Source: a virus
Lineage: Duplodnaviria; Caudoviricetes
IMG/VR virus record: IMGVR_UViG_3300029787_000057
Location: 1-56,332 of that record
Reading direction: 5' to 3' (one strand)
Length of the DNA stretch: 56,332 bases
Notes under the pieces: generated by a model
Seen by the model: only the letters and a program-made list of their open reading frames with translations
Databases searched by the model: none
What the model was told of the DNA's origin: nothing
Made by a program: the position numbers and the translations under genes
Shown: piece by piece, positions 1-56,332 of the stretch
Layout of the letters: each line of letters starts with the position of its first letter
How positions within the stretch are numbered: position 1 is the stretch's first letter

Positions 1-59
1 CCATAAGTCTTGATCCCTCCTGTTGTGCGGTCTCCGCTTTACCCTCACTGTTGTATGCC
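1..59. repeat. Terminal overlap, copy 1 (imperfect direct repeat of 56274-56332)
   Basis: 52/59 identical to the last 59 nt; positions 30-59 fully identical. Confidence 0.95.
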
Positions 60-166
60 AGCCTATAACTCTCGGCATAAGAATTCCCAGCTGCCACGTG
101 CCTAGCAAATGCCATCATCTTTGGCGTAAGTTCTCTTTTCTTTTTCGGCATCTCTTTTTGATCCAT
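1..166 (-). CDS. terS: Terminase small subunit, N-terminal part (gene continues across the window junction into 55960-56332)
   Basis: Manual translation MDQKEMPKKKRELTPKMMAFARHVAAGNSYAESYRLAYNSEGKAETAQQEGSRLM is a typical TerS HTH start (LTPK..F...Y..AY). Its last 19 residues are also encoded at the other end of the window. Confidence 0.8.
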   Translation of the reverse strand, partial: MDQKEMPKKKRELTPKMMAFARHVAAGNSYAESYRLAYNSEGKAETAQQEGSRLM

Positions 167-308
167 GAAAGACGCTATCTATTCTGCCGGTCTTAAATCT
201 TTTTTCACTCCCACAAATAACAGCACACAATTTTTTTTGATTAATTTGTAATAACTTTTGAGTCCCGTCGTTTAAGTAGGTGAACGCAACACAAACAGGA
301 TCTAAAAA

Positions 309-533
309 ATGAACAACACAAAAAGAACGATCACAAAAAACGGGCAATCGGTTAGCTGTTTCGGCAAATGGAGATCAGACAGCAACGCCGCTTGTGTCTG
401 GAGCTTTGAGGATGGATATGTAGACACCGGATATTTCGCGGATGGTGCCGACACATGGGAACAGGCAGTTGAAAAAATGACGGCCTACACTCAAAGAATC
501 GGCGCGACATTGGACGAAATGCAGGCCTGTTAA
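309..533 (+). CDS. Hypothetical early protein
   Basis: 74 aa ORF with AGGA upstream. Confidence 0.7.
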   Translation: MNNTKRTITKNGQSVSCFGKWRSDSNAACVWSFEDGYVDTGYFADGADTWEQAVEKMTAYTQRIGATLDEMQAC

Positions 534-645
534 TAAAAAAATTTAAAAAAATAAAACCATATGAAACAACGACTTAACCATAAATCTCATTTGTCAAGTG
601 ATTTAATTGATGTGATACGCTTGTTATTCGTTGTTCATTGTGGCT

Positions 646-651
646 TATAAT
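646..651 (+). promoter_or_regulatory. Candidate sigma70 -10 box for the early leader/ardC transcript
   Basis: Perfect TATAAT downstream of an AT-rich tract, just before a GC-rich structured leader; -35 weak (TTGTTA 621-626). Confidence 0.5.
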
Positions 652-658
652 AGGGCCA

Positions 659-967
659 CGGCGACGGGGAGCCGACTGAATCCCGCCACTCTAACAAGGT
701 GAAGTGAGACTCCAAGCGAGCAGCACTGCCAGAGTGACCTACCAGCCGGGACAATGTGCTGGAGCGTGAGAGCCAAGATCTGAAGTGAGTCTCTTAGATA
801 GCAGCACTGGATCTAGCAAGCCACGCAAAGCCTAATCAGCTACCGAACTAAAGATGCGGTGAGGACTAGGGTTGAATGATTTTGTGAAGTACGACTTGGA
901 ACGAGCAACACTGCAAAGTCAGCCCGACATCTGGACGCATCCCAACTACCGGAAAACGATTTTTGTC
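659..967 (+). ncRNA. Putative structured leader/small RNA with three conserved-core hairpins
   Basis: No ORF. Three 27-nt cores GAAGT..CT-N6-.AGCA(G/A)CACT at 701, 782 and 886, each closed by a different stem. The 3' end is set by the hammerhead cut at 967. Confidence 0.6.
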
Positions 968-1015
968 TACGTCTAGAGCTGGCGTACTGATGAGGCCATA
1001 GCAAGCCGAAACAAA
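962..1015 (+). ncRNA. Hammerhead ribozyme, type III
   Basis: GUC 965-967; stem I TACGTC/GGCGTA; CTGATGA 987-993; stem II GGC/GCC; GAAA 1008-1011; stem III TTTGT/ACAAA. Confidence 0.92.
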
Positions 1016-1029
1016 TAACGGAGAACTAA

Positions 1030-1896
1030 GTGATGAGCGACAAGCAAAACATAAGAGAAGAAATCACGAACAACATCATAGCAATGATGGAGAAGAACAC
1101 CGGCGAATGGATTAAGCCATTTGCTGGACTAGCAGCTAGACCGATGAATCCTAAGACAGAGAAAAACTATAGCGGATTGAATGCGTTCTATCTGTCCCTA
1201 TTGGGTAATTCCTATTGGGCCACGTTCAACCAATGGAAAGAGATCGGCGCGAAGATCAAAAAAGGATCTAAGGGAACTCGGATCATGCGGCCTCAGGCAG
1301 TGATCATAAGAGATGAGAACGGTAAGCCTGAGATGGATAGCGAAGGCAATCCCAAAACTTTCACTCAATACAAGCCCTACCCGGTATTTAGTGCCGATCA
1401 GGTTGAGGGATGGGAAGCACCAGAGTTACCTACGATCAGCAATGTCCAGCGAATAGAAAACGTTGATAAGTATCTAAGGAATCTCGGCTCGGTGATCAAC
1501 TTCACGGACGCCGGACAAGCTTTCTATGATCGGTCAAGCGATCAGATCACATTGCCGAAAGAATGCCTGTTTAACGATACCGAAGGCTTCTATTCAACAT
1601 GGTGCCACGAAGAGATCCACAAGACCGGCGCACCTAACCGACTGAACCGAATCAAGGGTAAGAAGTTCGGTGATCGTGACTATGCTTTTGAGGAACTTGT
1701 CGCAGAGATCGGCGCAGCAATGCTATGTGTACAGCTACGAGTCACCCCAACAGTTCGCCAAGATCACGCCGAATATATCGGTAGCTGGTTGAAGGCTCTA
1801 CGCAATGATAAGAAATATCTAGCGGATGCGGCGACACTAGCCGGGGAAGCGATTGATTTCATGGACGCACAACAAACTAACCGGGCCGCTGCATAG
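1030..1896 (+). CDS. ardC: ArdC-family antirestriction protein (ssDNA-binding N-domain + zincin-like MPTase domain)
   Basis: W.KPF, N..T...YSG.N, W.TF.QW...G..IKKGSKG, VF.A.QVEG, AFY....D.I.LP, HEEIH.TG...RLNR, YA.EELVAEIGAA, HA.YI.SW motifs. Confidence 0.93.
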   Translation: MMSDKQNIREEITNNIIAMMEKNTGEWIKPFAGLAARPMNPKTEKNYSGLNAFYLSLLGNSYWATFNQWKEIGAKIKKGSKGTRIMRPQAVIIRDENGKPEMDSEGNPKTFTQYKPYPVFSADQVEGWEAPELPTISNVQRIENVDKYLRNLGSVINFTDAGQAFYDRSSDQITLPKECLFNDTEGFYSTWCHEEIHKTGAPNRLNRIKGKKFGDRDYAFEELVAEIGAAMLCVQLRVTPTVRQDHAEYIGSWLKALRNDKKYLADAATLAGEAIDFMDAQQTNRAAA

Positions 1897-1916
1897 CGGC
1901 TCAAGGAGAACGAGAG

Positions 1917-2144
1917 ATGATCGGAAAAAAAGTGATTGCGAATTACGGAGCCGGGTATCCATTGGAGTCTGGCGTGGTGTTCCAAGTTCAGGAGTCTGAA
2001 AAGAGCGTGGCGATTGAATGGGATTCTGGTGAAACCAGTTTCGTTCCAGTTGCCAAAATCAAAACAATATTTACCTCACTTGAGCTAGTCAAAAGATTTG
2101 AAGTGACTGGCCCGGTTGGAATTTTTTGGGAGAACAAGAGATGA
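1917..2144 (+). CDS. Hypothetical early protein (small beta-rich)
   Basis: ORF with GGAGAAC-N5-ATG RBS. Confidence 0.8.
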   Translation: MIGKKVIANYGAGYPLESGVVFQVQESEKSVAIEWDSGETSFVPVAKIKTIFTSLELVKRFEVTGPVGIFWENKR

Positions 2145-2377
2145 GTTACTTAACTGACGATCAGATAGATCAAATGGCTGACGCTGTAATGACTTCCCAC
2201 TTTTGGAATTGCGATTGGAACAACGCTCGGAGAACGGCGTTTGAATACAGCATAGACGAGTTTGGTATCAAGCCTAGGAAATCGGCGGTGTTGCTGGCTG
2301 TAAAAATCGCGCAAGCAAATTGTCACGCCCTTAACATTTCCGTGGCACAAAAAATAGCAGAGGAGAACGAGAGATGA
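2141..2377 (+). CDS. Hypothetical early protein
   Basis: ATG at 2141 preceded by GGAGAACAAGAG; ATGA coupling at both ends. Confidence 0.8.
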   Translation: MSYLTDDQIDQMADAVMTSHFWNCDWNNARRTAFEYSIDEFGIKPRKSAVLLAVKIAQANCHALNISVAQKIAEENER

Positions 2378-3159
2378 GAATTTTATCTTTTGGCGGCGGC
2401 GTAGACAGTAGCGCAGTGATACTGCACCACATACACAAAGAGGATCTAGGAATAGATCACATAGTATTTGCTGACACTGGCGCGGAGTCACAAGGCACCT
2501 ACAAGAACGTCGAGAACTTCAAGGCGATCTGTGAGGCTCGTGGCATACCATTCACCATTGTCAGACGCGAGGGCGAGAACATAACCGAGTGGGTCACAAG
2601 GTTGGGTATCGTGCCAGTTATGCCCGGAGGTGCTCACGTTTGCAGCAAGAAGTTTAAAGGTGACGTTATCCAGAAATGGGCAAGCGAGAACTTCCCCAGT
2701 CAGGCGATCACTTACCTAATCGGCATCGAGGCAGATGAGGGCCATCGCACTGCTAGATTTACCAAGCCGAAGGGCGATCAGAACGAGTACGAATACCCGC
2801 TAGTCGAGCGTGGCATGACTCGCCAAGATTGCTTGGATCTAATCGCAGAGCATGGGATGACGATTCCAAAATCGTCTTGCGTGTTCTGTCCCTTTATGTC
2901 TGAGCCGGAGATCAGAGAGGTTCGCAAGAATCCCGAAGACTGGGCAACCATCAAGCTTGTCGAGCAAAGATTCAGTGAGGAATCTGGACGCAAGCACCAA
3001 GCATGGCTGGACGCTGGCAAGCCACTTAACAAGGGCGGCAGATGCAACGCCGGACACTGGCGAAAGGATAGCTGGGCCGAAGGCACACGGCTATTTATTC
3101 GCAAGGTAGACGGCAAGCAGCTAACCGTGGACGAATGGTCAGAGCGAGTCAGCGGATAA
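2374..3159 (+). CDS. PAPS-reductase/PP-loop (adenine nucleotide alpha hydrolase) family protein
   Basis: N-terminal SFGGGVDS loop, FADTGAE, CS.KFK, IGI.ADE..R, YPL, and KSSCVFCP cysteine cluster. Confidence 0.85.
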   Translation: MRILSFGGGVDSSAVILHHIHKEDLGIDHIVFADTGAESQGTYKNVENFKAICEARGIPFTIVRREGENITEWVTRLGIVPVMPGGAHVCSKKFKGDVIQKWASENFPSQAITYLIGIEADEGHRTARFTKPKGDQNEYEYPLVERGMTRQDCLDLIAEHGMTIPKSSCVFCPFMSEPEIREVRKNPEDWATIKLVEQRFSEESGRKHQAWLDAGKPLNKGGRCNAGHWRKDSWAEGTRLFIRKVDGKQLTVDEWSERVSG

Positions 3160-3215
3160 TTCCAACTGATGAGTCTGGATAGTTACCAGACGAAACCCCT
3201 TCGGGGGTCTTGGAA
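3160..3215 (+). ncRNA. Hammerhead ribozyme, type I
   Basis: Stem I TTCCAA/TTGGAA; CTGATGA 3166-3172; stem II GTCTGG/CCAGAC; GAAA 3192-3195; stem III CCCC-TTCG-GGGG; GUC 3207-3209. Confidence 0.96.
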
Positions 3216-3236
3216 AACTAACAAGGAGAACAGTAG

Positions 3237-3407
3237 ATGAAAACGAGGCTAGTTATGGTTTCGGTAAAGAGCGACGAGGGCAAAAGCTTGTATCGTTTGG
3301 CACATGGCAAAGTTCTGGACAATGGCAAAGTGATCGTAAAGAAAAGCACTAAGGATGCAATGATCAAAGAGCTAGGGATCCAGCGCGGTGAGAATGTCCA
3401 CGGCTAG
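3237..3407 (+). CDS. Hypothetical small basic protein (56 aa, not in ORF track)
   Basis: GGAGAACAGTAG-ATG; MKTRLVMVSVKSDEGK...ENVHG*. Confidence 0.75.
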   Translation: MKTRLVMVSVKSDEGKSLYRLAHGKVLDNGKVIVKKSTKDAMIKELGIQRGENVHG

Positions 3408-3410
3408 AGC

Positions 3411-3438
3411 TTGCAATCAAAACAATAATCACTAAACT
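3411..3438 (+). promoter_or_regulatory. Candidate internal sigma70 promoter
   Basis: TTGCAA-16-TAAACT in an A/C-rich intergenic gap. Confidence 0.4.
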
Positions 3439-3472
3439 AAAAACACAACTAACAACTAACGGAGAACAAGAG

Positions 3473-3673
3473 ATGAGAAACTTTATTAAAGACAGCGTTA
3501 AATACTATTTAGCAGTAGTTCAAGGAATGTGGATGCCGGTGTTCATTATTGCCGGTATGCAATATCTAGGTTACGAGTTCTACCTTTCGTTTAACTCGCT
3601 GATCTGTGGAGTGCTGATCGGGTTAAGCATGATGTCCATATACCTATTGGCACCTACCAGCGAGGAGGAGTGA
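3473..3673 (+). CDS. Small two-TM membrane protein
   Basis: Two hydrophobic stretches; conserved RBS motif. Confidence 0.75.
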   Translation: MRNFIKDSVKYYLAVVQGMWMPVFIIAGMQYLGYEFYLSFNSLICGVLIGLSMMSIYLLAPTSEEE

Positions 3674-3882
3674 TGGGCCTAATGAAACACAACGAGAGAC
3701 ACGGCGGCGCATATGACCGAGGGAGTGCTGATGCTTGGTATGGGCGACCATGCCAGCCACACTACTATGTAGGCGACTCATACTTTAGCGATAGGGTAGA
3801 GGAAGCAGACATGAGCGAGGAAGAGATCGCCGCTTACATGAAGGGCTACGGAGACGGCCCCCACGATCAGAAAGAATACTAA
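3670..3882 (+). CDS. Hypothetical phage protein (RHGG.YDRGSAD.WYGR type)
   Basis: ORF with strong GGAGGAG RBS; motif recalled from phage hypotheticals. Confidence 0.8.
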   Translation: MMGLMKHNERHGGAYDRGSADAWYGRPCQPHYYVGDSYFSDRVEEADMSEEEIAAYMKGYGDGPHDQKEY

Positions 3883-3897
3883 ACAGGAGAACTAGAG

Positions 3898-4350
3898 ATG
3901 AAAAGGAAAGGATGGATTGTAAGAGAAGCAACACAACAATATTTAATCAACAGTATAACCCTAGACGGGTACACCGACGAGAACGGCAACGAATACAATC
4001 GTCGAGTTTGGAACTTCAATCGTCTTGAAGATTCGTCTAGGAACAACGAGGCAACTATGACAGACGGAGAGAAGATTGCTGCTGCAAAGCGGATCTTTGA
4101 GTCTGAGATGGGCTGGTTGATTGAGAGATCAGGAAAGCGAAGAGCCTGTGCCGATTGGCTGGCTGGACTGTGCAGCACTGTATCAATCTCATTTACCTAC
4201 TGCGACATAATCAAACTAGCCCACGAGACTGGTGCGCTAAACGAAAACTCAACGGAGAAAGAAGAAGACCGCATTTGCGAAAACTACTTTTCGTACATGG
4301 CAAGTAATCTTGTGGAGCTATTCAACAAACAAGAAAGGAGAACAGCATGA
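3898..4350 (+). CDS. Hypothetical early protein
   Basis: 150 aa ORF, conserved RBS motif. Confidence 0.8.
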   Translation: MKRKGWIVREATQQYLINSITLDGYTDENGNEYNRRVWNFNRLEDSSRNNEATMTDGEKIAAAKRIFESEMGWLIERSGKRRACADWLAGLCSTVSISFTYCDIIKLAHETGALNENSTEKEEDRICENYFSYMASNLVELFNKQERRTA

Positions 4351-4565
4351 GTTGTAACACTCAAATTGGTAAATACTTTAGATGCGGCGGTCATAACATC
4401 GCCGGACAGAGAATACTTTGTGACGTTTGTGAAGACAAACAGTCGAGGTACCCGAAACAAAGACCCCTCGAATCATGGAGTGCTGACACTTGGGAAGATT
4501 GGGACTGGGTTGATACAGAAAAGCCAAAGAAAAACCCACGGACTTATGATTTGAGCAAATGGTAA
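4347..4565 (+). CDS. Small Cys-containing (Zn-finger-like) protein
   Basis: C..C and CDVC; GGAGAAC RBS. Confidence 0.65.
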   Translation: MSCNTQIGKYFRCGGHNIAGQRILCDVCEDKQSRYPKQRPLESWSADTWEDWDWVDTEKPKKNPRTYDLSKW

Positions 4566-4575
4566 AAAGGAGAAA

Positions 4576-4962
4576 ATGATGAAGTATCACGAATGGTATA
4601 CGAGCGAGAGAATATGTCGGACTTGGAAAGATGATTGCACTGTGAGATCTCTGAGCATTGTGCTCAACAAGCCATACAAAAAAGTGTTTAGCGAGTTGAT
4701 GCACCTTGGCCTAGAGATGGGTGCCTATCCAGACCACGATAAAGTATGGATTGCATACGCTGAGGATCAAGGGCTAGTCAAACGCAAATGCCCACGAGAT
4801 GACAACGGGAAGCTTATCAAGCTTAGAGACTGGGACTTCAAGGGAGTGGCAGTCGTAAAGAACAGCGGTCATCTAACGGCAGTTGAAGACGGCTATGTGT
4901 GTGACATATGGGATTGTAGATATAGGCCAGTGAATACTTACTGGGAAAAAATAAACTTTTAG
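4576..4962 (+). CDS. Putative papain-like/C39-like cysteine peptidase-fold phage protein
   Basis: DCTVRSL (Cys), GHLTAVEDG (His), DIWD (Asp) in papain-fold order. Confidence 0.6.
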   Translation: MMKYHEWYTSERICRTWKDDCTVRSLSIVLNKPYKKVFSELMHLGLEMGAYPDHDKVWIAYAEDQGLVKRKCPRDDNGKLIKLRDWDFKGVAVVKNSGHLTAVEDGYVCDIWDCRYRPVNTYWEKINF

Positions 4963-4973
4963 GAGAACGAGTG

Positions 4974-5192
4974 ATGGAAAGATTAAAACAAGGGATCGTC
5001 ATAGAGATACGCAACGTTTACGGAACAGAAAAAGTCTATCCAGTTTGCGAACACGCTCACGCATTTGCAGAGATCGCAGGGACTAAGACTCTGACTCACG
5101 AGGCTTTGGTTCTCATTAGGGATAAACTGAAATACGAGTTGATATTGGAACAGAAGTCGGTACTAGCTGAATCATTGGGGGTGCAACAATGA
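4974..5192 (+). CDS. Hypothetical phage protein (NVYG...YP.C..A..FA.IAG.KTLT)
   Basis: ORF with conserved RBS motif. Confidence 0.8.
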   Translation: MERLKQGIVIEIRNVYGTEKVYPVCEHAHAFAEIAGTKTLTHEALVLIRDKLKYELILEQKSVLAESLGVQQ

Positions 5193-5428
5193 ACGTAGAG
5201 AAAAGAATTGACGAGATCAGAGCGAAGCTAGAATCAGATCTACCACGCAAGCAGAGAATCCTTTGGATTTTTGAGATCGGGAGACTTGCTGAGGAGCTAC
5301 TTAGATTCGCCAAGCAAGGAGAGATCGGTAATCGTAACTGGACTGAGAATAAAGAAATGATTGTCTTTCTGGATTCATGGGAACACGCAGAGATGCAAGA
5401 GATGATGGCCGCTAACGAGGAGAACTAA
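5189..5428 (+). CDS. Hypothetical early protein
   Basis: Coupled ORF. Confidence 0.7.
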   Translation: MNVEKRIDEIRAKLESDLPRKQRILWIFEIGRLAEELLRFAKQGEIGNRNWTENKEMIVFLDSWEHAEMQEMMAANEEN

Positions 5429-5430
5429 AG

Positions 5431-5601
5431 ATGAAAGCAACACTACATTTCAAAACGACTGACGAGCCTATTGATATTGAGGCAAACACATTTGCCGGAT
5501 TGTTCAGATCATTCACTAAGACTCTGAGAGATCAGGGTCTTTACGAAGACGATCTGACATTGGTAGTGATGGATTACAAAACTCAAAGGGAGGCGAGTTG
5601 A
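5431..5601 (+). CDS. Hypothetical small protein (56 aa, not in ORF track)
   Basis: GGAGAACTAAAG-ATG; MKATLHFKTTDEPIDIEANTF... Confidence 0.75.
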   Translation: MKATLHFKTTDEPIDIEANTFAGLFRSFTKTLRDQGLYEDDLTLVVMDYKTQREAS

Positions 5602-5843
5602 TGAAGAGAAGGAAGAGAACAAACATCTTAAAGTTTAATAGACCAAGAACCATCAAAGAGGTAGAGGCTTTATGGTTTGTTGATTACATAGAAAGGGATT
5701 GGGATCCTTTTGAGAGTTCTTACTGGATCTATCTCAAAGAGGGATTCAGATTAAAAACACTTGAAACTATTTGTATTCACGAGGAAACCCTACGAGAAGC
5801 CATTGAGATGCTAGACGATGTATATGAGGGGGAGTGGGCATGA
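5598..5843 (+). CDS. Hypothetical early protein
   Basis: Coupled ORF, GGAGG RBS. Confidence 0.7.
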   Translation: MMKRRKRTNILKFNRPRTIKEVEALWFVDYIERDWDPFESSYWIYLKEGFRLKTLETICIHEETLREAIEMLDDVYEGEWA

Positions 5844-6172
5844 AAAAAGGAATATATCTTGTTTACGAGTGGGCGATCCACACTAACTGCACAGAGATTC
5901 AGGAGGATGATGGGTCAACCTCGATTGACTATGACGGCGATTGCCAGTTTCACGATACCTATGCTGGTGTTGCTGACATTGGCAACCCCGATGAGATCAA
6001 TGTAATCGAGCTTCAAAGATCTCACAGATATGTAGAAGACGGAGATCTTATTGAGAGGTATTACGCAGTGATGGAGGAAGGCAAGCTACCAGAGTTTTTT
6101 GACGGAACGCAGATAAAAATTCCAAAAAGATTCCATGATGAGCTTAACAACTACAGGGAGAAAGCAAGTTGA
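5840..6172 (+). CDS. Hypothetical acidic protein
   Basis: Coupled ORF, D/E-rich. Confidence 0.75.
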   Translation: MKKGIYLVYEWAIHTNCTEIQEDDGSTSIDYDGDCQFHDTYAGVADIGNPDEINVIELQRSHRYVEDGDLIERYYAVMEEGKLPEFFDGTQIKIPKRFHDELNNYREKAS

Positions 6173-6420
6173 TAATTAATTTTAAGAGTTTAGATGATGG
6201 CCTTAGTTTACTTATGAAAAGGCCAAAGAAGAAACCCGATGCTTTCTACGGCAAAGCTAATAGGCTTGCAAAAAAACTTGGCGTTGAAATCACTATCGAG
6301 AAAAACCAAGACTATGGTAATGGCTATTGGATCGAGACTGATGCCATGCAAGACGAAAGGTTTTCAAGTAGCTGGGAAGATGTCTACTACAAGTTAAGGG
6401 CAATAGAGGAGAACGAGTAA
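6169..6420 (+). CDS. Hypothetical early protein
   Basis: Coupled ORF. Confidence 0.65.
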   Translation: MIINFKSLDDGLSLLMKRPKKKPDAFYGKANRLAKKLGVEITIEKNQDYGNGYWIETDAMQDERFSSSWEDVYYKLRAIEENE

Positions 6421-6433
6421 AGGAGATGAGTTT

Positions 6434-7075
6434 ATGGAATGCAGGAGCTTAGACTTTGATTTGCTAGCAAAAGCAGAGGCAGAAACAAAAGCCAACGACA
6501 AAGGCTATTTTGTTAGGCAAGTTAATTACAGGGACACGATTGATTTCATACTAAATATACACTACGCAAAAAGGGTGCCATCAATCTCTTATGCCTACGG
6601 ACTATTCTATGAATCAGAATTGACCGGGGTTGTGACTTATGGAAAACCGGCTAGTAGAAATTTGTGTGAGGGAATTTGTGGTGTGGAATATTCCCCGATT
6701 GTATTTGAACTGAATCGTCTGGTTCTTAAAAACAACAAGAAAAACGAAAGCAGTTTCTTAATATCCCAAAGTTTAAAGATGTTACCAAAGCCAATGGTAA
6801 TCGTCAGCTATGCCGATACAGAACAGGATCATGTTGGTTACGTTTATCAGGCAACGAATTTTCTATTCACTGGCACTACGAAAGAACGAACAGATATGGC
6901 AAGCGAGGATGGAAAACATAGTAGACACGATCTCGGCGATCCCGATCAAAGAAAAAAAAGATGGGCAAAACACCGCTATATTTTTTTTGTGGGTAGCAAA
7001 AAGGATAAGAAAAATCTTTTAGGTAAATTGAAGTATCCAATAAAACCCTACCCAAAAAATATCGAGGGAAACTAG
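6434..7075 (+). CDS. mom: Mom-like GNAT-fold DNA (adenine) modification protein
   Basis: HY, GLF....L.GV..YG.P, ELNRL, ES..IS.SLK, VSYAD..Q.H.G.VYQATNF..TG, K.RY motifs of the phage Mu Mom family. Confidence 0.82.
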   Translation: MECRSLDFDLLAKAEAETKANDKGYFVRQVNYRDTIDFILNIHYAKRVPSISYAYGLFYESELTGVVTYGKPASRNLCEGICGVEYSPIVFELNRLVLKNNKKNESSFLISQSLKMLPKPMVIVSYADTEQDHVGYVYQATNFLFTGTTKERTDMASEDGKHSRHDLGDPDQRKKRWAKHRYIFFVGSKKDKKNLLGKLKYPIKPYPKNIEGN

Positions 7076-7306
7076 ATGAAAAATAAACACGGACAGACCC
7101 CGCAAGAGGTTACACGGGCAAACGTTCTGCAACAGCTACGCTTCATGGCAACAAACGAAAGTGGATATGCAGAACTAAGTCTCTACAACGAGAACACCTC
7201 GTCTTTCTTGAAAGAGGTGCGAAAGCATTACGCCAAGATCAATAACACCCTAGCTTATAAGTGGGGCATGGACGAGAACACTATTGATATGAAGGAGGTC
7301 AAATGA
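7076..7306 (+). CDS. Hypothetical early protein
   Basis: Adjacent ORF with RBS. Confidence 0.7.
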   Translation: MKNKHGQTPQEVTRANVLQQLRFMATNESGYAELSLYNENTSSFLKEVRKHYAKINNTLAYKWGMDENTIDMKEVK

Positions 7307-7310
7307 CGGC

Positions 7311-7565
7311 ATGGCTGAAGTAAAAAAACTCAAACGAGTTAACGAGATCGGGTTGCGATACGTTTATCAGATCCTAAAGAATGAGAGTCAATACGGCTCT
7401 GTCTATCAGGACTTTAATCAAAACGATATGGCGATCCACAACCTAGCTAAAGAAGCTGATGACAATGTGATGAGGGGCGGTAAGCCCCTCTTTACTTTGA
7501 GGGATCACGAGACTTTATCTAGGGAGGAAAAGGTTTACGAAATACCCGAACAAGGTGTTGACTAA
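7311..7565 (+). CDS. Hypothetical early protein
   Basis: ORF, GGAGG upstream. Confidence 0.7.
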   Translation: MAEVKKLKRVNEIGLRYVYQILKNESQYGSVYQDFNQNDMAIHNLAKEADDNVMRGGKPLFTLRDHETLSREEKVYEIPEQGVD

Positions 7566-7615
7566 CAAACAACAATCAACGAGGATACGACACATAAATA
7601 ACAGGAGAACTAAAG

Positions 7616-7945
7616 ATGGCAATGGAAATGGCAACACAAGAAGACTACGAAGCGTTGGAGATGGAACACGGCGGCACCGACTATCATAAGTATTGCATCG
7701 TCATACAGGGAAGTGATGGCGGCATGGGGATTGTAGGCGAGTTTGGCACCCCAAAAGATGCGGCAGTTTACTACAAAGAAATGATCGAGAAAGACGCAGA
7801 GCCAAATGACGTTGTAACGATTCATCCAATAACTATGGTGTCCAGACTCTATACCCCAGAAAGAAAAGACGAGCTTTTAGTTCGTAACGAGGATGGAAAC
7901 TATTACGTTGCAGACAAAGACATACACATCAACAAGGGAGAATAG
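7616..7945 (+). CDS. Hypothetical acidic protein
   Basis: Conserved RBS motif. Confidence 0.8.
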   Translation: MAMEMATQEDYEALEMEHGGTDYHKYCIVIQGSDGGMGIVGEFGTPKDAAVYYKEMIEKDAEPNDVVTIHPITMVSRLYTPERKDELLVRNEDGNYYVADKDIHINKGE

Positions 7946-8160
7946 TGATGAAAGTATTTGATATATCCGATGACCCCCAATCTATCTTAGGCCACTTGAT
8001 GAATACAGCTATGACTAGATCATGGCGCGATAAAGTCGAGCAGCAAGGATACTTACCAGAAGCAGCCGACGAGCAGATGGAACGTTTATACGGCGATCAA
8101 TGGATTGCTGCTAGAGAAAGTATCTGGCAGCAAGTGGACAACGAGATGGAGAACAAGTGA
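7945..8160 (+). CDS. Hypothetical early protein
   Basis: Coupled ORF. Confidence 0.75.
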   Translation: MMKVFDISDDPQSILGHLMNTAMTRSWRDKVEQQGYLPEAADEQMERLYGDQWIAARESIWQQVDNEMENK

Positions 8161-8528
8161 TGGCGAAAGAGAAAGCAGAAGAGAGCGAGATAGCTGATCT
8201 CAAGGAGGAGATCAAAGAACTGCAAAAGTGTGTTGAGGAGATTAAAGAACTGAAAAGAAGATTGGACACACAGAAACACATTATTCAAGAGCAATACGCA
8301 TTGAGATACCGAGGCGACAAGATTGGGGATATTTTAGGAGACATATCTCTCAAGGATCTTTTAGAGATCATTATGCACCAGCGGCACAATATCGTTTTCA
8401 AACATTATCCAGCAAACGGAGATTATGGTTATCTGATTGATCTGGATTTAGATTCGTCACCATATGTCTGCCCAGATGGAGCACTGCATCTTGAATTCAG
8501 ATACTCACCCGACAACTACGAAACTTAA
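8157..8528 (+). CDS. Hypothetical protein with N-terminal coiled coil
   Basis: Heptad-rich N-terminus; RBS motif. Confidence 0.75.
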   Translation: MMAKEKAEESEIADLKEEIKELQKCVEEIKELKRRLDTQKHIIQEQYALRYRGDKIGDILGDISLKDLLEIIMHQRHNIVFKHYPANGDYGYLIDLDLDSSPYVCPDGALHLEFRYSPDNYET

Positions 8529-8546
8529 CCAACAGGAGAACTAAAA

Positions 8547-8813
8547 ATGGAAAAACCAATAACAAAATTCTTTACTTTCAAGTCTCTAAAAGACGCTAAC
8601 GAGAAAGCAAAATCCCTCAACTTGAACAGGACTTTGAGCAAGAAGTTTTTTAAAGAGCTTGATCGTTCAAAGGTCTACCCGATTAGCTTCACGATGACTC
8701 ATAACGATGATCAAGTGAGGGTTCGTTTTGTTCATGATGAGCATGGCACTGAACTAAGCGCGGCTTGGATTGATATGACGTTTGAAGATTTTTTCGCATT
8801 ACCATCAGCATAG
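8547..8813 (+). CDS. Hypothetical early protein
   Basis: Conserved RBS motif. Confidence 0.8.
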   Translation: MEKPITKFFTFKSLKDANEKAKSLNLNRTLSKKFFKELDRSKVYPISFTMTHNDDQVRVRFVHDEHGTELSAAWIDMTFEDFFALPSA

Positions 8814-8822
8814 GAGAATTAA

Positions 8823-9101
8823 GTGATGAACTTATTTAAAGCACCGATTATGTTTTCTTTAACCATTGATGAGATAGAACTTCTCATGGATGTTTTGAAC
8901 AGGGCCGAGAGTGATCTGAGCGGAGTGGCAGATGTGCCAGAACGTGATGATGGCATAGAGGGATACGCCGAGTATGCCCTGATTACTATGCACTCTAGGT
9001 TGACGAGCCTCTTAAGTAAGCTTGAGGATCAATCTGGTTTGGATTGGGAGTTTGACGTAGCGACTCAAAGATACTTTCATGTCCAAGATACTGGAGTGTG
9101 A
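8823..9101 (+). CDS. Hypothetical acidic protein
   Basis: RBS motif variant. Confidence 0.75.
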   Translation: MMNLFKAPIMFSLTIDEIELLMDVLNRAESDLSGVADVPERDDGIEGYAEYALITMHSRLTSLLSKLEDQSGLDWEFDVATQRYFHVQDTGV

Positions 9102-9102
9102 T

Positions 9103-9285
9103 ATGAAAACTAGAGAGCTAACCCTAACCGACGATCAGGTTATTTCTTTGATTGAATGTGTCAGGTTTGGAATCAACTCAAAAGACATGGAACTCTTTGA
9201 GAATGATCTATCTGATATTAAATCCGAGTTAGAAGTGATCCTGCGATTCATGGAAGCAGATCGCAAAGAGATTGTGTCGGCATAA
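9103..9285 (+). CDS. Hypothetical small protein
   Basis: ATG 9103 with GGAG RBS; last gene of the early block. Confidence 0.7.
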   Translation: MKTRELTLTDDQVISLIECVRFGINSKDMELFENDLSDIKSELEVILRFMEADRKEIVSA

Positions 9286-9297
9286 AACCCAAGGCCA

Positions 9298-9402
9298 GCG
9301 GAGAGGTCAGGGGGTTCTCACAATACTACGGTGTTGTTTCTAGTGAAACAGGAGAGATGAAGTGGATCCGACTAACATCATCCCAATCTCTCCATTCTCC
9401 GC
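9298..9402. other. Multi-stem structured element at the convergent early/replication junction
   Basis: GCGGAGA/TCTCCGC closing stem; inner GGAGAGAT/ATCTCTCC, CAATAC/GTGTTG and TGTTTC/GAAACA stems. Confidence 0.5.
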
Positions 9403-9403
9403 A

Positions 9404-9892
9404 CTAACCTACCCTTAAATATCTGCGATCAATAAGATCTAGACCCACCTTCAAAATGAGCAGCTCGTCAGCATTTACAGGGCGATCATCACACACAACA
9501 TTGACTACCATCTCAGCACCCGACCGACCGATCTCTCCACTCATCAGGTTCATGATTCTGGAAAGCTTCAGTATCCCGTAGTTATATATATCCTTTGACC
9601 CACCACCACCAACTGCCATCAGGTTTGGAGTCTTTACAAACAGACCAGCATTAACGGCAACGGTCAGTAGATACTCTGCTGCTTTGTGCTGATTCATGTC
9701 TATGTAATCATCCAGCAACAAGCGATCAATCATCTTCTGATCGGCAACCCTAGCTCTACCTATCGCCTCACCTTCAGGCTCTTCTAGTATTACCTCGTGC
9801 TTTTTGTGGAGTTCTAGACTTCCAATGTCATTAAAAGTCCCACTCGTTTTCCGTTTCTTGGAAACTTCGCACCCCCTTAATATCAGGAACAC
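9404..9892 (-). CDS. Hypothetical protein downstream of the helicase
   Basis: 162 aa ORF; true start probably the internal GTG (VSKKRK). Confidence 0.7.
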   Translation of the reverse strand: MFLILRGCEVSKKRKTSGTFNDIGSLELHKKHEVILEEPEGEAIGRARVADQKMIDRLLLDDYIDMNQHKAAEYLLTVAVNAGLFVKTPNLMAVGGGGSKDIYNYGILKLSRIMNLMSGEIGRSGAEMVVNVVCDDRPVNADELLILKVGLDLIDRRYLRVG

Positions 9893-11579
9893 TTACCACA
9901 TTCGGCTCGTAGTATCTGCCATTAATGAAATTATAGTGTAACTCGCCCATCCCAACTGATCCAACCCATTTAAATCTGCTCTTCCAGCAGTGAACCTCAA
10001 TGTGCTCGTCTTCTCTATGGACTGTGATCCCACAATCTGCTTTGGCAAACCATGCCGCACTACCCGATATGTGATTGCCGTTTGGTATTGGGAACTTCCC
10101 CGAATCATTCGCTCTCATTTTTGCTGGATGTGCCACAAACCAAATATGCAAGTCATGAGATCTAGCAAACGTAACCATGCGAGTTAGCATTTCAGATATG
10201 GATTGATGCTCGTTCTCTGTAGCTACTTGGGCTATGTAATTGTATGGATCAACAATCAAACCCCTGCATCCTAGTCGCAGCACTGCTGACTTAGTGCGAT
10301 CAATGATTGACTCTATCGTTGACGGCTCTCCATCTCGGCTATCAAGAAATGCAAAATGATTGTTAACCCATTGTTTCGCTTGTGTTTTTTCATCGTCACT
10401 CATTCTCTGATGAGCACCATCAAAGAACGGTTTGCCGATATACTTCTCAGCTAGTTTTATAATGTGAAGTGCTGGGGGATTCTCAAAGGAGGCAACAGCA
10501 AACTTCCAATCATGATCTAATGCTAGGTTGACCATAACGGCATCAACCCACTCAGACTTACCTGATCCCGGTTGACCAGTGACAACCGTTAACTGTCCCG
10601 GCAAGACCGTGTAAATATCATCAAGACATCTGAAGCCAGTGGACTTACCGCCCATCAATCCCTTCTCGTAAAGAAAGTCTACATCCTCAGAGTAATCGTT
10701 GGCAGAATACACACCGACCAGTGGCACCGGCTCTGCTTGATCTATGCAATCAGATAATATTTCTTTCCCAAGATTAACGAGTATGTCGTTTGGATCTTTG
10801 GATCCTTCTGGATACTGCACCCGATAGCATTTAGCTCTACCGACTCGACGCTGTATCTCTTCAGCCAAAGCTTCTCCCGGCTCGTCGTTATCAACTGCCA
10901 ACACAATCTTTTCTGTTTGTTCTAGTAAATCTTTTGCAGCCCATAGATATGCAAACTTGCGATCTTCACTAGGCTCAACTTTACGATTGGATACCTTTTG
11001 TGGTGCTCCGTTGGGTACGCTTACTACGAGCGTGTCTGAGTCGGTTATAGAGCTTTTGATAGCTAGGACATCTATCTCCCCCTCAGTGATCACAATACGC
11101 TTATACGGCTCTTCACGCAGCTTCTTAGGCATCCAAAATGTTCTTGCTGCACCGTCTTGAGTAAAGAACTTGAAGTTAGTAGATCTCCACTTGATCGCTT
11201 CGTTGTCTTCATAGACGAATCCGATAGCTTGCATCTCGCCCTCATTGTGAAAATATTTAGTGCCAGATACGATCCGATAATCTTTTACGTCTTGGTAGTC
11301 TATCCCTCTCGTTTCTAAGTATTCTTTTATCATCCCCTCATCACTTTTCTTTGGCACCGAGATCGCTGTTACAGGACTCTTCCATACTGGTGCTCCACCC
11401 TTCTTGGCAGCACCCGATAGGCCACAGTGCCAACACTGATATAACACTCGATCAACCTCAACAGTGATCTGTAAATCACTCCTACGTTTCTTCCTGTCAT
11501 TGCTACACATGGGGCAGGGAACACGTTTCGTTTCTGTGTGAGAGGTGACAAATGCCTTTAGGTCTTCTTCGTTCATCAT
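9831..11579 (-). CDS. Bifunctional primase-helicase (T7 gp4/Twinkle-like)
   Basis: Zn ribbon CPMC..CWHC; TOPRIM ITEGEID and AVDND; Walker A GQPGSGKS; SFEN; IVDPYN; VAHPAK; ISGSA; K.RF. Confidence 0.95.
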   Translation of the reverse strand: MMNEEDLKAFVTSHTETKRVPCPMCSNDRKKRRSDLQITVEVDRVLYQCWHCGLSGAAKKGGAPVWKSPVTAISVPKKSDEGMIKEYLETRGIDYQDVKDYRIVSGTKYFHNEGEMQAIGFVYEDNEAIKWRSTNFKFFTQDGAARTFWMPKKLREEPYKRIVITEGEIDVLAIKSSITDSDTLVVSVPNGAPQKVSNRKVEPSEDRKFAYLWAAKDLLEQTEKIVLAVDNDEPGEALAEEIQRRVGRAKCYRVQYPEGSKDPNDILVNLGKEILSDCIDQAEPVPLVGVYSANDYSEDVDFLYEKGLMGGKSTGFRCLDDIYTVLPGQLTVVTGQPGSGKSEWVDAVMVNLALDHDWKFAVASFENPPALHIIKLAEKYIGKPFFDGAHQRMSDDEKTQAKQWVNNHFAFLDSRDGEPSTIESIIDRTKSAVLRLGCRGLIVDPYNYIAQVATENEHQSISEMLTRMVTFARSHDLHIWFVAHPAKMRANDSGKFPIPNGNHISGSAAWFAKADCGITVHREDEHIEVHCWKSRFKWVGSVGMGELHYNFINGRYYEPNVVSVPDIKGVRSFQETENEWDF

Positions 11580-11637
11580 TTTCTTCCATTTGACTGACTG
11601 TTATTTGTGTGCTAATTGTTTATAGGACACGCTCATT

Positions 11638-11729
11638 GAGATCGTTCTCTTACTAAGTAAGAAGAGAACATTCTCATCTAGATTGTTCTCATGAGATTGT
11701 TCTCCTTATTTTTTTAATAGATTGTTCTA
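11638..11729. repeat. Cluster of five 12-bp quasi-palindromic (G/T)AGA-N4-TCT(C/A) sites (iteron/operator-like)
   Basis: GAGATCGTTCTC 11638, GAGAACATTCTC 11664, TAGATTGTTCTC 11679, GAGATTGTTCTC 11693, TAGATTGTTCTA 11718. Confidence 0.7.
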
Positions 11730-11934
11730 CGAGCTTTTCCGCTCTGGCACCATCCTCACTGAGAATATCTGTTGCCATGCGTTTTAATTCTTCTGTATCT
11801 AAGCCAAGTGTTTTTGCGGTAGTGCCTAGCATCTGATCATCTAGGAAAAAAGAGCAAGCGGATCGGCGGTCTTTGCTGCTCTTGGAGGTGAGGTCTTTGA
11901 AGCTACGTTCAAGGACTGCAAGCGATAGACTCAA
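11689..11934 (-). CDS. Hypothetical protein
   Basis: ORF between rusA and the helicase, same strand. Confidence 0.65.
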   Translation of the reverse strand: MSLSLAVLERSFKDLTSKSSKDRRSACSFFLDDQMLGTTAKTLGLDTEELKRMATDILSEDGARAEKLVEQSIKKIRRTIS

Positions 11935-12274
11935 CTAGAATCTCCGCTCTAGGATTCTCTTTATCAAGACCATGATAAATATGCTTCTCTTTAATTTGGC
12001 GATCATTCTTATACGCTACCCCTTCCAGTAGATCCATGATCAGGCTTTCGTCTAGATCAGGTCTTCTGGTTGCGTAGTAGATAGTTGCTGTTAGTCTTAC
12101 ATCCCCCTCGATGAGTTCTTCTCTTTGAGGGCATTGGGCATCAAATGCTTTCTTGTAATCCAGAGCTTTCTTGGATTTCACAAACCTTGGTTTGCCACCG
12201 AAAGCCACTAACCTTCTACTGTTTGCTTTACTAGCTGGCTCTCCATATACTGTTATTTCGTAAGAGTTTGACAT
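11909..12274 (-). CDS. rusA: RusA-family Holliday junction resolvase
   Basis: GEPASKAN, RRPDLD, DLLEG..YKNDRQI, PRAEI motifs. Confidence 0.9.
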   Translation of the reverse strand: MSNSYEITVYGEPASKANSRRLVAFGGKPRFVKSKKALDYKKAFDAQCPQREELIEGDVRLTATIYYATRRPDLDESLIMDLLEGVAYKNDRQIKEKHIYHGLDKENPRAEILVESIACSP

Positions 12275-12296
12275 GATATGTTGGTTACTATACGAT
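12268..12296 (+). promoter_or_regulatory. Strong sigma70 promoter for the recombination operon
   Basis: TTGACA-17-TACGAT; lies within an inverted TTTGACA...TGTCAAA pair (12267-12303). Confidence 0.75.
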
Positions 12297-12315
12297 TGTC
12301 AAATAACTGGAGAAC

Positions 12316-12702
12316 GTGATGAGTAAGATTGGTAACTATGTTATTGCAATGGAGGAGGAAGGCAACTTCTTCTACAACGAAAAGGAAAAACGATATGAGC
12401 GAAGGCGTACTGAAAAGAAACGTAGATCACCCCGTCAGGGCGAAGATGCAACGTCTACCCCAGATACCATTCTCACAGATGAAATACCGAGACTGTTGGG
12501 AACTGGAAGTGGAGGAGGGTCAGTTTACGAGCAGGATCGCAGCAGTAAGGTCTTCCTACAAAAGATGGAGAGATGCAAACGAAGAGGACGAAAGGGAGTT
12601 CTCAATCGGAAAGAGCAACGATCAAGAAAACACTATCGCCGTATACTGTTACTCGGACAAGAGCCAAGAATCAGAAAGCTCTCAATCAACAGGCGTAAGT
12701 AA
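12316..12702 (+). CDS. Hypothetical basic protein (overlaps 12395-12778 in another frame)
   Basis: GGAGAAC RBS; stop coupled to the next ATG (TAATG). Confidence 0.5.
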   Translation: MMSKIGNYVIAMEEEGNFFYNEKEKRYERRRTEKKRRSPRQGEDATSTPDTILTDEIPRLLGTGSGGGSVYEQDRSSKVFLQKMERCKRRGRKGVLNRKEQRSRKHYRRILLLGQEPRIRKLSINRRK

Positions 12703-12778
12703 TGAAGCTGACGAACAAGTTCAACTTACCGGCACCGATAGTCGCGGCGTTATCGGAGAACAACTACACCAAGGGTGA
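12395..12778 (+). CDS. Hypothetical, probably small DNA-binding protein
   Basis: RNV..P...PFSQM...D.W...AVRS...RW pattern resembles small phage DNA-binding proteins; AAGGA RBS. Confidence 0.6.
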   Translation: MSEGVLKRNVDHPVRAKMQRLPQIPFSQMKYRDCWELEVEEGQFTSRIAAVRSSYKRWRDANEEDEREFSIGKSNDQENTIAVYCYSDKSQESESSQSTGVSNEADEQVQLTGTDSRGVIGEQLHQG

Positions 12779-13577
12779 GTCTCACCGATCAGTAACAACT
12801 CTGATTGATTCCCCACGAGTCAGGATTCTCAGGGAGCAATACGAAGATCAGATAGAGGAAGATGTATCTGAGATGATGTGGTCTGTGCTTGGCACTGCTA
12901 CCCACAACATCTTTGAGAACCACGCAGAGGGTGAATATGTTTCTGAAGAGCGACTCTTCGTAAAGAAAGATGGCTGGATTATATCGGGTGCCATTGATTT
13001 ACAGGACGAGAACGGGCCATCAGATTACAAAGTCACTAGCGTTTGGTCTGTCATCTTTGACAAGAAGGAATGGCACAACCAACTAAACGCATACGCTTGG
13101 TTGATGCGCCACGCAAAAGGTAGACCATCTAAAAGACTACGGATCATAGCGATACTCAGGGATTGGAAGCGCAGGGACGCAGAGACTAAAGACGATTATC
13201 CAGAGTCTCCGATCATGATCGTAGACATCCCCATGTGGACTGAGCAGGAGCAAGATGAATACATGGAGGAGCGCATCAGGATTCATCAGGAAGCAGAGTT
13301 ACGCCAGCTATCTGGAGAGCCTTTGCCCCCATGCAGTGATCATGAGAGATGGAAGAAGGAAGACTCCTATGCAGTTCGCAAGAAGACAAACAAAAGAGCA
13401 CTTAGAGTTTTTAGCTGCATGGATGATGCTAACGATTTTGTTGAGGCGAACAGTTTAGAAAAGGATCATGTTGTAGATCTACGTCAAGGCGTGGCTACTC
13501 GCTGCGATCAGAACTGGTGCCGTGTAGCTGAGTGGTGTGATCAATATCAATCAGAACTTGGAGTAAGCCATGTCTAA
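12702..13577 (+). CDS. Cas4-like PD-(D/E)xK exonuclease (recombination)
   Basis: GTATH, E.RL, GAIDL, DYK, QLNAY motifs plus C-terminal RC...C.V..WC cysteines. Confidence 0.88.
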   Translation: MKLTNKFNLPAPIVAALSENNYTKGESHRSVTTLIDSPRVRILREQYEDQIEEDVSEMMWSVLGTATHNIFENHAEGEYVSEERLFVKKDGWIISGAIDLQDENGPSDYKVTSVWSVIFDKKEWHNQLNAYAWLMRHAKGRPSKRLRIIAILRDWKRRDAETKDDYPESPIMIVDIPMWTEQEQDEYMEERIRIHQEAELRQLSGEPLPPCSDHERWKKEDSYAVRKKTNKRALRVFSCMDDANDFVEANSLEKDHVVDLRQGVATRCDQNWCRVAEWCDQYQSELGVSHV

Positions 13578-14439
13578 TGGACGTTTAGAGTTATTGCCAA
13601 GACAAACCAGTGGGGGATTTGTTTTTCATAACCCACCAACTATTAAGCTTGGCGCAACCACGCGAGAACAGTTAGAGCAAGCTTTAAGTAAAGAATTAGA
13701 TGAGGAGATGAAGAGGTTAGAAAAGATGGCTCTGGCTAATAAATTCAATCCCTCACAAAGTCACAAGGGAGAAACCTCTAACGAATTAGAAAGAAGAGCA
13801 TGGCAACATGAAAATATTTCGTATGACGAACACAGCGGGAGATGGATGGGATGCGGTAACACCGATTTAGACGAGTTCTTTGCACATTGCCATACAGCCC
13901 GTGAACATAGCTGTGATCGCAAGCTAGATGAAATATGCAGCTTGCTTAAAGATATTAAAAAGCGTATGGAACAGCCAGTGGTCTACAAAGATCGCGTGAT
14001 CGTTAAAAGATCGCCATACGAACCGAGGCCAGAATCTTTAGCTAAGTCTAAACGGATCAGTATCGGATCAGTTCTCAGGCCGTGTATTTATTTCTTGTAC
14101 GACGAAGACAAGATCATCTACATCGGACAATCCATCACGCCATACAGCAGAATAGCCGCACACAACAAGGATAAAAACTTTAGCTCTGTCAGGCTTTTTG
14201 CTTGCAGGAAAGACCGTCTGGATTATTGGGAAAGGATTCTCATCAAGAGGTATACGCCGCAACTAAATAAGGCACATAACAACGGTAAGCCAGCCAGAAT
14301 GAAAACCCCCAAGAAACAAAGATATGTTCACGGTGATCGGCAAGCGCAAAGACAAGTAGACCCTTTGAGGTTTGGTTTATCTAATCATGCGTCAATAAGT
14401 TTTCCTGCTCCGTCACCAAATACAGTCAAGGCTTTATAA
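13570..14439 (+). CDS. Protein with C-terminal GIY-YIG nuclease domain
   Basis: CIYFL...IIYIGQS....RI..H ... E..LI..Y.P.LN. Confidence 0.75.
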   Translation: MSNGRLELLPRQTSGGFVFHNPPTIKLGATTREQLEQALSKELDEEMKRLEKMALANKFNPSQSHKGETSNELERRAWQHENISYDEHSGRWMGCGNTDLDEFFAHCHTAREHSCDRKLDEICSLLKDIKKRMEQPVVYKDRVIVKRSPYEPRPESLAKSKRISIGSVLRPCIYFLYDEDKIIYIGQSITPYSRIAAHNKDKNFSSVRLFACRKDRLDYWERILIKRYTPQLNKAHNNGKPARMKTPKKQRYVHGDRQAQRQVDPLRFGLSNHASISFPAPSPNTVKAL

Positions 14440-14491
14440 CGTGCATATTGAATTCAGTTTAATTTACGACACAGAAACGGAGGAGGTTTCT

Positions 14492-14614
14492 ATGATGATT
14501 CCTACGGGAGATCTGGAAAATGACAGAGAAAAAATTGTAGCAGCCATATATGGGCTAAGAGATTTCTGTGATTTTTTCTTGGCAGGGACTGGGGATGAAG
14601 ATGCTAAACACTGA
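14492..14614 (+). CDS. Small hypothetical protein (40 aa, not in ORF track)
   Basis: GGAGGAGG RBS; MMIPTGDLENDREKIVAAIYGLRDFCDFF... Confidence 0.6.
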   Translation: MMIPTGDLENDREKIVAAIYGLRDFCDFFLAGTGDEDAKH

Positions 14615-14888
14615 TAAGAAGTTATATGAAAAGATGGTAGCGATTTGGTCTATAACAAAGATACCTATGCTTAACGGCGAGATCGTATCAGGAGAAGTCA
14701 GGTTCTCTTGGGCCAAAGGCCCGATAGTTAACCTAACTATGGAGCTATTCGAGAAGCTTGAGCCTATTGAAATAGTGCAACATTTGGAAAAAAAGATGGA
14801 TGAAAAATATGGAATCAATGGAAAGCGTTTCCGATCTGATTTCAGTGGGTACTTTACGCACCCATTCTCCTCTCAACGAACTAACTGA
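14595..14888 (+). CDS. Hypothetical protein
   Basis: ORF in operon orientation. Confidence 0.65.
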   Translation: MKMLNTDKKLYEKMVAIWSITKIPMLNGEIVSGEVRFSWAKGPIVNLTMELFEKLEPIEIVQHLEKKMDEKYGINGKRFRSDFSGYFTHPFSSQRTN

Positions 14889-14896
14889 GGAAACTT

Positions 14897-15646
14897 ATGG
14901 ATACAACAAAACTAATTGAAAATCTGATCGCAGCGCAGAAGGAGATCGAGAACGCCAACAGAACGGCGGTCAATGATTTCTTCAAGAGCAGAACAAAGAA
15001 GGATGGAAGCCCATACGCCACGCTAGAGGATGTCATAGAGGCTGTGAAGGATAAACTGCTAAAGCATGGCATATTGTACCAGCAGATCTCTGAGTCAGTA
15101 GATGGCGGCGTGTGCATTGAGACAGTCTTCTACGGACACGGAGCAGAACTTTCTACAGGCAAAATGTTTGTGCCAGCCGATAAACAAACCCCTCAAGGAT
15201 ACGGCAGTGCGTTGACATATGCTCGTCGTTACTCACTCAGTCTGGCTTGTGGTATCGGAGCAGATGATGACGATGGCAACAAGGCGACTCAGGCTGTTAA
15301 AGAGAATCCAGAAAGCGTTGCTAAAGACAAGGCACCGAAGGCTCCTGCTAAGAAAAAGTCTAGTGAAGACACTGGACTCACGTTGGCATCAGATAGCAGT
15401 AAGCCACAAGTAGTGGAAGCTGGAGACTACTGGTTGCCAAGGAATGAGGGAGATGCAAAGAAATTTGTAGAGAAGTGCAAAGAGATTATGTCTATGCACG
15501 ATGACATGGACAAGTGGTCTGGATATTACAGAGCTAACGCTGGGAGGATTGATGTATTGAAGGACAACTATCCAGATTTATACGAGGAGATTGGAGCAGC
15601 TTTCACTGCACAGAAGATGAAAATACAAGGAGAAGAAAATGCCTAA
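14897..15646 (+). CDS. erf: ERF-family single-strand annealing protein
   Basis: N.FF.S...YATLED; Q.YGSALTYARRYSL...GI..DDDDG signature. Confidence 0.93.
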   Translation: MDTTKLIENLIAAQKEIENANRTAVNDFFKSRTKKDGSPYATLEDVIEAVKDKLLKHGILYQQISESVDGGVCIETVFYGHGAELSTGKMFVPADKQTPQGYGSALTYARRYSLSLACGIGADDDDGNKATQAVKENPESVAKDKAPKAPAKKKSSEDTGLTLASDSSKPQVVEAGDYWLPRNEGDAKKFVEKCKEIMSMHDDMDKWSGYYRANAGRIDVLKDNYPDLYEEIGAAFTAQKMKIQGEENA

Positions 15647-15956
15647 TTATGATTTAAAAAAAGAGTCAAAGGGAAACCTATGGCCTAACAATGATCGGTC
15701 AGGAAAGATGCCCCACTACAGGGGCCATGTGACTGTGACTAAGGAACAGGCAAGGCACATCATGTCTCACATGAAGAATGGGGCAGACGAGGTGAAGATC
15801 ACCATAGCTGCTTGGGATAACACGGGCGATGATGGCAGTAGCTGGATGGGACTTAAAACAGAAACCCTGCCACCAGAAAATAGTGATGCGCCACCGCCTC
15901 CACCTCCTCCACCACCGCCACCTCAAGATGACTTTGAGGATGACATTCCGTTCTGA
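15639..15956 (+). CDS. ssb: Single-stranded DNA-binding protein (phage type)
   Basis: P.YRG.V, AAW, acidic C-terminal DDFEDDIPF tail; adjacent to erf. Confidence 0.75.
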   Translation: MPNYDLKKESKGNLWPNNDRSGKMPHYRGHVTVTKEQARHIMSHMKNGADEVKITIAAWDNTGDDGSSWMGLKTETLPPENSDAPPPPPPPPPPPQDDFEDDIPF

Positions 15957-16381
15957 TGGAGATCAGATTAGATTTTGATAAAAGCAGTGGATGTCAGATC
16001 GTTAACATCCTCTGCTTGAGTCATCCATCAAGAGCGGGAGAGCTAGAGCATCTTATGAAAGATGAGACTGGCGTGACGGTCAAGATAAGCAAAAGAAAGA
16101 AAGACCGATCAAGATCTCAAGAGAACTACTACCGTAAATGGAGCAGGGAGTTTGGAAAGTTCTGTGGACTGGCACCAGATGAAATACATGACGAGCTTTT
16201 GTGTATGACGTTTGGCAGTGACGAGTTCGTAACTAAATTTGGAACGACAAGAAGAAGGCCACACCAGAGAAGCTCAGACTGTACAACATCAACGTATGCT
16301 GATTTGATTGATACTCTTATTAGAATCAGCGCAGAGATGGGCTTTAAGGTGCCACCACCACATGAACAAGATAACTATTGA
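15956..16381 (+). CDS. NinB/Orf-like recombination protein
   Basis: RSRSQ.NYY.W, H, SS..T...Y..LID.....A.MG motifs. Confidence 0.7.
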   Translation: MEIRLDFDKSSGCQIVNILCLSHPSRAGELEHLMKDETGVTVKISKRKKDRSRSQENYYRKWSREFGKFCGLAPDEIHDELLCMTFGSDEFVTKFGTTRRRPHQRSSDCTTSTYADLIDTLIRISAEMGFKVPPPHEQDNY

Positions 16382-16502
16382 ATTAGATCTGGATAATCCA
16401 GAGATCACTAATTTAGCTTTGAGTGCCATTGAAACTCTGAAGTTGATCATACAACTCGCAGAGAAGGCCAGAGAAGATGAAGAAGAAGATATTCAAGTCT
16501 AA
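16362..16502 (+). CDS. Small hypothetical protein
   Basis: MNKITIELDL... fills the gap between neighbours. Confidence 0.55.
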   Translation: MNKITIELDLDNPEITNLALSAIETLKLIIQLAEKAREDEEEDIQV

Positions 16503-16791
16503 GAAGCACTTACAAGAAGTATCTGAAATGTATTGTTGTATAACAGACTTCTCTTGTGGGGGTGACGTTCAGGCACACCACTTGCTCAAACCTTGGACTG
16601 GAGGTAGGGGTATGGGCATGAGAGCCTCTGACGAGAACGTGATACCGCTATGCCAGCATCATCACGCTGTACTTCATGATCAGGTAGGCAATGAGTTTAA
16701 GTTCTTTGTTAAGTATGGAAGGAAAGAAACATTCGGTCAGGAACTTGCGAGGGATTTGTATGAGCAGTTTGAAAGCAGGAATGGATCGTAA
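16477..16791 (+). CDS. HNH-like Zn-binding nuclease (DUF968-like)
   Basis: K.HL..V...CC, AHHL, GMG.RA.D...IPLC..HH..LH. Confidence 0.8.
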   Translation: MKKKIFKSKKHLQEVSEMYCCITDFSCGGDVQAHHLLKPWTGGRGMGMRASDENVIPLCQHHHAVLHDQVGNEFKFFVKYGRKETFGQELARDLYEQFESRNGS

Positions 16792-17320
16792 AGAGCATTA
16801 CGAAATGCGGATCGGCGGGTCTTCTCTATCGGAAAAGATGATCGCCACTTGGATGCTACTCAACAACAAAGAGAACTGTGTGAAGGTATTTAACAAAACC
16901 ATAACGCCAGACTTTGAATCTCGTATGGATCATGTTGATTCAGGTGACTTGCTTGTCAACGGAAGGAAGATAGAGATCAAGCACTCATCCAGATCGTTTC
17001 AGTATGGACACTGGCCTTTTGATAAGTTCTTCATTTGCAACAAGAATAGTTTTGATCGGGCATATCCAGAGCCATCGTTTTACTTTGTGATAAACAAAGA
17101 GATGACTGTGGCAGCGGTAGTTAACGTATCAACCACCAGAGATCGCTGGACAGTGGAAAAGGTAAGCGATAGAGATAGGCCGGGAGGAGACAACTATCTA
17201 GCATATTGTCTCCCATTAGACGATATTATTTGGCAGAATATTGGGAATGATACGCTATTCCCAAAGTATCAGATTACGTTCTCAGAAAGCATGGAGATAG
17301 TTTCATGTGGAACGGTTTAG
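16781..17320 (+). CDS. PD-(D/E)xK restriction-endonuclease-fold protein
   Basis: D.GDLLVNGRKIEIK catalytic motif. Confidence 0.7.
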   Translation: MDRKEHYEMRIGGSSLSEKMIATWMLLNNKENCVKVFNKTITPDFESRMDHVDSGDLLVNGRKIEIKHSSRSFQYGHWPFDKFFICNKNSFDRAYPEPSFYFVINKEMTVAAVVNVSTTRDRWTVEKVSDRDRPGGDNYLAYCLPLDDIIWQNIGNDTLFPKYQITFSESMEIVSCGTV

Positions 17321-17384
17321 ACCAAGGGGATTTCATCACCCCCTTCCAGCACGTTCCCCGTCCGTGTGGTCTAGCAGACGGGGG
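17318..17384 (+). ncRNA. Three-way-junction pseudoknot RNA, copy 1
   Basis: P1 TAGACC(A)/(T)GGTCTA, P2 AGGGG/CCCCT, P3 CACG/CGTG; loop CCCCGTC pairs with downstream GACGGGG. Confidence 0.7.
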
Positions 17385-17408
17385 CTATTTTATGTAGGAT
17401 TTTGAATA

Positions 17409-17473
17409 GGTCAGGGGAGCACATTACTCCGCTTCCTTAGAACTACTCCCCCAGTAGTAGGGCCGAAACTGGG
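17409..17473 (+). ncRNA. Three-way-junction pseudoknot RNA, copy 2
   Basis: P1 GGTC/GGCC, P2 AGGGGAGC/GCTTCCTT, P3 CTAC/GTAG; loop CCCAGT pairs with ACTGGG. Confidence 0.65.
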
Positions 17474-17480
17474 AAGAATT

Positions 17481-17548
17481 TAGGTCAGGCGTTCCCCTTA
17501 CAAGAACGTGACACATCTGAAGCCGCCCAGATCTGGCCTAGAGGCGGC
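17481..17548 (+). ncRNA. Three-way-junction pseudoknot RNA, copy 3
   Basis: P1 TAGGTCAG/CTGGCCTA, P2 GCGTTC/GAACGT, P3 ATCTG/CAGAT; loop GCCGCC pairs with GGCGGC. Confidence 0.72.
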
Positions 17549-17551
17549 ATT

Positions 17552-20500
17552 CTACTTATCTTGTCCTACGATGTAACTGAATCTTTTATTGAAGCGATCA
17601 TAAGCTTGCTTCTTTAACTGCAATAATTTTTCTTCTTCATCCATATATCTCTTAGCGTTATCAGGGCTTTTCGCTGACAAAGATCTTAATTGTGTAAGCC
17701 TCTCGTTTATCGCTCTAATACGTTTGTCGGTTGCTTTCATAGCAGATTCCATCGAGAGATATGGCTGATTCTCTTTGATGTAAGCCGTTCGTTCTGCACC
17801 TCTTAACACGTTTCTAGTTTGATTTGCTTTTCGTTTTATATCAGCGGATCGCTCGTAAAAGTCCTGCTGGCTAGTCCTGTGATCTACTTCACCAAGCACC
17901 CTTCTAAGAAACGGTATTTGATTTACTGATATGTTTTCATCATTAGCAAACTTATCAAAAGCCGTCTTTGTTCTAAGGGCAGTGGCACCCATACCACCCA
18001 ATGAGAAGTTAAACAGATGCTGTAGCTTGTCAGGAGATATATCCATCAAGCCTCCGGCTCCCGGCTCACTCTCGTTGCCGCCTCCTAATCCATTTATAAA
18101 CTTAGCTAGGTTCTTGAAGTATTCGTTTGTGGAAGCTTTTGATAACTGTGATTCAGGTAGATCTGTGCCAAAAGGGAAGTTCTCTGTATAAACAGGTGAG
18201 CCGAAAAAGTTTTCGTTTACCGCTATCTCAACAAAAGGATCCAGAGCTGTCGGGCTACCCGTCTTTAATAGCTGTGTAGAGAAGTCTTGAGATGATGCAA
18301 AACCAATCGGGTTGAAAGACCCCATTAATGTTTTAGTTACCATCGTTGCTGCTTTCTCTGGAGATTTTAATCCAGACAACGACTCAAAAATGTTTTGTCC
18401 CATCACATGAAATGCGTTGTAGCCGTATGGCAAAGGTATTTTGAAGTAATCCTTACCATTAGGTTGCATGATTATGATATTCCTTTCCTTCTCAAACTCA
18501 GGAATATTCATGTAAAAGGACTTGCCGTTTTCGTCTTCGTCACTCATTGCTTCTGCTAATGCAGCAGCCAAAGCACCGGCACCTACCATAGACCCAACTA
18601 TTTTCTGCTTGAGTCTTGAAGCCCGTGGATCAAATACATTTAACCCTCTCGCAAAGTTTAATGTGCCTTGAACAGAAGCATTGAAGAATAGATACAGGCT
18701 GTTTAGTGTAGGGCCGAGATCACCAGATCTATTAAAGTTTACAGTTAGGTTCTTAGCTAGTGTGGCGGCTTTGGCAATAGCCTCATCACGAGGTATGCCT
18801 TTCTCTATGAACTGATCTCTTGCTGCTTTGAAAGAAGCAAAACGAACACCATTCTCTACAGCCGAATTTCCGTCTTCAACATAATCTAAAATTGTATCTT
18901 TAGCCTGAACAACATTACCTTTGAATGTTCCTTTACTCATCTCCATTAAGCTTTCTATGGTCTTCAGTTCCTCTTGTGGAGGTCTGCTATGAAACCAATC
19001 TGCTTTTGCACCGGCACTTATGTATTCTTTGTAATCTTGTTGCTCTTGTTCTGTTTGATTGGCACTGTTTCTAAAGCCTTTGTAAAAAGCTTTGATACTT
19101 GGGAACGTATCTTTGACTACCTGTTTGACTATCTTGGTATCTTCAGCTTTACCCGCTGGCATAGATTGCTCACCAAGTATGTTATAAACCGCTGTCTGTA
19201 TGTCCCTAGCAAAGTTACCCACAACGAACTCAGGGTTAAAAGATGTGTTTACCATCGAGAAGAATCTGTTAACCGTACCCAATGTTTGTATTATCTTGCT
19301 GGTGTTATCGGCATCTAAATTCAACAAAGCCTTTTTCAGATCAGGATCTTTGATTTCTATGAAAGCTTGCTCTCCGTTTATCTTTACACCAAAAAGATCT
19401 GGATTTGTTCTACCAACTTCTTTTGCGCTTTTTGCGGTTAGCTTTGTTCTTCTTACATAATTCTTTCTTTCTTCTTTAGATGTGCCTTCAGGTATGTTTG
19501 CTACCTTTTGACCAGTTGGTATATAGGTATAAGAACTTTCAACTATGCGATCAAACTTAGGATTTTTAGCATCAACAACTTCCCAAACATCTGTGTTGGG
19601 ATTTTCTTTTGCTAAGTCGTACAGCCTCTGACCTATGTTGACATTCTTAGCTGCTCTAGCTATTTGTCTATTTCTGTCTGCTATTAGTGTCGCCAGTGGA
19701 GATTCTGCCGCAGACTTTCTTCCCAAAGCTCTCTTTCCTTCTGCACCTTTGGTGCCAAGGTTGCCACTTGTCCCGGCAGTTGCAGAGTACAACTCAGCAA
19801 AGTCATCCTCGACTGCCTTGCCTTTCAGCGGGACGTAATACTTAAATAGACCAGACAACATATCGTGATCTTCTTGCGAGTGCAGCCCAGACTCTAATTG
19901 TAGATCCAGTGTGCCTTGTATGATCGCATCTGTTTTTTTAGCAATCTTTTCTAATTCTTTTGCTCTCTTGTTACCGCCAGTCCACTCGCCTTTACTATCA
20001 TTCCAGTCGAGATTGAACTCTTCTTTCATTCTTTTTTTGACATAATCATTTGTCAAACGCACTTCTTGATCACCAACCAATATTGAACCAGCACCACCAT
20101 CAGCAAAGTTTTTTGGATCAACTTCAGAAATCCTTTTATTTCTCTCTACTGCATGACGCAAGGCTAGATAGTCATCAAACTCTTTTCTTGCCTCTTGTGT
20201 GCTTTTTTCAGTATTGATCGCAACCAGATCTTCAACAATCGGATCAATCTCTTCTCTTTGAAACACCCTTGAGGTTTCTCCAACCTTACCGGCTATAGAC
20301 TCCTCACCAAGATAAGCTGACTTGAGTGCCGGTATAGGAGGCATACCAAGTTTTTCTCTGCCAGCATTTATTGCTTCCTCTATCTTTTTTAATCCGATCA
20401 GCTTGTCAGCAAACTGAAAGATAAACCTGTCACCCCTAGTAGTAGTAGGTGTTTCAAAGGATGCAAACTCATCTGGAGGTAAGTTTCTTTCTGCTCGATC

Positions 20501-23272
20501 AACAGTCTCTGCCTCAATCACCTCTTCTACAGTGGCATTACCAACCTCGCTGGGAGGTAAAGATTGTTTTACTTGATCAACACTTCTTTTTGCTTGTCCT
20601 GTTTTGACACTAGCTTCCTGTTGACCCTTGGTTTCTATTTGTTTTGCTCTTACCTCTACAGGGAATCCAAATGTTTCATCCAGCACAACAGGGGGCTGAG
20701 TAACTTCTGGCTCTGCTTCTAAGGTAGGCTCTGGGGCTGGTGCTTGCTCTGGTCTAGCAGGGGATGGTGCCAGTACCTTGCCTCGCTTGTTTATAACTCC
20801 CTGCTCTACAAGCTCCTCTCTCAAGCTCAAAACTTTTTTGTTTGTCAGAGAGTCTTGATCTAGCAATCCAGAAGCTTGGCGAATGGTGTTTATACCGCTA
20901 TCGCCACTATCGTTTATGGCACTCTTCGCAGCGTTAAACTGTTGTCTTGTAAAAGGTTTTATCCGAAAGAAGTTTTTCGGTAACTTGGTAGGTTTATCAA
21001 ACTTGGGTAAGGCTCTGAGCTTGTAATAAAAAAGCTCTCTTTCTGGAGTGGTCATCTTGCCTATATCGCTCTTGCCGACAAACGACTTAGCTATAGCCTT
21101 AACTTCTCTTGAGTTTACTTTGGCATCTATGTTCTTGTTGTTTAGGAGATTCTGTATCTCTGTAGCAGCACCACCACCCTCAAGATCAGCTATACCTCTA
21201 GGAACTGGACCTGTGCCAATCGCCTGATTTTGTTTGTTAGCAAAGTTGGTTGCATCTCTTTGGGACGTAAACTTAACTAAAGAATCTGGGTTGATACCTT
21301 CTCTTTCGGCTTGCGCTTTTTCTCTCTCGTTTCTTGGGCGAAAGCTAGTGGTCTTACCATCAGTTGATATTACCGCTGGCTCACCTTTTTCATTTCTAGT
21401 TGACTGATAGCTTTCTGATTCTGTTCTAGCCTTAACCTGAATGCCAATCAAATCCTGCATCTGATCAGGATTTAGAATTTTAGCAGCTTCTTCAAACGTG
21501 AAAGAGTCAGACTCAGGCAGACCATCTCTGTATCTGTCTAGGTTCAACTGCATAGAGGCGGGGAGATCAGATCTATTTATTGATTTGCGCCCTGTGCGCT
21601 CTATGATCTCTTCAAAGGTAACTGTTTCTGGGAAGGAGACAATCTTTCCATCTTTGTCTTCAACGAGGAATGTGGTTCCAGCGGCCTCATTTAGCGAGGC
21701 AGCGGTTACTGTGTTGGCTTCAGGCTCTAATACTCGCTTATGTACTCTGTATAGCTTGCCAGCTTGCTCTGTATCGTAGGTTTCTGGAGAAATATCCATA
21801 GCGTCAGTGGCTTGTTGCATGACGTTTTTAGATATGACTTTTTTGTTTAGACCATCTAAGAGTTTGACAGCATCTTCTTTCTTAACTGGCACACCGAATC
21901 TTTGATCTGTAGAGGTTTCAAAAACCTCAAACATAGCTTCTTCTTGACCAGTAGTAGGATCTACAGCAACAGATTCTCTTACATCAAACTTTGCGCTAGA
22001 TGGGAAGTAAGCACCCATGCTAGTTTCTATGATTGATGCGTAATCTTGCCCTCTTCTTGGGGGTATTCCGTCAGGACTTGCTTCAGCCCTTCTTCTTTCC
22101 CTTATCTCTGCTTCTCTTGCGGCTAAAGTCTGTGCATCAAATGTAGCCGTTTCTGCCTCAAGCCCAGCTTGACCAGCCTCTACAGCAGCTTGATTTAAAG
22201 CATCTACTGTTTGAGCTAATTCTTGTTGTATCTCAGCTTCTTCTCTAACAGTCTGCTCTGCTGTCTGCTGATCTTGCTCTTCTTGTTCAGCAAAATCTTG
22301 ATCTTTTGCTTTTTCAGAATCAACAGATGTTTGTCTTCTTCTTCCGGCAGCGGAGGTCAACACCAAATCAGCTAACGCACCAGTGGCACCACCAACAGTT
22401 AGATCGTCCATAAACGATCCACCGACAGGTAGGTTCTCGTTATATAAGCCCTGCTCTATCAGGTCTTGTGCAATCCCAGCACTAGCCTCTTGCACAGCCT
22501 CAGTTGATCCCGAAGCCAATGCGCTTTTTACTCTTCTTACCGCTTCCCTTTTAATATCGTCACTGGCTATGCGATCAAATCGTTTGAATAGATTTATAGG
22601 GAGTATTAACTCAGACAAGCCAACAGCCGCACCGCTGACTATTGCCTGATCTTCAGTCATATTATCTACATTTAAACCAGCATCTCTAGCTGCTTGTATT
22701 CTTTGTGCCTGATCACCAGCACCAGCACCAACAGCGAGTGCTCCAGCACCACCGTACTCTATGGCTTTCATAGTTTTGCCAGCAGTGCCAGCAACACGAG
22801 CAATGACTCCGGGCGTTAGGAACGTAGCTAGTGATCCAACTCCCTCACCAAGCTTTGTAGTCCAAGCGTCTTTGTACTTCTCATCAACACCCAGAAAGCT
22901 TTCGTTTAGTGATTTGCGGCCCTCTCTAGCAAGACGAACCAACTCATTCTCTTCGCCACTGTCTATGAGATTCTCAAGACCAACAAAGTTTGTAGTGGCA
23001 TCTGCTAACTCAGCGATACCTTCAGCAGAAGATAGAAAGCCAGAAGCAAAGCCCCTTGGGACTGCTTTCAAAAACTCACCAGTCTGCCCTATTATGCTGG
23101 TTTCTTCTTCAACTTCCTCTACAACAGGAACAGACATTGGGACGGGCTGAGGATCAAAATCCTCTGCTGTAGCCCACCCTGAATTTATTGATATTTCTTT
23201 TAATTCCTCATTTGAAATATCTTCTGGAACGTCAAATACGATCCTACCGTTAGGAAGCGTTACGTCTTGCAT
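17552..23272 (-). CDS. Large internal virion/ejection protein with C-terminal LPD38-like domain
   Basis: 1906 aa, last gene of the late operon; G/A-rich amphipathic N-region; NP.F...N..RD, VNF.R.G, FFNASVQG, KIPLPYG, N.NFFG.P motifs. Confidence 0.8.
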   Translation of the reverse strand: MQDVTLPNGRIVFDVPEDISNEELKEISINSGWATAEDFDPQPVPMSVPVVEEVEEETSIIGQTGEFLKAVPRGFASGFLSSAEGIAELADATTNFVGLENLIDSGEENELVRLAREGRKSLNESFLGVDEKYKDAWTTKLGEGVGSLATFLTPGVIARVAGTAGKTMKAIEYGGAGALAVGAGAGDQAQRIQAARDAGLNVDNMTEDQAIVSGAAVGLSELILPINLFKRFDRIASDDIKREAVRRVKSALASGSTEAVQEASAGIAQDLIEQGLYNENLPVGGSFMDDLTVGGATGALADLVLTSAAGRRRQTSVDSEKAKDQDFAEQEEQDQQTAEQTVREEAEIQQELAQTVDALNQAAVEAGQAGLEAETATFDAQTLAAREAEIRERRRAEASPDGIPPRRGQDYASIIETSMGAYFPSSAKFDVRESVAVDPTTGQEEAMFEVFETSTDQRFGVPVKKEDAVKLLDGLNKKVISKNVMQQATDAMDISPETYDTEQAGKLYRVHKRVLEPEANTVTAASLNEAAGTTFLVEDKDGKIVSFPETVTFEEIIERTGRKSINRSDLPASMQLNLDRYRDGLPESDSFTFEEAAKILNPDQMQDLIGIQVKARTESESYQSTRNEKGEPAVISTDGKTTSFRPRNEREKAQAEREGINPDSLVKFTSQRDATNFANKQNQAIGTGPVPRGIADLEGGGAATEIQNLLNNKNIDAKVNSREVKAIAKSFVGKSDIGKMTTPERELFYYKLRALPKFDKPTKLPKNFFRIKPFTRQQFNAAKSAINDSGDSGINTIRQASGLLDQDSLTNKKVLSLREELVEQGVINKRGKVLAPSPARPEQAPAPEPTLEAEPEVTQPPVVLDETFGFPVEVRAKQIETKGQQEASVKTGQAKRSVDQVKQSLPPSEVGNATVEEVIEAETVDRAERNLPPDEFASFETPTTTRGDRFIFQFADKLIGLKKIEEAINAGREKLGMPPIPALKSAYLGEESIAGKVGETSRVFQREEIDPIVEDLVAINTEKSTQEARKEFDDYLALRHAVERNKRISEVDPKNFADGGAGSILVGDQEVRLTNDYVKKRMKEEFNLDWNDSKGEWTGGNKRAKELEKIAKKTDAIIQGTLDLQLESGLHSQEDHDMLSGLFKYYVPLKGKAVEDDFAELYSATAGTSGNLGTKGAEGKRALGRKSAAESPLATLIADRNRQIARAAKNVNIGQRLYDLAKENPNTDVWEVVDAKNPKFDRIVESSYTYIPTGQKVANIPEGTSKEERKNYVRRTKLTAKSAKEVGRTNPDLFGVKINGEQAFIEIKDPDLKKALLNLDADNTSKIIQTLGTVNRFFSMVNTSFNPEFVVGNFARDIQTAVYNILGEQSMPAGKAEDTKIVKQVVKDTFPSIKAFYKGFRNSANQTEQEQQDYKEYISAGAKADWFHSRPPQEELKTIESLMEMSKGTFKGNVVQAKDTILDYVEDGNSAVENGVRFASFKAARDQFIEKGIPRDEAIAKAATLAKNLTVNFNRSGDLGPTLNSLYLFFNASVQGTLNFARGLNVFDPRASRLKQKIVGSMVGAGALAAALAEAMSDEDENGKSFYMNIPEFEKERNIIIMQPNGKDYFKIPLPYGYNAFHVMGQNIFESLSGLKSPEKAATMVTKTLMGSFNPIGFASSQDFSTQLLKTGSPTALDPFVEIAVNENFFGSPVYTENFPFGTDLPESQLSKASTNEYFKNLAKFINGLGGGNESEPGAGGLMDISPDKLQHLFNFSLGGMGATALRTKTAFDKFANDENISVNQIPFLRRVLGEVDHRTSQQDFYERSADIKRKANQTRNVLRGAERTAYIKENQPYLSMESAMKATDKRIRAINERLTQLRSLSAKSPDNAKRYMDEEEKLLQLKKQAYDRFNKRFSYIVGQDK

Positions 23273-23274
23273 TA

Positions 23275-24843
23275 TTACTTCCTATCAGCAAAACTTACCG
23301 AGGGTTTGTACTCGTAAAACTCTCCAACTGACTCTCTAATTTTTCTTGTTTCACTTTCAATAAGAGCTTCTTGTTCCTCTGGATTTAACATAGCAAGTCT
23401 ATTTTGGAAGGAAGCAGAGCCTATATATTTAGCTATTGCATCACCCAACGCCTCATTGCCTTTTTGCACCTGACCTTCGTTAAATAATCTTCTAGCTTCG
23501 GTTTGTTTTTTATCTAAGATAGTCAGGTCATTTTTGAATTGATTCTCAATCTGCAAATTTCTAGCCTTTATCTCATCAGCAGAAAGATCTCTTCTTAACT
23601 GCATCTCTGCATCTGATTTAGCTATGTTCGCAGAAAACTCAGCAGCAGCTACATCTAGCTGTTGATCATAACGTTCCTGCTCTTGAGCAGATTTAAATGC
23701 TTCTATTGAGAATGATTCTCCTCTTTGTCTGGCAGCTTCAGAAAGCCTCCTAGCCTCTGCCTCTTCAGCTCTAGCTTGCGTTGACGCAGTTTGCTTGATG
23801 TCAGCAGCAGATCTTCCTGCTTTAGATAAACCACCAGCTAGATCACCAGCGGCTATGCCAGCACCCAGCTCTATTAACGCACTACTCAACATATCTTTCT
23901 TAGATTCCTTTCTTAAATCTTCTGCTCGTTCTGCTGCCTCTCTAGTGTACTGTTCTGCACTGGTATTTGCCCGATCAATCAAAGCCTGATAATTAAATTC
24001 CGCATCTGACTTCTTACCTCTTGCAGCAGCAACTTGGGCTAATGCTGTTTCTAACGGACTAACAGTGGCATCTTCTTTAACAGCGTTTGAGGTTAATTTA
24101 GATGTGTCTTGAGGTTGTATTTCAGGGCTAGAGAAAGCTTCCATTTCCTCTAGCTTTGATTCAGTTGATGGCTCTACCCCCTTCTGACTCATAGAGAAAG
24201 CAGCAATATCCTGAATGTCTTGCGCTCCTTGGGCAAAAGGATCTGGTTGTGGCGGTGAGTAAGGCAAATCTACATCATCAAACTCAGGCTCAACCTCCTC
24301 TATGTTGGCACCAAAAAATCCACCCTTTTGTTCTATATTGGGAGGAAGACCAAACTCTTCAACGTATTGCCTGTATGCACCTTGCTGTGTCTGCGTTAAA
24401 GGCTTTTCTGCGTACAACCTACCAGTCATGTTTTGGAACGCTTTCTTTCTTCTTCCTTCAAGATCAAAGATAGTATCCTTCAAAGGGTCTTCGCCAAAAA
24501 GTTTGATCGGCTGTCTGCTTATACCCATACCACCGCCATACATACCTACAACACCACCAGCAGCCATCTGCTGTGGCATCTGTTGAGGTTGCATAGGCAT
24601 AGGAGCTTGCATTTGAGGAGGAGGTGCCAGTGAAGCCAAGCCTTCATCAACTATTCTATCTGATACCGATCCTTGAGGTTGTTGCTTTTGAGCCTCAAAA
24701 CGCTTTCGCATATCCGTTCTGCGCTGTATCTCACTAACAACAAGAAACTGTGGAACCTGACTGCTTGGCTGTCTCGCCAACATTTGAAGAGTCTGATCAG
24801 GCATACCCTTAACGTCATCTTCCATTTGTATAATGTTTTGCAT
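23275..24843 (-). CDS. Internal virion (ejection) protein
   Basis: Position; Q/A-rich coiled coil; MAAGG motif. Confidence 0.65.
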   Translation of the reverse strand: MQNIIQMEDDVKGMPDQTLQMLARQPSSQVPQFLVVSEIQRRTDMRKRFEAQKQQPQGSVSDRIVDEGLASLAPPPQMQAPMPMQPQQMPQQMAAGGVVGMYGGGMGISRQPIKLFGEDPLKDTIFDLEGRRKKAFQNMTGRLYAEKPLTQTQQGAYRQYVEEFGLPPNIEQKGGFFGANIEEVEPEFDDVDLPYSPPQPDPFAQGAQDIQDIAAFSMSQKGVEPSTESKLEEMEAFSSPEIQPQDTSKLTSNAVKEDATVSPLETALAQVAAARGKKSDAEFNYQALIDRANTSAEQYTREAAERAEDLRKESKKDMLSSALIELGAGIAAGDLAGGLSKAGRSAADIKQTASTQARAEEAEARRLSEAARQRGESFSIEAFKSAQEQERYDQQLDVAAAEFSANIAKSDAEMQLRRDLSADEIKARNLQIENQFKNDLTILDKKQTEARRLFNEGQVQKGNEALGDAIAKYIGSASFQNRLAMLNPEEQEALIESETRKIRESVGEFYEYKPSVSFADRK

Positions 24844-24845
24844 AT

Positions 24846-26396
24846 TTACGTTCCCAGTGCTTTATACAGACCCACACCACCAATACCGGCACCAAGCAAC
24901 GACTGAGCCTCTGTAGGCCCAACACCGAATGAAGCCATAGTGCTTCCGGGTGTAACGGGCAAACCTTGCAACATATTGCTGAAGAATCCGATCTGCTCTC
25001 TTGGGAATGCCTGTTGACGCAAGAAGTCTTGATAACCAATATCCAAACCTCTTTGAGCCAACTGTCTTTGTATTTCCCCAGCAGCTTGTAGATTCTGCAA
25101 TCTATCAAAGCCCATCGCTTGCTCTTGACCGCCTAGAGAGCTTAATAACCTTGCAGCATCTAAAGCTTGACCTCTTGTTGCCTGATCAGCCTGTAGTCCA
25201 GCCAACCCAAGCTGTGCTCGATCTTGAGCTGCTTGAACATTGAACTCTCTGGATCTCATCCTCGCTTCGTTATCTGCTTGTCTTGCTCTTTCTTCAATCT
25301 CTTGAGCAGAAAGACCCAACTGTGCCGCTTGTTGCCTAGCAGCTTCACTAGCCTGAAAAGCAGTTCTATCTTCTTGTTGTTGTGCCAGCCTAAGCTGCTC
25401 GTTTTGTTGAAATTGTTGCTGCGTAAAGTCTTCTTGCGCTCGTTGAGCCGCATCTTCTTGCTGTTGTGCGGTAAGTCCAAGTTGAGCCGCTTGCTGTCTG
25501 GCACCTTCTCCAGCTTGAAATGCTGACTGTCTGAGCTGCTCTGCTTGCTGCAAGGCTCTTTGTTGTTCAGTGCCAGTTTGTAAGCCAAGTTGCGCTTGCT
25601 GTAGTCTAGCCGCTCTGTCTGTCTCAAACGCTCTCTGCGCCTGATCAAACGCTGCCTGACCGCCTCTAGATTGTATATCAGCTAGTTGCTGACCTAAATT
25701 TCTTTCTCTTTCTGCTTGCAGAATACCTTCTCGATATCCACCAAGACCGCCAGCCATTGCAGCTTGTTGACTTATCTCTGCTGCCTGAGTGTCTGAAGCT
25801 CTTTTAGCCTCTCTTTTTTCAATATCTGTAACTAACTGCTGGTATGGATTCATGTAGCTTTGGATCGTTGCAGCGTCTGATACAGTTCCTGCTTGAAATC
25901 CGGGGCCAAAGTCAGCTTGACCTGTATATTGAGTTTGAATATCTCCTGCCGTGTAGCCCGGATCAAACTGACCAGCCTGATAACCAACACCTCGCTGACC
26001 GGCTTGGAATCCCTGACCTAGATCACCAGCAGCATAGTCGGCAGTTATATCCCCAGCCTGATAACCAGAAAACTGAGCTTGAGGAGTAAAGCCTTGAGCT
26101 ATGTTTAGCCCTAGATTTGATGGTTGAAAGCCTATTTGGGTAGCTATGTCACTGGCAGATCGGATCTGTTGTGGAGCACCAGCACCAGCCATCTCTGCTA
26201 TGCCCGTCATAGCTGTTTGTTCAAAAGGATTGAACTCAGCTAGTCTTTGTCCGGGGAACGCCTCATAAGGTCTTGTGCTCTCGTAAACGGTACGACCAAG
26301 CATCTCTTCATAGAACGGCTTTGCATACTCAGGAAGATTAGTCTGAGTAACTGTACTCTCTTGGGGGCCACTAGGTGCTTTGCTACCTTTACCCAT
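24846..26396 (-). CDS. Internal virion/DNA pilot-like protein, Q-rich
   Basis: MGKG start, YMNPY motif, Q/A repeats, Gly-rich C-terminus. Confidence 0.7.
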   Translation of the reverse strand: MGKGSKAPSGPQESTVTQTNLPEYAKPFYEEMLGRTVYESTRPYEAFPGQRLAEFNPFEQTAMTGIAEMAGAGAPQQIRSASDIATQIGFQPSNLGLNIAQGFTPQAQFSGYQAGDITADYAAGDLGQGFQAGQRGVGYQAGQFDPGYTAGDIQTQYTGQADFGPGFQAGTVSDAATIQSYMNPYQQLVTDIEKREAKRASDTQAAEISQQAAMAGGLGGYREGILQAERERNLGQQLADIQSRGGQAAFDQAQRAFETDRAARLQQAQLGLQTGTEQQRALQQAEQLRQSAFQAGEGARQQAAQLGLTAQQQEDAAQRAQEDFTQQQFQQNEQLRLAQQQEDRTAFQASEAARQQAAQLGLSAQEIEERARQADNEARMRSREFNVQAAQDRAQLGLAGLQADQATRGQALDAARLLSSLGGQEQAMGFDRLQNLQAAGEIQRQLAQRGLDIGYQDFLRQQAFPREQIGFFSNMLQGLPVTPGSTMASFGVGPTEAQSLLGAGIGGVGLYKALGT

Positions 26397-26904
26397 CTTT
26401 TAAACTCCTTTCGTAAACGACATACGATCTTTCGTACCCGTCTTGCTGTAACCACTTCCAGAAACCAAGCCTTGCAGTGGCCTCGATGCCATCACAATCA
26501 TTATCAACAGCCCAGTCTGTAAGCCTTTGTAACATATCCCAAACCCAATCGTTAAACCTCTGACCGCCAAGAAACTGTATACACAGCATCTTCTTGCTTG
26601 GATACATAACAAGCTCAGTAGTTCCGACTCCATCTATTTGATTTTCTGAATCAAAAGCCAGCCATAGTTGTTGGCTGTTGTTTGATATGGACTGCAACAG
26701 AGAGTCCATATTCCATCTGCCCTTAGACCTAACAACCGCTTTTACCAAGTGATGCTCTATCTCAGGCCAAAGTGTTTGTACATAATTTGCAGGAACTAAA
26801 GTAATAGTGTGAGTGATCTCTCTGGGAGCATCCTTTCTGCGAACCTTATGTTCTCTTGATACGTCCCTAAACTTGACTTGATCTATCTCTAATACTTGCT
26901 TCAT
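26389..26904 (-). CDS. Putative GNAT-like protein preceding the ejection genes
   Basis: QLW, FLGG, W....C..IE...R.G.W....GY pattern; T7 gp13-like position. Confidence 0.55.
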   Translation of the reverse strand: MKQVLEIDQVKFRDVSREHKVRRKDAPREITHTITLVPANYVQTLWPEIEHHLVKAVVRSKGRWNMDSLLQSISNNSQQLWLAFDSENQIDGVGTTELVMYPSKKMLCIQFLGGQRFNDWVWDMLQRLTDWAVDNDCDGIEATARLGFWKWLQQDGYERSYVVYERSLKDG

Positions 26905-28841
26905 GCGGGAAGCATACCTCCCATCTTGGCTGATATTGCGTCAGGCTGTTTAGTAGTGCCTGTTTTATCCATTCTAACTCTGTCTAGCATACCATCTAGT
27001 TGCTCCACACCAGAGTCTGTACTGCCATCTCCTATTGAAGAAACGACATCTGCTGGCACCACATACTCACCGGGAGATAGTGCCACTGGTTGCTGACCGG
27101 CTATCGTGCCTCCAACCATATCATCCATTCCTCCCCCCTCTCCGACAATCTCACCCTCAGTCTGAGGCTCTGATTCTGATACGGCAGCTAGAGCTTCTTG
27201 TCTTAGCTGTTGGAAAGCTTCAACTCCATACTCATCAACAAATCTAGATATAACTATGTCTGACTCGTCTTGAGATAGTCTTCCTAGCACAGCCATGATC
27301 GTTTGATCTATAAGAGCATCAGCAGAACGCACCTCTCCACCTTCCTGCATACCACCCTCAAAGTCATAAACATCGGTGTAGTCCCTATCTCTTTTTCTTC
27401 CTTTTCTTGGGATCTTTTGCTCTGTGACTCGCATACCCATTTCTTGTATGTTGCCCATCGGCATATCTTCGCTGATCATGCCATCGGTCAAACCAGCTAA
27501 ACCAGCAAACTCACCAATATCAAAAGGAATGTTATCCAAGAAGTTATCAGGCAAATCAATAGGCGGTGTTGTGCTGGGAGCATCAGGGGCATCAGGTGTG
27601 GCCTCTGTTGTTTTTTGTCTGAAATACATAATCTCTGGATCTATGCCGGGACGATAACCTTTTAACTCTTCTGGTGTTATTACTTCCGGCCCTCTTAGCT
27701 GGGCTTGTCTAGATGCAGCAGATCCGGGGCCAAACCTAATGTTACTCATGGTGTCTGCAAAAGGAGGGGCAGCAGTTGTCGTTGTGGTGGTGGTAGTTCT
27801 TGATCTACCGCCCATCCTCATGCCTACAGGCTCAGTGCCGATCATTGCTGCTTCTTGCAAAGCTCTTTGATAATAATCTGGGTTAACCGAAACGATACCG
27901 CCCTCTGCATAACTAGGATCGTAAGCAGTGTATGGATTGTTACCACCAGATAAATCTAATCCATAGTCCTGACCAGCCAACCCAATAGAAGTGCCTAGTA
28001 TTTCTTCTGCTCTTCTTCCTTGTTCTTCTTGATCTCTTTCGTACTGCCTAGCTATTCTTTCTTGCTGTTTCATGGCATCCATTTGTGCTCTTTGCCCTTC
28101 TCCTACAGCGACAGGAACGATAGAACTGGCACTCATGAGCTGCTTTCCAACCGCTCCGGGGTTAGTAGCCATAGCCTTTAATCTTCCACCAAAATTTAGA
28201 TCTCGTAAGCTTTGACCATAAGCGGATTGAGTGTCTGCTAATGTTCTGGTGGCTTCATCTAATGCAGCTTGTTTAGCTAAAGATTCTTTACCATAAAGGC
28301 TTTTAAGTATCGGGTCTTGTCCTATGTTTGCAGCAGCAGCATCCTTTGCAGCAGCTCCAGCAACCTTAGTAGCTTCAGTAACGCCTTCTTTGGCAGCATC
28401 AACGGCAGCAACAGATTCTGTAACTCCTTTTGCCGCATCTAATCCCGCGCCAAGTGCTTTACCTATGCCGAATCCTGTAAGCCCACTAACAAGCCCTTCT
28501 TTTAAATCACCAGTCAATGCAGTGGTTGCAAGCCCAGAACCTATCGCTCCAGCGGCAGCAGAACTCAATCCAGCAGCACCCAACACTCCTGCACCGGCAC
28601 CAGTCAATGCAGCAGATCCGAGCATACTACCGATTATAGGTGCCAAAAACGGTAAAAACGCTTCTGGTTGCCCTGTCATTGGGTTAGTGGTCAGACCACC
28701 CGGAACCAAAGATGCTATACCTTGAACCTCCGCTGGGTTCATGTGAACAAGCATACTGTCTCCGTACCTTCCATACTGAGCCATCTGATTTGCAACACCC
28801 TGTAATGGTGCTGCTTGCATTTGACCGTTTACATAATTCAT
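26901..28841 (-). CDS. Internal virion protein
   Basis: GR.GD..LVH...E and NP.TG.PE.F N-domain; G/A-rich hydrophobic segment; C-terminal G.GGGMDD...LS.GEYVVPADVV. Confidence 0.7.
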   Translation of the reverse strand: MNYVNGQMQAAPLQGVANQMAQYGRYGDSMLVHMNPAEVQGIASLVPGGLTTNPMTGQPEAFLPFLAPIIGSMLGSAALTGAGAGVLGAAGLSSAAAGAIGSGLATTALTGDLKEGLVSGLTGFGIGKALGAGLDAAKGVTESVAAVDAAKEGVTEATKVAGAAAKDAAAANIGQDPILKSLYGKESLAKQAALDEATRTLADTQSAYGQSLRDLNFGGRLKAMATNPGAVGKQLMSASSIVPVAVGEGQRAQMDAMKQQERIARQYERDQEEQGRRAEEILGTSIGLAGQDYGLDLSGGNNPYTAYDPSYAEGGIVSVNPDYYQRALQEAAMIGTEPVGMRMGGRSRTTTTTTTTAAPPFADTMSNIRFGPGSAASRQAQLRGPEVITPEELKGYRPGIDPEIMYFRQKTTEATPDAPDAPSTTPPIDLPDNFLDNIPFDIGEFAGLAGLTDGMISEDMPMGNIQEMGMRVTEQKIPRKGRKRDRDYTDVYDFEGGMQEGGEVRSADALIDQTIMAVLGRLSQDESDIVISRFVDEYGVEAFQQLRQEALAAVSESEPQTEGEIVGEGGGMDDMVGGTIAGQQPVALSPGEYVVPADVVSSIGDGSTDSGVEQLDGMLDRVRMDKTGTTKQPDAISAKMGGMLPA

Positions 28842-29170
28842 TAACTTGTCTCCACCCCGAATAGGTTAAAACTAACATTTGCTGCGCTTGCGTATACCTT
28901 GACCACATCTGTTTGAGCTAAACAAATACCAATAACCACTGTCCTGCTCGTGGTTGCTGCTAGGTCTTCATCGTAAAATATAAACTGTTTGTCATCTGCT
29001 CCAGCCCCAGCAACATGAATACTTACTCGGAACGTAATTCCAGAACCGCTTCTATTGCAGATCACAAGTGAACTGACAGTTGTTTGTGTCAGATTGGGAA
29101 CCGTGTAAAGAGTAGTAGTCGTTGTAGCCGAAACATCAACCTGACCCAAAACTTTTATAACATCTGTCAT
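28841..29170 (-). CDS. Virion structural protein (TTLYTVP type)
   Basis: Beta-rich, T/V-rich, tail module position. Confidence 0.65.
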   Translation of the reverse strand: MTDVIKVLGQVDVSATTTTTLYTVPNLTQTTVSSLVICNRSGSGITFRVSIHVAGAGADDKQFIFYDEDLAATTSRTVVIGICLAQTDVVKVYASAANVSFNLFGVETS

Positions 29171-29367
29171 GAAGCACCCATGAGAAGAAACTGAAACCTT
29201 CTCATTGCCAGAGATCCCTCTTTATCACCCTGAGTTTTAGCTAGAACTACATCGTTTTCTATCTGATCTAGGGTCAACTCTATAGTTCTTCTGTTTATTG
29301 CTTCTGCTCTTGCATCGTATTCAGGAGGAGGAACAGGTAATGGTGTTGATCTTGTCTGTGTGCTCAT
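29167..29367 (-). CDS. Small virion protein (P.PP.EYD type)
   Basis: Coupled ORF after the stabilisation protein. Confidence 0.65.
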   Translation of the reverse strand: MSTQTRSTPLPVPPPEYDARAEAINRRTIELTLDQIENDVVLAKTQGDKEGSLAMRRFQFLLMGAS

Positions 29368-31214
29368 CTTCTTCCATCCGCTTTAACATCAAATCTTAGA
29401 TCACCAAGTCTCCATCCATAACCTAACCCTGCGCTCTCCACCCTAACTATTTGATGCCTAGCCCTAGCCCTAACATGGTTCTGAGTAGAGGATGATGTAA
29501 TCGTTGAGGTTGATAAGGTTGTTGCTGATTGCAACGGAAAGTCTTTTCCTTTCAACGTCATACTGATCGAGGCATCGCTTGTGGCACCCGTAAACGCAAA
29601 GTCAGGCAAGATGCGCTTGATCATCATAAATCTTTCGCCTTCTTGAACCTCAAGATCTCCACTCTCGACAAAAGCATTCATCGCTGATCCATCATCATCA
29701 AATCCATTTTCATGGTAGTAGAGATAATTATTGTTACTTGTGGTAACAACAGATGTAGCCATAGGAAAGTTTTGCGTTCCAACGCCTTGCCAAGCCGCTC
29801 TCTCTAGGGTTCCCACAGACCAAAGATTCTCTGCGTAATTATAGCTAACGTAGTTTGTTATCTCTGTAGCCCCACTTCCTACTGGATAGAACCACATAAC
29901 CTCAGAGAATGCGTTGTTTTCTGCTGCAAAGACTTTAAATGCTTGACCCACATTCAAGTTAGAAAATACAAACTCTTTTACTGAGCAAGGCAACGGTTGG
30001 ACAGATCCGTTATAAACGTAGAATCCACCCTTATCCATGAAGTAAACAGACCCTCTTGCGTTAACAGCAGCATTAGGGCTGATCATTGATATGTCAGTGC
30101 TGACTGTTTGAATCTGGAATGTAAACGGCGCACCGACAAATCGCATTGAATGCAAGCTTACATCTGTAAACACCAGTATCTCTTGTCTTCCTTGAACAGC
30201 ACCAATAATCTGTGATCCAGAGTTTATCCTTATGCCGCCAGCAGTATTTGTTGCTGTAGGAGTCCAGTCAGTTGCGTTTTCTTGATCAGAGAATCTAATA
30301 AACAAAGGGTCTATTTGACTAGAACCAATCGGATTAACACCAAAAGCTATAACGTGCTGATCTATATCGCTCGTCATAATCTGCAAAGCTATTGTGGGCT
30401 GATCTGATCCGCTAAGACTTGTAATATTTACAGCCCTTGCTCCTGTGCCACCAGACTCATCCCAAAAGAATATGCCTCCACCTCTAGCATTGAAAAGTAA
30501 ATCTTCTCCGAAGTTGTCTTGGCTAAACAGTCGTAACTGTCCGGCAGCAGATATACTACTCGCACTACCCCAAGCAGACATTCCGTATGATCCAGCACCC
30601 CAACCAGTGCCTTCTAAAAAGTCATTCAATCCTGTGTTGATCTGGTAGGCACCAACAGTTGAGCTACCACCATTACCCGTATCGCTACTGTTTGCTGTGA
30701 CCGTGGTTCCGCTCGTGTCTTTAGCAGTGAACTCGTAGGTGTTAACCGTAGGAACAGCAGTAATCTGATACTCCTGATTTAACACAGCAGCAGTAACATT
30801 TCCTCCTAAAGAAGCTGCTCCAGAAAACGTAACAAAATCATTTACTACGGCACCATGAGATGTATCTGTAGCAGTGATCGTACTTGATCCGTTAGTGGCA
30901 GCAAATGTTACATCACCAGCGGATGTTGTGGATCTGATCGGAGTAACATCATTGAAGCTATTACCCTCTACCACATAAAACTTTAGATGAGTTCCAAGGC
31001 CGATATACCTAATTGACTCTAACGATGCCCAGTCATGTATTGATCGGCAAACGCCTAAAAATGATGTCTCAGAATATTTAACCCAACCGCCTATCTTTTC
31101 CGGCCTTCCTTGCCTAAACCTTATCTTGTCGGCATCAAACCAACCCGCATCAGCAGAGTATTCTGTTCCCTCTTTGTTTACACCGGGAGCAAACTTTATC
31201 TTGCTAAGTGGCAT
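29364..31214 (-). CDS. Tail tubular/nozzle (P22 gp10-like DNA stabilisation) protein
   Basis: PG.N.E.T, RFR.G.PEKIGGW, RFSDQE...W, EV.WFYP, YNY.EN.W, WRLG..R.D...DGRR. Confidence 0.8.
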   Translation of the reverse strand: MPLSKIKFAPGVNKEGTEYSADAGWFDADKIRFRQGRPEKIGGWVKYSETSFLGVCRSIHDWASLESIRYIGLGTHLKFYVVEGNSFNDVTPIRSTTSAGDVTFAATNGSSTITATDTSHGAVVNDFVTFSGAASLGGNVTAAVLNQEYQITAVPTVNTYEFTAKDTSGTTVTANSSDTGNGGSSTVGAYQINTGLNDFLEGTGWGAGSYGMSAWGSASSISAAGQLRLFSQDNFGEDLLFNARGGGIFFWDESGGTGARAVNITSLSGSDQPTIALQIMTSDIDQHVIAFGVNPIGSSQIDPLFIRFSDQENATDWTPTATNTAGGIRINSGSQIIGAVQGRQEILVFTDVSLHSMRFVGAPFTFQIQTVSTDISMISPNAAVNARGSVYFMDKGGFYVYNGSVQPLPCSVKEFVFSNLNVGQAFKVFAAENNAFSEVMWFYPVGSGATEITNYVSYNYAENLWSVGTLERAAWQGVGTQNFPMATSVVTTSNNNYLYYHENGFDDDGSAMNAFVESGDLEVQEGERFMMIKRILPDFAFTGATSDASISMTLKGKDFPLQSATTLSTSTITSSSTQNHVRARARHQIVRVESAGLGYGWRLGDLRFDVKADGRR

Positions 31215-31216
31215 TG

Positions 31217-32698
31217 TTAACCTCTACCTCTCGCGCCTCTTCTGCCTCCCTTTCTCTTTTTCTTGGGCTGCTGTTTCTTTCTTGTCTTTGGTTTTGTCTC
31301 AACTTGTTGCGTATTAGGCTTTGGAGGAGTAACTGCTGCTGTAGAAATAGCGGGTATTTCTTTTGTTCTTGTTGGAATAGCTTGAGTTATAGACTTCCTA
31401 CCTTTTATTGGCGTAGGGAGGGCAACGTCTGGTTCAGGCTGTATTACTGCAACCCTTCTTCTAATTGCATCCAGATCTATCTCTGGGATAACCGTGGGTT
31501 CTTGAAGGTCTCCTCTAGGAATACTACTTGGAGCACCGAACATTCCACCGATTACACTCGCAAGACCTCCTTTACCCGTATTGCCAAATGTCGCATTTGC
31601 TAATCCAGCAACTGATCCAGAGGCAGGAGCCATACCCTGCTCACCCCTTTGAGAAACAATATCTCCAAAAAATCCGCTCGTTGGTATATTACCTTGTGCT
31701 GCAATCATGTCAGCCTCGCTAGGCATTGGAGGTCTTACAACTGGTGGAGGCGGTGGGGGGATTGTCCCACGACCCGCAGTGTCGGGCCTACCTACACCAA
31801 TTAAAGAGCCTATACCAGTTTCAGGAGGTGGAACAAAAGGTATAAAGTCTTCACCCGGAACTTGCGGTCTAATATCATCAACAAAACCACCCGTCATAGG
31901 TGGCTCTATAGGATTCATCACTACGCCACCAGCAGGAAGAACGCCTCCCGGCCCACCTTTATCACCACCCATGCCGACAGACGGCCTGACTGATCCCATA
32001 ATCTCTTCTTTTGTAGGCATCACTACTTCACCAGAAGCGATCCTTGCAGCAACATCAGCAGCGGCCTGTTCAGCAGCGGTTTGCTGTGCCGTTTGTTGAG
32101 TCGCAGTGGCTTCAGTATCTGTTTGAGCTTGAGCTTCAGCAGCGGCCTGTTCTTGAGCAATCTTTTTTGCTTCAGCAGCAGCGGCTGCTTGTTCAGCAGC
32201 TATCCTAGCGGCCTCTTGTTCTTGAGCTATTCTTGCAGCTTCAGCGGCAGCAGCTTGTTCAGCGGCTATACGATCTGCTTCTGCTTTTGCGGCTGCTTCA
32301 GCAGCTTGTTGTTGAGCCGCAGCTTGAGCTTCTGCCTGTCTTAATAGTTCTGCTTGATTGGTTCTGTAATCAGATGCTGCCTGAGTTACATCTCCGGCAG
32401 TGAAGGTTTGAAACCCTCCACCTGTAAATGGATTAGTGCCAGCAAGAGCATTTGTAGAAACAGGGGCTTGAGGAGAAAGTAAAGCCCCTGCTTGGGGTGC
32501 CATCATAGGATTTTGCCCACCTAACAGCGAACCTATCCCAGAAGGAACCCCGTAATTTGGATTTCTTGATAAAGCTGGCATTCCCTGCATTTGACCGTAG
32601 CCGAAGGGAACAGGGGGAGGAGTATAGCTGGGCTGGGGTGTTAAGTTTAACGGCCCAGCCATACCCATTGGGAGCTGATTTGGATCGCCTATAGCCAT
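31217..32698 (-). CDS. Low-complexity P/G/A/Q-rich protein with central coiled coil and basic tail
   Basis: RIA(A/Q)EQAAA repeats; KR-rich C-terminus; start MAIGD coupled after the lysozyme. Confidence 0.7.
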   Translation of the reverse strand: MAIGDPNQLPMGMAGPLNLTPQPSYTPPPVPFGYGQMQGMPALSRNPNYGVPSGIGSLLGGQNPMMAPQAGALLSPQAPVSTNALAGTNPFTGGGFQTFTAGDVTQAASDYRTNQAELLRQAEAQAAAQQQAAEAAAKAEADRIAAEQAAAAEAARIAQEQEAARIAAEQAAAAAEAKKIAQEQAAAEAQAQTDTEATATQQTAQQTAAEQAAADVAARIASGEVVMPTKEEIMGSVRPSVGMGGDKGGPGGVLPAGGVVMNPIEPPMTGGFVDDIRPQVPGEDFIPFVPPPETGIGSLIGVGRPDTAGRGTIPPPPPPVVRPPMPSEADMIAAQGNIPTSGFFGDIVSQRGEQGMAPASGSVAGLANATFGNTGKGGLASVIGGMFGAPSSIPRGDLQEPTVIPEIDLDAIRRRVAVIQPEPDVALPTPIKGRKSITQAIPTRTKEIPAISTAAVTPPKPNTQQVETKPKTRKKQQPKKKRKGGRRGARGRG

Positions 32699-32700
32699 TA

Positions 32701-33144
32701 TTACACATCCTCCCAAGGTTTGCCTTCAAAAAGAAGAGCTTCTGCCTCTCTTCTTCTAATAAGACCATCTAAAACTTTACCGCCAGCCATGTTCCAACGC
32801 TTAATCTGCTCTGGAACACCTTTGTAATTTTCGTCGTTAAGCACTTTTAGTAATGTGCTTGAAGACAATGCGCCCCATCCCAAATTAAAAGTCCATGAAA
32901 CAAGCGAATCAAACTGATTTTGCGTGAGATCAACTTCAACCAACCTAGAAACCGCACCCTCAAAACTCTCTAAATCGTCTTTTAGAAACTCTTCTGCTTC
33001 TTCAGAAGTGCAAGTGTCACCATCTTTTACATCTTTGGTATGACCATAACCGATTGTTTGAACGCCACCAGAGCAGATATAAGAGGACAGCTCACAGCCT
33101 TCAAACTTTTTTATAAGAGCTATACCCTCTTTGCTGGTTTCCAT
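32701..33144 (-). CDS. Endolysin, GH24 lysozyme
   Basis: IKKFEG..L..Y.C..G..TIGYGHT, NQFD.LVS..FN.G, RW..AGG.VL.GL.RRR.AE; an upstream in-frame ATG near 33234 is possible. Confidence 0.95.
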   Translation of the reverse strand: METSKEGIALIKKFEGCELSSYICSGGVQTIGYGHTKDVKDGDTCTSEEAEEFLKDDLESFEGAVSRLVEVDLTQNQFDSLVSWTFNLGWGALSSSTLLKVLNDENYKGVPEQIKRWNMAGGKVLDGLIRRREAEALLFEGKPWEDV

Positions 33145-33236
33145 TTGTTTTTCCTTTTTTTCTGGAGTAGCGGTGAGTATGTTTAGTTGCGGTATACAGA
33201 TTAACTTACTTAATCGCCTGTATGCGCTCCACATAG

Positions 33237-33626
33237 TCACTTCTCTCTGCTCACTCCTTGTACTTTTTCGTATGATCTCATAGCTCCAAGCCCCAACATA
33301 CCCATCATTACTGGAACAAGTAGCGTTGTGTCTATCTCTGGCACCTCTACCCAGATGCCAAGTATGTTTGAAAGAATCGTATTGTATAAAAGACCCAGCG
33401 CACACACCCAACCAATACAGGGTCTCCATCCGCTAACAAATATACTGTGGTGCGCCGCCTCGACCTTGTTTACATCTAACTGACCTTTGGCAAGCTCTTG
33501 TGCATGACGCTCTGCCATCGTCGCAATCTCATGAGCCAAAGCGTTCTTTTGATCTTTGTCCTCGATGACTTTATCAAGCAGCTTCGTAGCTGGCTCTATC
33601 AAAGAGCTAAGTATGCTCACGCCCAA
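33237..33626 (-). CDS. Holin (3TM, GTA-holin-like)
   Basis: N..EA.H.S.FVSGWRP.IGWVC, MLGLGA.RS.EK..G; adjacent to the lysozyme. Confidence 0.85.
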   Translation of the reverse strand: MGVSILSSLIEPATKLLDKVIEDKDQKNALAHEIATMAERHAQELAKGQLDVNKVEAAHHSIFVSGWRPCIGWVCALGLLYNTILSNILGIWVEVPEIDTTLLVPVMMGMLGLGAMRSYEKVQGVSREK

Positions 33627-33997
33627 ACCTTAGTCTTCTTACCGCCATAATACTCAACAGCATGGCCTGTTTTAATCATAAGATTGCAAATATCTAAACC
33701 AGTCTCTGAGTAAATAATCCCCAGTATCCTGCCAAACTTTCCTCTACCCATAGAGGCTACTGTAAATGTGTTGCGGCATTGCTGTGTCAGAAATTCTTTA
33801 GCTGCCAAGCCAAGCACTTTTTCAGCTTTGTTGCGGGTGCGGGACTCCGGCGTATCTATGCCATACAACCTAACTCTTTGATTTCTAAGCCACACATCAA
33901 AACCTAGATCAATATCTATATCAATCGTATCACCGTCTACAACCTTTACCAGAGTGCATTTGTAATTGTAGACTTCTTTTTCTTTTGCTTTTGGCAC
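33617..33997 (-). CDS. Thermonuclease (SNase-like)
   Basis: VVDGDT.D, RVRL.GIDTPESRT, GKFGRILG, GHAV.Y.GG. Confidence 0.9.
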   Translation of the reverse strand: MPKAKEKEVYNYKCTLVKVVDGDTIDIDIDLGFDVWLRNQRVRLYGIDTPESRTRNKAEKVLGLAAKEFLTQQCRNTFTVASMGRGKFGRILGIIYSETGLDICNLMIKTGHAVEYYGGKKTKVWA

Positions 33998-34320
33998 TAC
34001 GGCCTCCTGCTCATATACGCAGTTGCACCGAAATACAAACCGACAATAGAGGCTTGAGATAAAAACAACATATCACTTAGCGCAGCAATAGTGTCAAGGC
34101 GACTGTCTGGGACAAAAGGAGCAAGAGGCAACAAAGCAAAACAGCACATAGAAACCATCGCAGTCCATGCCATTTTTCTTTGTGAGTCTGCTTTTTCTTC
34201 TTGAAGCTCAAGTTGTAACATCTCCTGATGGCGCGATATTTCTTGATCGCTGACTACTCCATCACCATCTGCATCATACTCTGCATATCTAGACTTTGGC
34301 TCCAGTTTTTTAGGAGTCAT
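33997..34320 (-). CDS. Membrane protein with EF-hand-like DADGDG loop (holin-like)
   Basis: DADGDGVVS + two TM segments ending YFG. Confidence 0.7.
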   Translation of the reverse strand: MTPKKLEPKSRYAEYDADGDGVVSDQEISRHQEMLQLELQEEKADSQRKMAWTAMVSMCCFALLPLAPFVPDSRLDTIAALSDMLFLSQASIVGLYFGATAYMSRRP

Positions 34321-34519
34321 CTTTTTTGCCTTGATCTCTAGCTAAATATCCAGATATCACACCGATAAATCCAACGATTGCATTTTGTGCCAAGACAATA
34401 ACCGACTCATCAGGCGGTTTGTTTTCTTTAACGCTAATGTAAAAGTCACCAATAATAATAATTCCAAGCAAAACGAACAAACCAACAACCATTGTGTAAA
34501 TCATATTAGCATTTGTCAT
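34310..34519 (-). CDS. Small two-TM membrane protein
   Basis: Two hydrophobic helices. Confidence 0.7.
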   Translation of the reverse strand: MTNANMIYTMVVGLFVLLGIIIIGDFYISVKENKPPDESVIVLAQNAIVGFIGVISGYLARDQGKKDDS

Positions 34520-34740
34520 ACAGTCACCATGATTTGCTGTCCCGTTGCTTTTGGCGTTGTATAACTAAAAGCTCCGTTTTTGTAGGTATAAACCTTAGAG
34601 TCGTAGTAAGTTGTTACTACTTCACTCTTCCGATTAGTCTCCCTGACTTGCAACCTTTCTACTTCAATTTTATGTATCTGATGCTTTGCATTAGGTGGTT
34701 GCACTTGAACACTGTTTGGGAAAGGCGGTATGTCAGTCAT
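34516..34740 (-). CDS. Hypothetical protein (MTDIPPFP...)
   Basis: Coupled ORF in the lysis region. Confidence 0.6.
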   Translation of the reverse strand: MTDIPPFPNSVQVQPPNAKHQIHKIEVERLQVRETNRKSEVVTTYYDSKVYTYKNGAFSYTTPKATGQQIMVTV

Positions 34741-34996
34741 CTTTCTTTTTAATAGTTGGGTCTCGAAAAATGTACCTGCCTTTTCCCGCTTCACTTTGAG
34801 GGATAAGCCTTACCTCACAATACGCATCAAATTTATTCGTTCCCCTACCAACAACATAGTTGTGGATATGGGTAGATTGATTAACTAAGGCATCACGATA
34901 CTCAAGGCAGCTAGTTAATTCTTGGAATGCAAGCTCGACACCAGTTTTGTTCCCACCCGCATCGAGCATCACCAGAATAAAAATCATTAATGTCAT
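34733..34996 (-). CDS. Hypothetical protein with N-terminal hydrophobic segment and two Cys
   Basis: Coupled ORF. Confidence 0.65.
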   Translation of the reverse strand: MTLMIFILVMLDAGGNKTGVELAFQELTSCLEYRDALVNQSTHIHNYVVGRGTNKFDAYCEVRLIPQSEAGKGRYIFRDPTIKKKDD

Positions 34997-35445
34997 ATGC
35001 GTCTTTTCTTTTTTATGGCTTGGGTTTTCTCAGCCTGTGGAGCAACAAGCTCCCAAGTCAACATTTCAACGTCAACCTGATGAGCCGTACCAAGAACTCT
35101 TGGCATACTGTTTCTAACGTAAATCATTGCGCCATAACCACATTGTCGGTGATTAAACTTCAACCACTCCATTGCAACTGTGCGCCGATATGCTGGAGGT
35201 TGAACTAACTGAAGGTTGTTCCACTCCCTTAAATCACAAAATAGATTAGGGCTTTCGGGATCGTAGTTTACTGCTTCTGAAGCATTATCTGGATCAACTG
35301 AGCCAGCTTCTCGTCCGTTGACTTCAGAGTCTCCTGTTGTTGACTCAGGCTGTCCACCACCGCTTTTATCTGCGTCTGATTGACTGCCGACAGTTGCCCG
35401 TTGGCTACCGCCTTCTCCGCTGTCTCCTTTACCACTTGCTCGATT
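34993..35445 (-). CDS. Open frame without a start codon until 35172; probable -1 frameshift extension of the 35268-35573 gene
   Basis: 150 sense codons; stop coupled (ATGA) to the next gene; fills an otherwise empty 270 bp gap. Confidence 0.55.
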   Translation of the reverse strand, partial: NRASGKGDSGEGGSQRATVGSQSDADKSGGGQPESTTGDSEVNGREAGSVDPDNASEAVNYDPESPNLFCDLREWNNLQLVQPPAYRRTVAMEWLKFNHRQCGYGAMIYVRNSMPRVLGTAHQVDVEMLTWELVAPQAEKTQAIKKKRRI

Positions 35446-35573
35446 CTAGCCACCTCCGAACTGGTAGCTTGCGCCTGTGCTTGCATAGATCCCCATGCTA
35501 TTGCTCCAGATATAGCAGCAGCAGCTACAGGCAATGCCCATGTAGGGACTTTAATTGAAGTGCCTTCACTCAT
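35268..35573 (-). CDS. Membrane-anchored coiled-coil protein (lysis region)
   Basis: N-terminal TM, Q-rich coil. Confidence 0.75.
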   Translation of the reverse strand: MSEGTSIKVPTWALPVAAAAISGAIAWGSMQAQAQATSSEVARIEQVVKETAEKAVANGQLSAVNQTQIKAVVDSLSQQQETLKSTDEKLAQLIQIMLQKQ

Positions 35574-35574
35574 C

Positions 35575-35763
35575 CTAAGCTCCTAAAAACTGGGGAACCA
35601 AAAGACTCCCTATGATTAAAATAATAACGCCCCATAACATTCGCTCAATACGATCAAACCGTCTTGATCCATCAGCTAATCTTTCTTCAATTCTTTCATA
35701 ACGAAGAGCACACTCTCTTTCATGCGTGTTTATCTCTTGCAAAGCTTCGTCTGCCTTATCCAC
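35575..35763 (-). CDS. Small coiled-coil + TM protein (HERECA.RY; XhlA-like)
   Basis: Coil followed by C-terminal TM. Confidence 0.7.
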   Translation of the reverse strand: MDKADEALQEINTHERECALRYERIEERLADGSRRFDRIERMLWGVIILIIGSLLVPQFLGA

Positions 35764-35765
35764 TG

Positions 35766-35933
35766 CTACGCTTTATCTTTTGCTTTGCCAATAGTTAAAG
35801 ACATATACTCTATGATTGGGTAAACATACTTACCCATAAAGACATCATCTTTAGGTGTTGGGGTAGCAGCCGTGACAGCACTCGCTAGGGTAACAACGGT
35901 AGTTACAAGGGTCCAAATTTCCATTAAGTCCAT
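35766..35933 (-). CDS. Small membrane protein (TPTPKDD type, holin-like; not in ORF track)
   Basis: 55 aa MDLMEIWTLVTTVVTLASAVTAATPTPKDD...GKAKDKA; TAATG coupling. Confidence 0.75.
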   Translation of the reverse strand: MDLMEIWTLVTTVVTLASAVTAATPTPKDDVFMGKYVYPIIEYMSLTIGKAKDKA

Positions 35934-36199
35934 TATTGTACGACCTCTTTTTCTTCCTCAACCACTTGTATTGACTCTCTGAGCAAAGCCTCTCTAGCTG
36001 CAATAACCACTTGAATATCATAGGCATCCTCCTGCAATGAACCAATTTGATTAGCTGTTGCATCTAATCTTGCCCTAAGATCCTGTAGTTTTGTAATCTG
36101 CCTATGCGCCTCTGGCTTGAGATCTTCTATCTTATAATCCTCGCCAAACAAGTTTATTACATCAGTGCTTTGTTCCGTCATCTGCGACTCTCCAAACAT
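35933..36199 (-). CDS. Small coiled-coil protein (tail-fibre associated)
   Basis: I...G..Y...DL motif then coil; likely start at MTEQ. Confidence 0.65.
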   Translation of the reverse strand: MFGESQMTEQSTDVINLFGEDYKIEDLKPEAHRQITKLQDLRARLDATANQIGSLQEDAYDIQVVIAAREALLRESIQVVEEEKEVVQ

Positions 36200-36872
36200 T
36201 TAAATTAGCTGCTACTGTTCTTCTTTCACCCGGCCCTTCAAAGGGGTACACCATGTGCTGCAACCAAGATGGAAACATATAAAACTTACCCACCTCTGGC
36301 TTTAGTATGCAGGATTGTGGTGGTTTCAACCGCTCTGTGTCCATCAAAGACCCTGCGCCATACTGAAACGAAATACAGCCGTCAGAGTTACCGCTTGCAT
36401 TATACAAAGAATACTCTGAGGTTCCTGACGTTGGGTTATCTAATATCTGTTGCGGAACCTTTGTCCAACAAGTGCAACTAATCCCCATGACAGTTTTAGT
36501 GCCATGATCATGTATTGGGTTGTAGTCACGCTCGTAACTGTGCACTGACCAAAGCTCATCTGTCTCAACTAATCTTTTTCCCGTAAAAGGATTGACAGTG
36601 GCAGTAGAGAAGTTTTTCAGATAATCAGCACCCATGATTTGAATCAGCTCGTTGAACTTTGCAAGTTTCGGGTGATTATGATCCATTGTAAGCTGTTCGC
36701 CATGACCTATCTGGCCAACTAGCGTACCCGCATGAGATCTACGGTCCTCTTGCTGTAAAAGATCATCTAAATAATCGTTAAGATTACTTACCATCTCATC
36801 AGATAAATCTGCCTCCATCAGAAAGACGGCTGGCAGTGCGTGCATCCGATACTCTTGTCTTACTTCACTCAA
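36162..36872 (-). CDS. 2OG-Fe(II) oxygenase family protein
   Basis: W.V....DYNP.HDH, FPSWL.H.V.PF, R...AN (DSBH fold, HxH..H). Confidence 0.85.
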   Translation of the reverse strand: MSEVRQEYRMHALPAVFLMEADLSDEMVSNLNDYLDDLLQQEDRRSHAGTLVGQIGHGEQLTMDHNHPKLAKFNELIQIMGADYLKNFSTATVNPFTGKRLVETDELWSVHSYERDYNPIHDHGTKTVMGISCTCWTKVPQQILDNPTSGTSEYSLYNASGNSDGCISFQYGAGSLMDTERLKPPQSCILKPEVGKFYMFPSWLQHMVYPFEGPGERRTVAANLNVWRVADDGTKH

Positions 36873-36883
36873 CTAATTATTCC

Positions 36884-36949
36884 TTACCATAACCAACTAA
36901 AAACTATTATCGGCAATATAACTAATACCACCAATACAAATTCTATCAC
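36884..36949 (-). CDS. Candidate 21-aa single-TM micropeptide
   Basis: GTG overlaps the upstream stop (TAGTG); MIEFVLVVLVILPIIVFSWLW. Confidence 0.45.
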   Translation of the reverse strand: MIEFVLVVLVILPIIVFSWLW

Positions 36950-37266
36950 TAGCTAGGTATTTGATAATCGTTATCTGGCACTGGGTCTGCTGGAGGATTA
37001 GTTATTACAGAATCATATTGACTGTTGAATATCGTATCCCATCTTGCGGTAGGGCAAAGAGCCTCTAACTCTGATTTAGTCCAATCAGCTTCTGCCTTTG
37101 CAGTAAAGTCACCATCAGCAGCCACTAATGTTGCAGACTTTTCGTTGGTGTAGTAATCAGCTTCACCTTCCGTGCCTTCTTCGTACTTCATCGTAAGCTC
37201 CCACTTCTCAACTTTATTGCTGAGATTGTAAGGAACCGCTTTCACTAAAGTTCTAGTAATTGCCAT
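36949..37266 (-). CDS. Tail-fibre-associated hypothetical protein
   Basis: Directly follows the fibre gene; strong RBS. Confidence 0.7.
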   Translation of the reverse strand: MAITRTLVKAVPYNLSNKVEKWELTMKYEEGTEGEADYYTNEKSATLVAADGDFTAKAEADWTKSELEALCPTARWDTIFNSQYDSVITNPPADPVPDNDYQIPS

Positions 37267-37268
37267 TT

Positions 37269-40200
37269 CTATCCTCCTTTAAGGGTTTCTATTTCTGCCG
37301 AAAGTTCTTGGATTGCTTTAACAAGCATTGGGATCAGTGCTGCTGGGGCTAAAGTCTGTACAGTAGTTTCATCTGTCATCCAAACATCTTGTCCGTCTTT
37401 GACCTCAGAATGGTTATCAATAACTGTTTTTACTTCTTGAGCAATAAACCCATGAAGCTCCTTTCCATATTCAGATCCCAAGCAGGGATTATCTGATCCA
37501 TCTATATATTGAGGCAACTCATTAGGAACATCTTTTGCTTTTTTCCAGTTATAAGTTACTGGCCTAAGATCGTTAATAAATGAAAGTCCCGCCGTGCTGT
37601 CTGTAATATTTTCTTTAAGTCTTTCATCAGAACTAGCAGCCCAACTTGTATCTGAACCATTTAATTCTAAAGATGCTACATTACTGCCACTGCCTATTGT
37701 TACTCTGTTATCGGCAGCAACAGTTACTTCTTGTCCAATTGCGATAGCGTTATTTCTTGAAGTAGCATTTGTATCTGCTCCTTTACCTATGCAGGTATTT
37801 CCACCACCAGTACTAATTGTAGCACCAGCACTAACTCCTAAAGCAGTGTTGCTATCACCTGTGCTAACAGCTTCTATTGCAGACGTACCGACTCCTGTAT
37901 TGCTTCCACCAGTTGTAAGTGTTGTTAAAGCAGCTTTACCAACGGCAGTGTTGCTGCTTCCTGTTGTGTTAGCATCTAATGCACTACCACCGACTGCTAC
38001 TAGGTTGTTTCCTGTAGTATTACTTTTAAGAGCACCGCTCCCAACGGCGGTATTTCCTGCAGCTGAACTTCCAGTAGAAACTGACTGTAAAGCTTGTTTT
38101 CCAAAAGCAGTGTTATCATTCCCCGTAGTAAGATATTGACCAGCTTGAAACCCCGCGATTGTACTAGCAGCCCCTGTAGTAGTGCTTTCTCCAGCACTAG
38201 TTCCTAAAAAGGTTCCTCCATCTCCGCTAGTTAAACTAAGTCCAGCCGAGTGACCAATTGCTGTGTTGGAACCCGAAGTAGTTATTGCACTCAAAGAACT
38301 TTTGCCCACCGACGTATTGTAACTGCCGGTAGTATTAGCATCTAAGGCAAATGCCCCTACAGAGACATTCTCTGTGCCTGTAGTGTTTTTGTTTAACGCA
38401 TCATACCCAACGCCCGTGTTGTAGTTTGCTAGATTATTTGCTAACACTTGGTAGCCAGTACCCAAGTTACCCGTTCCTGTTTCGTTCAGCGATAAAGTGT
38501 TATGTCCCAAAGCCGTATTTGCATCAGCAGTCGTATTAGAATTTAAGGCTTGGTATCCAACCGCCGTGTTGTTTGCACCAGTAGTATTTTGTGACAACGC
38601 ACTACGCCCAAGACCTAAATTATTACTTGCAGTAGTGTTATTCGCTAAAGCATTAACACCCATTGCTATGTTGCTACCGCCAGTTGTGTTTGCCCCTAGA
38701 GCATTCATGCCCACGGCTGTATTTTCCGCGCCAGTACTATTAGCATCTAAAGTGTTATAGCCGACCGCCGTGTTATTATCAGCAGTGCTATTAACCCCTA
38801 AAGCACCTGATCCAACCGCCGTGTTTTGTGAACCCGTAGTCGTTGATGCTGCTGCACTTTTTCCCACCGCTGTGTTGTTGCTTCCAGTAGAATTACTGGA
38901 CATAGCAGCTTGTCCAACGGCAACATTAGAGCCACCTGTCGTATTGGCGTCTAGCGCAAGAGTACCCACCGCTACATTTTCAACTCCGGTGCTGTTAACT
39001 AGCAACGCGTCTTTACCAATAGCCGTATTACTATGGCCTGTGGTGTTTGCTCTCATGGCGTGCTTTCCAACTGCCACGTTATTATCTGCTGTGGTATTGG
39101 CGTGTAAGGCTTCTCTACCTATTGCAACGTTAGATACACCTGTAGTGTTATCTGCAAGAGCATTAGATCCTACAGCTACATTTGAACTTCCTGTGGTGGT
39201 TGATAATGCGGCGTTATGCCCCACGGCTGTATTTTCATCGGCAGTACTATTATTACCTAAAGCATTTTGCCCGACAGCGACATTAGAACCCCCGGTTGTG
39301 CTTGCTCCTAATGCAGAAACGCCCAACGCACTATTACCAGTGCCTGTTGTATTAGCGTCGAGAGCGGCTGATCCCACAGCGGTATTAGCTGCTCCTGTTG
39401 TGGTTGCACCCATCGCTCCTGTACCAATTGCTGTGTTGTCTCCAGCAGTAGTAGCAGCGTCTAACGCTCTATATCCCACAGCAGTGTTAGACTGCCCTGT
39501 GGTGTTATCATTAAGAGCTTGATCTCCAACAGCGACGTTGCCGGAAGCGGTTGTATTTGCCTCAAGTGCAGAGTTGCCAATCGCAACATTGTTGGAACCC
39601 GTTGTATTTGAAGCTAACGCAGAGGTTCCCATCGCATTGTTTGCACTGCCCGTGGTATTAGCCGTCAGTGCAGCACCGCCAACAGCCGTGTTAAATGAAG
39701 CTGTAGTGTTTGCTGCGAGAGCCTCAGAGCCAAGGGCAACATTAAATGTTCCAGTTGTGGCAGCAGTTAAAGCATTGTAACCAACCGCAACAGTGTTACC
39801 CGCTGTTGTCAGAGCATCACCAGCAAGACCACCTACGAGCGTGTTTTGAACTCCCGTAGTGAGTGAAAAACCAGCAACATATCCAACCCCTACATTGTAA
39901 ACATCAGTGGTTGTTGTGAAGTTTTGAGTAGCTAATGCAGCAGAACCTAACGCAACATTTCTATCTCCTTTAGTATCAGCACCTAAAGAGTTGAATCCCA
40001 CGGCAACATTGTTGTCCGCAGTGCTTATAGCATCTCCAGACCTTGAACCTATGAAAGTGTTATTAAATCCAGTGGTTACTTCGGTTCCAGCGTTATCTCC
40101 AACCAGAGTGTTATCATTCCCCGTAGTTAGCGCATCTCCTGCGTTTTCACCAATAGCTACGTTGTCATCTCCAGTAGTGAGGCTACTACCTAACGCACCC

Positions 40201-40643
40201 GAACCAAGGCCAACATTATTAGTTCCACCTGTTACGTCTAATACATCAGTGACAGCGCCGCCTGATCCAGCACCATCGGTAGCTACCATCTTGATACCGC
40301 CGTTGGGTATTGTAACTGTAGAGCCAGTGCCTTGTTTAATAATTACGCTGTCACCAGCAGAGTTTTGTATGACCCATACATTTGAAAGCGTGTTGGGAGC
40401 AAGAGTTACAGTACAAGCTTGCGAAAGAGATCCCGTAAGCGTTAAAGAAAAAGAGCGGAACGCATCGCTCGATCCATCTGCCATCGTAATCGTTGCAGTC
40501 GAGGCATCAGATAAAGCTTCAGAACCAGTGCCAAATTTTTCTGCAATAAGCTCCAAATTTGTATTTGTGCTATTTCCCCAAGTTCCTGCTTCATCGCCTG
40601 TGGCGATTTCTTTTAAGCGTAAATCATTTACATACGTTGCCAT
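37269..40643 (-). CDS. Tail fibre/spike with 14-aa NTAVG..AL repeats and C-terminal peptidase S74 chaperone
   Basis: N-anchor G...GTWG..TN.NL; dozens of 14-residue N.AVG..AL..NTT repeats; SSDERLK.NI, LRPV.Y.W, GFIAQEV, LVKAIQEL. Confidence 0.92.
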   Translation of the reverse strand: MATYVNDLRLKEIATGDEAGTWGNSTNTNLELIAEKFGTGSEALSDASTATITMADGSSDAFRSFSLTLTGSLSQACTVTLAPNTLSNVWVIQNSAGDSVIIKQGTGSTVTIPNGGIKMVATDGAGSGGAVTDVLDVTGGTNNVGLGSGALGSSLTTGDDNVAIGENAGDALTTGNDNTLVGDNAGTEVTTGFNNTFIGSRSGDAISTADNNVAVGFNSLGADTKGDRNVALGSAALATQNFTTTTDVYNVGVGYVAGFSLTTGVQNTLVGGLAGDALTTAGNTVAVGYNALTAATTGTFNVALGSEALAANTTASFNTAVGGAALTANTTGSANNAMGTSALASNTTGSNNVAIGNSALEANTTASGNVAVGDQALNDNTTGQSNTAVGYRALDAATTAGDNTAIGTGAMGATTTGAANTAVGSAALDANTTGTGNSALGVSALGASTTGGSNVAVGQNALGNNSTADENTAVGHNAALSTTTGSSNVAVGSNALADNTTGVSNVAIGREALHANTTADNNVAVGKHAMRANTTGHSNTAIGKDALLVNSTGVENVAVGTLALDANTTGGSNVAVGQAAMSSNSTGSNNTAVGKSAAASTTTGSQNTAVGSGALGVNSTADNNTAVGYNTLDANSTGAENTAVGMNALGANTTGGSNIAMGVNALANNTTASNNLGLGRSALSQNTTGANNTAVGYQALNSNTTADANTALGHNTLSLNETGTGNLGTGYQVLANNLANYNTGVGYDALNKNTTGTENVSVGAFALDANTTGSYNTSVGKSSLSAITTSGSNTAIGHSAGLSLTSGDGGTFLGTSAGESTTTGAASTIAGFQAGQYLTTGNDNTAFGKQALQSVSTGSSAAGNTAVGSGALKSNTTGNNLVAVGGSALDANTTGSSNTAVGKAALTTLTTGGSNTGVGTSAIEAVSTGDSNTALGVSAGATISTGGGNTCIGKGADTNATSRNNAIAIGQEVTVAADNRVTIGSGSNVASLELNGSDTSWAASSDERLKENITDSTAGLSFINDLRPVTYNWKKAKDVPNELPQYIDGSDNPCLGSEYGKELHGFIAQEVKTVIDNHSEVKDGQDVWMTDETTVQTLAPAALIPMLVKAIQELSAEIETLKGG

Positions 40644-40646
40644 AGC

Positions 40647-40778
40647 TTACCTTTTCTTAGTTTTAGCTTTAGGTTTTTTCATTGAGGACAAATGCTTCTT
40701 CAAAGTATCAGCTTGCTTTTTATGGGTCTTAGATGCTTTCTCTAAACCCTTAATCACTTTCCTTACTTTGCGAACCAT
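40647..40778 (-). CDS. Small Lys-rich protein (43 aa, not in ORF track)
   Basis: MVRKVRKVIKGLEKASKTHKKQADTLKK...; TGATG coupling. Confidence 0.75.
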   Translation of the reverse strand: MVRKVRKVIKGLEKASKTHKKQADTLKKHLSSMKKPKAKTKKR

Positions 40779-41671
40779 CAGGCTACCTCTTTCCAATTCG
40801 GTGTTTGTGTGTCACTAACTGATGTCCAGTTAGGCGTTTGAGAATCATCAATAGAACTCCAGTTGGGAGTTTGCGAGTCATCTACTAGTGTCCATATATT
40901 TACTAATCCGATTTGTCCTGTGCCAACAACTCCAGTCGGCTCGACGTTTGCATCTGGGACGATTGATACAACCCCGATTGATCCAACCATCTCAGGCATC
41001 GAGACATTAATCGTTTGAGCTGTGCTAGTAGTGACTGAGCCAACAGAACCAGTGCCTTCCACGCCAGTAGGGGTAGCTGATGCAGCAGCAGTAACGGATA
41101 CCGAACCGACTGAATTAGTAGCACTAACCCCAGTAATAGAAGCGTTGGCCCCAGCAGTAGCAGTGACAGAACCCACACCACCAGTTGCTGCAATGCCCGT
41201 GACACTGACGTTAGCCTCACCCGTGACTGTAACGCTGCCAGCGGCTGAAGTGCCAACAACACCAGTAGGACTAACATTCGCAGCGGCGGTAACAGAAACT
41301 GATCCCACAGATCCTGTTGAAGATACGCCGGTGACTGAGGTGGTTGCTTCCGCGACGACCGATACAGACCCGATAGAACCCGTACCCGCGACACCAGTTG
41401 GCGTAATGTTAGCTGTTCCCGTAACCGATACAGATCCAACAGACCCTGTTGCAGATACTCCTGTAACTGAAGTATTAGCGGCTGCTGCGACTGTGACCGA
41501 TCCGACAGCAGATGTTCCCGCCACGCCTGTGACAGCGGTTGTTGCCGTCCCTGTGACCGTAACCGAACCGATTGATCCAGTTGCAGATACACCTGTGACA
41601 GTGACTGGGACATCTTCATTCCACGGGCCTTCGCCCCAAGTGCCTCTACCCCATCCATTAACAATCGCCAC
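40778..41671 (-). CDS. Repetitive V/T/G/S-rich tail/virion protein
   Basis: GWGRGTWG.G.W start; ~21-aa VTGV.ATG.VGSV.V repeats; D.QTPNW repeats. Confidence 0.8.
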   Translation of the reverse strand: MAIVNGWGRGTWGEGPWNEDVPVTVTGVSATGSIGSVTVTGTATTAVTGVAGTSAVGSVTVAAAANTSVTGVSATGSVGSVSVTGTANITPTGVAGTGSIGSVSVVAEATTSVTGVSSTGSVGSVSVTAAANVSPTGVVGTSAAGSVTVTGEANVSVTGIAATGGVGSVTATAGANASITGVSATNSVGSVSVTAAASATPTGVEGTGSVGSVTTSTAQTINVSMPEMVGSIGVVSIVPDANVEPTGVVGTGQIGLVNIWTLVDDSQTPNWSSIDDSQTPNWTSVSDTQTPNWKEVA

Positions 41672-41674
41672 ACT

Positions 41675-41929
41675 CTACTTCCTATGTCTAGCGGTTTTCT
41701 TCGCTATTTTTTTAGGCTGCTTTGAATGCTGCTTTCCTTTCTTTGTGTCTGCTTTTTTCTTTCTGGATGTAGCAGCATATTCCGCATCTGATAAAGCCTG
41801 TCTAGCCTTCTTCGGGAGATACCTTTCACCTGTCGCCTTTTTTCCTTGTGTTGATGGCTTTCCTGATTTGGTTCCCCAATCCTGCTTAGTCCATTTCTTT
41901 AAAGACTTTTGTGATTTTTTTAAAGACAC
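41675..41929 (-). CDS. Small basic protein (SLK.W..Q.W.TKSGK)
   Basis: K/R-rich, coupled ORF. Confidence 0.75.
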   Translation of the reverse strand: MSLKKSQKSLKKWTKQDWGTKSGKPSTQGKKATGERYLPKKARQALSDAEYAATSRKKKADTKKGKQHSKQPKKIAKKTARHRK

Positions 41930-42189
41930 TACTTGTAGCCACCACCCGCATCTTTGTAAGCTTTCGCAAGCATTTGAGCTTTACGAGCAGACCACTGACC
42001 GGGCTTGCCACCTTTGCTACCAGCTTTGATACGATTAAACTGACGCTTTCTCATTTCTGGCTTAGTGTAGTTACCAGCCTCATTAACACGCGACTTTGCC
42101 TTTTTCCCATCCTTCATTGCGACTGGCTTTTTTACCACTCGCTTAACAGCTTTTTTAACAGGCTTTTTAGCTGCTGGCATATTAGGCAA
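41929..42189 (-). CDS. Small basic protein (NYTKP..R...GQWSARKAQ...Y...GGGY)
   Basis: K-rich; motif recalled from phage hypotheticals. Confidence 0.75.
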   Translation of the reverse strand: MPNMPAAKKPVKKAVKRVVKKPVAMKDGKKAKSRVNEAGNYTKPEMRKRQFNRIKAGSKGGKPGQWSARKAQMLAKAYKDAGGGYK

Positions 42190-42610
42190 TCCTTATGATC
42201 GCATTAGAAGCATCTGCTGTAGGAAACTGAACAGTGAAGTCTCCGGCAGTGCTAGTCTTATCACCACCAAATGCCAAAGCACAAACCGCTTTGTTAGAAG
42301 CACTGCTGTTATAAATTAGTGCTCCATTCGCCGTGATTGTTGCGCTGGAGAAGGTAAGATCTGAGAAGTCGCATAGAGCAGTCGTTCCAGATGTCGTGGG
42401 AGTCACTGAAGTCAGGTTTGACCCACCACTAGAATAACCTGTGCCACTAACCTCGTTAGTTGTAGCAAACGCCGTAGTACTTGCCCCCAAAGATGCACTG
42501 CTCGTAAACAACGCAAGTTTAAAAGTGTTACCCGTGGTAGCAGTAAAGTTGTGAGTTCCAACAAGTATTTCCTGCTTAAACGAGGTACACATAGCTGTAG
42601 ATATAGCCAT
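42182..42610 (-). CDS. Virion structural (tail-associated) protein
   Basis: SFK.E.L.G.H, FKLAL, EV.GTGY..GG, GALIYN, FG.DK. Confidence 0.75.
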   Translation of the reverse strand: MAISTAMCTSFKQEILVGTHNFTATTGNTFKLALFTSSASLGASTTAFATTNEVSGTGYSSGGSNLTSVTPTTSGTTALCDFSDLTFSSATITANGALIYNSSASNKAVCALAFGGDKTSTAGDFTVQFPTADASNAIIRIA

Positions 42611-42894
42611 TATAGTCTCCTTAAAATGTTAGCCATCTCTTGTTGGCCTTGGTTTTCTAACTCTGCTATCAAGGTTGTCCGATCACTCTTGATCGCCTCT
42701 TTCATGTAATATGAAATCTGTTGTAGCACCGCTTCTTTGAAAGCTTCTGCTTGCTGGGCAATGATTGGATGGCAGTTGCCTCCTATGCTTACTATTCTTT
42801 TTGTAGCTTGCTCTGCCCAAAAATCTGGATCGTGACCCATATTTTGAGTGGTTGTCACATCCACTGTACCAACTTCAAATGAAGAAAAGGACAC
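42610..42894 (-). CDS. Hypothetical virion-module protein
   Basis: Coupled ORF. Confidence 0.7.
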   Translation of the reverse strand: MSFSSFEVGTVDVTTTQNMGHDPDFWAEQATKRIVSIGGNCHPIIAQQAEAFKEAVLQQISYYMKEAIKSDRTTLIAELENQGQQEMANILRRL

Positions 42895-43532
42895 TACCTA
42901 GCTACCCTGACTGCACCAGCCCTATAGCTATCTGTTGTATTATAGCCTTCACCTAAAGACTTGATGTCATTCAAAGCGGTTTCGTATCTGGTATTATAGA
43001 CTTGCATCATGTCTGGTTCGCTTTTCAGAAAGGTTGATGCTTCAACCAAACATCCATACAACAAAGCACTTTCTGCATTTGTACCAAGCCAACTTGTGCC
43101 GCTAGCAGCGACAGTTATTGACTCTGGCTTGTAAAAATAATGCAGCTCACTCGTTAGGTTTGCATTAGGTGTTGGCCCTAGAATAAACGTGCTTGAGTCA
43201 AACAATCCATAATACTTTGGTATGCCAGTGGTAGAAGAAACCGGATAAGCCTCTCTAATAAAGTTAACATCCTTCTGGATCAAAAACTCATATCCACTGT
43301 TATCAATAGCGATTGAATACACCGCCAAAAAGTCTGATGGCGTAGAAAGATACTCGTTACCGCTTGTTGTTGTGCCGGTAACATTCTTTCTAAAATCAGG
43401 CAGTTGAACTGACTTCAGTATTCTGTTTTCAGCTTGAGTTATGATAACGGGTAAGTTAGTAACAAACGTGGATTCAGATGTCTCCATGTAGTCTTGTATC
43501 GCCGTCTTTAGGGTGGTGAATGTGAAAGCCAT
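42894..43532 (-). CDS. Head-tail adaptor/tail tubular protein
   Basis: L...IQDY.E, I..AE.RI, P.DF, G.PKYY, PTP, LLYG.L.EA. Confidence 0.75.
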   Translation of the reverse strand: MAFTFTTLKTAIQDYMETSESTFVTNLPVIITQAENRILKSVQLPDFRKNVTGTTTSGNEYLSTPSDFLAVYSIAIDNSGYEFLIQKDVNFIREAYPVSSTTGIPKYYGLFDSSTFILGPTPNANLTSELHYFYKPESITVAASGTSWLGTNAESALLYGCLVEASTFLKSEPDMMQVYNTRYETALNDIKSLGEGYNTTDSYRAGAVRVAR

Positions 43533-43846
43533 CAGCTTATAACCACTCGCGCAATACCAACCTCGCCCCGCATAAACACAGCATCATTGCCAACAGGATC
43601 AAAGGCAGCTAACGCCCTGCTTTCTTCTAACGACTGATCCGGCCTTGGATTCCTCAAAGCTTGAGGATCGTTAACCTTCACTCTTCCCAAATGAAGTTGA
43701 GGCTGATCAGGACTCCAAACGTCCTTCCCCACAAGCAGCCCAGTAGGTCTGCCATTTTTTATTTCTGGTTTTAAATCTTTTAATGGATAGCGAAACCCAG
43801 TTAGATCGCAAAATCCGTAAGCATATTTACCACTAGCAAAGCTCAA
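43532..43846 (-). CDS. Conserved virion-module protein (A.G.CD.TGFRY...HPQ-like)
   Basis: Coupled ORF; DPQAL.NPRPD. Confidence 0.7.
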   Translation of the reverse strand: MSFASGKYAYGFCDLTGFRYPLKDLKPEIKNGRPTGLLVGKDVWSPDQPQLHLGRVKVNDPQALRNPRPDQSLEESRALAAFDPVGNDAVFMRGEVGIARVVIS

Positions 43847-44535
43847 TATGTATACCCTCCGGGTGCTATAAACAAAGAGGCTTTCTCTCTAGCAGAATCA
43901 GCCGCCATCATCCATTGTTCTTCGTAATCTGCTTTCAAAGCCTCCATGCGATTCGCCGCTGACGGAAACTTCAAGCTCAACTGAAAAGCCAATCCAGATA
44001 TTAAGCAAGGTAAAAACCTAGCCGGTATGTCCATATTATTACTTGCTGGAGATCCGCTGTCTTCTATTCGCTCCATGTAGTAGTAAGCAAATATATATGT
44101 TTCCTGATCGTCAGGCGTGGGCCATAAATTTATCGTTATACCATCTGGAGTTCTCTCAACGTAATACTCAAGAGGCTTAGATCTTGTTAGTTTATTTGAT
44201 AAATGTGAATACTGGCTAACAGATATTCTACTCATACTCTGATCAAACTGCTTGTCAGTGTCTCCAGAGTCTGTCCTCAAAAAACCTTCAACAATGTCAA
44301 ATATCTTAGCATTAAGAGAGTATGTATTAGTGCCAGCAGTTAGTGTTTGTGTCCCAAACTTCACAGTCCACAAATTCAAACCACGGTTCTGCCACTCAAG
44401 CATCAACAGATCAATGCTTCTTCTTGCTGTTTTGTAGTCGTAGCCACTACGCAGTTCCAACCCCGCCCTCTCAAACGCCTCTTCCATAGCGTCAGAAAGA
44501 TCAAGATTGAAAGTATGTGTACCGCTTGTAGCCAT
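43843..44535 (-). CDS. Head-tail connector/adaptor protein
   Basis: MATSGT..F.LD, EEAFER.G, W.NRG.NLWT, WPTPD, P.RF.PC...GLA. Confidence 0.75.
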   Translation of the reverse strand: MATSGTHTFNLDLSDAMEEAFERAGLELRSGYDYKTARRSIDLLMLEWQNRGLNLWTVKFGTQTLTAGTNTYSLNAKIFDIVEGFLRTDSGDTDKQFDQSMSRISVSQYSHLSNKLTRSKPLEYYVERTPDGITINLWPTPDDQETYIFAYYYMERIEDSGSPASNNMDIPARFLPCLISGLAFQLSLKFPSAANRMEALKADYEEQWMMAADSAREKASLFIAPGGYTY

Positions 44536-44621
44536 TACTTCTTCCTTTTAACCTTGGCTTTTCTTTTTTTTGCAGGAGCCGAGGATATTTGTTTTTTCTG
44601 CTGCGCCCTACTGATCGGCAT
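44535..44621 (-). CDS. 28-aa basic micro-protein MPISRAQQKKQISSAPAKKRKAKVKRKK
   Basis: Translationally coupled at both ends (TGATG, TAATG). Confidence 0.7.
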   Translation of the reverse strand: MPISRAQQKKQISSAPAKKRKAKVKRKK

Positions 44622-44953
44622 CAAGACTTACCAAACTTTTGCTTTTGTGATTTAGGGGGAGACTTCTTGCTCCCGCCTTTACCGGCCCAAAAAACTTTAT
44701 TTGCCCAGTATGCGGCACTTGTTGGCCCCTTCTTTATATTCTTCGCATGACGAGCCTTGAAGCTCTTACGAGCCTCTGGGCTGTAGTTATGGCCCATCTT
44801 CTGATCACCAAACCGAATGATCTTCATTTTCTCGCCATCCCTGACGGCAACAACCGCTTTTTTCTTGGGATGCTTGGGCGTTCTTTTGGGTTTGTTTAAA
44901 CCAGATAAACCAACCTTTTTCAGCCTGTTTTTTTCTGATTCACTTAAACTCAT
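44621..44953 (-). CDS. Small basic protein (NKPKRTP.H..K...IRFG...RKSFKARH...AYW)
   Basis: K-rich; motif recalled from phage hypotheticals. Confidence 0.75.
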   Translation of the reverse strand: MSLSESEKNRLKKVGLSGLNKPKRTPKHPKKKAVVAVRDGEKMKIIRFGDQKMGHNYSPEARKSFKARHAKNIKKGPTSAAYWANKVFWAGKGGSKKSPPKSQKQKFGKS

Positions 44954-45174
44954 TTTTTTCTCGATCTGTTCTTTGATCTAGATTCAACCCGAAGGTTGCT
45001 TCTCCTGTTGTTATGAGTGTTTCCGTCTTTATGGTGGACATCTTTATTATCCCCCTTAGAAACAGCTCCAGAAGAAGCCATTTTCCTTCTAGCGGCATTT
45101 CTGCCAGCCCTTCTTTTCTTCTCTTCAGGCTTAGAATGGAACTTCTTGTATTCTCTCTTGTAGTTCCTAGCCAT
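44950..45174 (-). CDS. Small HNH endonuclease-like protein
   Basis: RNYK.EY, KDVHHKDGN..NN..SNL.V.S.S.NRS. Confidence 0.85.
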   Translation of the reverse strand: MARNYKREYKKFHSKPEEKKRRAGRNAARRKMASSGAVSKGDNKDVHHKDGNTHNNRRSNLRVESRSKNRSRKK

Positions 45175-45179
45175 AGAGA

Positions 45180-45398
45180 TTATTTTTTAGGTGCTGCCTT
45201 TTTAGGTGCAGCTTTCTTAGCTGGAGCCTTCTTCTCTTCTGGTGCCATGTCTTTCAACGCAACTTCAGCGTCTGCCTTGACAAACACATCCCCAGAAACA
45301 GCGACATACTCACCATCTTCGTTTTTACTACCGATCTGATAAGCATCTTCGCCAGTTTTGCCGAATACTCCACTAACAAATATTTCAAGCTTTGCCAT
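45180..45398 (-). CDS. Small protein with histone-like PAKKA tail
   Basis: KKAPAKKAAPKKAAPKK. Confidence 0.75.
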   Translation of the reverse strand: MAKLEIFVSGVFGKTGEDAYQIGSKNEDGEYVAVSGDVFVKADAEVALKDMAPEEKKAPAKKAAPKKAAPKK

Positions 45399-45802
45399 TA
45401 GTACACCTTCCTAACTTGCATGATTATGTTGTACACATCACCGTCTGTATGGGCCACCGTGGTAAATAAAACATCACCTGTAGTCCCACTCGGCTTTGAG
45501 TCTGGTATACCTGTGAAATCAGAAAAATCCAAGGTATCTGACCAATCAGCATTTAACTGCCAAGCTAGTACATCTGTACCTGCATCAAAGAATATCTTCA
45601 CTCCCATCCCTATGGTTGAGTAATAGATCTTTTGAATCGTCACACCAGTACATGATGCACCAGTCATAGGATCTTTAGACAAAGCAGAAACATCAATCTT
45701 TGCAACGGCAGCTTCACCAGTGCCGTCACTTACATTTGTAAACCTAAAGATGGCGGTTGTTGCGCCATCCTGTATGGTTTGTGTAGTTACTGCATCAGCC
45801 AT
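45398..45802 (-). CDS. Virion structural protein (MADAVT.QTI type)
   Basis: FTN.SDGTGE..V.K.DVS, TGD..FTT. Confidence 0.7.
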   Translation of the reverse strand: MADAVTTQTIQDGATTAIFRFTNVSDGTGEAAVAKIDVSALSKDPMTGASCTGVTIQKIYYSTIGMGVKIFFDAGTDVLAWQLNADWSDTLDFSDFTGIPDSKPSGTTGDVLFTTVAHTDGDVYNIIMQVRKVY

Positions 45803-45813
45803 GATTCACTCCT

Positions 45814-46434
45814 TTAGGACGCTGCGTCAAACCCTGTAATTTCAATCAAGAAACGTCCAGCGGTATAAGTTGCATCGCCAGTGCCTTGGCTAACCAGATA
45901 CAAATATTGGTCTGCTACAATGTCTCCACCAGCAACCACCGTGCCAGCAGAAGCTGCGCCAGCATTGATAATTTGAGTTTCTGTCAAGTCACCGATTGCA
46001 GTGTCGTTAACGCCTGTGCCTTCCGTAGCGGAGAACAGATCAATGTCTGTGCTGCCCCCAGCGGGAGTCTCAACACAAGTCATCGTTACTCCGAATACTG
46101 TGCCTTGGTTAGCTGCTGTAACTCTACCAATAAACGCAACACCTGAACCGTCTTTACCGATAATGTCTCCAGCAGTACCACCATCCTTCAAACCTGTCAG
46201 GTCAATCATAATAGTTGACTTAACAATGTTTACGTTAGTGTCCACATCGCTTTTTAGGCGAGTTACCTGAGTGACATAAACAGCCGCAGTGCCTTCAATA
46301 CCAGCACTTCCAGTTGCTTCAGTTGCCCACTTGTCGCCAGACGTTACCGTTATGGCACCAGTGGTTGAGTTCTTAGAAATCTGTTGATAACCCTTTTCTG
46401 AACGAATCGGGCCTGTAAAAGTAGTATTAGCCAT
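45814..46434 (-). CDS. Virion structural/decoration protein (MANTTF.GP.RS type)
   Basis: T/G/A-rich; directly after the MCP. Confidence 0.7.
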   Translation of the reverse strand: MANTTFTGPIRSEKGYQQISKNSTTGAITVTSGDKWATEATGSAGIEGTAAVYVTQVTRLKSDVDTNVNIVKSTIMIDLTGLKDGGTAGDIIGKDGSGVAFIGRVTAANQGTVFGVTMTCVETPAGGSTDIDLFSATEGTGVNDTAIGDLTETQIINAGAASAGTVVAGGDIVADQYLYLVSQGTGDATYTAGRFLIEITGFDAAS

Positions 46435-46463
46435 TATTGTCTCCTGTCTTGGCTAGTGTCTAA

Positions 46464-46479
46464 TGTTCCATGTGGAACA
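46464..46479. promoter_or_regulatory. parS-like 16-bp palindrome TGTTCCATGTGGAACA
   Basis: Close match to the bacterial parS consensus TGTT(T/C)CACGTG(A/G)AACA; intergenic. Confidence 0.5.
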
Positions 46480-46489
46480 ATTAGTCAGG

Positions 46490-46527
46490 AAAAAAATAAG
46501 AGCCACTCCAGTTTCCTAGAGTGGCCC
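46490..46527 (-). terminator. Rho-independent terminator after the major capsid gene
   Basis: GGGCCACTCTAG-GAAA-CTGGAGTGGCTC followed by TTATTTTTT. Confidence 0.85.
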
Positions 46528-46539
46528 TCATAAATGGAA

Positions 46540-47448
46540 TTAGCTGGTTCCCGGTGAACCGTAAATTCCGAGTGGATCAGATACCCCAAACGAGTATCTT
46601 TCTCTCGCCTTGTAACGCACGTTACCAGTGTCAAAGTCACCGTCCATGCTGGTTTCCAAGGCAGTTCTTTCAAAATGCTTCATACCGTTAGGTACGTCCG
46701 TCATCAAGAAGAAAGCGTTGGTGTCAGTCAGGTAGTGATTGACCGCATAACCGCCGGGGATCGCTCCCATGTTGCGGATAGCGTTGATGTCGTTGTCAGC
46801 CGTAGAAACCCTTTGTGCAGTTTCTAAAAGTCTTTCTGCCGTAAACATCAAAGCCGGAGGAACGATCAGTGACGTAGGACGAGCAGCGATCAAAAGACCT
46901 CTCTCATCCGTGAAAGCAGCGATCTCAATGATCGCGTTTTCCAGTGACGTTTCGTTTAAATCCGCAGCCGTAGACGGCCGGTTTGCATTCGTGCCGCCAT
47001 TAACAAGCGGGTGAGATGCGTTAAACAGCGATACACCATCTCCAGATTGGAATGTGTTGAAACCATTGTTAAGAGGGTTTGCTGCTTTAACTTGCTTTGT
47101 GTAAGCCATCGCTCGTGCAAGAGCCTTGGTATAACGTGCAGACAGTGAGTCATACAAATTATCTTCCATCGCCTCTTCCGTGATCGAGAATCCCATAGCA
47201 ATCGTTTCGTGATTGTATCGGGCTGTGAAGCTTTCTTGTGCTGAATCATAAGAGATTGCAGAACCTTCTTGCTTAACAGGAGCTGCCCCAAAACCTGACA
47301 GCTTGACCTCTTCTTCAAAGCTACGATCTGAGCTTTCTGTCTCATAAATGAGAGTGTGCTCATCTTCGTATTTTTCGTACTCCAAACCAAAAAGAGCATT
47401 AAGCCCCGGCAGGAGTTCTTTAAGCATTTGCGCTCTAGAAATTGCCAT
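46540..47448 (-). CDS. Major capsid protein
   Basis: MAISRAQ..KEL.PGLNALFG.EY, EG....YD, ITEEA.EDNLY, DG..LF...HP, L.VPP.L, RERYSFG.SD..G..GSPG. Confidence 0.92.
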   Translation of the reverse strand: MAISRAQMLKELLPGLNALFGLEYEKYEDEHTLIYETESSDRSFEEEVKLSGFGAAPVKQEGSAISYDSAQESFTARYNHETIAMGFSITEEAMEDNLYDSLSARYTKALARAMAYTKQVKAANPLNNGFNTFQSGDGVSLFNASHPLVNGGTNANRPSTAADLNETSLENAIIEIAAFTDERGLLIAARPTSLIVPPALMFTAERLLETAQRVSTADNDINAIRNMGAIPGGYAVNHYLTDTNAFFLMTDVPNGMKHFERTALETSMDGDFDTGNVRYKARERYSFGVSDPLGIYGSPGTS

Positions 47449-47461
47449 TTCTTAATCCCCC

Positions 47462-48037
47462 TTATACGCCAGTGGTGTTTGTGTACTGATGACCCACGTT
47501 AAAGAAAACGAGAGCATCAGTGAACGCATCACCCACTGCACTATTTGGCCCGTCAACGAATTCAATGATTCGCATCGGAAGCGTGTTGGTCGTAGCTCCA
47601 GTATCTCCAAGAGAGTTTTTGCTACGTCCGATTGAAGTAGATCCAGCAGTTTGTACAACTGCAATGTTGTTACCTAGCTCTGTCTGAGACAAAACGCCAG
47701 ATGACTGCATTTGCATTACTACGTTTGGATCATCAACGACATAAGCCACGATGTCATCCGCAGCAGTGCTTGCTGGAAAGGTTTGGTTGAAAGTCAACTG
47801 ACTCGTAGAAGGGTCAGTGTAGGAACATCCTACAAATACACCAACAGGTGTAAGAGAAGTTGTGCCTGTGTCTTTTTCTACGGTGCCTGTGTTAACAAGC
47901 TTTAGAAAATCTCCGTAGAATATTGCAGTGCCGTAACCAGACGCTATTTTGATGTGACGAACTTTACCTGTGAAAGAGCCACTAGCACTTAGCGTATTAA
48001 CTGGTTCCGCACCCATAGGGGTTGCAACGGTAGCCAT
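47462..48037 (-). CDS. Capsid cement/minor capsid protein
   Basis: IASGY.T.IF.GD.., GVF.GC.YTDP, V.DDP; immediately upstream of the MCP. Confidence 0.7.
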   Translation of the reverse strand: MATVATPMGAEPVNTLSASGSFTGKVRHIKIASGYGTAIFYGDFLKLVNTGTVEKDTGTTSLTPVGVFVGCSYTDPSTSQLTFNQTFPASTAADDIVAYVVDDPNVVMQMQSSGVLSQTELGNNIAVVQTAGSTSIGRSKNSLGDTGATTNTLPMRIIEFVDGPNSAVGDAFTDALVFFNVGHQYTNTTGV

Positions 48038-48078
48038 ATTCGGCCTCCTTTAGTTAACGACTAACCCCTTGCCAGAGA

Positions 48079-48534
48079 TCAGTCCTTGCCAAATGAAGAT
48101 ACCCGTGAGCTTCTCTCTGGTTGTAAGAGAGGCATACGAGGATCATTTTCTCGCAGGAAGTTATTGTCTACTGATTGCATTTGCTGGGAAGCTAGTTGAT
48201 CAAAATGACGCTCTCTAGCCTTCATTTTATCTTCTGGTGCTTTACATAAAAGCAAACCACCTACCTCTATATTTCCCTCAAATTGAGTGCCAATGTCTGA
48301 CGTAAGCTGTAGTTCTGGATGATCCTCTGCTTTCACAGGTTGCCATCCTTCCCTAAACATCCTTGATACGTGGACATTATCAGATTCTCCTAGAACCTTA
48401 GTCTTTATCCACCTGAAAACCCAACCATCTTGTGGTTCTGGATCAGGCAATATAGACGCTGGAGTCCATGAGTCATCTGGTCTAGTAGACACTTCTCGCG
48501 TTTCGTTAGTTCTTGGTGTGCGCTCTTCAGTCAT
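48079..48534 (-). CDS. Conserved head-module protein
   Basis: W.P.S.LP.P, RWI, REGW.PV, GGLLLC. Confidence 0.7.
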   Translation of the reverse strand: MTEERTPRTNETREVSTRPDDSWTPASILPDPEPQDGWVFRWIKTKVLGESDNVHVSRMFREGWQPVKAEDHPELQLTSDIGTQFEGNIEVGGLLLCKAPEDKMKARERHFDQLASQQMQSVDNNFLRENDPRMPLLQPERSSRVSSFGKD

Positions 48535-49583
48535 GTTCTACCCTCCTTCAAGAGTTGTGCTGCATACTGTTCGTTGGTAAGTCCAAGTCGCTTGGCGAGG
48601 GCGCGTTGGCTGGGCGCGAGCTGTACTTTGCGCGGTTTGGCTCCGTTATTTCTAACTTGTGGTGCCACCACCGTCGAGGGTTGATTGACCGTCACAGGTG
48701 CGTTACGCCCATCTGTATCGCTTTTTCCCGGCCAATCATGTTCTGGAAATCTTTGTCTTAGCTCTGCATCAACAATGTTGTAGTAATCCTGAGAGTTTAC
48801 AATCACTCCAGATTCAGGCTTTTTCAGTTCCTCGTGTATACCAAGAGCCAAACTGGTCATCTTTTCGTATCCCGGTTGCATGAACCAAGGATTCTTTTCT
48901 GACCATGCTTTTGCTTCTGGCTGAATAACCCGTTGAGGCTGTTGAGGAACATATTGCTGTTGAGGCTGTTGTTGAGGCTGTTGTTGTGGTTGTTGAGTAA
49001 ATGACTCTTGTTGCCTTACAAGATTGTTTTCATACTTCTCAGCTTCCATAAACTCAGATTGCGCTCGGTTCAGAGTTTCTTGTGCTGACACAATCCCATC
49101 TGTGTTGCCTTCTTCATAAGCCCTCTTGTAAGAGGTCTTAGCGGCTTCTAACGCTAACTGAGCCTTTTGTTTGATCTGACCAACTAGAGCGGCCTCGCCT
49201 TTGTTAATAAGCGATTCATACTCTTTGTTTTGAGTCAGAACATTTTGAGCATACAGAACGGCCTCTTCACGCATCTTTTCGGCTTCTTCTCGCCTTCTGC
49301 GCTCTTCATGCTGCTCATACTTGAGTTTGTTGATTCGCTTTTGAACCTTATCGCTGTACCCTGAAAGCTCTTCGTCTTCATCCGACTCTTCGCTTTCTGG
49401 CTCAACTTTAGGGGGTCTGCGATCTTCTTCCGGGCGATCATCAACCAGCTCCACCTCAAACTCAGAAGATGATTCTGTTTCTTCCTGATCGTCCTGTTTT
49501 TTGCCTATGGTGTTTTTTACGCCAAAGAACTTATCTTCTGCTGACGTTTCTTCAAACCCCATGTCTTCTTGTGCTTCACTCAT
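48531..49583 (-). CDS. Putative scaffolding protein
   Basis: Acidic N-terminus, YS.KV.KRI..L coil, W...NPWF, C-terminal A.RLG....YA. Confidence 0.7.
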   Translation of the reverse strand: MSEAQEDMGFEETSAEDKFFGVKNTIGKKQDDQEETESSSEFEVELVDDRPEEDRRPPKVEPESEESDEDEELSGYSDKVQKRINKLKYEQHEERRRREEAEKMREEAVLYAQNVLTQNKEYESLINKGEAALVGQIKQKAQLALEAAKTSYKRAYEEGNTDGIVSAQETLNRAQSEFMEAEKYENNLVRQQESFTQQPQQQPQQQPQQQYVPQQPQRVIQPEAKAWSEKNPWFMQPGYEKMTSLALGIHEELKKPESGVIVNSQDYYNIVDAELRQRFPEHDWPGKSDTDGRNAPVTVNQPSTVVAPQVRNNGAKPRKVQLAPSQRALAKRLGLTNEQYAAQLLKEGRT

Positions 49584-49978
49584 ACCTTAACTATCCCCCT
49601 TGGATCTTCAACGACTGCTTCTACGCTATCGTCGTTTATTAAACGAAACTCTTTGCCATGAACCTTGAATCTGGTTCCTGAGTAAGATCTCATTAATATC
49701 CAGTCGCCTTCCTTGCATGACGGACCAGAAGGGAATCGCTGTGGATCTTTGTAGCAGTCTGGCCCTAATTCTAGAACCATACCTACAATAGAACCTACTT
49801 CTTCATTTTGCAGCGTTTCAGTGGCTTTTAGTATGCCGCCTTCGGTTTTCTTGTCAGGCTCTGGCAGCGCAATCAGGATTTTATATCCTCTAGGCTGGGG
49901 TAGCTGTTTAGCTTTGCGGGTGGCTTCATCCTCCTCGGAGGGAAGCTCTTCCTCGTTTTTTGCTAATGACTGACTCAT
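49580..49978 (-). CDS. groES: GroES-like co-chaperonin
   Basis: P.GY.ILI, T.GGI, G.V...G, GD....YSG......GKE...INDD.V.AVV; start MSQS with GGAG RBS. Confidence 0.9.
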   Translation of the reverse strand: MSQSLAKNEEELPSEEDEATRKAKQLPQPRGYKILIALPEPDKKTEGGILKATETLQNEEVGSIVGMVLELGPDCYKDPQRFPSGPSCKEGDWILMRSYSGTRFKVHGKEFRLINDDSVEAVVEDPRGIVKV

Positions 49979-50039
49979 TAGTTTCTCCTGCACTGGAAAT
50001 TCGCGTCCAGAGTCGCGTTGCACCGCCTTATGCGGAGAT

Positions 50040-50237
50040 TCAGTCCTCCTCCATCCTCTTTTGAAGATCTAGGAGTTCCCTTTCAGCTATAGCTAATCCT
50101 TCTATGATGCCACAACTTTTGGTGTATTCACTATATTCTTTGCAAGCACCGCCAGCAACATGATCGGTATACTCGTTCATCTGCTCTCTAATGGCTTTTC
50201 TCAGATACTCCAATAAGTTATCTGAGGCTCTACTCAC
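50040..50237 (-). CDS. Small conserved head-module protein
   Basis: G....Y..Y....G.I.GL pattern between portal and GroES. Confidence 0.7.
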   Translation of the reverse strand: MSRASDNLLEYLRKAIREQMNEYTDHVAGGACKEYSEYTKSCGIIEGLAIAERELLDLQKRMEED

Positions 50238-52704
50238 TCAATAAATCCTCTGCGATATCTTTACCGATCTTCAAACCCTCTATCTGTTCTTTTGAGGATA
50301 TCCTTCTGTTTTCGGTATCGGTACGAGCATTGTCTTCCGCTAGGCGAACTGCGATCTTGGCTTCCTCAGTTCTCTCCTGAAGATTTAGCTTTTCTCTTTC
50401 AAGCTGAGACTTATCAACAGCCTTCTGCATATCAAGATTAATCTTAGCCATTTCAGCTTGAGCTTTAGTTTGAGCTTCTAACTCTTTGATTTGTAACTCT
50501 CTTTGTTGCATCTGAATTACAGGATCTTGCATTTGTTGTTGCGCTATTTGCGCTTGTTGCATTTGTTGATTCTTTCCAAGCAACTGTTCTGCCGCTACAG
50601 CAACCAACTTAGATATCCTAAGTTCTATATCTTCTGGGAGTGGCTCTCCGGGTGGTGGCAACTGCACCCCAAGCTCCTTCTCTATCTCCATCCTGTACTT
50701 AAATGCCAAATGTTCCTGAACATGAGCAGCCATAGCAGCAAATGCCTTCTGAGCATTAGGACTTTTACTCATAAGCTCAATGATTGTTGGATCTTGAACA
50801 AATGAAGTGTGAACTTTTATGTGTGCATCGTGATCTTGGTAGATATATGCCCTAACAGGCTTGCTGTTTAAGATCTCCATGTTCTCTGACACTGGATCAG
50901 TCGGCGGTATCTCGTCTTCTAGCGGTACAATCCTGTCTGCATCCCGAATATTCAGTATTTCCAGCATTTGACGGTGCAATAACGGCATATCGTACATTTC
51001 AGGAGCTTGTGCAGCCAGTTGTAGGGCTGCTTGGTACTGCATTATGCGTTGAGCCATCGTTCCAGCGTTAGGATCACTTACCGGAATGACATCAACACGG
51101 CTATCAAAGTCCTGTTGAGTCAATTCTTGGCCTTCTTCTTCGTATGGATAAGCATCTGGCCCAAAATCCTTCACAATATTGGATAAAAGGCGTAATTCAG
51201 TCCTCATAGAAGCGTGTAATCGGGCTTGAACGGCACTCATCACCTTCATAGACCGCTCTAATATAGCTAAAGTGGTGCCAACAGGTGCTTCTGCGTTCAT
51301 ATCAGACACTTTTACGTCAGCAGCAGAGGCAAAACGCCTCCCTTCTTCCACAATATCGCCCATCAACTGATACAAAACGCTGCTAGGCTCTTTGTAAGGA
51401 AGAAAACTGATGTTATCTCTTATCGCTCCACCCGGAACGTCTACATCCCTGAACTCTCCGGGCATGATTGGGGTGTCATCACCCTTAATTCTTAGCCCTC
51501 TAGCCTTCAAACCACCCGGCAAGTTAGCCAAGGTGCCAGAATCAACCAGTTGTCGGAGTAATGAGGTAGCAGATTTAGCCAATCCACCGATCATATGTAT
51601 CAAACCGAAGCCATAAAACCCTAATCCGGGCATATACTGGTAATGAACATAGTGCTGACGCTTCATTTTTTGAGGATCATCCTCGTAATAGTTGCGTCTA
51701 ATCGCCAATATAGACCTAGATGACAACTCTATGCTGACTATATAGGGCAGTTGTATTCCTGTTTCTTCACCCCTAAAGGTATCTTCAAAACCCGGAAGAT
51801 CTAAATCCACCATTATCTCAAGAATCGTGTATCGGCTGTCTGTTTCATAGCTACTGCTATCGCCAGTCAGCTCATCATACTTATCCTTTATTCTATCTTC
51901 TGAACCAGCAGATGAAGCTGTGGATAAGTCTACGTCAAGATAGAAGCCTGACACCTGAAGCTTCCTAACATCATTAGGAGACTTCTTCATGATATGCGTG
52001 GCACGTTCACAGGTTTCCAGATCGGAAGCCCCGTAACTCACCACAAAGTCCTCTGCTGGCACAAACATACTGCAAGGCCGTCCCATGTTGGGATCGTAAT
52101 ACACCTTTCTAAACGCAGAACCAGCAAGGGGGAGAGAGAAAAGCATCCTTTCTGTCTCCGACCTGTATTCGGTCATTTTTTCTGTCAGTAAGTAATTCAG
52201 ATAATCCTGAACCCTGTTCGCTTGCTTTTGCTTTTCATCATCAATCTTACCCACAACCGAGGTTTTAACTGGGCCGGATGCAGGGAATATTTCTTGTATC
52301 GCTTGTGATTGGAATCGTATAACGGACTCTGTGAGTAGTGGATGGAATACACCACAAGCCCCATCCCAAGGCATAGACCTTTCTTCATGCTTCAAGCCCA
52401 GAAGATCCAAGCCCTCTATGTAAGATCGCTCCCAGTCTGATCTGCTTTCTTTGTCGGACTTAAAATACCCGATCAGCTCAGAAGATAGGATGTCGAGATC
52501 CCTATCCTCTATGTATTCTGCAAGGTTGGCATCATGAGGAATAATCCCCTCTAAGCCATCCTCATCAAACTCCATAAGAGTTTCACCGCCAGCCTCGACA
52601 GAGACTGACTCAGGATTCACGATCTCTATTTCTATCGCGCCCTCCATCTCGTCGCCCATAGGGGCAACAGGAACTGGAGTAGCGAGAGGACGATCTATAG
52701 CCAT
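50230..52704 (-). CDS. Portal protein
   Basis: 824 aa after TerL; D..SR.DW, PW.GA.GV.HP, GS.F.KVY, GFYG.GL, PGE.RDVD, C-terminal Q-rich barrel. Confidence 0.92.
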   Translation of the reverse strand: MAIDRPLATPVPVAPMGDEMEGAIEIEIVNPESVSVEAGGETLMEFDEDGLEGIIPHDANLAEYIEDRDLDILSSELIGYFKSDKESRSDWERSYIEGLDLLGLKHEERSMPWDGACGVFHPLLTESVIRFQSQAIQEIFPASGPVKTSVVGKIDDEKQKQANRVQDYLNYLLTEKMTEYRSETERMLFSLPLAGSAFRKVYYDPNMGRPCSMFVPAEDFVVSYGASDLETCERATHIMKKSPNDVRKLQVSGFYLDVDLSTASSAGSEDRIKDKYDELTGDSSSYETDSRYTILEIMVDLDLPGFEDTFRGEETGIQLPYIVSIELSSRSILAIRRNYYEDDPQKMKRQHYVHYQYMPGLGFYGFGLIHMIGGLAKSATSLLRQLVDSGTLANLPGGLKARGLRIKGDDTPIMPGEFRDVDVPGGAIRDNISFLPYKEPSSVLYQLMGDIVEEGRRFASAADVKVSDMNAEAPVGTTLAILERSMKVMSAVQARLHASMRTELRLLSNIVKDFGPDAYPYEEEGQELTQQDFDSRVDVIPVSDPNAGTMAQRIMQYQAALQLAAQAPEMYDMPLLHRQMLEILNIRDADRIVPLEDEIPPTDPVSENMEILNSKPVRAYIYQDHDAHIKVHTSFVQDPTIIELMSKSPNAQKAFAAMAAHVQEHLAFKYRMEIEKELGVQLPPPGEPLPEDIELRISKLVAVAAEQLLGKNQQMQQAQIAQQQMQDPVIQMQQRELQIKELEAQTKAQAEMAKINLDMQKAVDKSQLEREKLNLQERTEEAKIAVRLAEDNARTDTENRRISSKEQIEGLKIGKDIAEDLLSE

Positions 52705-53058
52705 TTAGCCATTCTTCCTGAATTTTTGTGGTCTAGCAGCACCAGAACCTCTAGCAGTTGTCACCTCACCGCCAGCAGACATATTCCTTGAAACTCTAGC
52801 TTTACCCCTGCCACCGCCAGTTTTACCTTCTGGGACTTTCATCATGTCTCCCATATTTAGCGGGTCTTTTACCACTCCAGAAAGATTCTTTAGGTATGGA
52901 TCTTCTTTGATGTAGCGAGGTAAATCCTTGACTAACTGCTTAGTATTTTTAGCATAACGCTTTGCTGCCTTTCCAGCCTCTTTGGGAATGCTGGCGTAAG
53001 CTTTACCAAGCTCTCTAACAACGCTGCGTTTTTTCTTTGTCTTTTTGCTTTCAGCCAT
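52705..53058 (-). CDS. Small basic protein (ARG.GAA)
   Basis: K-rich; MSAGG motif. Confidence 0.7.
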   Translation of the reverse strand: MAESKKTKKKRSVVRELGKAYASIPKEAGKAAKRYAKNTKQLVKDLPRYIKEDPYLKNLSGVVKDPLNMGDMMKVPEGKTGGGRGKARVSRNMSAGGEVTTARGSGAARPQKFRKNG

Positions 53059-53060
53059 TT

Positions 53061-53309
53061 TTAGCCTTTGCCGCCGCGCTTACCACCTTTGGTGGACATC
53101 TTAGTCATCATGGTCTTACCACCCTTGAAGTAGCCCTTGGTCTTTGGAACCATTCTGCCAGCTTTCATTTTACCCACATTATCAGCAGCAAAAAACGGAA
53201 CCATTTCCCCATCTTTCTCTACCATAGGCAGCTTGGTCTTCTTGCCACCAGCATAACCCATTTTGGTTTTCTTGCCGCCAGCCATACCCATTTTAGATTT
53301 CATCTTCAT
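53061..53309 (-). CDS. Small basic protein with repeated (M/Y)AGGKK
   Basis: MKMKSKMGMAGGKKTKMGYAGGKKTK...VPFFAAD.VGKM. Confidence 0.75.
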   Translation of the reverse strand: MKMKSKMGMAGGKKTKMGYAGGKKTKLPMVEKDGEMVPFFAADNVGKMKAGRMVPKTKGYFKGGKTMMTKMSTKGGKRGGKG

Positions 53310-53985
53310 GCCGATCTCCTGCATATAAGTTATCAAAGACCTGATTCACATCTAAGGTGTAATCCAGATCTGATTTACTGTAATGAATGTGTTGAGATGG
53401 CCTGAAGTCAGGCGCACCTTCTCCTGTTTCAAACCATGCTGGGTGGGTGACTCTTACCCGATTATTAGGTAGTGCCACGATATTGCCAGTCCATTGACCG
53501 GCATCCAGCAACTCCAGCACATGAGACTGCTTGTGTTGAGCAGGATCATCCGCTATTTCATTGTCAGTGTAGTCCACGGTAAAATAATATTTCGCCGGAT
53601 AGAACTCACCATCTATCTTTGCAAGCCAAGGTGTCGGCGTTGCCCGATCAAGAACATAAACACTGTGATCCCTAGAGCTACAATCCCAAGGCTGTGCAGC
53701 CCATGTAGGCATTGGTGTAGGCCACTCATCAAACGGTGTATCGCCCACTAGTCCAGTGATCGGCATTCTAGCCCACATTGCGCCACCATGAACATTCGGA
53801 TCATCGGTGTCGTAAGTCTCTGCGCCGGTAAAGATCACCTGAAAACTTAAACTACGACAAGGCATCGTTGTAACTGCGATTGCCATTGCATGAATAAACT
53901 CACCATGATATTTGGTGTGATTGTGCGTGTATTCTTTTCGCACCCAGCATTTGAAATACGGGATGTTACTTTGCAAATAGGCCAT
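53293..53985 (-). CDS. Conserved hypothetical phage protein (MAYLQSNIP type)
   Basis: 230 aa, coupled to terL; GGAMWARMPI, HKQSHV, ALPNNR. Confidence 0.8.
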   Translation of the reverse strand: MAYLQSNIPYFKCWVRKEYTHNHTKYHGEFIHAMAIAVTTMPCRSLSFQVIFTGAETYDTDDPNVHGGAMWARMPITGLVGDTPFDEWPTPMPTWAAQPWDCSSRDHSVYVLDRATPTPWLAKIDGEFYPAKYYFTVDYTDNEIADDPAQHKQSHVLELLDAGQWTGNIVALPNNRVRVTHPAWFETGEGAPDFRPSQHIHYSKSDLDYTLDVNQVFDNLYAGDRHEDEI

Positions 53986-55496
53986 TAATAATAGCTGGCC
54001 TTCTTTGGATAGAAAGGCTCTTCCTCTTCATCACTTTTCAACCTTAAAAACCCGCCTTGCCGGAATCTCAACAAGGCTTGAGTAGAGGAGTCCACAAGGT
54101 CATCGTGCTCTCCTGCCGGAAAAGCCGCGAACTCCTCTACCACTTCTTCTGCAAATCTTGTATTGGGTCTCCACACATTACCAGATGCGAATAGATCCGC
54201 AACAGCGTTAACCCTAGCTATTTTGTCATTTCCCCTTGATGGGGTGTATTCCGAAACAGGTATCCCCATAGCTCTAAGCTCAAATATCAGGGGTGTGCCA
54301 GCAGCCTTCGCTTCAACTATGCAAGCGTCTGGCTCCCAGTAATCATAGTATTCCTGTGCTTTTCTTTTTAGTTCTGGAAACTCTAATCTTTCCTTGAGCG
54401 CATCTAAAAGAATAATATTTGCTTGCGTAAGCCCATCATCATCGGGTATATAAAATACCCCCCATGTGGTGCAAGCGGAATAGTCTGAGCGTTGTGTTTT
54501 TAAAAACGCCGTATCCCAAGACTGTATAACGAACTCACAAGGGGGTGGCGTGTCTTGTTCCCACTCCTTCCACCACTCCCTTTTCACCAGCGCACCCTCT
54601 TCTGACGTAGGGTTCTGCTGGTACTGGGCGTTCCATTTGGGAGCTGGCAGTTCGTTTCTCAACGATTCAAGTTCATCTAAAGGCCAGAACTCAGGCCATA
54701 GAGACTTACCTGACGGCATGATGGCTGGAAATTCAATCAACTCCCATTCATCGGTGCCAGACCGTTGAATAGATGATTTAATGATCTGTCCAGTCAAATC
54801 ACGTTTGTGCCATCGAGTCATTACCACGATGATCGCCCCTCCCGGCTGAAGCCGTTGACGAGGCCCAGAAGTATACCATTCGTAAACTCTATCAAAGACG
54901 GATGGATCGGCACTCTGACCTTCCTGTTCGGAATGCGGATCATCAATGATCAGCAAGTCAGCACCTTTACCAGTAACAGCTCCCCCCACGCCTATAGCGA
55001 AGTATTCACCGCCCTGATTAGTACTCCAGCGTCCGGCAGCTTTTGAATCAGATCGCAAAGCCACGGATGGAAATATATTCTTGAAATCACCACTATCTAC
55101 GAGGTTACGAACTTTCCTACCAAAGCCAACCGACAACTCGGCAGTGTGGGCTGTTTGGATAATCTTCTTCTCTGGGTATTTACCCAAGAACCAAGAAGGG
55201 AGCAGAAAGGATGCAAACTCAGATTTGGTATGTCTCGGTGGCATATTTATGATTAGCCGCTTCAACTCACCATCGGCTACACGCTGAAACGCATTAGCCA
55301 TGATCTTATGGTGCCTACCCTCTATAAAAGCGGGCCACACAGATTTAACAAACCCCATGAAAGTCTCGACAGACCTCTCACGCTTCTCCGCTGATTCATA
55401 TTGCTCCAGCAGATCAAGGATCTCCCTCTGCTCCTCTAACGGGAGAGATGGAAGATTCTTTAAAAGATCAGGATCTATTTTATCTGAAAGACTCAT
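53985..55496 (-). CDS. terL: Terminase large subunit
   Basis: INMPPRHTKS (Walker A-like), LIIDDP (Walker B), MTRW, YQQNP, SWDTA, VE.KA.G, HDDLVDS nuclease motif. Confidence 0.96.
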   Translation of the reverse strand: MSLSDKIDPDLLKNLPSLPLEEQREILDLLEQYESAEKRERSVETFMGFVKSVWPAFIEGRHHKIMANAFQRVADGELKRLIINMPPRHTKSEFASFLLPSWFLGKYPEKKIIQTAHTAELSVGFGRKVRNLVDSGDFKNIFPSVALRSDSKAAGRWSTNQGGEYFAIGVGGAVTGKGADLLIIDDPHSEQEGQSADPSVFDRVYEWYTSGPRQRLQPGGAIIVVMTRWHKRDLTGQIIKSSIQRSGTDEWELIEFPAIMPSGKSLWPEFWPLDELESLRNELPAPKWNAQYQQNPTSEEGALVKREWWKEWEQDTPPPCEFVIQSWDTAFLKTQRSDYSACTTWGVFYIPDDDGLTQANIILLDALKERLEFPELKRKAQEYYDYWEPDACIVEAKAAGTPLIFELRAMGIPVSEYTPSRGNDKIARVNAVADLFASGNVWRPNTRFAEEVVEEFAAFPAGEHDDLVDSSTQALLRFRQGGFLRLKSDEEEEPFYPKKASYY

Positions 55497-55505
55497 AAGA
55501 TCTCA

Positions 55506-55616
55506 TAGAACAATCCTAGTATAGAACATTCTAGCTTAGGATAATCACAAGATGCCCGTCATCCAAAGGGCATCTAGAAAGTCATCAACTGGAGTGTTCT
55601 CAATGAGAATGTTCTC
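55506..55616. repeat. Second cluster of AGAAC(A)(A/T)TCT-type sites upstream of terL
   Basis: TAGAACAATCCT 55506, TAGAACATTCTA 55522, GGAGTGTTCTC 55591, GAGAATGTTCTC 55605. Confidence 0.6.
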
Positions 55617-55959
55617 TAGTCAACTTTAGTGATTTTACCATACTGAGGGTCTTGACAATGTATGTCAAATTTTTTTAGAAATTTTTTTTGGGGGTAGGAT
55701 TCCTAGGGCAATTCCCTAGAAAAAAAGGGGTGGGTTGTGGGTTGTTAGGTGGTTAGTTAGAAAAAATAGTGATTTTTTGAGCGTTTTACTATGTATATGT
55801 TTATATGTACGCCGTGCGTGTACAGGGGGGTGGGGGTCATCTGATCTACTATCATTCTTCCCAACAGTTTTACTTAGGAGCACCCCAACAGATTTACTTA
55901 GCTGCAACTAACACACAACTATAGGCGCACAACCAACAACTAATTTTAGGTGCATAGAT

Positions 55960-56332
55960 TTAGTGAAGCTCTTTCTGATCGTCTTCTAATAAGTTTGCTA
56001 TTCGTTGCTCGATCTCTGCGCTGATCTGATCAGTTGATTTCTGCTCACTCGTTTCCAGCTTGTCAGTAAATAGCGCAATCGTTTTTCCTAAAAGATTAGC
56101 CGCTTGTAACTGAGCCGGTGAAGGTTCTTGTCCAGTCGTGGGATCCACATTCGTTTCTAGCCATGCTCTTAGCTTACTCGTTACCCGTTCCTTATCGCTC
56201 ACACTAGAGCGTATCAACGCATCCTCTCGCGCCTTAATCAAGACAGCCACCCTTGCGGATATCTGAGGGTCACTCATTAGCCTAGACCCTTCCTGTTGTG
56301 CTGTCTCCGCTTTACCCTCACTGTTGTATGCC
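55960..56332 (-). CDS. terS: Terminase small subunit, C-terminal part
   Basis: Frame open to the window end; joins 1-166; P.I.ARV..L and A..LLGK...LF.D motifs; upstream of terL. Confidence 0.8.
   Translation of the reverse strand, partial: AYNSEGKAETAQQEGSRLMSDPQISARVAVLIKAREDALIRSSVSDKERVTSKLRAWLETNVDPTTGQEPSPAQLQAANLLGKTIALFTDKLETSEQKSTDQISAEIEQRIANLLEDDQKELH
56274..56332. repeat. Terminal overlap, copy 2
   Basis: Matches 1-59 with 7 mismatches. Confidence 0.95.

What the first reader, a model, noticed from the sequence alone, without database searches (positions are those of the whole stretch)
962..3215. Two hammerhead ribozymes bracket the ardC-to-PP-loop cassette and would excise a ligatable (possibly circular) 2.24 kb mRNA
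Seen: a type III hammerhead (cut after GUC 967) ends 5 nt before the ardC SD. A type I hammerhead (cut after GUC 3209) begins on the base after the PAPS-reductase-like stop. Both are on the + strand with complete cores. Their opposite permutations mean the released piece (968-3209, 2242 nt) carries ardC, two small ORFs and the PP-loop gene, and keeps both catalytic cores. Established: hammerhead cleavage leaves a 5'-OH and a 2',3'-cyclic phosphate, the substrates of RtcB; 5'-OH ends are poor substrates for 5'-end-dependent RNase E; engineered twin-ribozyme designs use this logic to make circular RNA. Inference: the phage may process its first anti-defence genes into a stabilised or circular mRNA. 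The predicted junction (GGGGGTC|TACGTC) rebuilds neither stem III of ribozyme 1 nor stem I of ribozyme 2, so a circle should not re-cleave.
Basis: partly seen in the sequence, partly recalled or inferred. Interest (0 to 1): 0.9.

Follow-up and report, generated by a model that had tools for sequence, protein, structure and literature searches.

The report
Two hammerhead ribozymes punctuating phage operon
Two genuine self-cutting hammerhead RNAs bracket the first four early genes of this marine phage, most likely to cut one long message into protected pieces as already described for other phages, and nothing found here supports the idea that the piece is closed into a circle.

Summary
Observation confirmed. 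A type III hammerhead (962-1015, cut after C967) and a type I hammerhead (3160-3215, cut after C3209) lie on the + strand and are the only two hammerhead-descriptor hits in this complete 56-kb marine phage. Both belong to large phage hammerhead families with covarying stems.

- The ends of the excised piece are no more complementary than shuffled controls.
- No RtcB or RNA ligase match was found in the phage.
- A relative brackets the same genes differently.
- No RNA data were available.

The best reading is ribozyme punctuation of an early polycistronic transcript, the arrangement Perreault et al. 2011 reported for prophages, including next to an anti-restriction gene. That paper considered circles and detected none.

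Three points go beyond the passages I read:
- Type III tends to be the 5'-most ribozyme in mixed arrays (16 of 21).
- Type I units usually start at the upstream stop codon.
- HH1 also cuts a conserved, roughly 300-nt structured leader RNA off the mRNA.

This scan has noted hammerhead-punctuated phage operons on other DNA before.

The parts
646..651 (+). TATAAT, the probable -10 box of the early promoter. It lies 9 nt upstream of the conserved start of the leader RNA.
   Evidence: Read. The surrounding block is conserved in L150, L152 and L155. The consensus promoter scan did not list it, so this is inferred.
660..955 (+). Conserved structured leader RNA of about 300 nt. It has no long ORF and would be released at its 3' end by the HH1 cut.
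   Evidence: The 5' motif occurs in 15 viral contig stretches. RNAalifold on 10 sequences predicted 43 pairs, 22 with compensatory changes. There was no Rfam match at E up to 10. Changes against L026 cluster in compensating stems. The 3' limit is approximate.
962..1015 (+). HH1, a type III hammerhead that would cut between C967 and U968. A possible 3-bp loop I-loop II contact joins 978-980 to 1000-1002.
   Evidence: Homologues with covarying stems occur in L026, L015, L016, L072, L137 and L209. Variants in metagenome contigs fall at 962, 972 (U.G to C-G), 976, 977 (loop I) and 1016.
1030..1896 (+). ardC-like anti-restriction gene. The start is GTG 1030 or ATG 1033.
   Evidence: Pfam ArdcN (E 3.4e-23) and MPTase-PolyVal (E 3.4e-40). 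PHROG 7245, anti-restriction protein (E 7e-69).
1917..2144 (+). Small ORF of 75 aa with no family match.
2141..2377 (+). Small ORF of 78 aa. Its start overlaps the previous stop, and its stop overlaps the next start.
   Evidence: The overlaps argue for a single transcript.
2374..3159 (+). PAPS-reductase-like (PP-loop) gene.
   Evidence: PHROG 424, phosphoadenosine phosphosulfate reductase (E 1.8e-34). No Pfam hit at E up to 0.01.
3160..3220 (+). HH2, a type I hammerhead (3160-3215) that would cut between C3209 and U3210. A pseudoknot joins loop II (3180-3184) to 3216-3220.
   Evidence: covariation; pseudoknot.
3225..3407 (+). GGAGAAC Shine-Dalgarno sequence and the next small gene (ATG 3237). 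After the cut, its mRNA would begin at U3210 with a 27-nt leader.
7472..7490 (+). First strong terminator-like hairpin on the + strand downstream of the early genes.
   Evidence: Between 968 and 3209 the scan lists only two weak 5-pair sites, both inside ORFs.

Best explanation
The two hammerheads are cis-acting processing sites in one early polycistronic transcript.

Proposed sequence of events:
1. Transcription starts near 655-660.
2. It runs through a roughly 300-nt structured leader RNA, then ardC, two small genes, the PAPS-reductase-like gene and further early genes.
3. HH1 (type III) cuts after C967. This frees the leader RNA. The ardC message is left with a 5'-OH that lies flush with the stem I hairpin, and with the folded ribozyme as its 5' end.
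4. HH2 (type I) cuts after C3209. The four-gene piece then ends in the folded ribozyme with a 2',3'-cyclic phosphate. The next message begins with a short open 27-nt leader ahead of its ribosome-binding site.

The likely benefit is defined ends that are independent of host nucleases, giving different stabilities and translation for the pieces.

Shown here: the motifs, their family membership, their intercistronic placement and the recurrence of the layout in relatives.
Inferred: cleavage itself, a single transcript, and any effect on stability.
For: Motifs:
- Both have complete cores and three stems. They are the only two descriptor hits in the genome, against 0 type I and 4 type III hits in 300 shuffles.

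HH2 family:
- The custom model R1 gave 119 matches at E up to 0.01 in 83 sources.
- 95.8% of cells are paired, against 79.2% when shuffled and 20-52% when the partner is slid. 13 of 16 pairs show double changes.
- The pseudoknot covaries between loop II and the 3' flank (UAGUU/AACUA, UGGUU/AACCA, UGAUU/AAUCA). Own-flank helices of at least 4 bp occur in 0.77 of 62 units. Shuffled loops give 0.39 (maximum 0.53) and permuted partners 0.65 (maximum 0.73).

HH1 family:
- 85 distinct type III units were found in viral contigs.
- Close homologues show compensatory changes in all three stems.
- 61 of 93 type III hits have an SD-like site plus a start codon within 40 nt.

Placement is the family norm:
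- Of 106 distinct type I units, 79 follow an open frame of at least 60 codons, with a median gap of 1 nt.
- 87 of the 106 are followed by an SD plus a start codon, with a median cut-to-start distance of 30 nt. The window has gap 0 and distance 27.

Arrays:
- 39 of 136 de-duplicated arrays hold 2 or more units on one strand, with a median spacing of 629 nt.
- L012 has four type I units between single genes, including one just after its PAPS-reductase-like stop and one about 75 nt before ardC.

Single transcript:
- Genes have overlapping starts and stops, and there is no strong terminator before 7472.

Print:
- Perreault et al. 2011 (passages read) showed cleavage in vitro for three tandem arrangements and in E. 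coli for one that flanks ardA. They proposed processing into operon- or gene-length mRNAs.
Against: - No RNA evidence exists for this phage, because no RNA holder was listed.
- HH1 is weak. Stem II has 3 pairs, and stem III has 4 pairs, three of them A-U. Its hammerhead fold is not the minimum-free-energy fold. Its Rfam score is far below gathering.
- Loop-loop pairing is not a general feature of the 85 type III units: mean 2.22 against 2.13 with permuted partners.
- The three closest complete phages by large terminase (57% identity, two of them Pelagibacter phages) contain no such hammerheads. The elements are therefore dispensable in this lineage.
- The stabilising effect of 5'-OH and structured ends is inferred from general knowledge of RNase E and exonucleases (recalled), not shown for any phage hammerhead. 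The 2019 review still calls the purpose unresolved (passage read).
Confidence: 0.6

Rival explanations
1. One reading: after both cuts, a host RtcB-type ligase joins the ends of the 2242-nt piece, giving a circular (or re-ligated), exonuclease-proof mRNA for ardC through the PP-loop gene.
For: - The end chemistry would fit RtcB (established for hammerheads, not tested here).
- The junction rebuilds neither ribozyme, so a circle would not re-cut (read).
- Internal SD sites would allow translation of a circle (inference).
- Type III precedes type I/II in 16 of 21 mixed arrays, so doubly capped first pieces are common.
Against: - Ends are not complementary beyond chance: -16.2 kcal/mol against a shuffled mean of -16.6, with 246 of 500 shuffles as good.
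- No RtcB or RNA_ligase match was found in a genome rated complete.
- The host is unknown.
- The bracket and its cargo are not conserved in relatives.
- Perreault et al. 2011 report that they could not detect circular or spliced products.
- My search for hammerhead, circular RNA, RtcB and phage returned 8 papers. None of their listed titles or abstract openings concerns a phage mRNA circle.
- An earlier circular reading in this scan fell on checking (e1-2575356).
Confidence: 0.05
2. The two ribozymes are independent modules with no functional pairing. They travel with gene cassettes, and their conserved stem I / pseudoknot / SD block mainly serves as a shared boundary at which cassettes are exchanged between phages. 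Cleavage is incidental or of small benefit.
For: - Gene order between hammerheads differs among relatives.
- Metagenome contigs diverge from the window exactly at 3156-3159. One relative has the 3' end of a type I unit directly before its PAPS-reductase-like gene (loose ends).
- The closest cultured relatives lack the elements.
Against: - Cores, three stems and tertiary pairings are kept by compensatory change across many contigs. This points to selection on the RNA fold rather than on a DNA site.
- Placement at stop codons and before SD sites is tight.
Confidence: 0.15
3. Only HH2 is an active ribozyme. HH1 is a decaying or slow, perhaps conditionally active, copy, so no defined 2242-nt piece is made.
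For: - Stem II has 3 pairs plus a C.A mismatch, where homologues L015, L016, L072 and L209 have 4 pairs.
- An alternative fold is 1.8 kcal/mol better.
- Rfam gives 17.7 bits.
Against: - The core is intact.
- The same 3-pair form is kept in L026, with changes only in loop I and the T-run.
- Population variants avoid the core, and one strengthens stem I.
- Another family member with a 3-pair stem II exists (L239).
Confidence: 0.15

Closest known systems
Clustered hammerhead ribozymes flanking genes in prophages and phages (Perreault et al. 2011, PMC3088659; passages read)
   Same: Several same-strand hammerheads of mixed types flank single genes or short blocks. An anti-restriction gene sits next to one. 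Processing of a long phage transcript was proposed, and circular or spliced products were considered.
   Different: - The setting is an uncultured marine phage whose large terminase is 57% identical to that of Pelagibacter phage HTVC027P.
- The gene is ardC rather than ardA.
- HH1 directly follows a conserved structured leader RNA.
- The type III-first polarity and the start of type I units at the stop codon are not in the passages I read. I could not see that paper's figures or supplements.
Rfam Hammerhead_1 (RF00163) and Hammerhead_3 (RF00008)
   Same: Complete core, three helices, and type I and type III topologies aligned end to end.
   Different: Both score below gathering. A type I relative in L094/L058 also scores below it (30.8 against 34). 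These phage subfamilies are therefore poorly captured by the models.
Host RNase III processing of the phage T7 early transcript (recalled, not looked up)
   Same: An early polycistronic message whose first gene is an anti-restriction function is cut at intercistronic structures, which stay on the 3' ends of the pieces.
   Different: Here the cut would be made by the RNA itself and would leave a 5'-OH and a 2',3'-cyclic phosphate. No host enzyme is needed.
Synthetic ribozyme insulators such as RiboJ in 5' UTRs (recalled; one search gave only papers that mention it)
   Same: A type III hammerhead in the 5' UTR removes whatever lies upstream and stays folded on the 5' end of the mRNA.
   Different: HH1 is natural and precedes a four-gene block, and the piece it removes is itself a conserved structured RNA.
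Twin-ribozyme circular RNA systems: viroids, retrozymes and engineered designs (review PMC6765202, passages read; the engineered designs are recalled)
   Same: Flanking self-cleaving ribozymes give ends that a tRNA-ligase or RtcB-type enzyme can join.
   Different: - No ligation stem or end complementarity.
- The two ribozymes are of different permutation, so the ends do not rebuild a hammerhead.
- The piece is 2.2 kb of coding RNA.
- No ligase match in the phage.
- No junction evidence.

Membership tests
Hammerhead ribozyme | Conserved catalytic core: CUGANGA, GAAA, the A15.1-U16.1 pair, and a cleavage triplet ending in a base other than G | tested here: met
   HH1 has CUGAUGA 987-993, GAAA 1008-1011 and GUC 965-967. 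HH2 has CUGAUGA 3166-3172, GAAA 3192-3195 and GUC 3207-3209.
Hammerhead ribozyme | Three helices around the core, supported by covariation | tested here: met
   HH2 family: 13 of 16 pairs show double changes, and 95.8% of cells are paired against 20-52% for slid controls. HH1: compensatory changes in stems I, II and III against L015, L072, L137 and L209. That set was picked by a descriptor that demands pairing, so it shows variety rather than an independent test.
Hammerhead ribozyme | Tertiary contact between stems I and II (loop-loop contact or pseudoknot), typical of fast natural hammerheads | tested here: inconclusive
   HH2: a 5-bp pseudoknot joins 3180-3184 to 3216-3220, with family covariation above both controls. 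HH1: a 3-bp loop I-loop II match recurs in its subfamily (GCU/AGC in some members, UCCC/GGGA in others). It is not above permuted controls across all 85 type III units.
Hammerhead ribozyme | Rfam gathering score | tested here: not met
   27.5 against 34 for HH2 and 17.7 against 48.5 for HH1. No hits in the whole-window scans. This is a curated threshold, not a biochemical criterion.
Hammerhead ribozyme | Site-specific self-cleavage | not testable with these tools
   Needs transcription assays. No RNA run was listed.
Hammerhead-punctuated phage operon (Perreault et al. 2011) | Two or more same-strand hammerheads in intergenic positions flanking genes of one transcription unit in a phage | tested here: met
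   Relatives carry 2 to 6 or more units per locus.
Ribozyme-flanked circular RNA | Ends brought together by pairing, or rebuilding a ribozyme | tested here: not met
   The end duplex is no better than shuffles (246 of 500). The junction rebuilds neither stem.
Ribozyme-flanked circular RNA | A ligase available | tested here: inconclusive
   No match in the phage (the Rnl1 control rang in no genome). The host is unknown, so host RtcB could not be examined.
Ribozyme-flanked circular RNA | Back-joined junction in RNA | not testable with these tools
   No RNA holder was listed.

The most novel reading that the evidence does not exclude
The type III-first, type I-later layout is a purpose-built design. 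It would give the phage's first anti-defence message ribozyme folds at both ends, with a 5'-OH and a 2',3'-cyclic phosphate, and the host RtcB would close this piece into a translatable circular mRNA. A related possibility applies to relatives with runs of type I units. Those units share one stem I sequence, so each excised cassette could pair its own 5' end with its 3' ribozyme and be re-ligated by the hammerhead itself.
Probability: 0.05. Interest if true: 0.85.

Novelty: new member of a known kind. Interest (0 to 1): 0.35.

Why it matters
The biological purpose of bacterial and phage hammerheads is still open (review passage). This locus and its relatives supply a large natural data set with three regularities:
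- Type I units start at the stop codon of the upstream gene.
- Cuts fall about 30 nt before the next start codon.
- Type III units sit at the head of arrays.

One such type III unit releases a conserved structured RNA. Together these make concrete, testable predictions about how self-cleavage shapes early phage gene expression. They do not, on present evidence, point to a new kind of RNA such as a circular phage mRNA.

Tried and rejected
- Rfam on the whole window gave no hammerhead at the gathering threshold or at E up to 1. Only searches of short stretches listed them.
- blastn of 700-3500 against GenBank phages found no match. blastn of the HH2 region found only short partial matches in Streptomyces phages and one Ruegeria phage. 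I did not follow these up.
- Sequencing runs: no RNA holder was listed. All 20 holders are marine or seawater DNA contig sets, so cleavage, transcript continuity and junctions could not be tested.
- Laying four DNA contig sets gave only sequence variants and breakpoints.
- RtcB, RNA_ligase and T4 Rnl1 family searches of the phage gave no match. The Rnl1 control rang nowhere, so that answer is empty.
- The three complete phages closest by large terminase gave no match to model R1 or to a hammerhead core pattern.
- Host RtcB could not be examined, because I had no handle on a host genome and no host assignment.
- Loop I-loop II pairing as a general feature of phage type III hammerheads is rejected: no excess over permuted partners.
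- Chance origin of HH1 is rejected on shuffles plus homologues.
- Rfam identity for the leader RNA: none at E up to 10.
- Two attempts to read Weinberg et al. 2015 failed because the paper is not held. What I say about genes associated with ribozymes in that paper would be recall, so I left it out.
- Supplements and figures of Perreault et al. 2011 were not seen. They may already show type orders.
- Ascertainment caveats:
  - Loci L031 onward were fetched with patterns that fix stem I or core letters. Conservation of those letters there means nothing.
  - Arrays were called by my own descriptor and de-duplicated only by identical units, so relatives remain among the 21 mixed arrays.
  - Five type III-first arrays and one exception have under 1.5 kb of upstream sequence. 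Without those six the count is 11 of 15, against 5.2 expected (29 of 20000 permutations).
Full report
WHAT IS THERE

The window is a complete viral record of 56,332 bases. CheckV rates it 100% complete and IMG/VR classes its ends as linear. DNA holders are marine metagenomes. Its large terminase is 57% identical to that of Pelagibacter phage HTVC027P.

From about 300 to about 8,500 the genes run on the + strand. The finding lies at the head of this block.

Reading, both claimed ribozymes are present at the stated coordinates.
- HH1 (962-1015) is a type III hammerhead. It has stem III (962-966 with 1011-1015), GUC 965-967, a 6-pair stem I hairpin (968-986), CUGAUGA 987-993, a stem II of only 3 pairs (994-996 with 1005-1007, then a C.A mismatch) and GAAA 1008-1011.
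- HH2 (3160-3215) is a type I hammerhead. It has a 6-pair open stem I, CUGAUGA 3166-3172, a 6-pair stem II, GAAA 3192-3195, a 4-pair stem III closed by UUCG, and GUC 3207-3209.

HH2 starts on the base after the TAA stop of the PAPS-reductase-like gene. HH1 ends 4 nt before the GGAG that precedes ardC. The piece between the cuts is 2242 nt.

IS IT MORE THAN CHANCE?

- A descriptor of my own (stems of at least 4, 3 and 3 pairs) finds exactly these two sites on both strands of the window. In 300 dinucleotide-preserving shuffles it found 0 type I and 4 type III hits in total.
- Rfam lists both only when short stretches are searched, and both score below gathering. HH2 scores 27.5 bits against 34 (E 3.3e-5) and HH1 scores 17.7 against 48.5 (E 0.17). 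The whole-window scans list neither.
- The hammerhead fold of HH2 is its minimum-free-energy fold (z -2.2). The fold of HH1 is 1.8 kcal/mol worse than an alternative.

RELATIVES

Loci found through the PAPS-reductase-like protein and through ArdC carry homologous type I hammerheads in intergenic positions.

L012 has four type I units:
- one 11 nt after its PAPS-reductase-like stop;
- one after a homologue of the window's gene 4576-4962;
- one about 75 nt before ardC;
- one after the ardC block.

A covariance model built from five members matched 119 sites in 83 sources.

On that alignment 95.8% of cells pair, against 79.2% in shuffles and 20-52% when the partner column is slid. 13 of 16 pairs show changes on both sides. 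Conservation of stem I there is imposed by the search pattern and carries no weight.

A pseudoknot joins loop II to the bases just 3' of stem I. In the window this is UAGUU 3180-3184 with AACUA 3216-3220. It covaries across the family and exceeds both controls.

For HH1:
- The near-identical relative L026 keeps the ribozyme, with changes only in loop I and the T-run, while nearby leader stems change by compensation.
- More distant homologues (L015, L016, L072, L137/L142, L209) have different but pairing stems I, II and III.
- A second pattern scan gave at least 120 stretches and 85 distinct type III units by descriptor.
- 61 of 93 type III hits have an SD-like site and a start codon within 40 nt.
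- Metagenome contigs laid on the window vary in HH1 only at 962, 972 (U.G to C-G), 976 and 977 (loop I) and 1016. In HH2 they vary by paired insertions and deletions in stem II.

Both are therefore genuine family members. HH1 is the weaker candidate for fast cleavage.

LAYOUT RULES IN THE FAMILY

- Of 106 distinct type I units with flanks, 79 follow an open frame of at least 60 codons, with a median gap of 1 nt.
- 87 of the 106 are followed by an SD-like site and a start codon, with a median cut-to-start distance of 30 nt. The window has 0 and 27.
- After de-duplication, 39 of 136 arrays have two or more units on one strand, with a median spacing of 629 nt.
- In 21 mixed arrays, type III is 5'-most in 16. 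Random order would give 7.1, and 2 of 20000 permutations reach 16.
- Six arrays have under 1.5 kb of upstream sequence. Dropping them leaves 11 of 15 against 5.2 expected, with 29 of 20000 permutations reaching that count.
- Related contigs remain in these counts, so this is a trend, not a law.

CARGO IS NOT CONSERVED

- In L072/L012 the PAPS-reductase-like gene lies alone between a type III and a type I unit, and ardC lies between two type I units.
- Genes after type III units are mostly small and varied.
- Metagenome contigs diverge from the window exactly at the start of HH2 (3156-3159). One relative has a type I unit immediately before its PAPS-reductase-like gene.

UPSTREAM CONTEXT

Between a TATAAT at 646-651 and HH1 lies about 300 nt without a long ORF.
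- Its 5' motif occurs in 15 viral contig stretches.
- An alignment of 10 sequences gives 43 predicted pairs, 22 with compensatory changes.
- Rfam has no match.
- HH1 would release this RNA from the mRNA.
- In five relatives (L094, L058, L153, L156, L157) the same leader is followed by other sequence. The first ribozyme there is a type II hammerhead that passes Rfam gathering (38.5-41.9 bits against 37), with type I matches further down in L094 and L058.

MECHANISM

The genes from 1917 to 3159 overlap start to stop. No strong terminator lies before 7472, and no promoter-like site of note lies between the ribozymes. One transcript across both sites is therefore likely, though it is inferred.

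The best-supported reading is self-cleaving punctuation of an early polycistronic message:
- HH1 removes the leader. It leaves the ardC message with a 5'-OH flush with a hairpin.
- HH2 leaves its fold and a cyclic phosphate on the 3' end of the four-gene piece. It also exposes a short leader for the next gene.

That such ends alter decay rests on general knowledge of 5'-end-dependent RNase E and 3' exonucleases (recalled), not on any test.

Perreault et al. 2011 (passages read) described this kind of arrangement:
- Multiple hammerheads flank genes in prophages.
- Three tandem arrangements cleaved in vitro, and one that flanks ardA cleaved in E. coli.
- ardA lies immediately downstream of a hammerhead in three Legionella strains.
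- The authors proposed processing into gene-length mRNAs.
- They considered spliced or circular products but could not detect them.

The 2019 review still lists the purpose as open.

THE CIRCULAR-mRNA IDEA

The geometry is right, and a junction would not re-cut. Otherwise I found nothing to support it:
- The ends do not pair beyond chance.
- The phage gave no match to RtcB or RNA ligase families.
- The host is unknown.
- The bracket is not kept around this cargo.
- Most arrays are type I-type I or include type II units.
- No RNA data could be laid.
- My literature search for hammerhead, circular RNA, RtcB and phage gave 8 papers. None of their listed titles or abstract openings concerns a phage mRNA circle. 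A search adding anti-restriction gave none.

I put the circular reading at about 0.05.

VERDICT

This is a real, well-supported pair of hammerheads and a new member of a known kind, the hammerhead-punctuated phage operon. The scan has noted such operons on other DNA before. The points worth carrying forward are the layout rules above and the ribozyme-released leader RNA.

Noticed in passing
window 660-955 (+): A conserved structured leader RNA of about 300 nt lies between a TATAAT (646-651) and HH1. It holds three copies of a hairpin with a conserved inner motif. Its 5' motif occurs in 15 viral contig stretches, 22 of 43 predicted pairs show compensatory changes, and it has no Rfam match.
   Followed up: partly
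L094 1798-2540; also L058, L153, L156, L157: In these relatives the same leader RNA is not followed directly by a ribozyme. Other sequence comes first, then a type II hammerhead that passes Rfam gathering (38.5-41.9 bits against 37). Rfam also lists a type I match further down in L094 and L058.
   Followed up: partly
window 3156-3159 and 2361-2374: Metagenome contigs of relatives diverge from the window exactly at the start of HH2. One relative carries the 3' end of a type I hammerhead directly before its PAPS-reductase-like gene. Hammerheads therefore coincide with mosaic cassette borders.
   Followed up: partly
family level (106 type I units in fetched loci): Type I hammerheads start a median of 1 nt after the stop codon of the upstream open frame. 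A terminating ribosome would cover the 5' strand of stem I, which may couple cutting to translation (lead from e1-3481804).
   Followed up: partly
window 46432-46490 (-): Match to Rfam Mu-gpT-DE RNA at 47.1 bits, just under gathering at 49 (E 8.6e-8). It ends at an ATG in the structural gene block.
   Followed up: no
L246 (- strand), L036 (- strand): Very dense arrays. By my descriptor, L246 has one type III unit followed by nine type II units within about 4.4 kb. L036 has six type I matches to model R1 on one strand. I did not verify the units individually.
   Followed up: no
window 1-166 (-) and 55960-56331 (-): An ORF on the minus strand starts at 166 and runs off the window's first base. 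Another ORF enters from the last base. The early block is therefore divergent from the structural genes across 166-650.
   Followed up: no

What the first reader, a model, noticed from the sequence alone, without database searches (positions are those of the whole stretch)
687..941. Ribozyme-released ~310 nt early RNA with three conserved 27-nt hairpin cores and variable 6-nt loops
Seen: GAAGTGAGACTCCAAGCGAGCAGCACT (701-727), GAAGTGAGTCTCTTAGATAGCAGCACT (782-808) and GAAGTACGACTTGGAACGAGCAACACT (886-912). All are exactly 27 nt, consensus T-GAAGT-RMG-WCT-N6-KAG-CAR-CACT-G. Each sits on a different, compensating basal stem (GGT/GCC within CACTCT/AGAGTG; AGATCT/GGATCT within GCGTG/CACGC; TGATTTTGT/GCAAAGTCA within GATGCG/CGCATC). 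The region lies between TATAAT (646) and the hammerhead cut (967), so it would be released as a discrete RNA among the first transcripts. Inference: a multivalent protein-binding sponge or decoy (anti-defence RNA), or a small catalytic motif. Structured motifs are known near ribozyme-associated phage genes, but I cannot match this one.
Basis: partly seen in the sequence, partly recalled or inferred. Interest (0 to 1): 0.8.

Follow-up and report, generated by a model that had tools for sequence, protein, structure and literature searches.

The report
Modular phage early leader RNA
The three look-alike hairpins are real and belong to a conserved, folded, roughly 310-base non-coding RNA that a group of uncultured aquatic phages makes first on infection and cuts free with a self-cleaving ribozyme; it matches no catalogued RNA family and its job is not yet known.

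Summary
Observation confirmed. The three 27-nt cores stand at 701-727, 782-808 and 886-912, against 0.07 matches expected by chance.

They are part of a conserved RNA. 23 of 61 predicted pairs keep pairing through changes on both sides in 8 relatives.

Layout:
- a promoter-like box;
- a near-invariant 5' pseudoknot candidate (659-685);
- hairpins that repeat one internal-loop module;
- a defined 3' end.

The 3' end is a type III hammerhead here (cut after C967). It is a type I hammerhead or a terminator-like hairpin in relatives.

Every member found lies in one phage clade (TerL 80-99% identical), between terS and an early operon that usually holds ardC.

Module number varies. There are three here and two in most relatives. 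Other hairpin types replace them in some, and one divergent pair has about eleven related hairpins.

Rfam gives no match.

My best reading is a free early RNA that offers several binding sites to one protein. This is inferred, not shown. No expression data could be had.

Earlier notes of this scan (e1-6240560, e1-6079309) describe analogous hammerhead-ended phage leaders on other DNA.

The parts
621..651 (+). Promoter-like boxes: TTGTTA (621-626), a 19-nt spacer and TATAAT (646-651). The last T lies 8 nt before GGCGAC.
   Evidence: Sequence. Most relatives show, read by eye, a TTGNNN box about 17-20 nt before a T-A-rich -10-like hexamer that ends about 8 nt before GGCGAC. L372, L387 and L389 fit poorly and L380 has no clear -35 box. 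The consensus scan did not list it, because the spacer is 19 nt. The transcription start is inferred, not mapped.
659..685 (+). 5' domain, a candidate H-type pseudoknot. S1 is CGGC 659-662 with GCCG 671-674. S2 is CGGGG 665-669 with UCCCG 681-685.
   Evidence: In 12 aligned members the stretch G660-C672 and the stretch G678-A688 are invariant. S1 pairs 4-19 and 5-18 each keep pairing through a change on both sides, in one sequence each (L391, L389). S2 never varies, so it is untested. Relatives insert a 5-14-nt extra piece or hairpin between the two halves.
687..736 (+). Unit 1 hairpin: outer stem CACUCU 687-692 with AGAGUG 731-736, basal GGU 698-700 with GCC 728-730, core 701-727.
   Evidence: Outer-stem pairs change on both sides in 3 of 8 sequences. 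The apical helix CUC/GAG becomes ACC/GGU in L012, L135 and L150.
742..762 (+). Small conserved hairpin: CCAGC 742-746 with GCUGG 758-762.
   Evidence: Present in all 12 aligned members. The pair C746-G758 is CG in 6, AU in 5 and UG in 1.
764..826 (+). Unit 2 hairpin: outer GCGUG 764-768 with CACGC 822-826, basal AGAUCU 776-781 with GGAUCU 809-814, core 782-808.
   Evidence: A canonical unit sits here only in the window's close relatives and L150. Other members carry a different hairpin at this place.
853..941 (+). Unit 3 hairpin: outer GAUGCG 853-858 with CGCAUC 936-941, GGGU 869-872 with GCCC 922-925, basal UGAUUUUGU 877-885 with GCAAAGUCA 913-921, core 886-912.
   Evidence: The outer stem is fully replaced in L012 (CACUUG/CAAGUG). 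Basal-stem pairs change on both sides in several members.
961..1016 (+). Type III hammerhead ribozyme. Cleavage after C967. Stem I is 968-973 with 981-986, the core CUGAUGA is 987-993, stem II is 994-996 with 1005-1007, GAAA is 1008-1011, and stem III is 962-966 with 1011-1015.
   Evidence: Sequence. The Rfam Hammerhead_3 hit scores only 17.7 bits against a gathering score of 48.5 (E 0.64). Stems I, II and III covary among the window, L001/L002 and L313. Cleavage was not tested.
1030..1896 (+). First gene behind the RNA: an ArdC-like protein (ArdC N-terminal domain plus a zincin-like metallopeptidase).
   Evidence: Pfam PF08401 (E 3.4e-23) and PF18818 (E 3.4e-40). A homologue lies downstream of the RNA in 11 of 19 family loci.

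Best explanation
This is a gene for a discrete, folded non-coding RNA of about 310 nt. It is the first thing on the rightward early transcript of a clade of uncultured aquatic tailed phages.

Shown here:
- A conserved secondary structure on the + strand.
- A near-invariant 5' domain that can form an H-type pseudoknot.
- A string of hairpins that repeat one module. The module is a basal helix closed by U.G, then a G-A-A bulged stretch, then a short helix G4-Y5-R6 with Y24-R25-C26, then an asymmetric internal loop (RMGW opposite CAR), then a 3-4-bp apical helix with a loop of any sequence.

Inferred:
- Host RNA polymerase starts at about 657-659.
- The hammerhead cuts after C967 and frees the RNA from the ardC message.
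- The free RNA acts in trans as a platform with several copies of one binding site, for a protein of the host or the phage.
- Given its place at the head of an operon of anti-restriction-type genes, it may work as a decoy or sponge.
For: Structure:
- 23 of 61 consensus pairs keep pairing through changes on both sides in 8 sequences.
- In 23 unit instances (20 distinct), 93% of cells pair against 79.2% in shuffles. The covariation score is 0.442 against 0.154, reached by 0 of 500 shuffles. Module pair 5-25 is U-A in 16 and C-G in 4.

Strand:
- Invariant U.G pairs close each unit. They would be C.A mismatches on the other strand.

Discreteness:
- The invariant 5' domain sits at a fixed distance from a promoter-like box.
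- The 3' end is made three different ways in relatives. It is a type III hammerhead (window, L012, L001/L002), a type I hammerhead (L150) or a covarying terminator-like hairpin (L372, L373, L383, L380, L387, L389).
- The gene directly behind the RNA differs among members.

Modularity:
- The canonical unit number is 3 (window, L012, L135, L150) or 2 (L372, L373, L383, L380).
- It is 0 at E up to 0.05 in L386, L387, L389 and L391. L387 and L389 carry other hairpin types, and L386 carries diverged units read by eye.
- About 11 GGCAG hairpins stand in the ~690-nt leader of L001, and they show the same 5-25 covariation against L002.
- Repeated, independently placed copies of one internal-loop motif with free loops fit repeated binding sites better than one fixed fold.

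Context:
- ArdC, PAPS-reductase-like and Mom-like genes follow.
Against: - No expression data: no RNA run was listed.
- No binding partner is known and none was sought experimentally.
- Folding energy is not exceptional. The whole leader has z +0.40. The units have z -0.30, +1.51 and -2.02 and the 5' domain +0.59. The case for structure therefore rests on covariation alone.
- All members come from one phage clade, so part of the covariation is counted on related sequences.
- Hammerhead cleavage is inferred from sequence. The Rfam score is far below the gathering score.
- Some members lack the canonical module altogether (L387, L389, L391). The module therefore cannot be essential to whatever the 5' domain does.
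- The anti-defence role rests only on neighbouring genes.
Confidence: 0.4

Rival explanations
1. The modules are building blocks of one compact tertiary fold. The RNA would be a large ornate RNA with its own activity or scaffold role. The conserved internal loops would make RNA-RNA contacts within the molecule, or between copies, rather than bind a protein.
For: The internal loops are conserved while the helices covary. The hairpins are not stable by nearest-neighbour energy, as expected if something else stabilises them. A near-invariant 5' pseudoknot candidate heads the RNA. Further conserved single-stranded stretches (GGUGAAG, GGGUUGAA) flank unit 3 in all 8 aligned members.
Against: The number and kind of modules vary widely among close relatives: 0, 2, 3 or about 11. 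That is hard to square with one fixed fold. No covariation between loops or between modules was seen.
Confidence: 0.2
2. It is a cis-acting leader. It would modify the transcribing polymerase (processive antitermination, like put RNA of HK022), or shield the long untranslated start of the early operon from Rho and nucleases. It would not act in trans.
For: It always lies right behind the early promoter at the head of a long operon, whatever the next gene is. In six relatives a terminator-like hairpin follows it, and downstream genes need read-through of that hairpin.
Against: In the window, L012, L001/L002 and L150 a self-cleaving ribozyme follows the RNA directly. That would cut the tether to the polymerase and to the message. 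A hammerhead and a terminator are interchangeable only as makers of a 3' end. The hairpin's U-tract is short (UUUCGAG), so it may not terminate at all. The resemblance to put is recalled, not tested.
Confidence: 0.15
3. The units mimic a specific RNA of the host that a defence protein binds. One case would be CRISPR repeats, as in RNA anti-CRISPRs (Racr). Another would be the antitoxin RNA of a type III toxin-antitoxin system.
For: The unit length (27-33 nt), the hairpin shape, the several copies and the place beside anti-restriction genes. Racrs are described as repeat mimics encoded singly in viral genomes (PMC10651486, abstract seen).
Against: The units are not tandem, and their spacing is irregular (81 and 104 nt). 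The unit model finds nothing above 20.4 bits in five diverse bacterial genomes (only 150 candidates scored per genome). The host and its CRISPR repeats are unknown. No toxin endoribonuclease gene was looked for.
Confidence: 0.08
4. It is a DNA-level element: protein-binding iterons or cruciforms for replication or packaging next to terS.
For: It lies beside terS. The cores are direct repeats.
Against: Long flanking stems change in a compensatory way while the sequence is free. Invariant U.G pairs work on one strand only. The ends of the element coincide with a promoter-like box and a ribozyme or terminator-like hairpin.
Confidence: 0.03

Closest known systems
Hammerhead ribozymes flanking genes or short gene blocks in prophages and phages (Perreault et al. 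2011, PMC3088659; passages read)
   Same: Hammerheads punctuate a phage polycistronic transcript. That paper's Agrobacterium example flanks an anti-restriction gene (ardA). Here a type III hammerhead precedes ardC and a type I hammerhead follows the PAPS-reductase-like gene.
   Different: In the passages I read, that work describes the ribozymes and the messages they cut out. It does not describe a conserved multi-hairpin non-coding RNA released upstream of the first ribozyme. Supplements could not be seen.
Protein-sponge RNAs with repeated hairpin sites, such as CsrB/RsmZ (recalled, no call)
   Same: Several copies of one short motif are presented on separate hairpins of one RNA, and the copy number varies among relatives.
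   Different: The motif here is an internal loop, not a GGA in the apical loop. The apical loops are free to vary. No partner protein is known. The RNA is phage-encoded and ribozyme-ended.
RNA anti-CRISPRs (Racr; PMC10651486, abstract seen) and phage pseudo-ToxI repeats (recalled)
   Same: These are phage-encoded small structured RNAs that act as decoys against a host defence and are encoded near other counter-defence genes.
   Different: No likeness to any CRISPR repeat or antitoxin repeat was shown. The units are embedded in long, different stems at irregular spacing and are headed by a conserved pseudoknot domain.
put RNA of phage HK022 and nut/boxB sites of lambdoid phages (recalled)
   Same: Structured RNA just downstream of the early promoter, made of stem-loops.
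   Different: Those act in cis on the polymerase and stay part of the transcript. This RNA is 4-5 times longer and is cut off by a ribozyme.
Earlier notes of this scan on other DNA: e1-6240560 (knot-headed ~310-base leader, swappable middle, hammerhead end) and e1-6079309 (~600-base leader before an anti-restriction operon ending at a hammerhead)
   Same: The same layout: a conserved head, a variable folded middle and a hammerhead at the end, at the head of a phage operon.
   Different: A look-up with window 655-970 shared no short words with those windows. They are therefore analogous, or too diverged to tell. I did not see their sequences.

Membership tests
Any Rfam 15 family | Match to a covariance model at or near its gathering score | tested here: not met
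   There are 0 matches at gathering score in the whole window. At E up to 10 on 500-1100 the only hits are Hammerhead_3 (17.7 bits) and three noise hits. There are none at E up to 1 in L150 and L138. In L373, L383, L380 and L366, Hammerhead_II downstream is the only hit at gathering score. The rest are four sub-threshold hits, one of which (group-II-D1D4-4, 22.2 bits, E 0.23) overlaps the RNA in L380.
Hammerhead ribozyme, type III (the 3' end maker) | Core CUGAUGA ... GAAA, cleavage triplet NUH, three helices with stem III open | tested here: met
   The parts are GUC967, stem I 968-973/981-986, CUGAUGA 987-993, stem II 994-996/1005-1007, GAAA 1008-1011 and stem III 962-966/1011-1015. All three stems covary among the window, L001/L002 and L313.
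Hammerhead ribozyme, type III | Rfam RF00008 gathering score | tested here: not met
   17.7 bits against 48.5. The type II hammerheads of relatives do pass theirs (38.5-39.1 bits against 37).
Hammerhead ribozyme, type III | Self-cleavage | not testable with these tools
   Needs an in vitro transcription and cleavage assay.
CsrB/RsmZ-type sponge RNA | GGA motifs in the hairpin loops (recalled definition) | tested here: not met
   The loops of the 23 units vary freely (CAAGC, UUAGA, GGAAC, GAAAC, GUAAC, GAAC, UAAC, GAGA ...). GGA is present in only a few.
Type III antitoxin RNA (ToxI-like) | Tandem near-identical repeats of about 34-45 nt next to a toxin endoribonuclease gene (recalled definition) | tested here: not met
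   The units are 81 and 104 nt apart on different stems. The next gene is ArdC-like. Toxin genes elsewhere were not searched.
RNA anti-CRISPR (Racr) | Sequence and structure mimic of the host's CRISPR repeat | not testable with these tools
   The host is unknown. The nearest cultured phages by TerL (55-57%) infect Pelagibacter and carry neither the unit nor hammerheads.
tRNA or tmRNA-like element | Detected by ARAGORN | tested here: not met
   0 genes in the window. The ...GAAUCCCGCC... stretch only recalls a T-arm.
Kink-turn or sarcin-ricin internal loop | Tandem sheared G.A after a 3-nt bulge; or AGUA opposite GAA (recalled consensus) | tested here: not met
   I read the unit alignment by eye. 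No register puts GA/GA or AGUA/GAA across the loop. The AGUACGA..GGAAC likeness of unit 3 to the sarcin-ricin loop fails because loop position 14 is G, A, U or C in relatives. No motif program was run.

The most novel reading that the evidence does not exclude
This is a new class of phage RNA-based counter-defence. An abundant early RNA, released by a ribozyme or ended by a terminator, carries 2 to about 11 copies of one internal-loop module. The copies titrate a host immune or RNA-binding protein. Copy number would expand and modules would be swapped among relatives under an arms race.
Probability: 0.15. Interest if true: 0.85.

Novelty: new variant of a known kind. Interest (0 to 1): 0.6.

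Why it matters
Phage non-coding RNAs with known roles are few. This is a well-delimited RNA gene with a conserved head, a repeated module whose copy number changes between close relatives, and three different ways of making its 3' end. It stands at the very start of an operon of anti-restriction-type genes.

If it binds a host factor, it would add an RNA decoy to the known protein-based counter-defences. It would also give a function to ribozyme-punctuated early operons, whose purpose has been open since 2011.

Even without a function, it supplies a new RNA family with enough covariation for a seed alignment.

Tried and rejected
Searches that added nothing:
- blastn (distant mode) of 540-1030 against 50,697 phage records gave no match.
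- One pattern scan was mistyped, with 13 N instead of 12. It gave only chance hits and cost one scan.
- The single-unit and two-unit patterns in viral contigs found only near relatives; 2 of 7 loci real; 2 of 4 real; the other two are tandem coding repeats.
- The same two-unit pattern in metagenome contigs gave 1 real locus of 10, L150.
- The unit-3-type pattern gave 31 viral loci, of which 2 were the known relatives L135 and L138.
- My filter, run over the loci numbered L155 and above, found 148 matches. None had a second unit within 400 nt.
- 71 loci that share the ArdC gene or the type I hammerhead hold no unit at E below 0.01. The best is L310 at E 0.066, left open.
- Five whole related virus records held none. 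Four cultured phage records nearest by TerL held no unit at E below 0.5 and no hammerhead pattern.
- A count of GGCAG clusters over all held loci is not specific, because coding regions score as high.

Ideas dropped:
- Sarcin-ricin, kink-turn, tRNA-like and CsrA-site readings (see the membership tests).
- A recalled likeness of GGUGAAGU to the 16S decoding site. The partner strand does not fit the covarying flank. Relatives have GUAGUGAG or GUAAG. Five bacterial genomes give no rRNA hit.
- An arginine-rich small ORF behind the RNA in L150 as a boxB-type partner. Its homologue in L310 stands behind a leader without units, and the window has no homologue.

Not obtained:
- No RNA holder was listed by the look-up of sequencing runs.
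- No paper in the held library contains the 14-nt 5' domain string.
- Searches for papers on hammerhead plus early phage RNA and on RAGATH found nothing on this RNA. RAGATH families held in Rfam did not match.
- Supplements of papers were not seen and may hold unlisted motifs.

Full report
**1.

The three cores are at 701-727, 782-808 and 886-912 on the + strand. A pattern made from them matches three times in the window. Shuffles give 0.07 on average, and 0 of 100 shuffles reach three.

The repeat finder groups them as one 29-nt family with spacings of 81 and 104 nt. A covariance model of the unit (R1, built from 12 units of four sequences) scored every position of the window. It finds only these three (52, 48.4 and 46 bits; the next hit scores 16.6).

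**2. The surroundings.**

The window is a complete virus record of 56,332 bases. Its contents:
- Genes on the + strand from about 300 to 17,300 are of early type. They encode an ArdC-like protein at 1030-1896. They also encode a PAPS-reductase-like protein, a Mom-like protein, an exonuclease, Erf and NinB.
- Primase-helicase and RusA-like genes lie on the - strand at about 9,400-12,300.
- The large terminase gene is on the - strand at 53985-55496. The other large - strand ORFs from 17,552 onwards were not annotated.
- No phage RNA polymerase was found among the 25 proteins scanned.

The small terminase gene starts at 166 and runs leftward. The 74-aa gene at 309-533 and the gene-free stretch 534-1029 follow on the + strand. 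The nearest cultured phages by large terminase are Pelagibacter phages HTVC027P and HTVC023P (55-57% identity).

**3. Finding relatives.**

Similarity search against deposited phages found nothing. Exact-pattern scans did.
- Near relatives are L012/L138 and L135 in viral contigs.
- A 1,415-base metagenome contig, L150, is also a member.
- After I changed to the unit-1 type pattern and then to the 5' domain pattern, a wider set appeared. It comprises L365, L368/L372/L388, L373, L383, L380/L384, L386/L392, L387, L389, L390 and L391, and probably L366.
- The 5' domain pattern matched 16 viral loci in all.

All belong to one clade. 14 of 19 family loci reach the large terminase gene, and there it is 80-99% identical to the window's. 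17 of 19 show the start of terS pointing away from the RNA. 11 of 19 show an ArdC homologue downstream.

**4. The structure is conserved.**

- With four sequences, 17 of 71 predicted pairs kept pairing through changes on both sides. With eight sequences it was 23 of 61.
- Examples. The outer stem of unit 3 is GAUGCG/CGCAUC here and CACUUG/CAAGUG in L012. Its basal stem is UGAUUUUGU/GCAAAGUCA here and UGGUCUCGU/GCGAGACCA there.
- Over 23 unit instances from 11 of 15 sources (20 distinct), 93.0% of cells pair against 79.2% in shuffles. The covariation score is 0.442 against 0.154, reached by 0 of 500 shuffles. Sliding the partner by one to three columns drops pairing to 22-56%.
- That alignment was fitted to the model, so it leans towards the structure. 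The MAFFT alignment of the first 12 units gives the same picture.
- The pairs closing each unit are invariant U.G, so the fold belongs to the + strand.
- Energy does not help. The z-scores are +0.40 for the whole leader and -0.30, +1.51, -2.02 and +0.59 for its parts.

**5. Anatomy of the family**.

(a) Promoter-like boxes.
- A TTGNNN box comes first, then about 17-20 nt, then a T/A-rich -10-like hexamer that ends about 8 nt before GGCGAC. Here the boxes are TTGTTA, a 19-nt spacer and TATAAT.
- I read these boxes by eye. Three members fit poorly and one more (L380) lacks a clear -35 box.

(b) The 5' domain.
- In 12 aligned members the stretches GCGACGGGGAGC and GAAUCCCGCCA are invariant. The whole domain reads ACGGCGACGGGGAGCC...GAAUCCCGCCAC.
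- It can form an H-type pseudoknot.
- S1 (659-662 with 671-674) is backed by two changes on both sides, each in a single sequence (L389 and L391).
- S2 (665-669 with 681-685) never varies and so is untested.
- Relatives insert an extra piece or hairpin between the halves.

(c) Unit 1 on a bulged outer stem.

(d) A small hairpin present in all 12 aligned members, with a covarying pair.

(e) A middle domain.
- It holds a canonical unit only in the window's close relatives and in L150.
- Elsewhere it holds a hairpin that keeps only the apical helix and the 3' GCAG.

(f) Unit 3 on a long composite stem, flanked by conserved GGUGAAG and GGGUUGAA.

(g) A 3' end element.

**6. The module.**

Consensus over 23 instances:
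- U.G closes the basal helix.
- G-A-A follows, with an extra U in two instances.
- A helix G4-Y5-R6 with Y24-R25-C26 comes next. Its pair 5-25 is U-A in 16 and C-G in 4.
- An internal loop follows: R6-M7-G8-W9 opposite C21-A22-R23.
- A 3-4-bp apical helix that covaries tops it, with a loop of 4-5 nt of any sequence.

Positions 6 and 23 change together (G with G; A or U with A). This is not Watson-Crick covariation and I cannot explain it.

In the divergent pair L001/L002 the 5' strand reads GUAGUGAG and the 3' strand CAGUACAG. There the change at position 2 (A to U) goes with a change at 27 (U to A). This suggests a 2-27 pair, which I read by eye only.

**7. Three ways to end the RNA.**

- Here and in L012 a type III hammerhead follows. 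It has cleavage after C967, the full core, and three stems that covary among the window, L001/L002 and L313. Rfam's model gives it only 17.7 bits.
- In L150 a type I hammerhead follows, of the kind that also stands at 3160-3215 in the window and in 56 other viral loci.
- In L372, L373, L383, L380, L387 and L389 a covarying GC-rich hairpin followed by UUUCGAG stands there instead. Type II hammerheads that pass Rfam's threshold come only after the next small gene.

A hammerhead and a terminator-like hairpin share one effect: they give the upstream RNA a defined 3' end. The gene directly behind the RNA also varies:
- ardC here;
- a small arginine-rich ORF in L150;
- a conserved 18-codon ORF in several others.

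This is why I read the RNA as a unit of its own rather than as the 5' UTR of ardC.

**8. Copy number and swapping.**

- R1 finds three units in the window, L012, L135 and L150, and two in L372, L373, L383 and L380.
- It finds one each in L365 and L390, which are cut at a locus end, and one in L366.
- It finds none at E up to 0.05 in L386, L387, L389 and L391.
- L386 has diverged units. L387, L389 and L390 carry another hairpin type (GAUCG..CCGCAACGGGCAUAUCG) at the same places.
- L001/L002 have an ArdC 78% identical to the window's. Their ~690-nt leader holds 11 GGCAG in hairpins and ends in the same type III hammerhead. Between L001 and L002 the hairpins change in a compensatory way, including module pair 5-25.
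- L313, also of the clade, has only a short leader and a hammerhead.

**9. What it is not.**

- No Rfam family matches.
- It is not a tRNA or tmRNA.
- No ORF is conserved across the family. The ORFs in 635-1004 have 34-54 codons, and the members differ there by insertions and deletions.
- The unit model finds nothing above 20.4 bits in five diverse bacterial genomes. Only 150 candidates per genome were scored. A mimic of a universal cellular RNA is therefore unlikely.

**10. Reading.**

Shown: a conserved, strand-specific fold, delimited by a promoter-like box and a 3' end element, made of a fixed head and exchangeable repeated modules.

Inferred: it is transcribed early, released, stable and active in trans.

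The repeated module has a conserved internal loop, free apical loops and a variable copy number. That fits several binding sites for one protein better than one fixed fold, so I commit to that reading at about 0.4.

The rivals are a compact self-folding RNA, a cis-acting leader, a specific mimic of a defence RNA, and a DNA element.

Hammerheads that cut phage operons into pieces, one of them around an anti-restriction gene, were described in 2011 (PMC3088659, passages read). In the passages I read, the released upstream RNA is not part of that description.

Earlier notes of this scan report analogous leaders on other DNA.

Noticed in passing
window 3160-3215: A second hammerhead, type I: UUCCAA-CUGAUGAG-UCUGG..CCAGA-CGAAAC-CCC UUCG GGG-GUC, cut after 3209. 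It stands directly after the PAPS-reductase-like gene. The same stem I sequence recurs in 56 viral loci.
   Followed up: partly
L001 1572-2259 (and L002): A ~690-nt gene-free leader between terS and a type III hammerhead upstream of an ArdC 78% identical to the window's. It holds 11 GGCAG in hairpins and shows compensatory changes between L001 and L002. It is probably a much expanded relative of the window's RNA.
   Followed up: partly
L373, L387, L372, L389 (just after the RNA): A conserved 18-codon ORF (MDNQDH.DFEDFMREQNL type) lies between the RNA's terminator-like hairpin and a type II hammerhead. It is absent from the window.
   Followed up: partly
L387, L389, L390: A second hairpin type (GAUCG-NN-CCG-CAA-CGG-GCAUAUCG) takes the places of the canonical units in some members.
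   Followed up: no
L150 (minus strand): Three type I hammerheads stand within 1.4 kb, each after a small ORF. The first ORF is arginine-rich and has a homologue behind a different leader in L310.
   Followed up: partly
unit positions 6 and 23 (e.g. window 706/723, 891/908): The two positions change together as G with G, or A/U with A, across 23 units. This is not Watson-Crick covariation and is unexplained.
   Followed up: no
L140, L141, L152: A tandem coding repeat holds GAAGTGAGCACGAGCTTCGGCAGCACT, which fits the unit pattern by chance. It is a warning for pattern-only searches.
   Followed up: yes
window 1-166 and 55960-56332: The terS reading frame does not continue in frame when the two window ends are simply joined. 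The record ends may overlap or lack a few bases.
   Followed up: no

What the first reader, a model, noticed from the sequence alone, without database searches (positions are those of the whole stretch)
17318..17548. Tandem array of three sequence-divergent three-way-junction pseudoknots (xrRNA-like topology) at a convergent junction
Seen: the ~230 bp between the PD-(D/E)xK nuclease gene and the last late gene is filled by three 65-68 nt units with one topology: P1 - P2 hairpin - 4-5 nt linker - P3 hairpin - P1' - 2-3 nt linker - a strand pairing with the P3 loop (CCCCGTC/GACGGGG; CCCAGT/ACTGGG; GCCGCC/GGCGGC). Primary sequences differ almost completely apart from TAG(G/A)(T/C)CA(G/A)G at the 5' end, so the copies covary against each other. 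G-U pairs indicate the + strand. Unit 1 starts on the nuclease stop codon. Established: a 3WJ with an L3 pseudoknot, often in tandem, is the architecture of flavivirus class 1 exoribonuclease-resistant RNAs; tandem pseudoknots are also how type III TA antitoxins and their phage mimics are built. Inference: an RNA family I cannot name, acting as a nuclease roadblock that yields stable sRNAs, as a decoy for a host defence protein, or as an RNA partner of the adjacent nuclease.
Basis: partly seen in the sequence, partly recalled or inferred. Interest (0 to 1): 0.88.

Follow-up and report, generated by a model that had tools for sequence, protein, structure and literature searches.

The report
Tandem knotted RNA units in marine phages
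The gap between two converging phage genes holds three copies of a folded, pseudoknotted RNA module from an uncatalogued family found once per genome in many uncultured marine phages, and its job is still untested.

Summary
Window 17318-17548 (+) contains three 65-68 nt units, each with P1 enclosing hairpins P2 and P3, plus a 3' tail that pairs with the P3 loop.

Unit 1 belongs to a family I found on 53 other contigs. A covariance model gave 60 hits, 48 of them distinct. P1, P2 and P3 covary: 90.8% of cells are paired, against 46% or less when partners are slid. The loop-tail pseudoknot covaries between sequence classes, with 6 of 7 pairs changed on both sides.

Unit 2 has class-mates in two other phage lineages. 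Unit 3 has no independent homolog. It rests on its fold score and on being the second-best model hit in the window.

The family matches nothing in Rfam 15, in cultured phages or, by one strict pattern, in 185,579 species genomes. It sits at one locus per genome (5 of 5 records), on the sense strand of early genes that otherwise differ.

Function is inferred, not shown. My best guess (about 0.38) is a cis-acting RNA roadblock or boundary element. A subset carries a U-tract and may terminate transcription. The idea of an RNA partner for the neighbouring nuclease is disfavoured. A 2023 catalogue of IMG/VR candidate RNAs may already list it; its supplements were closed.

The parts
16691..17320 (+). 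Last gene of the + strand early/recombination operon (209-aa ORF; relatives start at residue 24 or 31). Its TAG stop (17318-17320) lies inside P1 of unit 1. It is a neighbour, not shown to be a partner.
   Evidence: no family match; weak PD-(D/E)xK lead; structure model unusable (pLDDT 42).
17318..17384 (+). Unit 1 (class I variant). P1 17318-17324/17367-17373; P2 17325-17329/17340-17344 with loop ATTTCATCAC; J2/3 TCCAG 17345-17349; P3 17350-17353/17363-17366; L3 17354-17362; linker 17374-17376; tail 17377-17384 pairing with 17355-17362.
   Evidence: pairs verified; model R1 hit at 73.5 bits, E 2.3e-16 and 3.6e-17 with filters off; homologs and covariation.
17385..17406 (+). U-rich spacer after unit 1 (reads CTATTTTATGTAGGATTTTGAA). 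A possible U-tract that would make unit 1 a terminator.
   Evidence: scored T-rich by the 5-of-8 rule, but no run of five T. Inference only.
17407..17473 (+). Unit 2 (class II). TAG at 17407; P1 17409-17412/17461-17464; P2 17416-17419/17427-17430; J2/3 17433-17442; P3 17443-17447/17456-17460; L3 17448-17455; GAA 17465-17467; tail 17468-17473 pairing with 17450-17455.
   Evidence: Class-mates in L054/L074 and L072/L077 have a different P3 (GCCCT/AGGGT versus CTACT/AGTAG) and a different long P2. Not detected by the class I model at E up to 10.
17481..17548 (+). Unit 3 (class III, close to class I). P1 17481-17488/17533-17540; P2 17489-17494/17504-17509; J2/3 17510-17514; P3 17515-17519/17528-17532; L3 17520-17527; linker 17541-17542; tail 17543-17548 pairing with 17522-17527.
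   Evidence: Top fold score together with unit 1. Second-best hit of model R1 in the whole window with filters off (13.1 bits, E 0.14). The only other copy is the near-identical contig behind L002/L141.
17552..23272 (-). Converging last gene of the late operon (1906 aa, LPD38 domain). Its stop codon lies 4 nt from the end of unit 3.
   Evidence: PF18857, E 7.8e-43.

Best explanation
Each unit is a self-contained, co-transcriptionally folding RNA knot. A closing helix P1 holds two hairpins. The 3' tail then latches onto the P3 loop, so that one continuous strand (P3', P1', tail) takes part in three helices.

I think it acts in cis on early transcripts as a mechanical boundary element. It would stop RNases from running along or into the message: 3'-to-5' exonucleases working on the upstream message, and possibly 5'-end-dependent enzymes working on the downstream one. 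Where a U-tract follows the tail, it would also stop RNA polymerase. Tandem copies would add redundancy and would leave stable pieces of about 65 nt.

Shown: the fold, the strand, the family, its single locus per genome, and the U-tract enrichment. Inferred: every step about nucleases and termination.
For: 1. The conserved core is the knot itself. P1, P3 and the loop-tail helix are kept by compensatory change. P2 varies from absent to 9 bp, and the P2-P3 junction is not conserved between units. This fits a structural job better than a ligand or protein site.

2. Landmarks around the latch recur across classes I, II and IV: a G...U flank of P3, (C)GAA before the tail, and AC after it.

3. The unit always lies on the sense strand of an upstream gene and starts 0-15 nt after its stop. 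By the longest open frame, the sense strand wins upstream in 21 of 30 loci, and the nine exceptions are narrow (92 versus 104, 116 versus 123). It wins downstream in 21 of 30, and the opposite strand wins clearly only in the window (231 versus 89) and in L056 (142 versus 92). Protection or formation of the upstream 3' end is the one role I see that fits all the contexts examined.

4. TTTTT lies within 10 nt after the tail in 11 of 49 class I entries (3 of the 49 are overlapping duplicates), against 1.1% of 20,000 random positions. T-rich sequence follows 16 of 49 against 9%.

5. Nested folding of each window unit puts the loop-tail helix as the dominant hairpin right before the U-rich spacer.

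6. The segment closed by the latch is 12-15 nt in the units I read. A review gives 15-16 nt for xrRNA rings (passages of PMC8374639).
Against: No RNA ends or decay products were seen. The only RNA runs gave three 151-nt contigs at depth 2 in an oligo-dT library, which may be DNA carry-over.

There is only one locus per genome. A generic stabiliser or terminator would be expected at many gene ends.

38 of 49 class I entries lack a T5 run.

The loop-tail sequence is nearly invariant within class I: 4 of 7 pairs never vary. A plain roadblock would not need that, and it could mean sequence-specific recognition.

The first unit of many arrays also keeps a P2 loop (TCATCAC) and a CCAG junction that this model does not explain.

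The hosts and their RNases are unknown.
Confidence: 0.38

Rival explanations
1. The units are trans-acting small RNAs or decoys. Each would be an aptamer-like RNA that binds and titrates a host or phage protein, for example a defence nuclease or an RNA-binding regulator. The different loop-tail classes would be different specificities.
For: One cluster per genome with variable copy number and discrete classes, much like a phage tRNA or sRNA cluster. The element is shared by phages whose early genes are otherwise unrelated. The L3/tail sequence and the subclass P2 loop are strongly conserved. A U-tract after some units would give an sRNA-like 3' end.
Against: No partner gene co-occurs; flanking genes vary. 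There is no room for a separate promoter in most loci. P2, the most exposed arm, is the least conserved and can be missing. The one strict pattern scan of bacterial genomes found no host look-alike, which limits mimicry by homology.
Confidence: 0.25
2. The element controls transcription by acting on RNA polymerase. It would be a regulated terminator/attenuator or a put/nut-like antitermination signal that gates the genes downstream of the early block.
For: In G003 the array separates upstream early genes from a helicase and replication block. It often precedes an HTH regulator gene. U-tracts are embedded inside arrays. It is a single site on the early transcript.
Against: In the window and in L056 nothing co-directional lies downstream. 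HK022 putRNA is two stem-loops with no closing helix or pseudoknot (passages of PMC9378689). No alternative, mutually exclusive fold is needed or conserved.
Confidence: 0.12
3. The units are degenerate or non-canonical tRNA-like genes, or substrates of tRNA-processing enzymes, that punctuate the operon.
For: P1 is 7-8 bp. Tandem units have AU-rich spacers. There is one cluster per genome. P3 and L3 begin G-TTC like a T arm. The last point is my own reading from recalled tRNA features.
Against: ARAGORN finds no tRNA or tmRNA in the window and no Rfam tRNA or tmRNA model matches. The fold has three arms, not four. The 3' end is buried in the pseudoknot, with no CCA.
Confidence: 0.06
4. The unit is a ligand-sensing riboswitch or a self-cleaving ribozyme.
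For: Conserved loop and junction nucleotides in the first unit of many arrays (TCATCAC, CCAG). Small size with a pseudoknot.
Against: Those nucleotides are absent from later units and from window units 2 and 3. There is no constant downstream gene, and none at all in the window. No Rfam riboswitch or ribozyme matches.
Confidence: 0.05
5. The RNA is a cofactor or substrate of the adjacent 209-aa putative nuclease.
For: Direct abutment in the window and in L002-L006.
Against: Most family members follow other genes. G001-G003 carry the RNA but have no homolog of this protein. Only 3 relatives of the protein exist among 5.8 billion sequences.
Confidence: 0.03
6. It is a DNA-level feature, such as operator or iteron repeats or a recombination hotspot at module boundaries, with no RNA role.
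For: It sits at mosaic boundaries. Many contigs end near it (positions), and DNA depth spikes over unit 1 in run X2 (175 against about 2 in the neighbouring bins). An HTH gene is often downstream.
Against: Compensatory changes keep three to four helices, and many pairs are G-U only on the sense strand, for example UG in 41 of 47 rows at one pseudoknot pair.
Confidence: 0.03

Closest known systems
Class 1 flaviviral exoribonuclease-resistant RNA (xrRNA)
   Same: A three-way junction, with a hairpin loop latched by a downstream strand (the second pseudoknot of xrRNAs). Often in tandem with non-identical copies. The latch closes a short continuous strand: 12-15 nt here, against the 15-16 nt ring given in passages of PMC8374639 and PMC13556198.
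   Different: This is a dsDNA phage of bacteria, not an RNA virus of eukaryotes. No Rfam xrRNA model matches. I could not find the defining first pseudoknot between the 5' end and the junction, nor the base triple. Xrn1 does not exist in bacteria. Resistance has not been tested.
Coremin motif (xrRNA-C) of plant and fungal RNA viruses
   Same: A small RNA element thought to be pseudoknotted that blocks an exonuclease and scanning ribosomes, and that occurs in intergenic regions (abstract and passages of PMC10520033). It shares a short CGAA-containing stretch with the P1'-tail joint.
   Different: Coremin is defined as a 4-bp hairpin with a YGAD tetraloop, an 8-10 nt spacer and a second hairpin. 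Here CGAA is not a loop closed by a 4-bp stem, and the fold is a 65-nt three-way junction.
Type III toxin-antitoxin antitoxin RNAs (ToxI and relatives) and phage pseudo-antitoxins
   Same: Tandem pseudoknotted RNA units, with copy number varying between close relatives (own knowledge; 1, 2 and 3 units in L003, L004 and the window).
   Different: Known antitoxin repeats are 34-45 nt and nearly identical (recalled). Here the units are 65-68 nt with 20 of 69 columns invariant. No downstream toxin gene is present, and the neighbours have no ToxN/AbiQ-type match in PADLOC.
Intrinsic (Rho-independent) terminators
   Same: A GC-rich helix followed directly by a U-tract in a subset: 11 of 49 class I entries have T5.
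   Different: The helix is one arm of a pseudoknot and spans 12-15 nt that are themselves paired. The consensus scan sees no terminator here, and most units lack a U-tract.
HK022 putRNA (cis-acting antiterminator)
   Same: About 70 nt, phage-specific, on early transcripts, and it works as folded RNA (passages of PMC9378689).
   Different: put is two stem-loops in a V shape, with no closing helix and no pseudoknot. The window array has nothing downstream to antiterminate.
Unnamed candidate structured RNAs from IMG/VR ('DNAVirus_X', PMC10690425)
   Same: That study mined the same collection's intergenic regions and reports 8,495 novel candidates with a median length of 65 nt, including terminator-like and tRNA-like ones (passages). 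This family may be among them.
   Different: The main text I read describes no three-way-junction pseudoknot array. The list and alignments are in supplements that were closed, so I could not check.

Membership tests
Class 1 flaviviral xrRNA | Three-way junction of P1, P2 and P3 | tested here: met
   P1, P2 and P3 are kept by covariation (90.8% of cells paired, against 46% or less when slid).
Class 1 flaviviral xrRNA | Latching pseudoknot between a hairpin loop and a downstream strand | tested here: met
   6 of 7 loop-tail pairs change on both sides across classes, on a MAFFT alignment of 17 units that I chose. The class II and IV rows had been found by a scan that required such pairing.
Class 1 flaviviral xrRNA | Pseudoknot between the 5' end and the junction, with a 15-16 nt ring around the 5' end and a conserved base triple (PMC8374639) | tested here: inconclusive
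   By eye I found no conserved complementarity between the 5' flank (TTT) and the variable J2/3. 3D topology cannot be computed with these tools.
Class 1 flaviviral xrRNA | Match to the family's sequence/structure model | tested here: not met
   No Rfam family at gathering score in the window, none relevant at E up to 10 in 17200-17700, and none at E up to 1 in 8 other loci.
Class 1 flaviviral xrRNA | Stalls a 5'-3' exoribonuclease | not testable with these tools
   Needs an enzyme assay.
Coremin / xrRNA-C | 4-bp hairpin with a YGAD (or YGNNAD) loop, an 8-10 nt spacer, then a second hairpin | tested here: not met
   Definition from passages of PMC10520033. In the units CGAA joins P1' to the tail and is not closed by a 4-bp stem.
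Type III antitoxin RNA array | Near-identical tandem repeats of about 34-45 nt (recalled) | tested here: not met
   Units are 65-68 nt, and 20 of 69 columns are invariant.
Type III antitoxin RNA array | A cognate endoribonuclease toxin gene next to the repeats | tested here: not met
   No co-directional downstream gene. 7 upstream proteins have no ToxN/AbiQ-type PADLOC match.
Intrinsic terminator | GC-rich hairpin with a 3-8 nt loop followed directly by a U-tract | tested here: not met
   The consensus scan of 12000-18500 finds none in 17318-17548. A U-tract follows the pseudoknot arm in only 11 of 49 family entries.
tRNA / tmRNA | Cloverleaf or tmRNA model match | tested here: not met
   ARAGORN finds 0 genes in the window. 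No Rfam match.
HK022 putRNA | Two stem-loops in a V shape, about 70 nt, downstream of an early promoter | tested here: not met
   Architecture from passages of PMC9378689. Here there is a closing P1 plus a pseudoknot, and the array lies at the end of the operon.

The most novel reading that the evidence does not exclude
This is a bacterial-virus counterpart of xrRNAs: a ring- or knot-forming three-way-junction pseudoknot that mechanically blocks bacterial RNA-decay enzymes (3' exonucleases, RNase J, or 5'-end-scanning RNase E) and, with a U-tract, RNA polymerase. It would be kept as the one constant element of otherwise freely exchanged early regions in a group of abundant marine podoviruses.
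Probability: 0.3. Interest if true: 0.85.

Novelty: new variant of a known kind. Interest (0 to 1): 0.6.

Why it matters
If the fold is a nuclease or polymerase roadblock, the xrRNA principle would extend from eukaryotic RNA viruses to dsDNA phages. It would also provide a compact, modular, naturally diversified part (at least four loop-tail classes) for controlling RNA stability in bacteria.

Even without a known function, it is a well-supported new RNA family. It marks a unique point in the early transcripts of uncultured marine phages related (TerL 57% identical) to Pelagibacter phage HTVC027P. Among the four genomes compared, it is the only feature I found in the window's non-structural part (positions 1 to about 24.8 kb) that is shared with them.

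Tried and rejected
Thermodynamics. Nested folding gives no significant z-score, so it neither supports nor refutes a pseudoknotted fold.

Generic fold scanner. Without P2 it gave 50 hits in the window against 31-50 in 10 shuffles, and a run of three occurred in 1 of 10 shuffles. It is too permissive to prove unit 2. An earlier version missed units 2 and 3 because of a trimming bug.

Cross-class control. Own-tail pairing is 6-8 bp, but off-class values reach 7 when G-U is allowed. This is a weak control, and I rely instead.

RNAalifold on the MAFFT alignment proposed pairing the tail with the P2 3' strand. I rejected this. P2 covaries as a hairpin, and window unit 1 changes the tail in step with L3.

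HDV-like, hammerhead, twister, pistol, hatchet ribozymes and known riboswitches: no Rfam hit. The resemblances I considered came from recall only.

rRNA mimicry or antisense. Exact matches of 9 nt or more to E. coli 16S/23S/5S numbered 112 for the units against 68-89 for shuffled units. The units are related to each other, and no match was consistent across them. I dropped this idea.

Homologs of unit 3. The pattern scan gave 27 stretches. Only L141, the same contig as L002, is the element.

The junction in distant relatives of the 1906-aa protein (L116-L119, 23-24% identity) holds an integrase-like gene and no array.

Cultured phages. There was no DNA or protein match for the region. A 77-nt class I unit gave only 23-26 nt chance matches in 3 actinophages. 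HTVC027P was fetched but not searched with the model.

Bacterial genomes. One strict pattern gave 9 stretches in soil, actinobacterial and similar contigs, with no P1/P2 arms by eye.

RNA evidence. Run X19 (oligo-dT) gave 151-nt contigs at 17105-17255, 17250-17400 and 17534-17684 at depth about 2. X20 gave nothing over the array. No conclusion can be drawn.

Structure of the 209-aa protein: pLDDT 42, so I did not use it for a fold search.

Earlier notes of this scan. No look-alike stretch was found. Similar 'knotted RNA' readings exist on other DNA. They served as leads for the rRNA and coremin checks, not as support.

Literature. Searches listed no paper describing this element or any phage xrRNA.
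Full report
WHAT IS THERE

The window is a complete 56,332-bp IMG/VR virus record. Between ORF 16691-17320 (+) and the converging 1906-aa LPD38 gene 17552-23272 (-) lie 231 nt with no ORF of 40 aa or more.

Coordinates are listed under parts.
- Unit 1 (17318-17384) and unit 3 (17481-17548) have 7-8 bp P1 helices.
- Unit 2 (17409-17473) has only a 4-bp P1, a P2 with a G-G mismatch next to its 4-bp core, and a 10-nt P2-P3 linker.
- Four G-U pairs make the fold specific to the + strand.
- The three units share 20 of 69 aligned columns, mostly the 5' TAGRYCARG.

IS IT MORE THAN CHANCE?

From this one sequence, only weakly.
- Nested folding cannot model the pseudoknot. It gives z = -0.92 for the stretch and -0.5 to -1.5 per unit.
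- A generic scanner for P1/P2/P3 plus loop-tail pairing is permissive: 34 hits against 18-29 in shuffles.
- However, units 1 and 3 are the two best hits on both strands (25 each, next best 22). A score of 25 or more occurred in 3 of 12 shuffles and never in adjacent pairs.

The real evidence comes from relatives.

THE FAMILY

The 209-aa neighbour has only three relatives among 5.8 billion proteins. Their loci L003-L006 (66-70% identical protein) carry a diverged copy of unit 1 right on the stop codon, with compensatory changes in P1 and P3.

Two pattern scans of IMG/VR extended the family.
- The first gave 24 stretches, 15 of which carry the whole element.
- The second gave 90 stretches. In 73 distinct contexts, 34 have a fully complementary P3 and 39 are GC-rich chance hits.
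- In total, 55 loci on 53 contigs other than the window carry it.

A covariance model built from 13 sequences found 60 matches, 48 of them distinct, in 37 sources. On that model-fitted alignment:
- 90.8% of cells pair, against 33-46% when partners are slid.
- 14 of 22 pairs change on both sides.
- P3 is paired in 100% of cells.

Many pairs are G-U on the sense strand only.

THE PSEUDOKNOT

Within class I the loop (TTCCCGTC) and the tail (GGCGGGA) hardly vary: 4 of 7 pairs never vary and 3 vary on one side only. The test therefore has to come from other classes.

Arrays in other phages contain units with the same landmarks but different loop/tail pairs. The landmarks are a 5' TTTAG, a G...T flank of P3, (C)GAA before the tail and AC after it. 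The loop/tail pairs are:
- CCCCAGTT/AACTGG in L054 and L072, the class of window unit 2.
- TGCCTGTG/CACAGG in L035 and L052.
- CCCCGCC/GGCGGG in L086.
- The window's TTCCCCGTC/GACGGGGG (unit 1) and AAGCCGCC/GGCGGC (unit 3).

I aligned 17 such units with MAFFT, without fitting to any structure. On that alignment the loop-tail helix keeps one register. It has 6 of 7 pairs with changes on both sides and 91.6% of cells paired. The structure as a whole has 95.1% of cells paired, against 51% or less when slid.

Caveat: I chose the rows, and the class II and IV rows had been found by a scan that demanded loop-tail pairing. The shared register relative to independent landmarks was not selected for.

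UNITS 2 AND 3

Unit 2 has class-mates in two other lineages, with a different P3 and a different long P2.

Unit 3 has no independent homolog. With filters off it is the second-best hit of the class I model in the whole window (13.1 bits, E 0.14). It differs from class I in the pseudoknot by one flipped pair and one U-G to C-G change.

CONTEXT

- One locus per genome in 5 of 5 larger records, and in the window.
- Arrays of 1 to 4 or more units, with copy number differing between close relatives.
- The units lie on the sense strand of the flanking genes. The open-frame measure favours that strand upstream in 21 of 30 loci and downstream in 21 of 30. The opposite strand wins clearly downstream only in the window and L056, which are convergent.
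- Flanking genes vary.
- G001-G003 share the window's structural genes (35-98% identity). They have no homolog of any window ORF below position 24,846, yet they keep the RNA.
- TerL is 57% identical to that of Pelagibacter phage HTVC027P.
- Nothing similar turned up in Rfam 15, in 50,697 cultured phage records or, by one strict pattern, in 185,579 species genomes.
- A run of five T follows the tail in 11 of 49 class I entries, against 1.1% of random positions.

HOW IT MAY WORK

The conserved part is the knot. P2 and the junction are free to vary or even vanish.

That pattern, the constant position right after an upstream gene, the two end-of-operon cases and the U-tract enrichment lead me to favour a cis-acting boundary element. 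It would block RNases and, in a subset, terminate transcription (confidence about 0.38).

Two things argue against this reading. There is only one locus per genome, and the loop-tail sequence is near-invariant. Both keep a trans-acting decoy or aptamer reading alive (0.25).

Other readings rank lower:
- A polymerase-directed control element fits G003 and the HTH contexts but not the window (0.12).
- tRNA-like, riboswitch/ribozyme, nuclease-partner and DNA-level readings are each contradicted by at least one test. See the rival explanations.

No RNA-level data were informative.

COMPARISON WITH WHAT IS KNOWN

The topology matches two of the defining features of class 1 flaviviral xrRNAs: the three-way junction and the latching pseudoknot. 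Tandem, non-identical copies also match (passages of PMC13556198 and PMC8374639).

The 5'-end pseudoknot, the ring and the base triple could not be shown. No model matches, and the enzyme context differs. So it works-like at best and is not a member.

It is not a coremin motif, not a type III antitoxin array, not a canonical terminator, not put and not a tRNA.

The 2023 IMG/VR catalogue of 8,495 candidate RNAs may already contain it without a name or function. I could not open its supplements.

This scan's earlier notes report similar xrRNA-like knots in other phages on other DNA. None shares sequence with this one.

VERDICT

This is a real, strand-specific, covarying RNA family with an xrRNA-like topology, new to Rfam. 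It is widespread in uncultured marine phages, and its function is untested.

Noticed in passing
window 12268-12302: Back-to-back sigma-70-like promoters: TTGACA-17-TACGAT on + and TTGACA-18-TATCAT on -, scoring 10 and 11 of 12. They sit at the divergence between the primase/helicase genes (-) and the recombination operon (+) that ends in the RNA array.
   Followed up: no
window 1-24800 versus G001-G003: Related phages share the structural module (TerL, portal and others at 35-98% identity) but no ORF from the window's first 24.8 kb. This is extreme early-region mosaicism in which the RNA array is the shared element.
   Followed up: partly
window 17242-17375 in DNA run X2: Summed contig depth is 175 over unit 1, against about 2 in the bins on either side. 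This suggests the class I unit sits on many co-occurring genomes in that seawater sample. Several contigs also break near it.
   Followed up: no
window 15768-16035: Depth spikes in RNA and DNA runs, with loose ends made of CCACC-type repeats. This is a low-complexity coding repeat that attracts unrelated contigs and is not evidence of expression.
   Followed up: no
window 5639, 12053 (+) and 26012 (-): The 9-mer TAGRYCARG occurs 11 times against 3.9 expected (0 of 100 shuffles reach 11). The site at 5639 (TAGACCAAG) showed no unit-like fold downstream by eye.
   Followed up: partly
L026 and L044 arrays (third unit): One unit type replaces P2 with a C-rich stretch and can form a 9-bp hairpin that would place the P1 5' strand in its loop. 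This is a variant topology that I did not resolve.
   Followed up: no
L004, L016, L061, L003 loci downstream of the array: A small HTH protein (78-101 aa, with a conserved ...DSQI.Q.L...ELD....YN motif) is the gene that most often follows the array. The window has no homolog.
   Followed up: partly
window 13570-14436 (+): The 289-aa early protein weakly matches the candidate defence family PDC-S14 in PADLOC (E 9e-07, residues 172-231).
   Followed up: no
class I first units, P2 loop and 3' strand: By eye, the stretch ATCAC followed by a C-rich/CCTCC-like run recalls the 3' end of 16S rRNA. My exact-match test against E. coli rRNAs was not above shuffled controls.
   Followed up: yes
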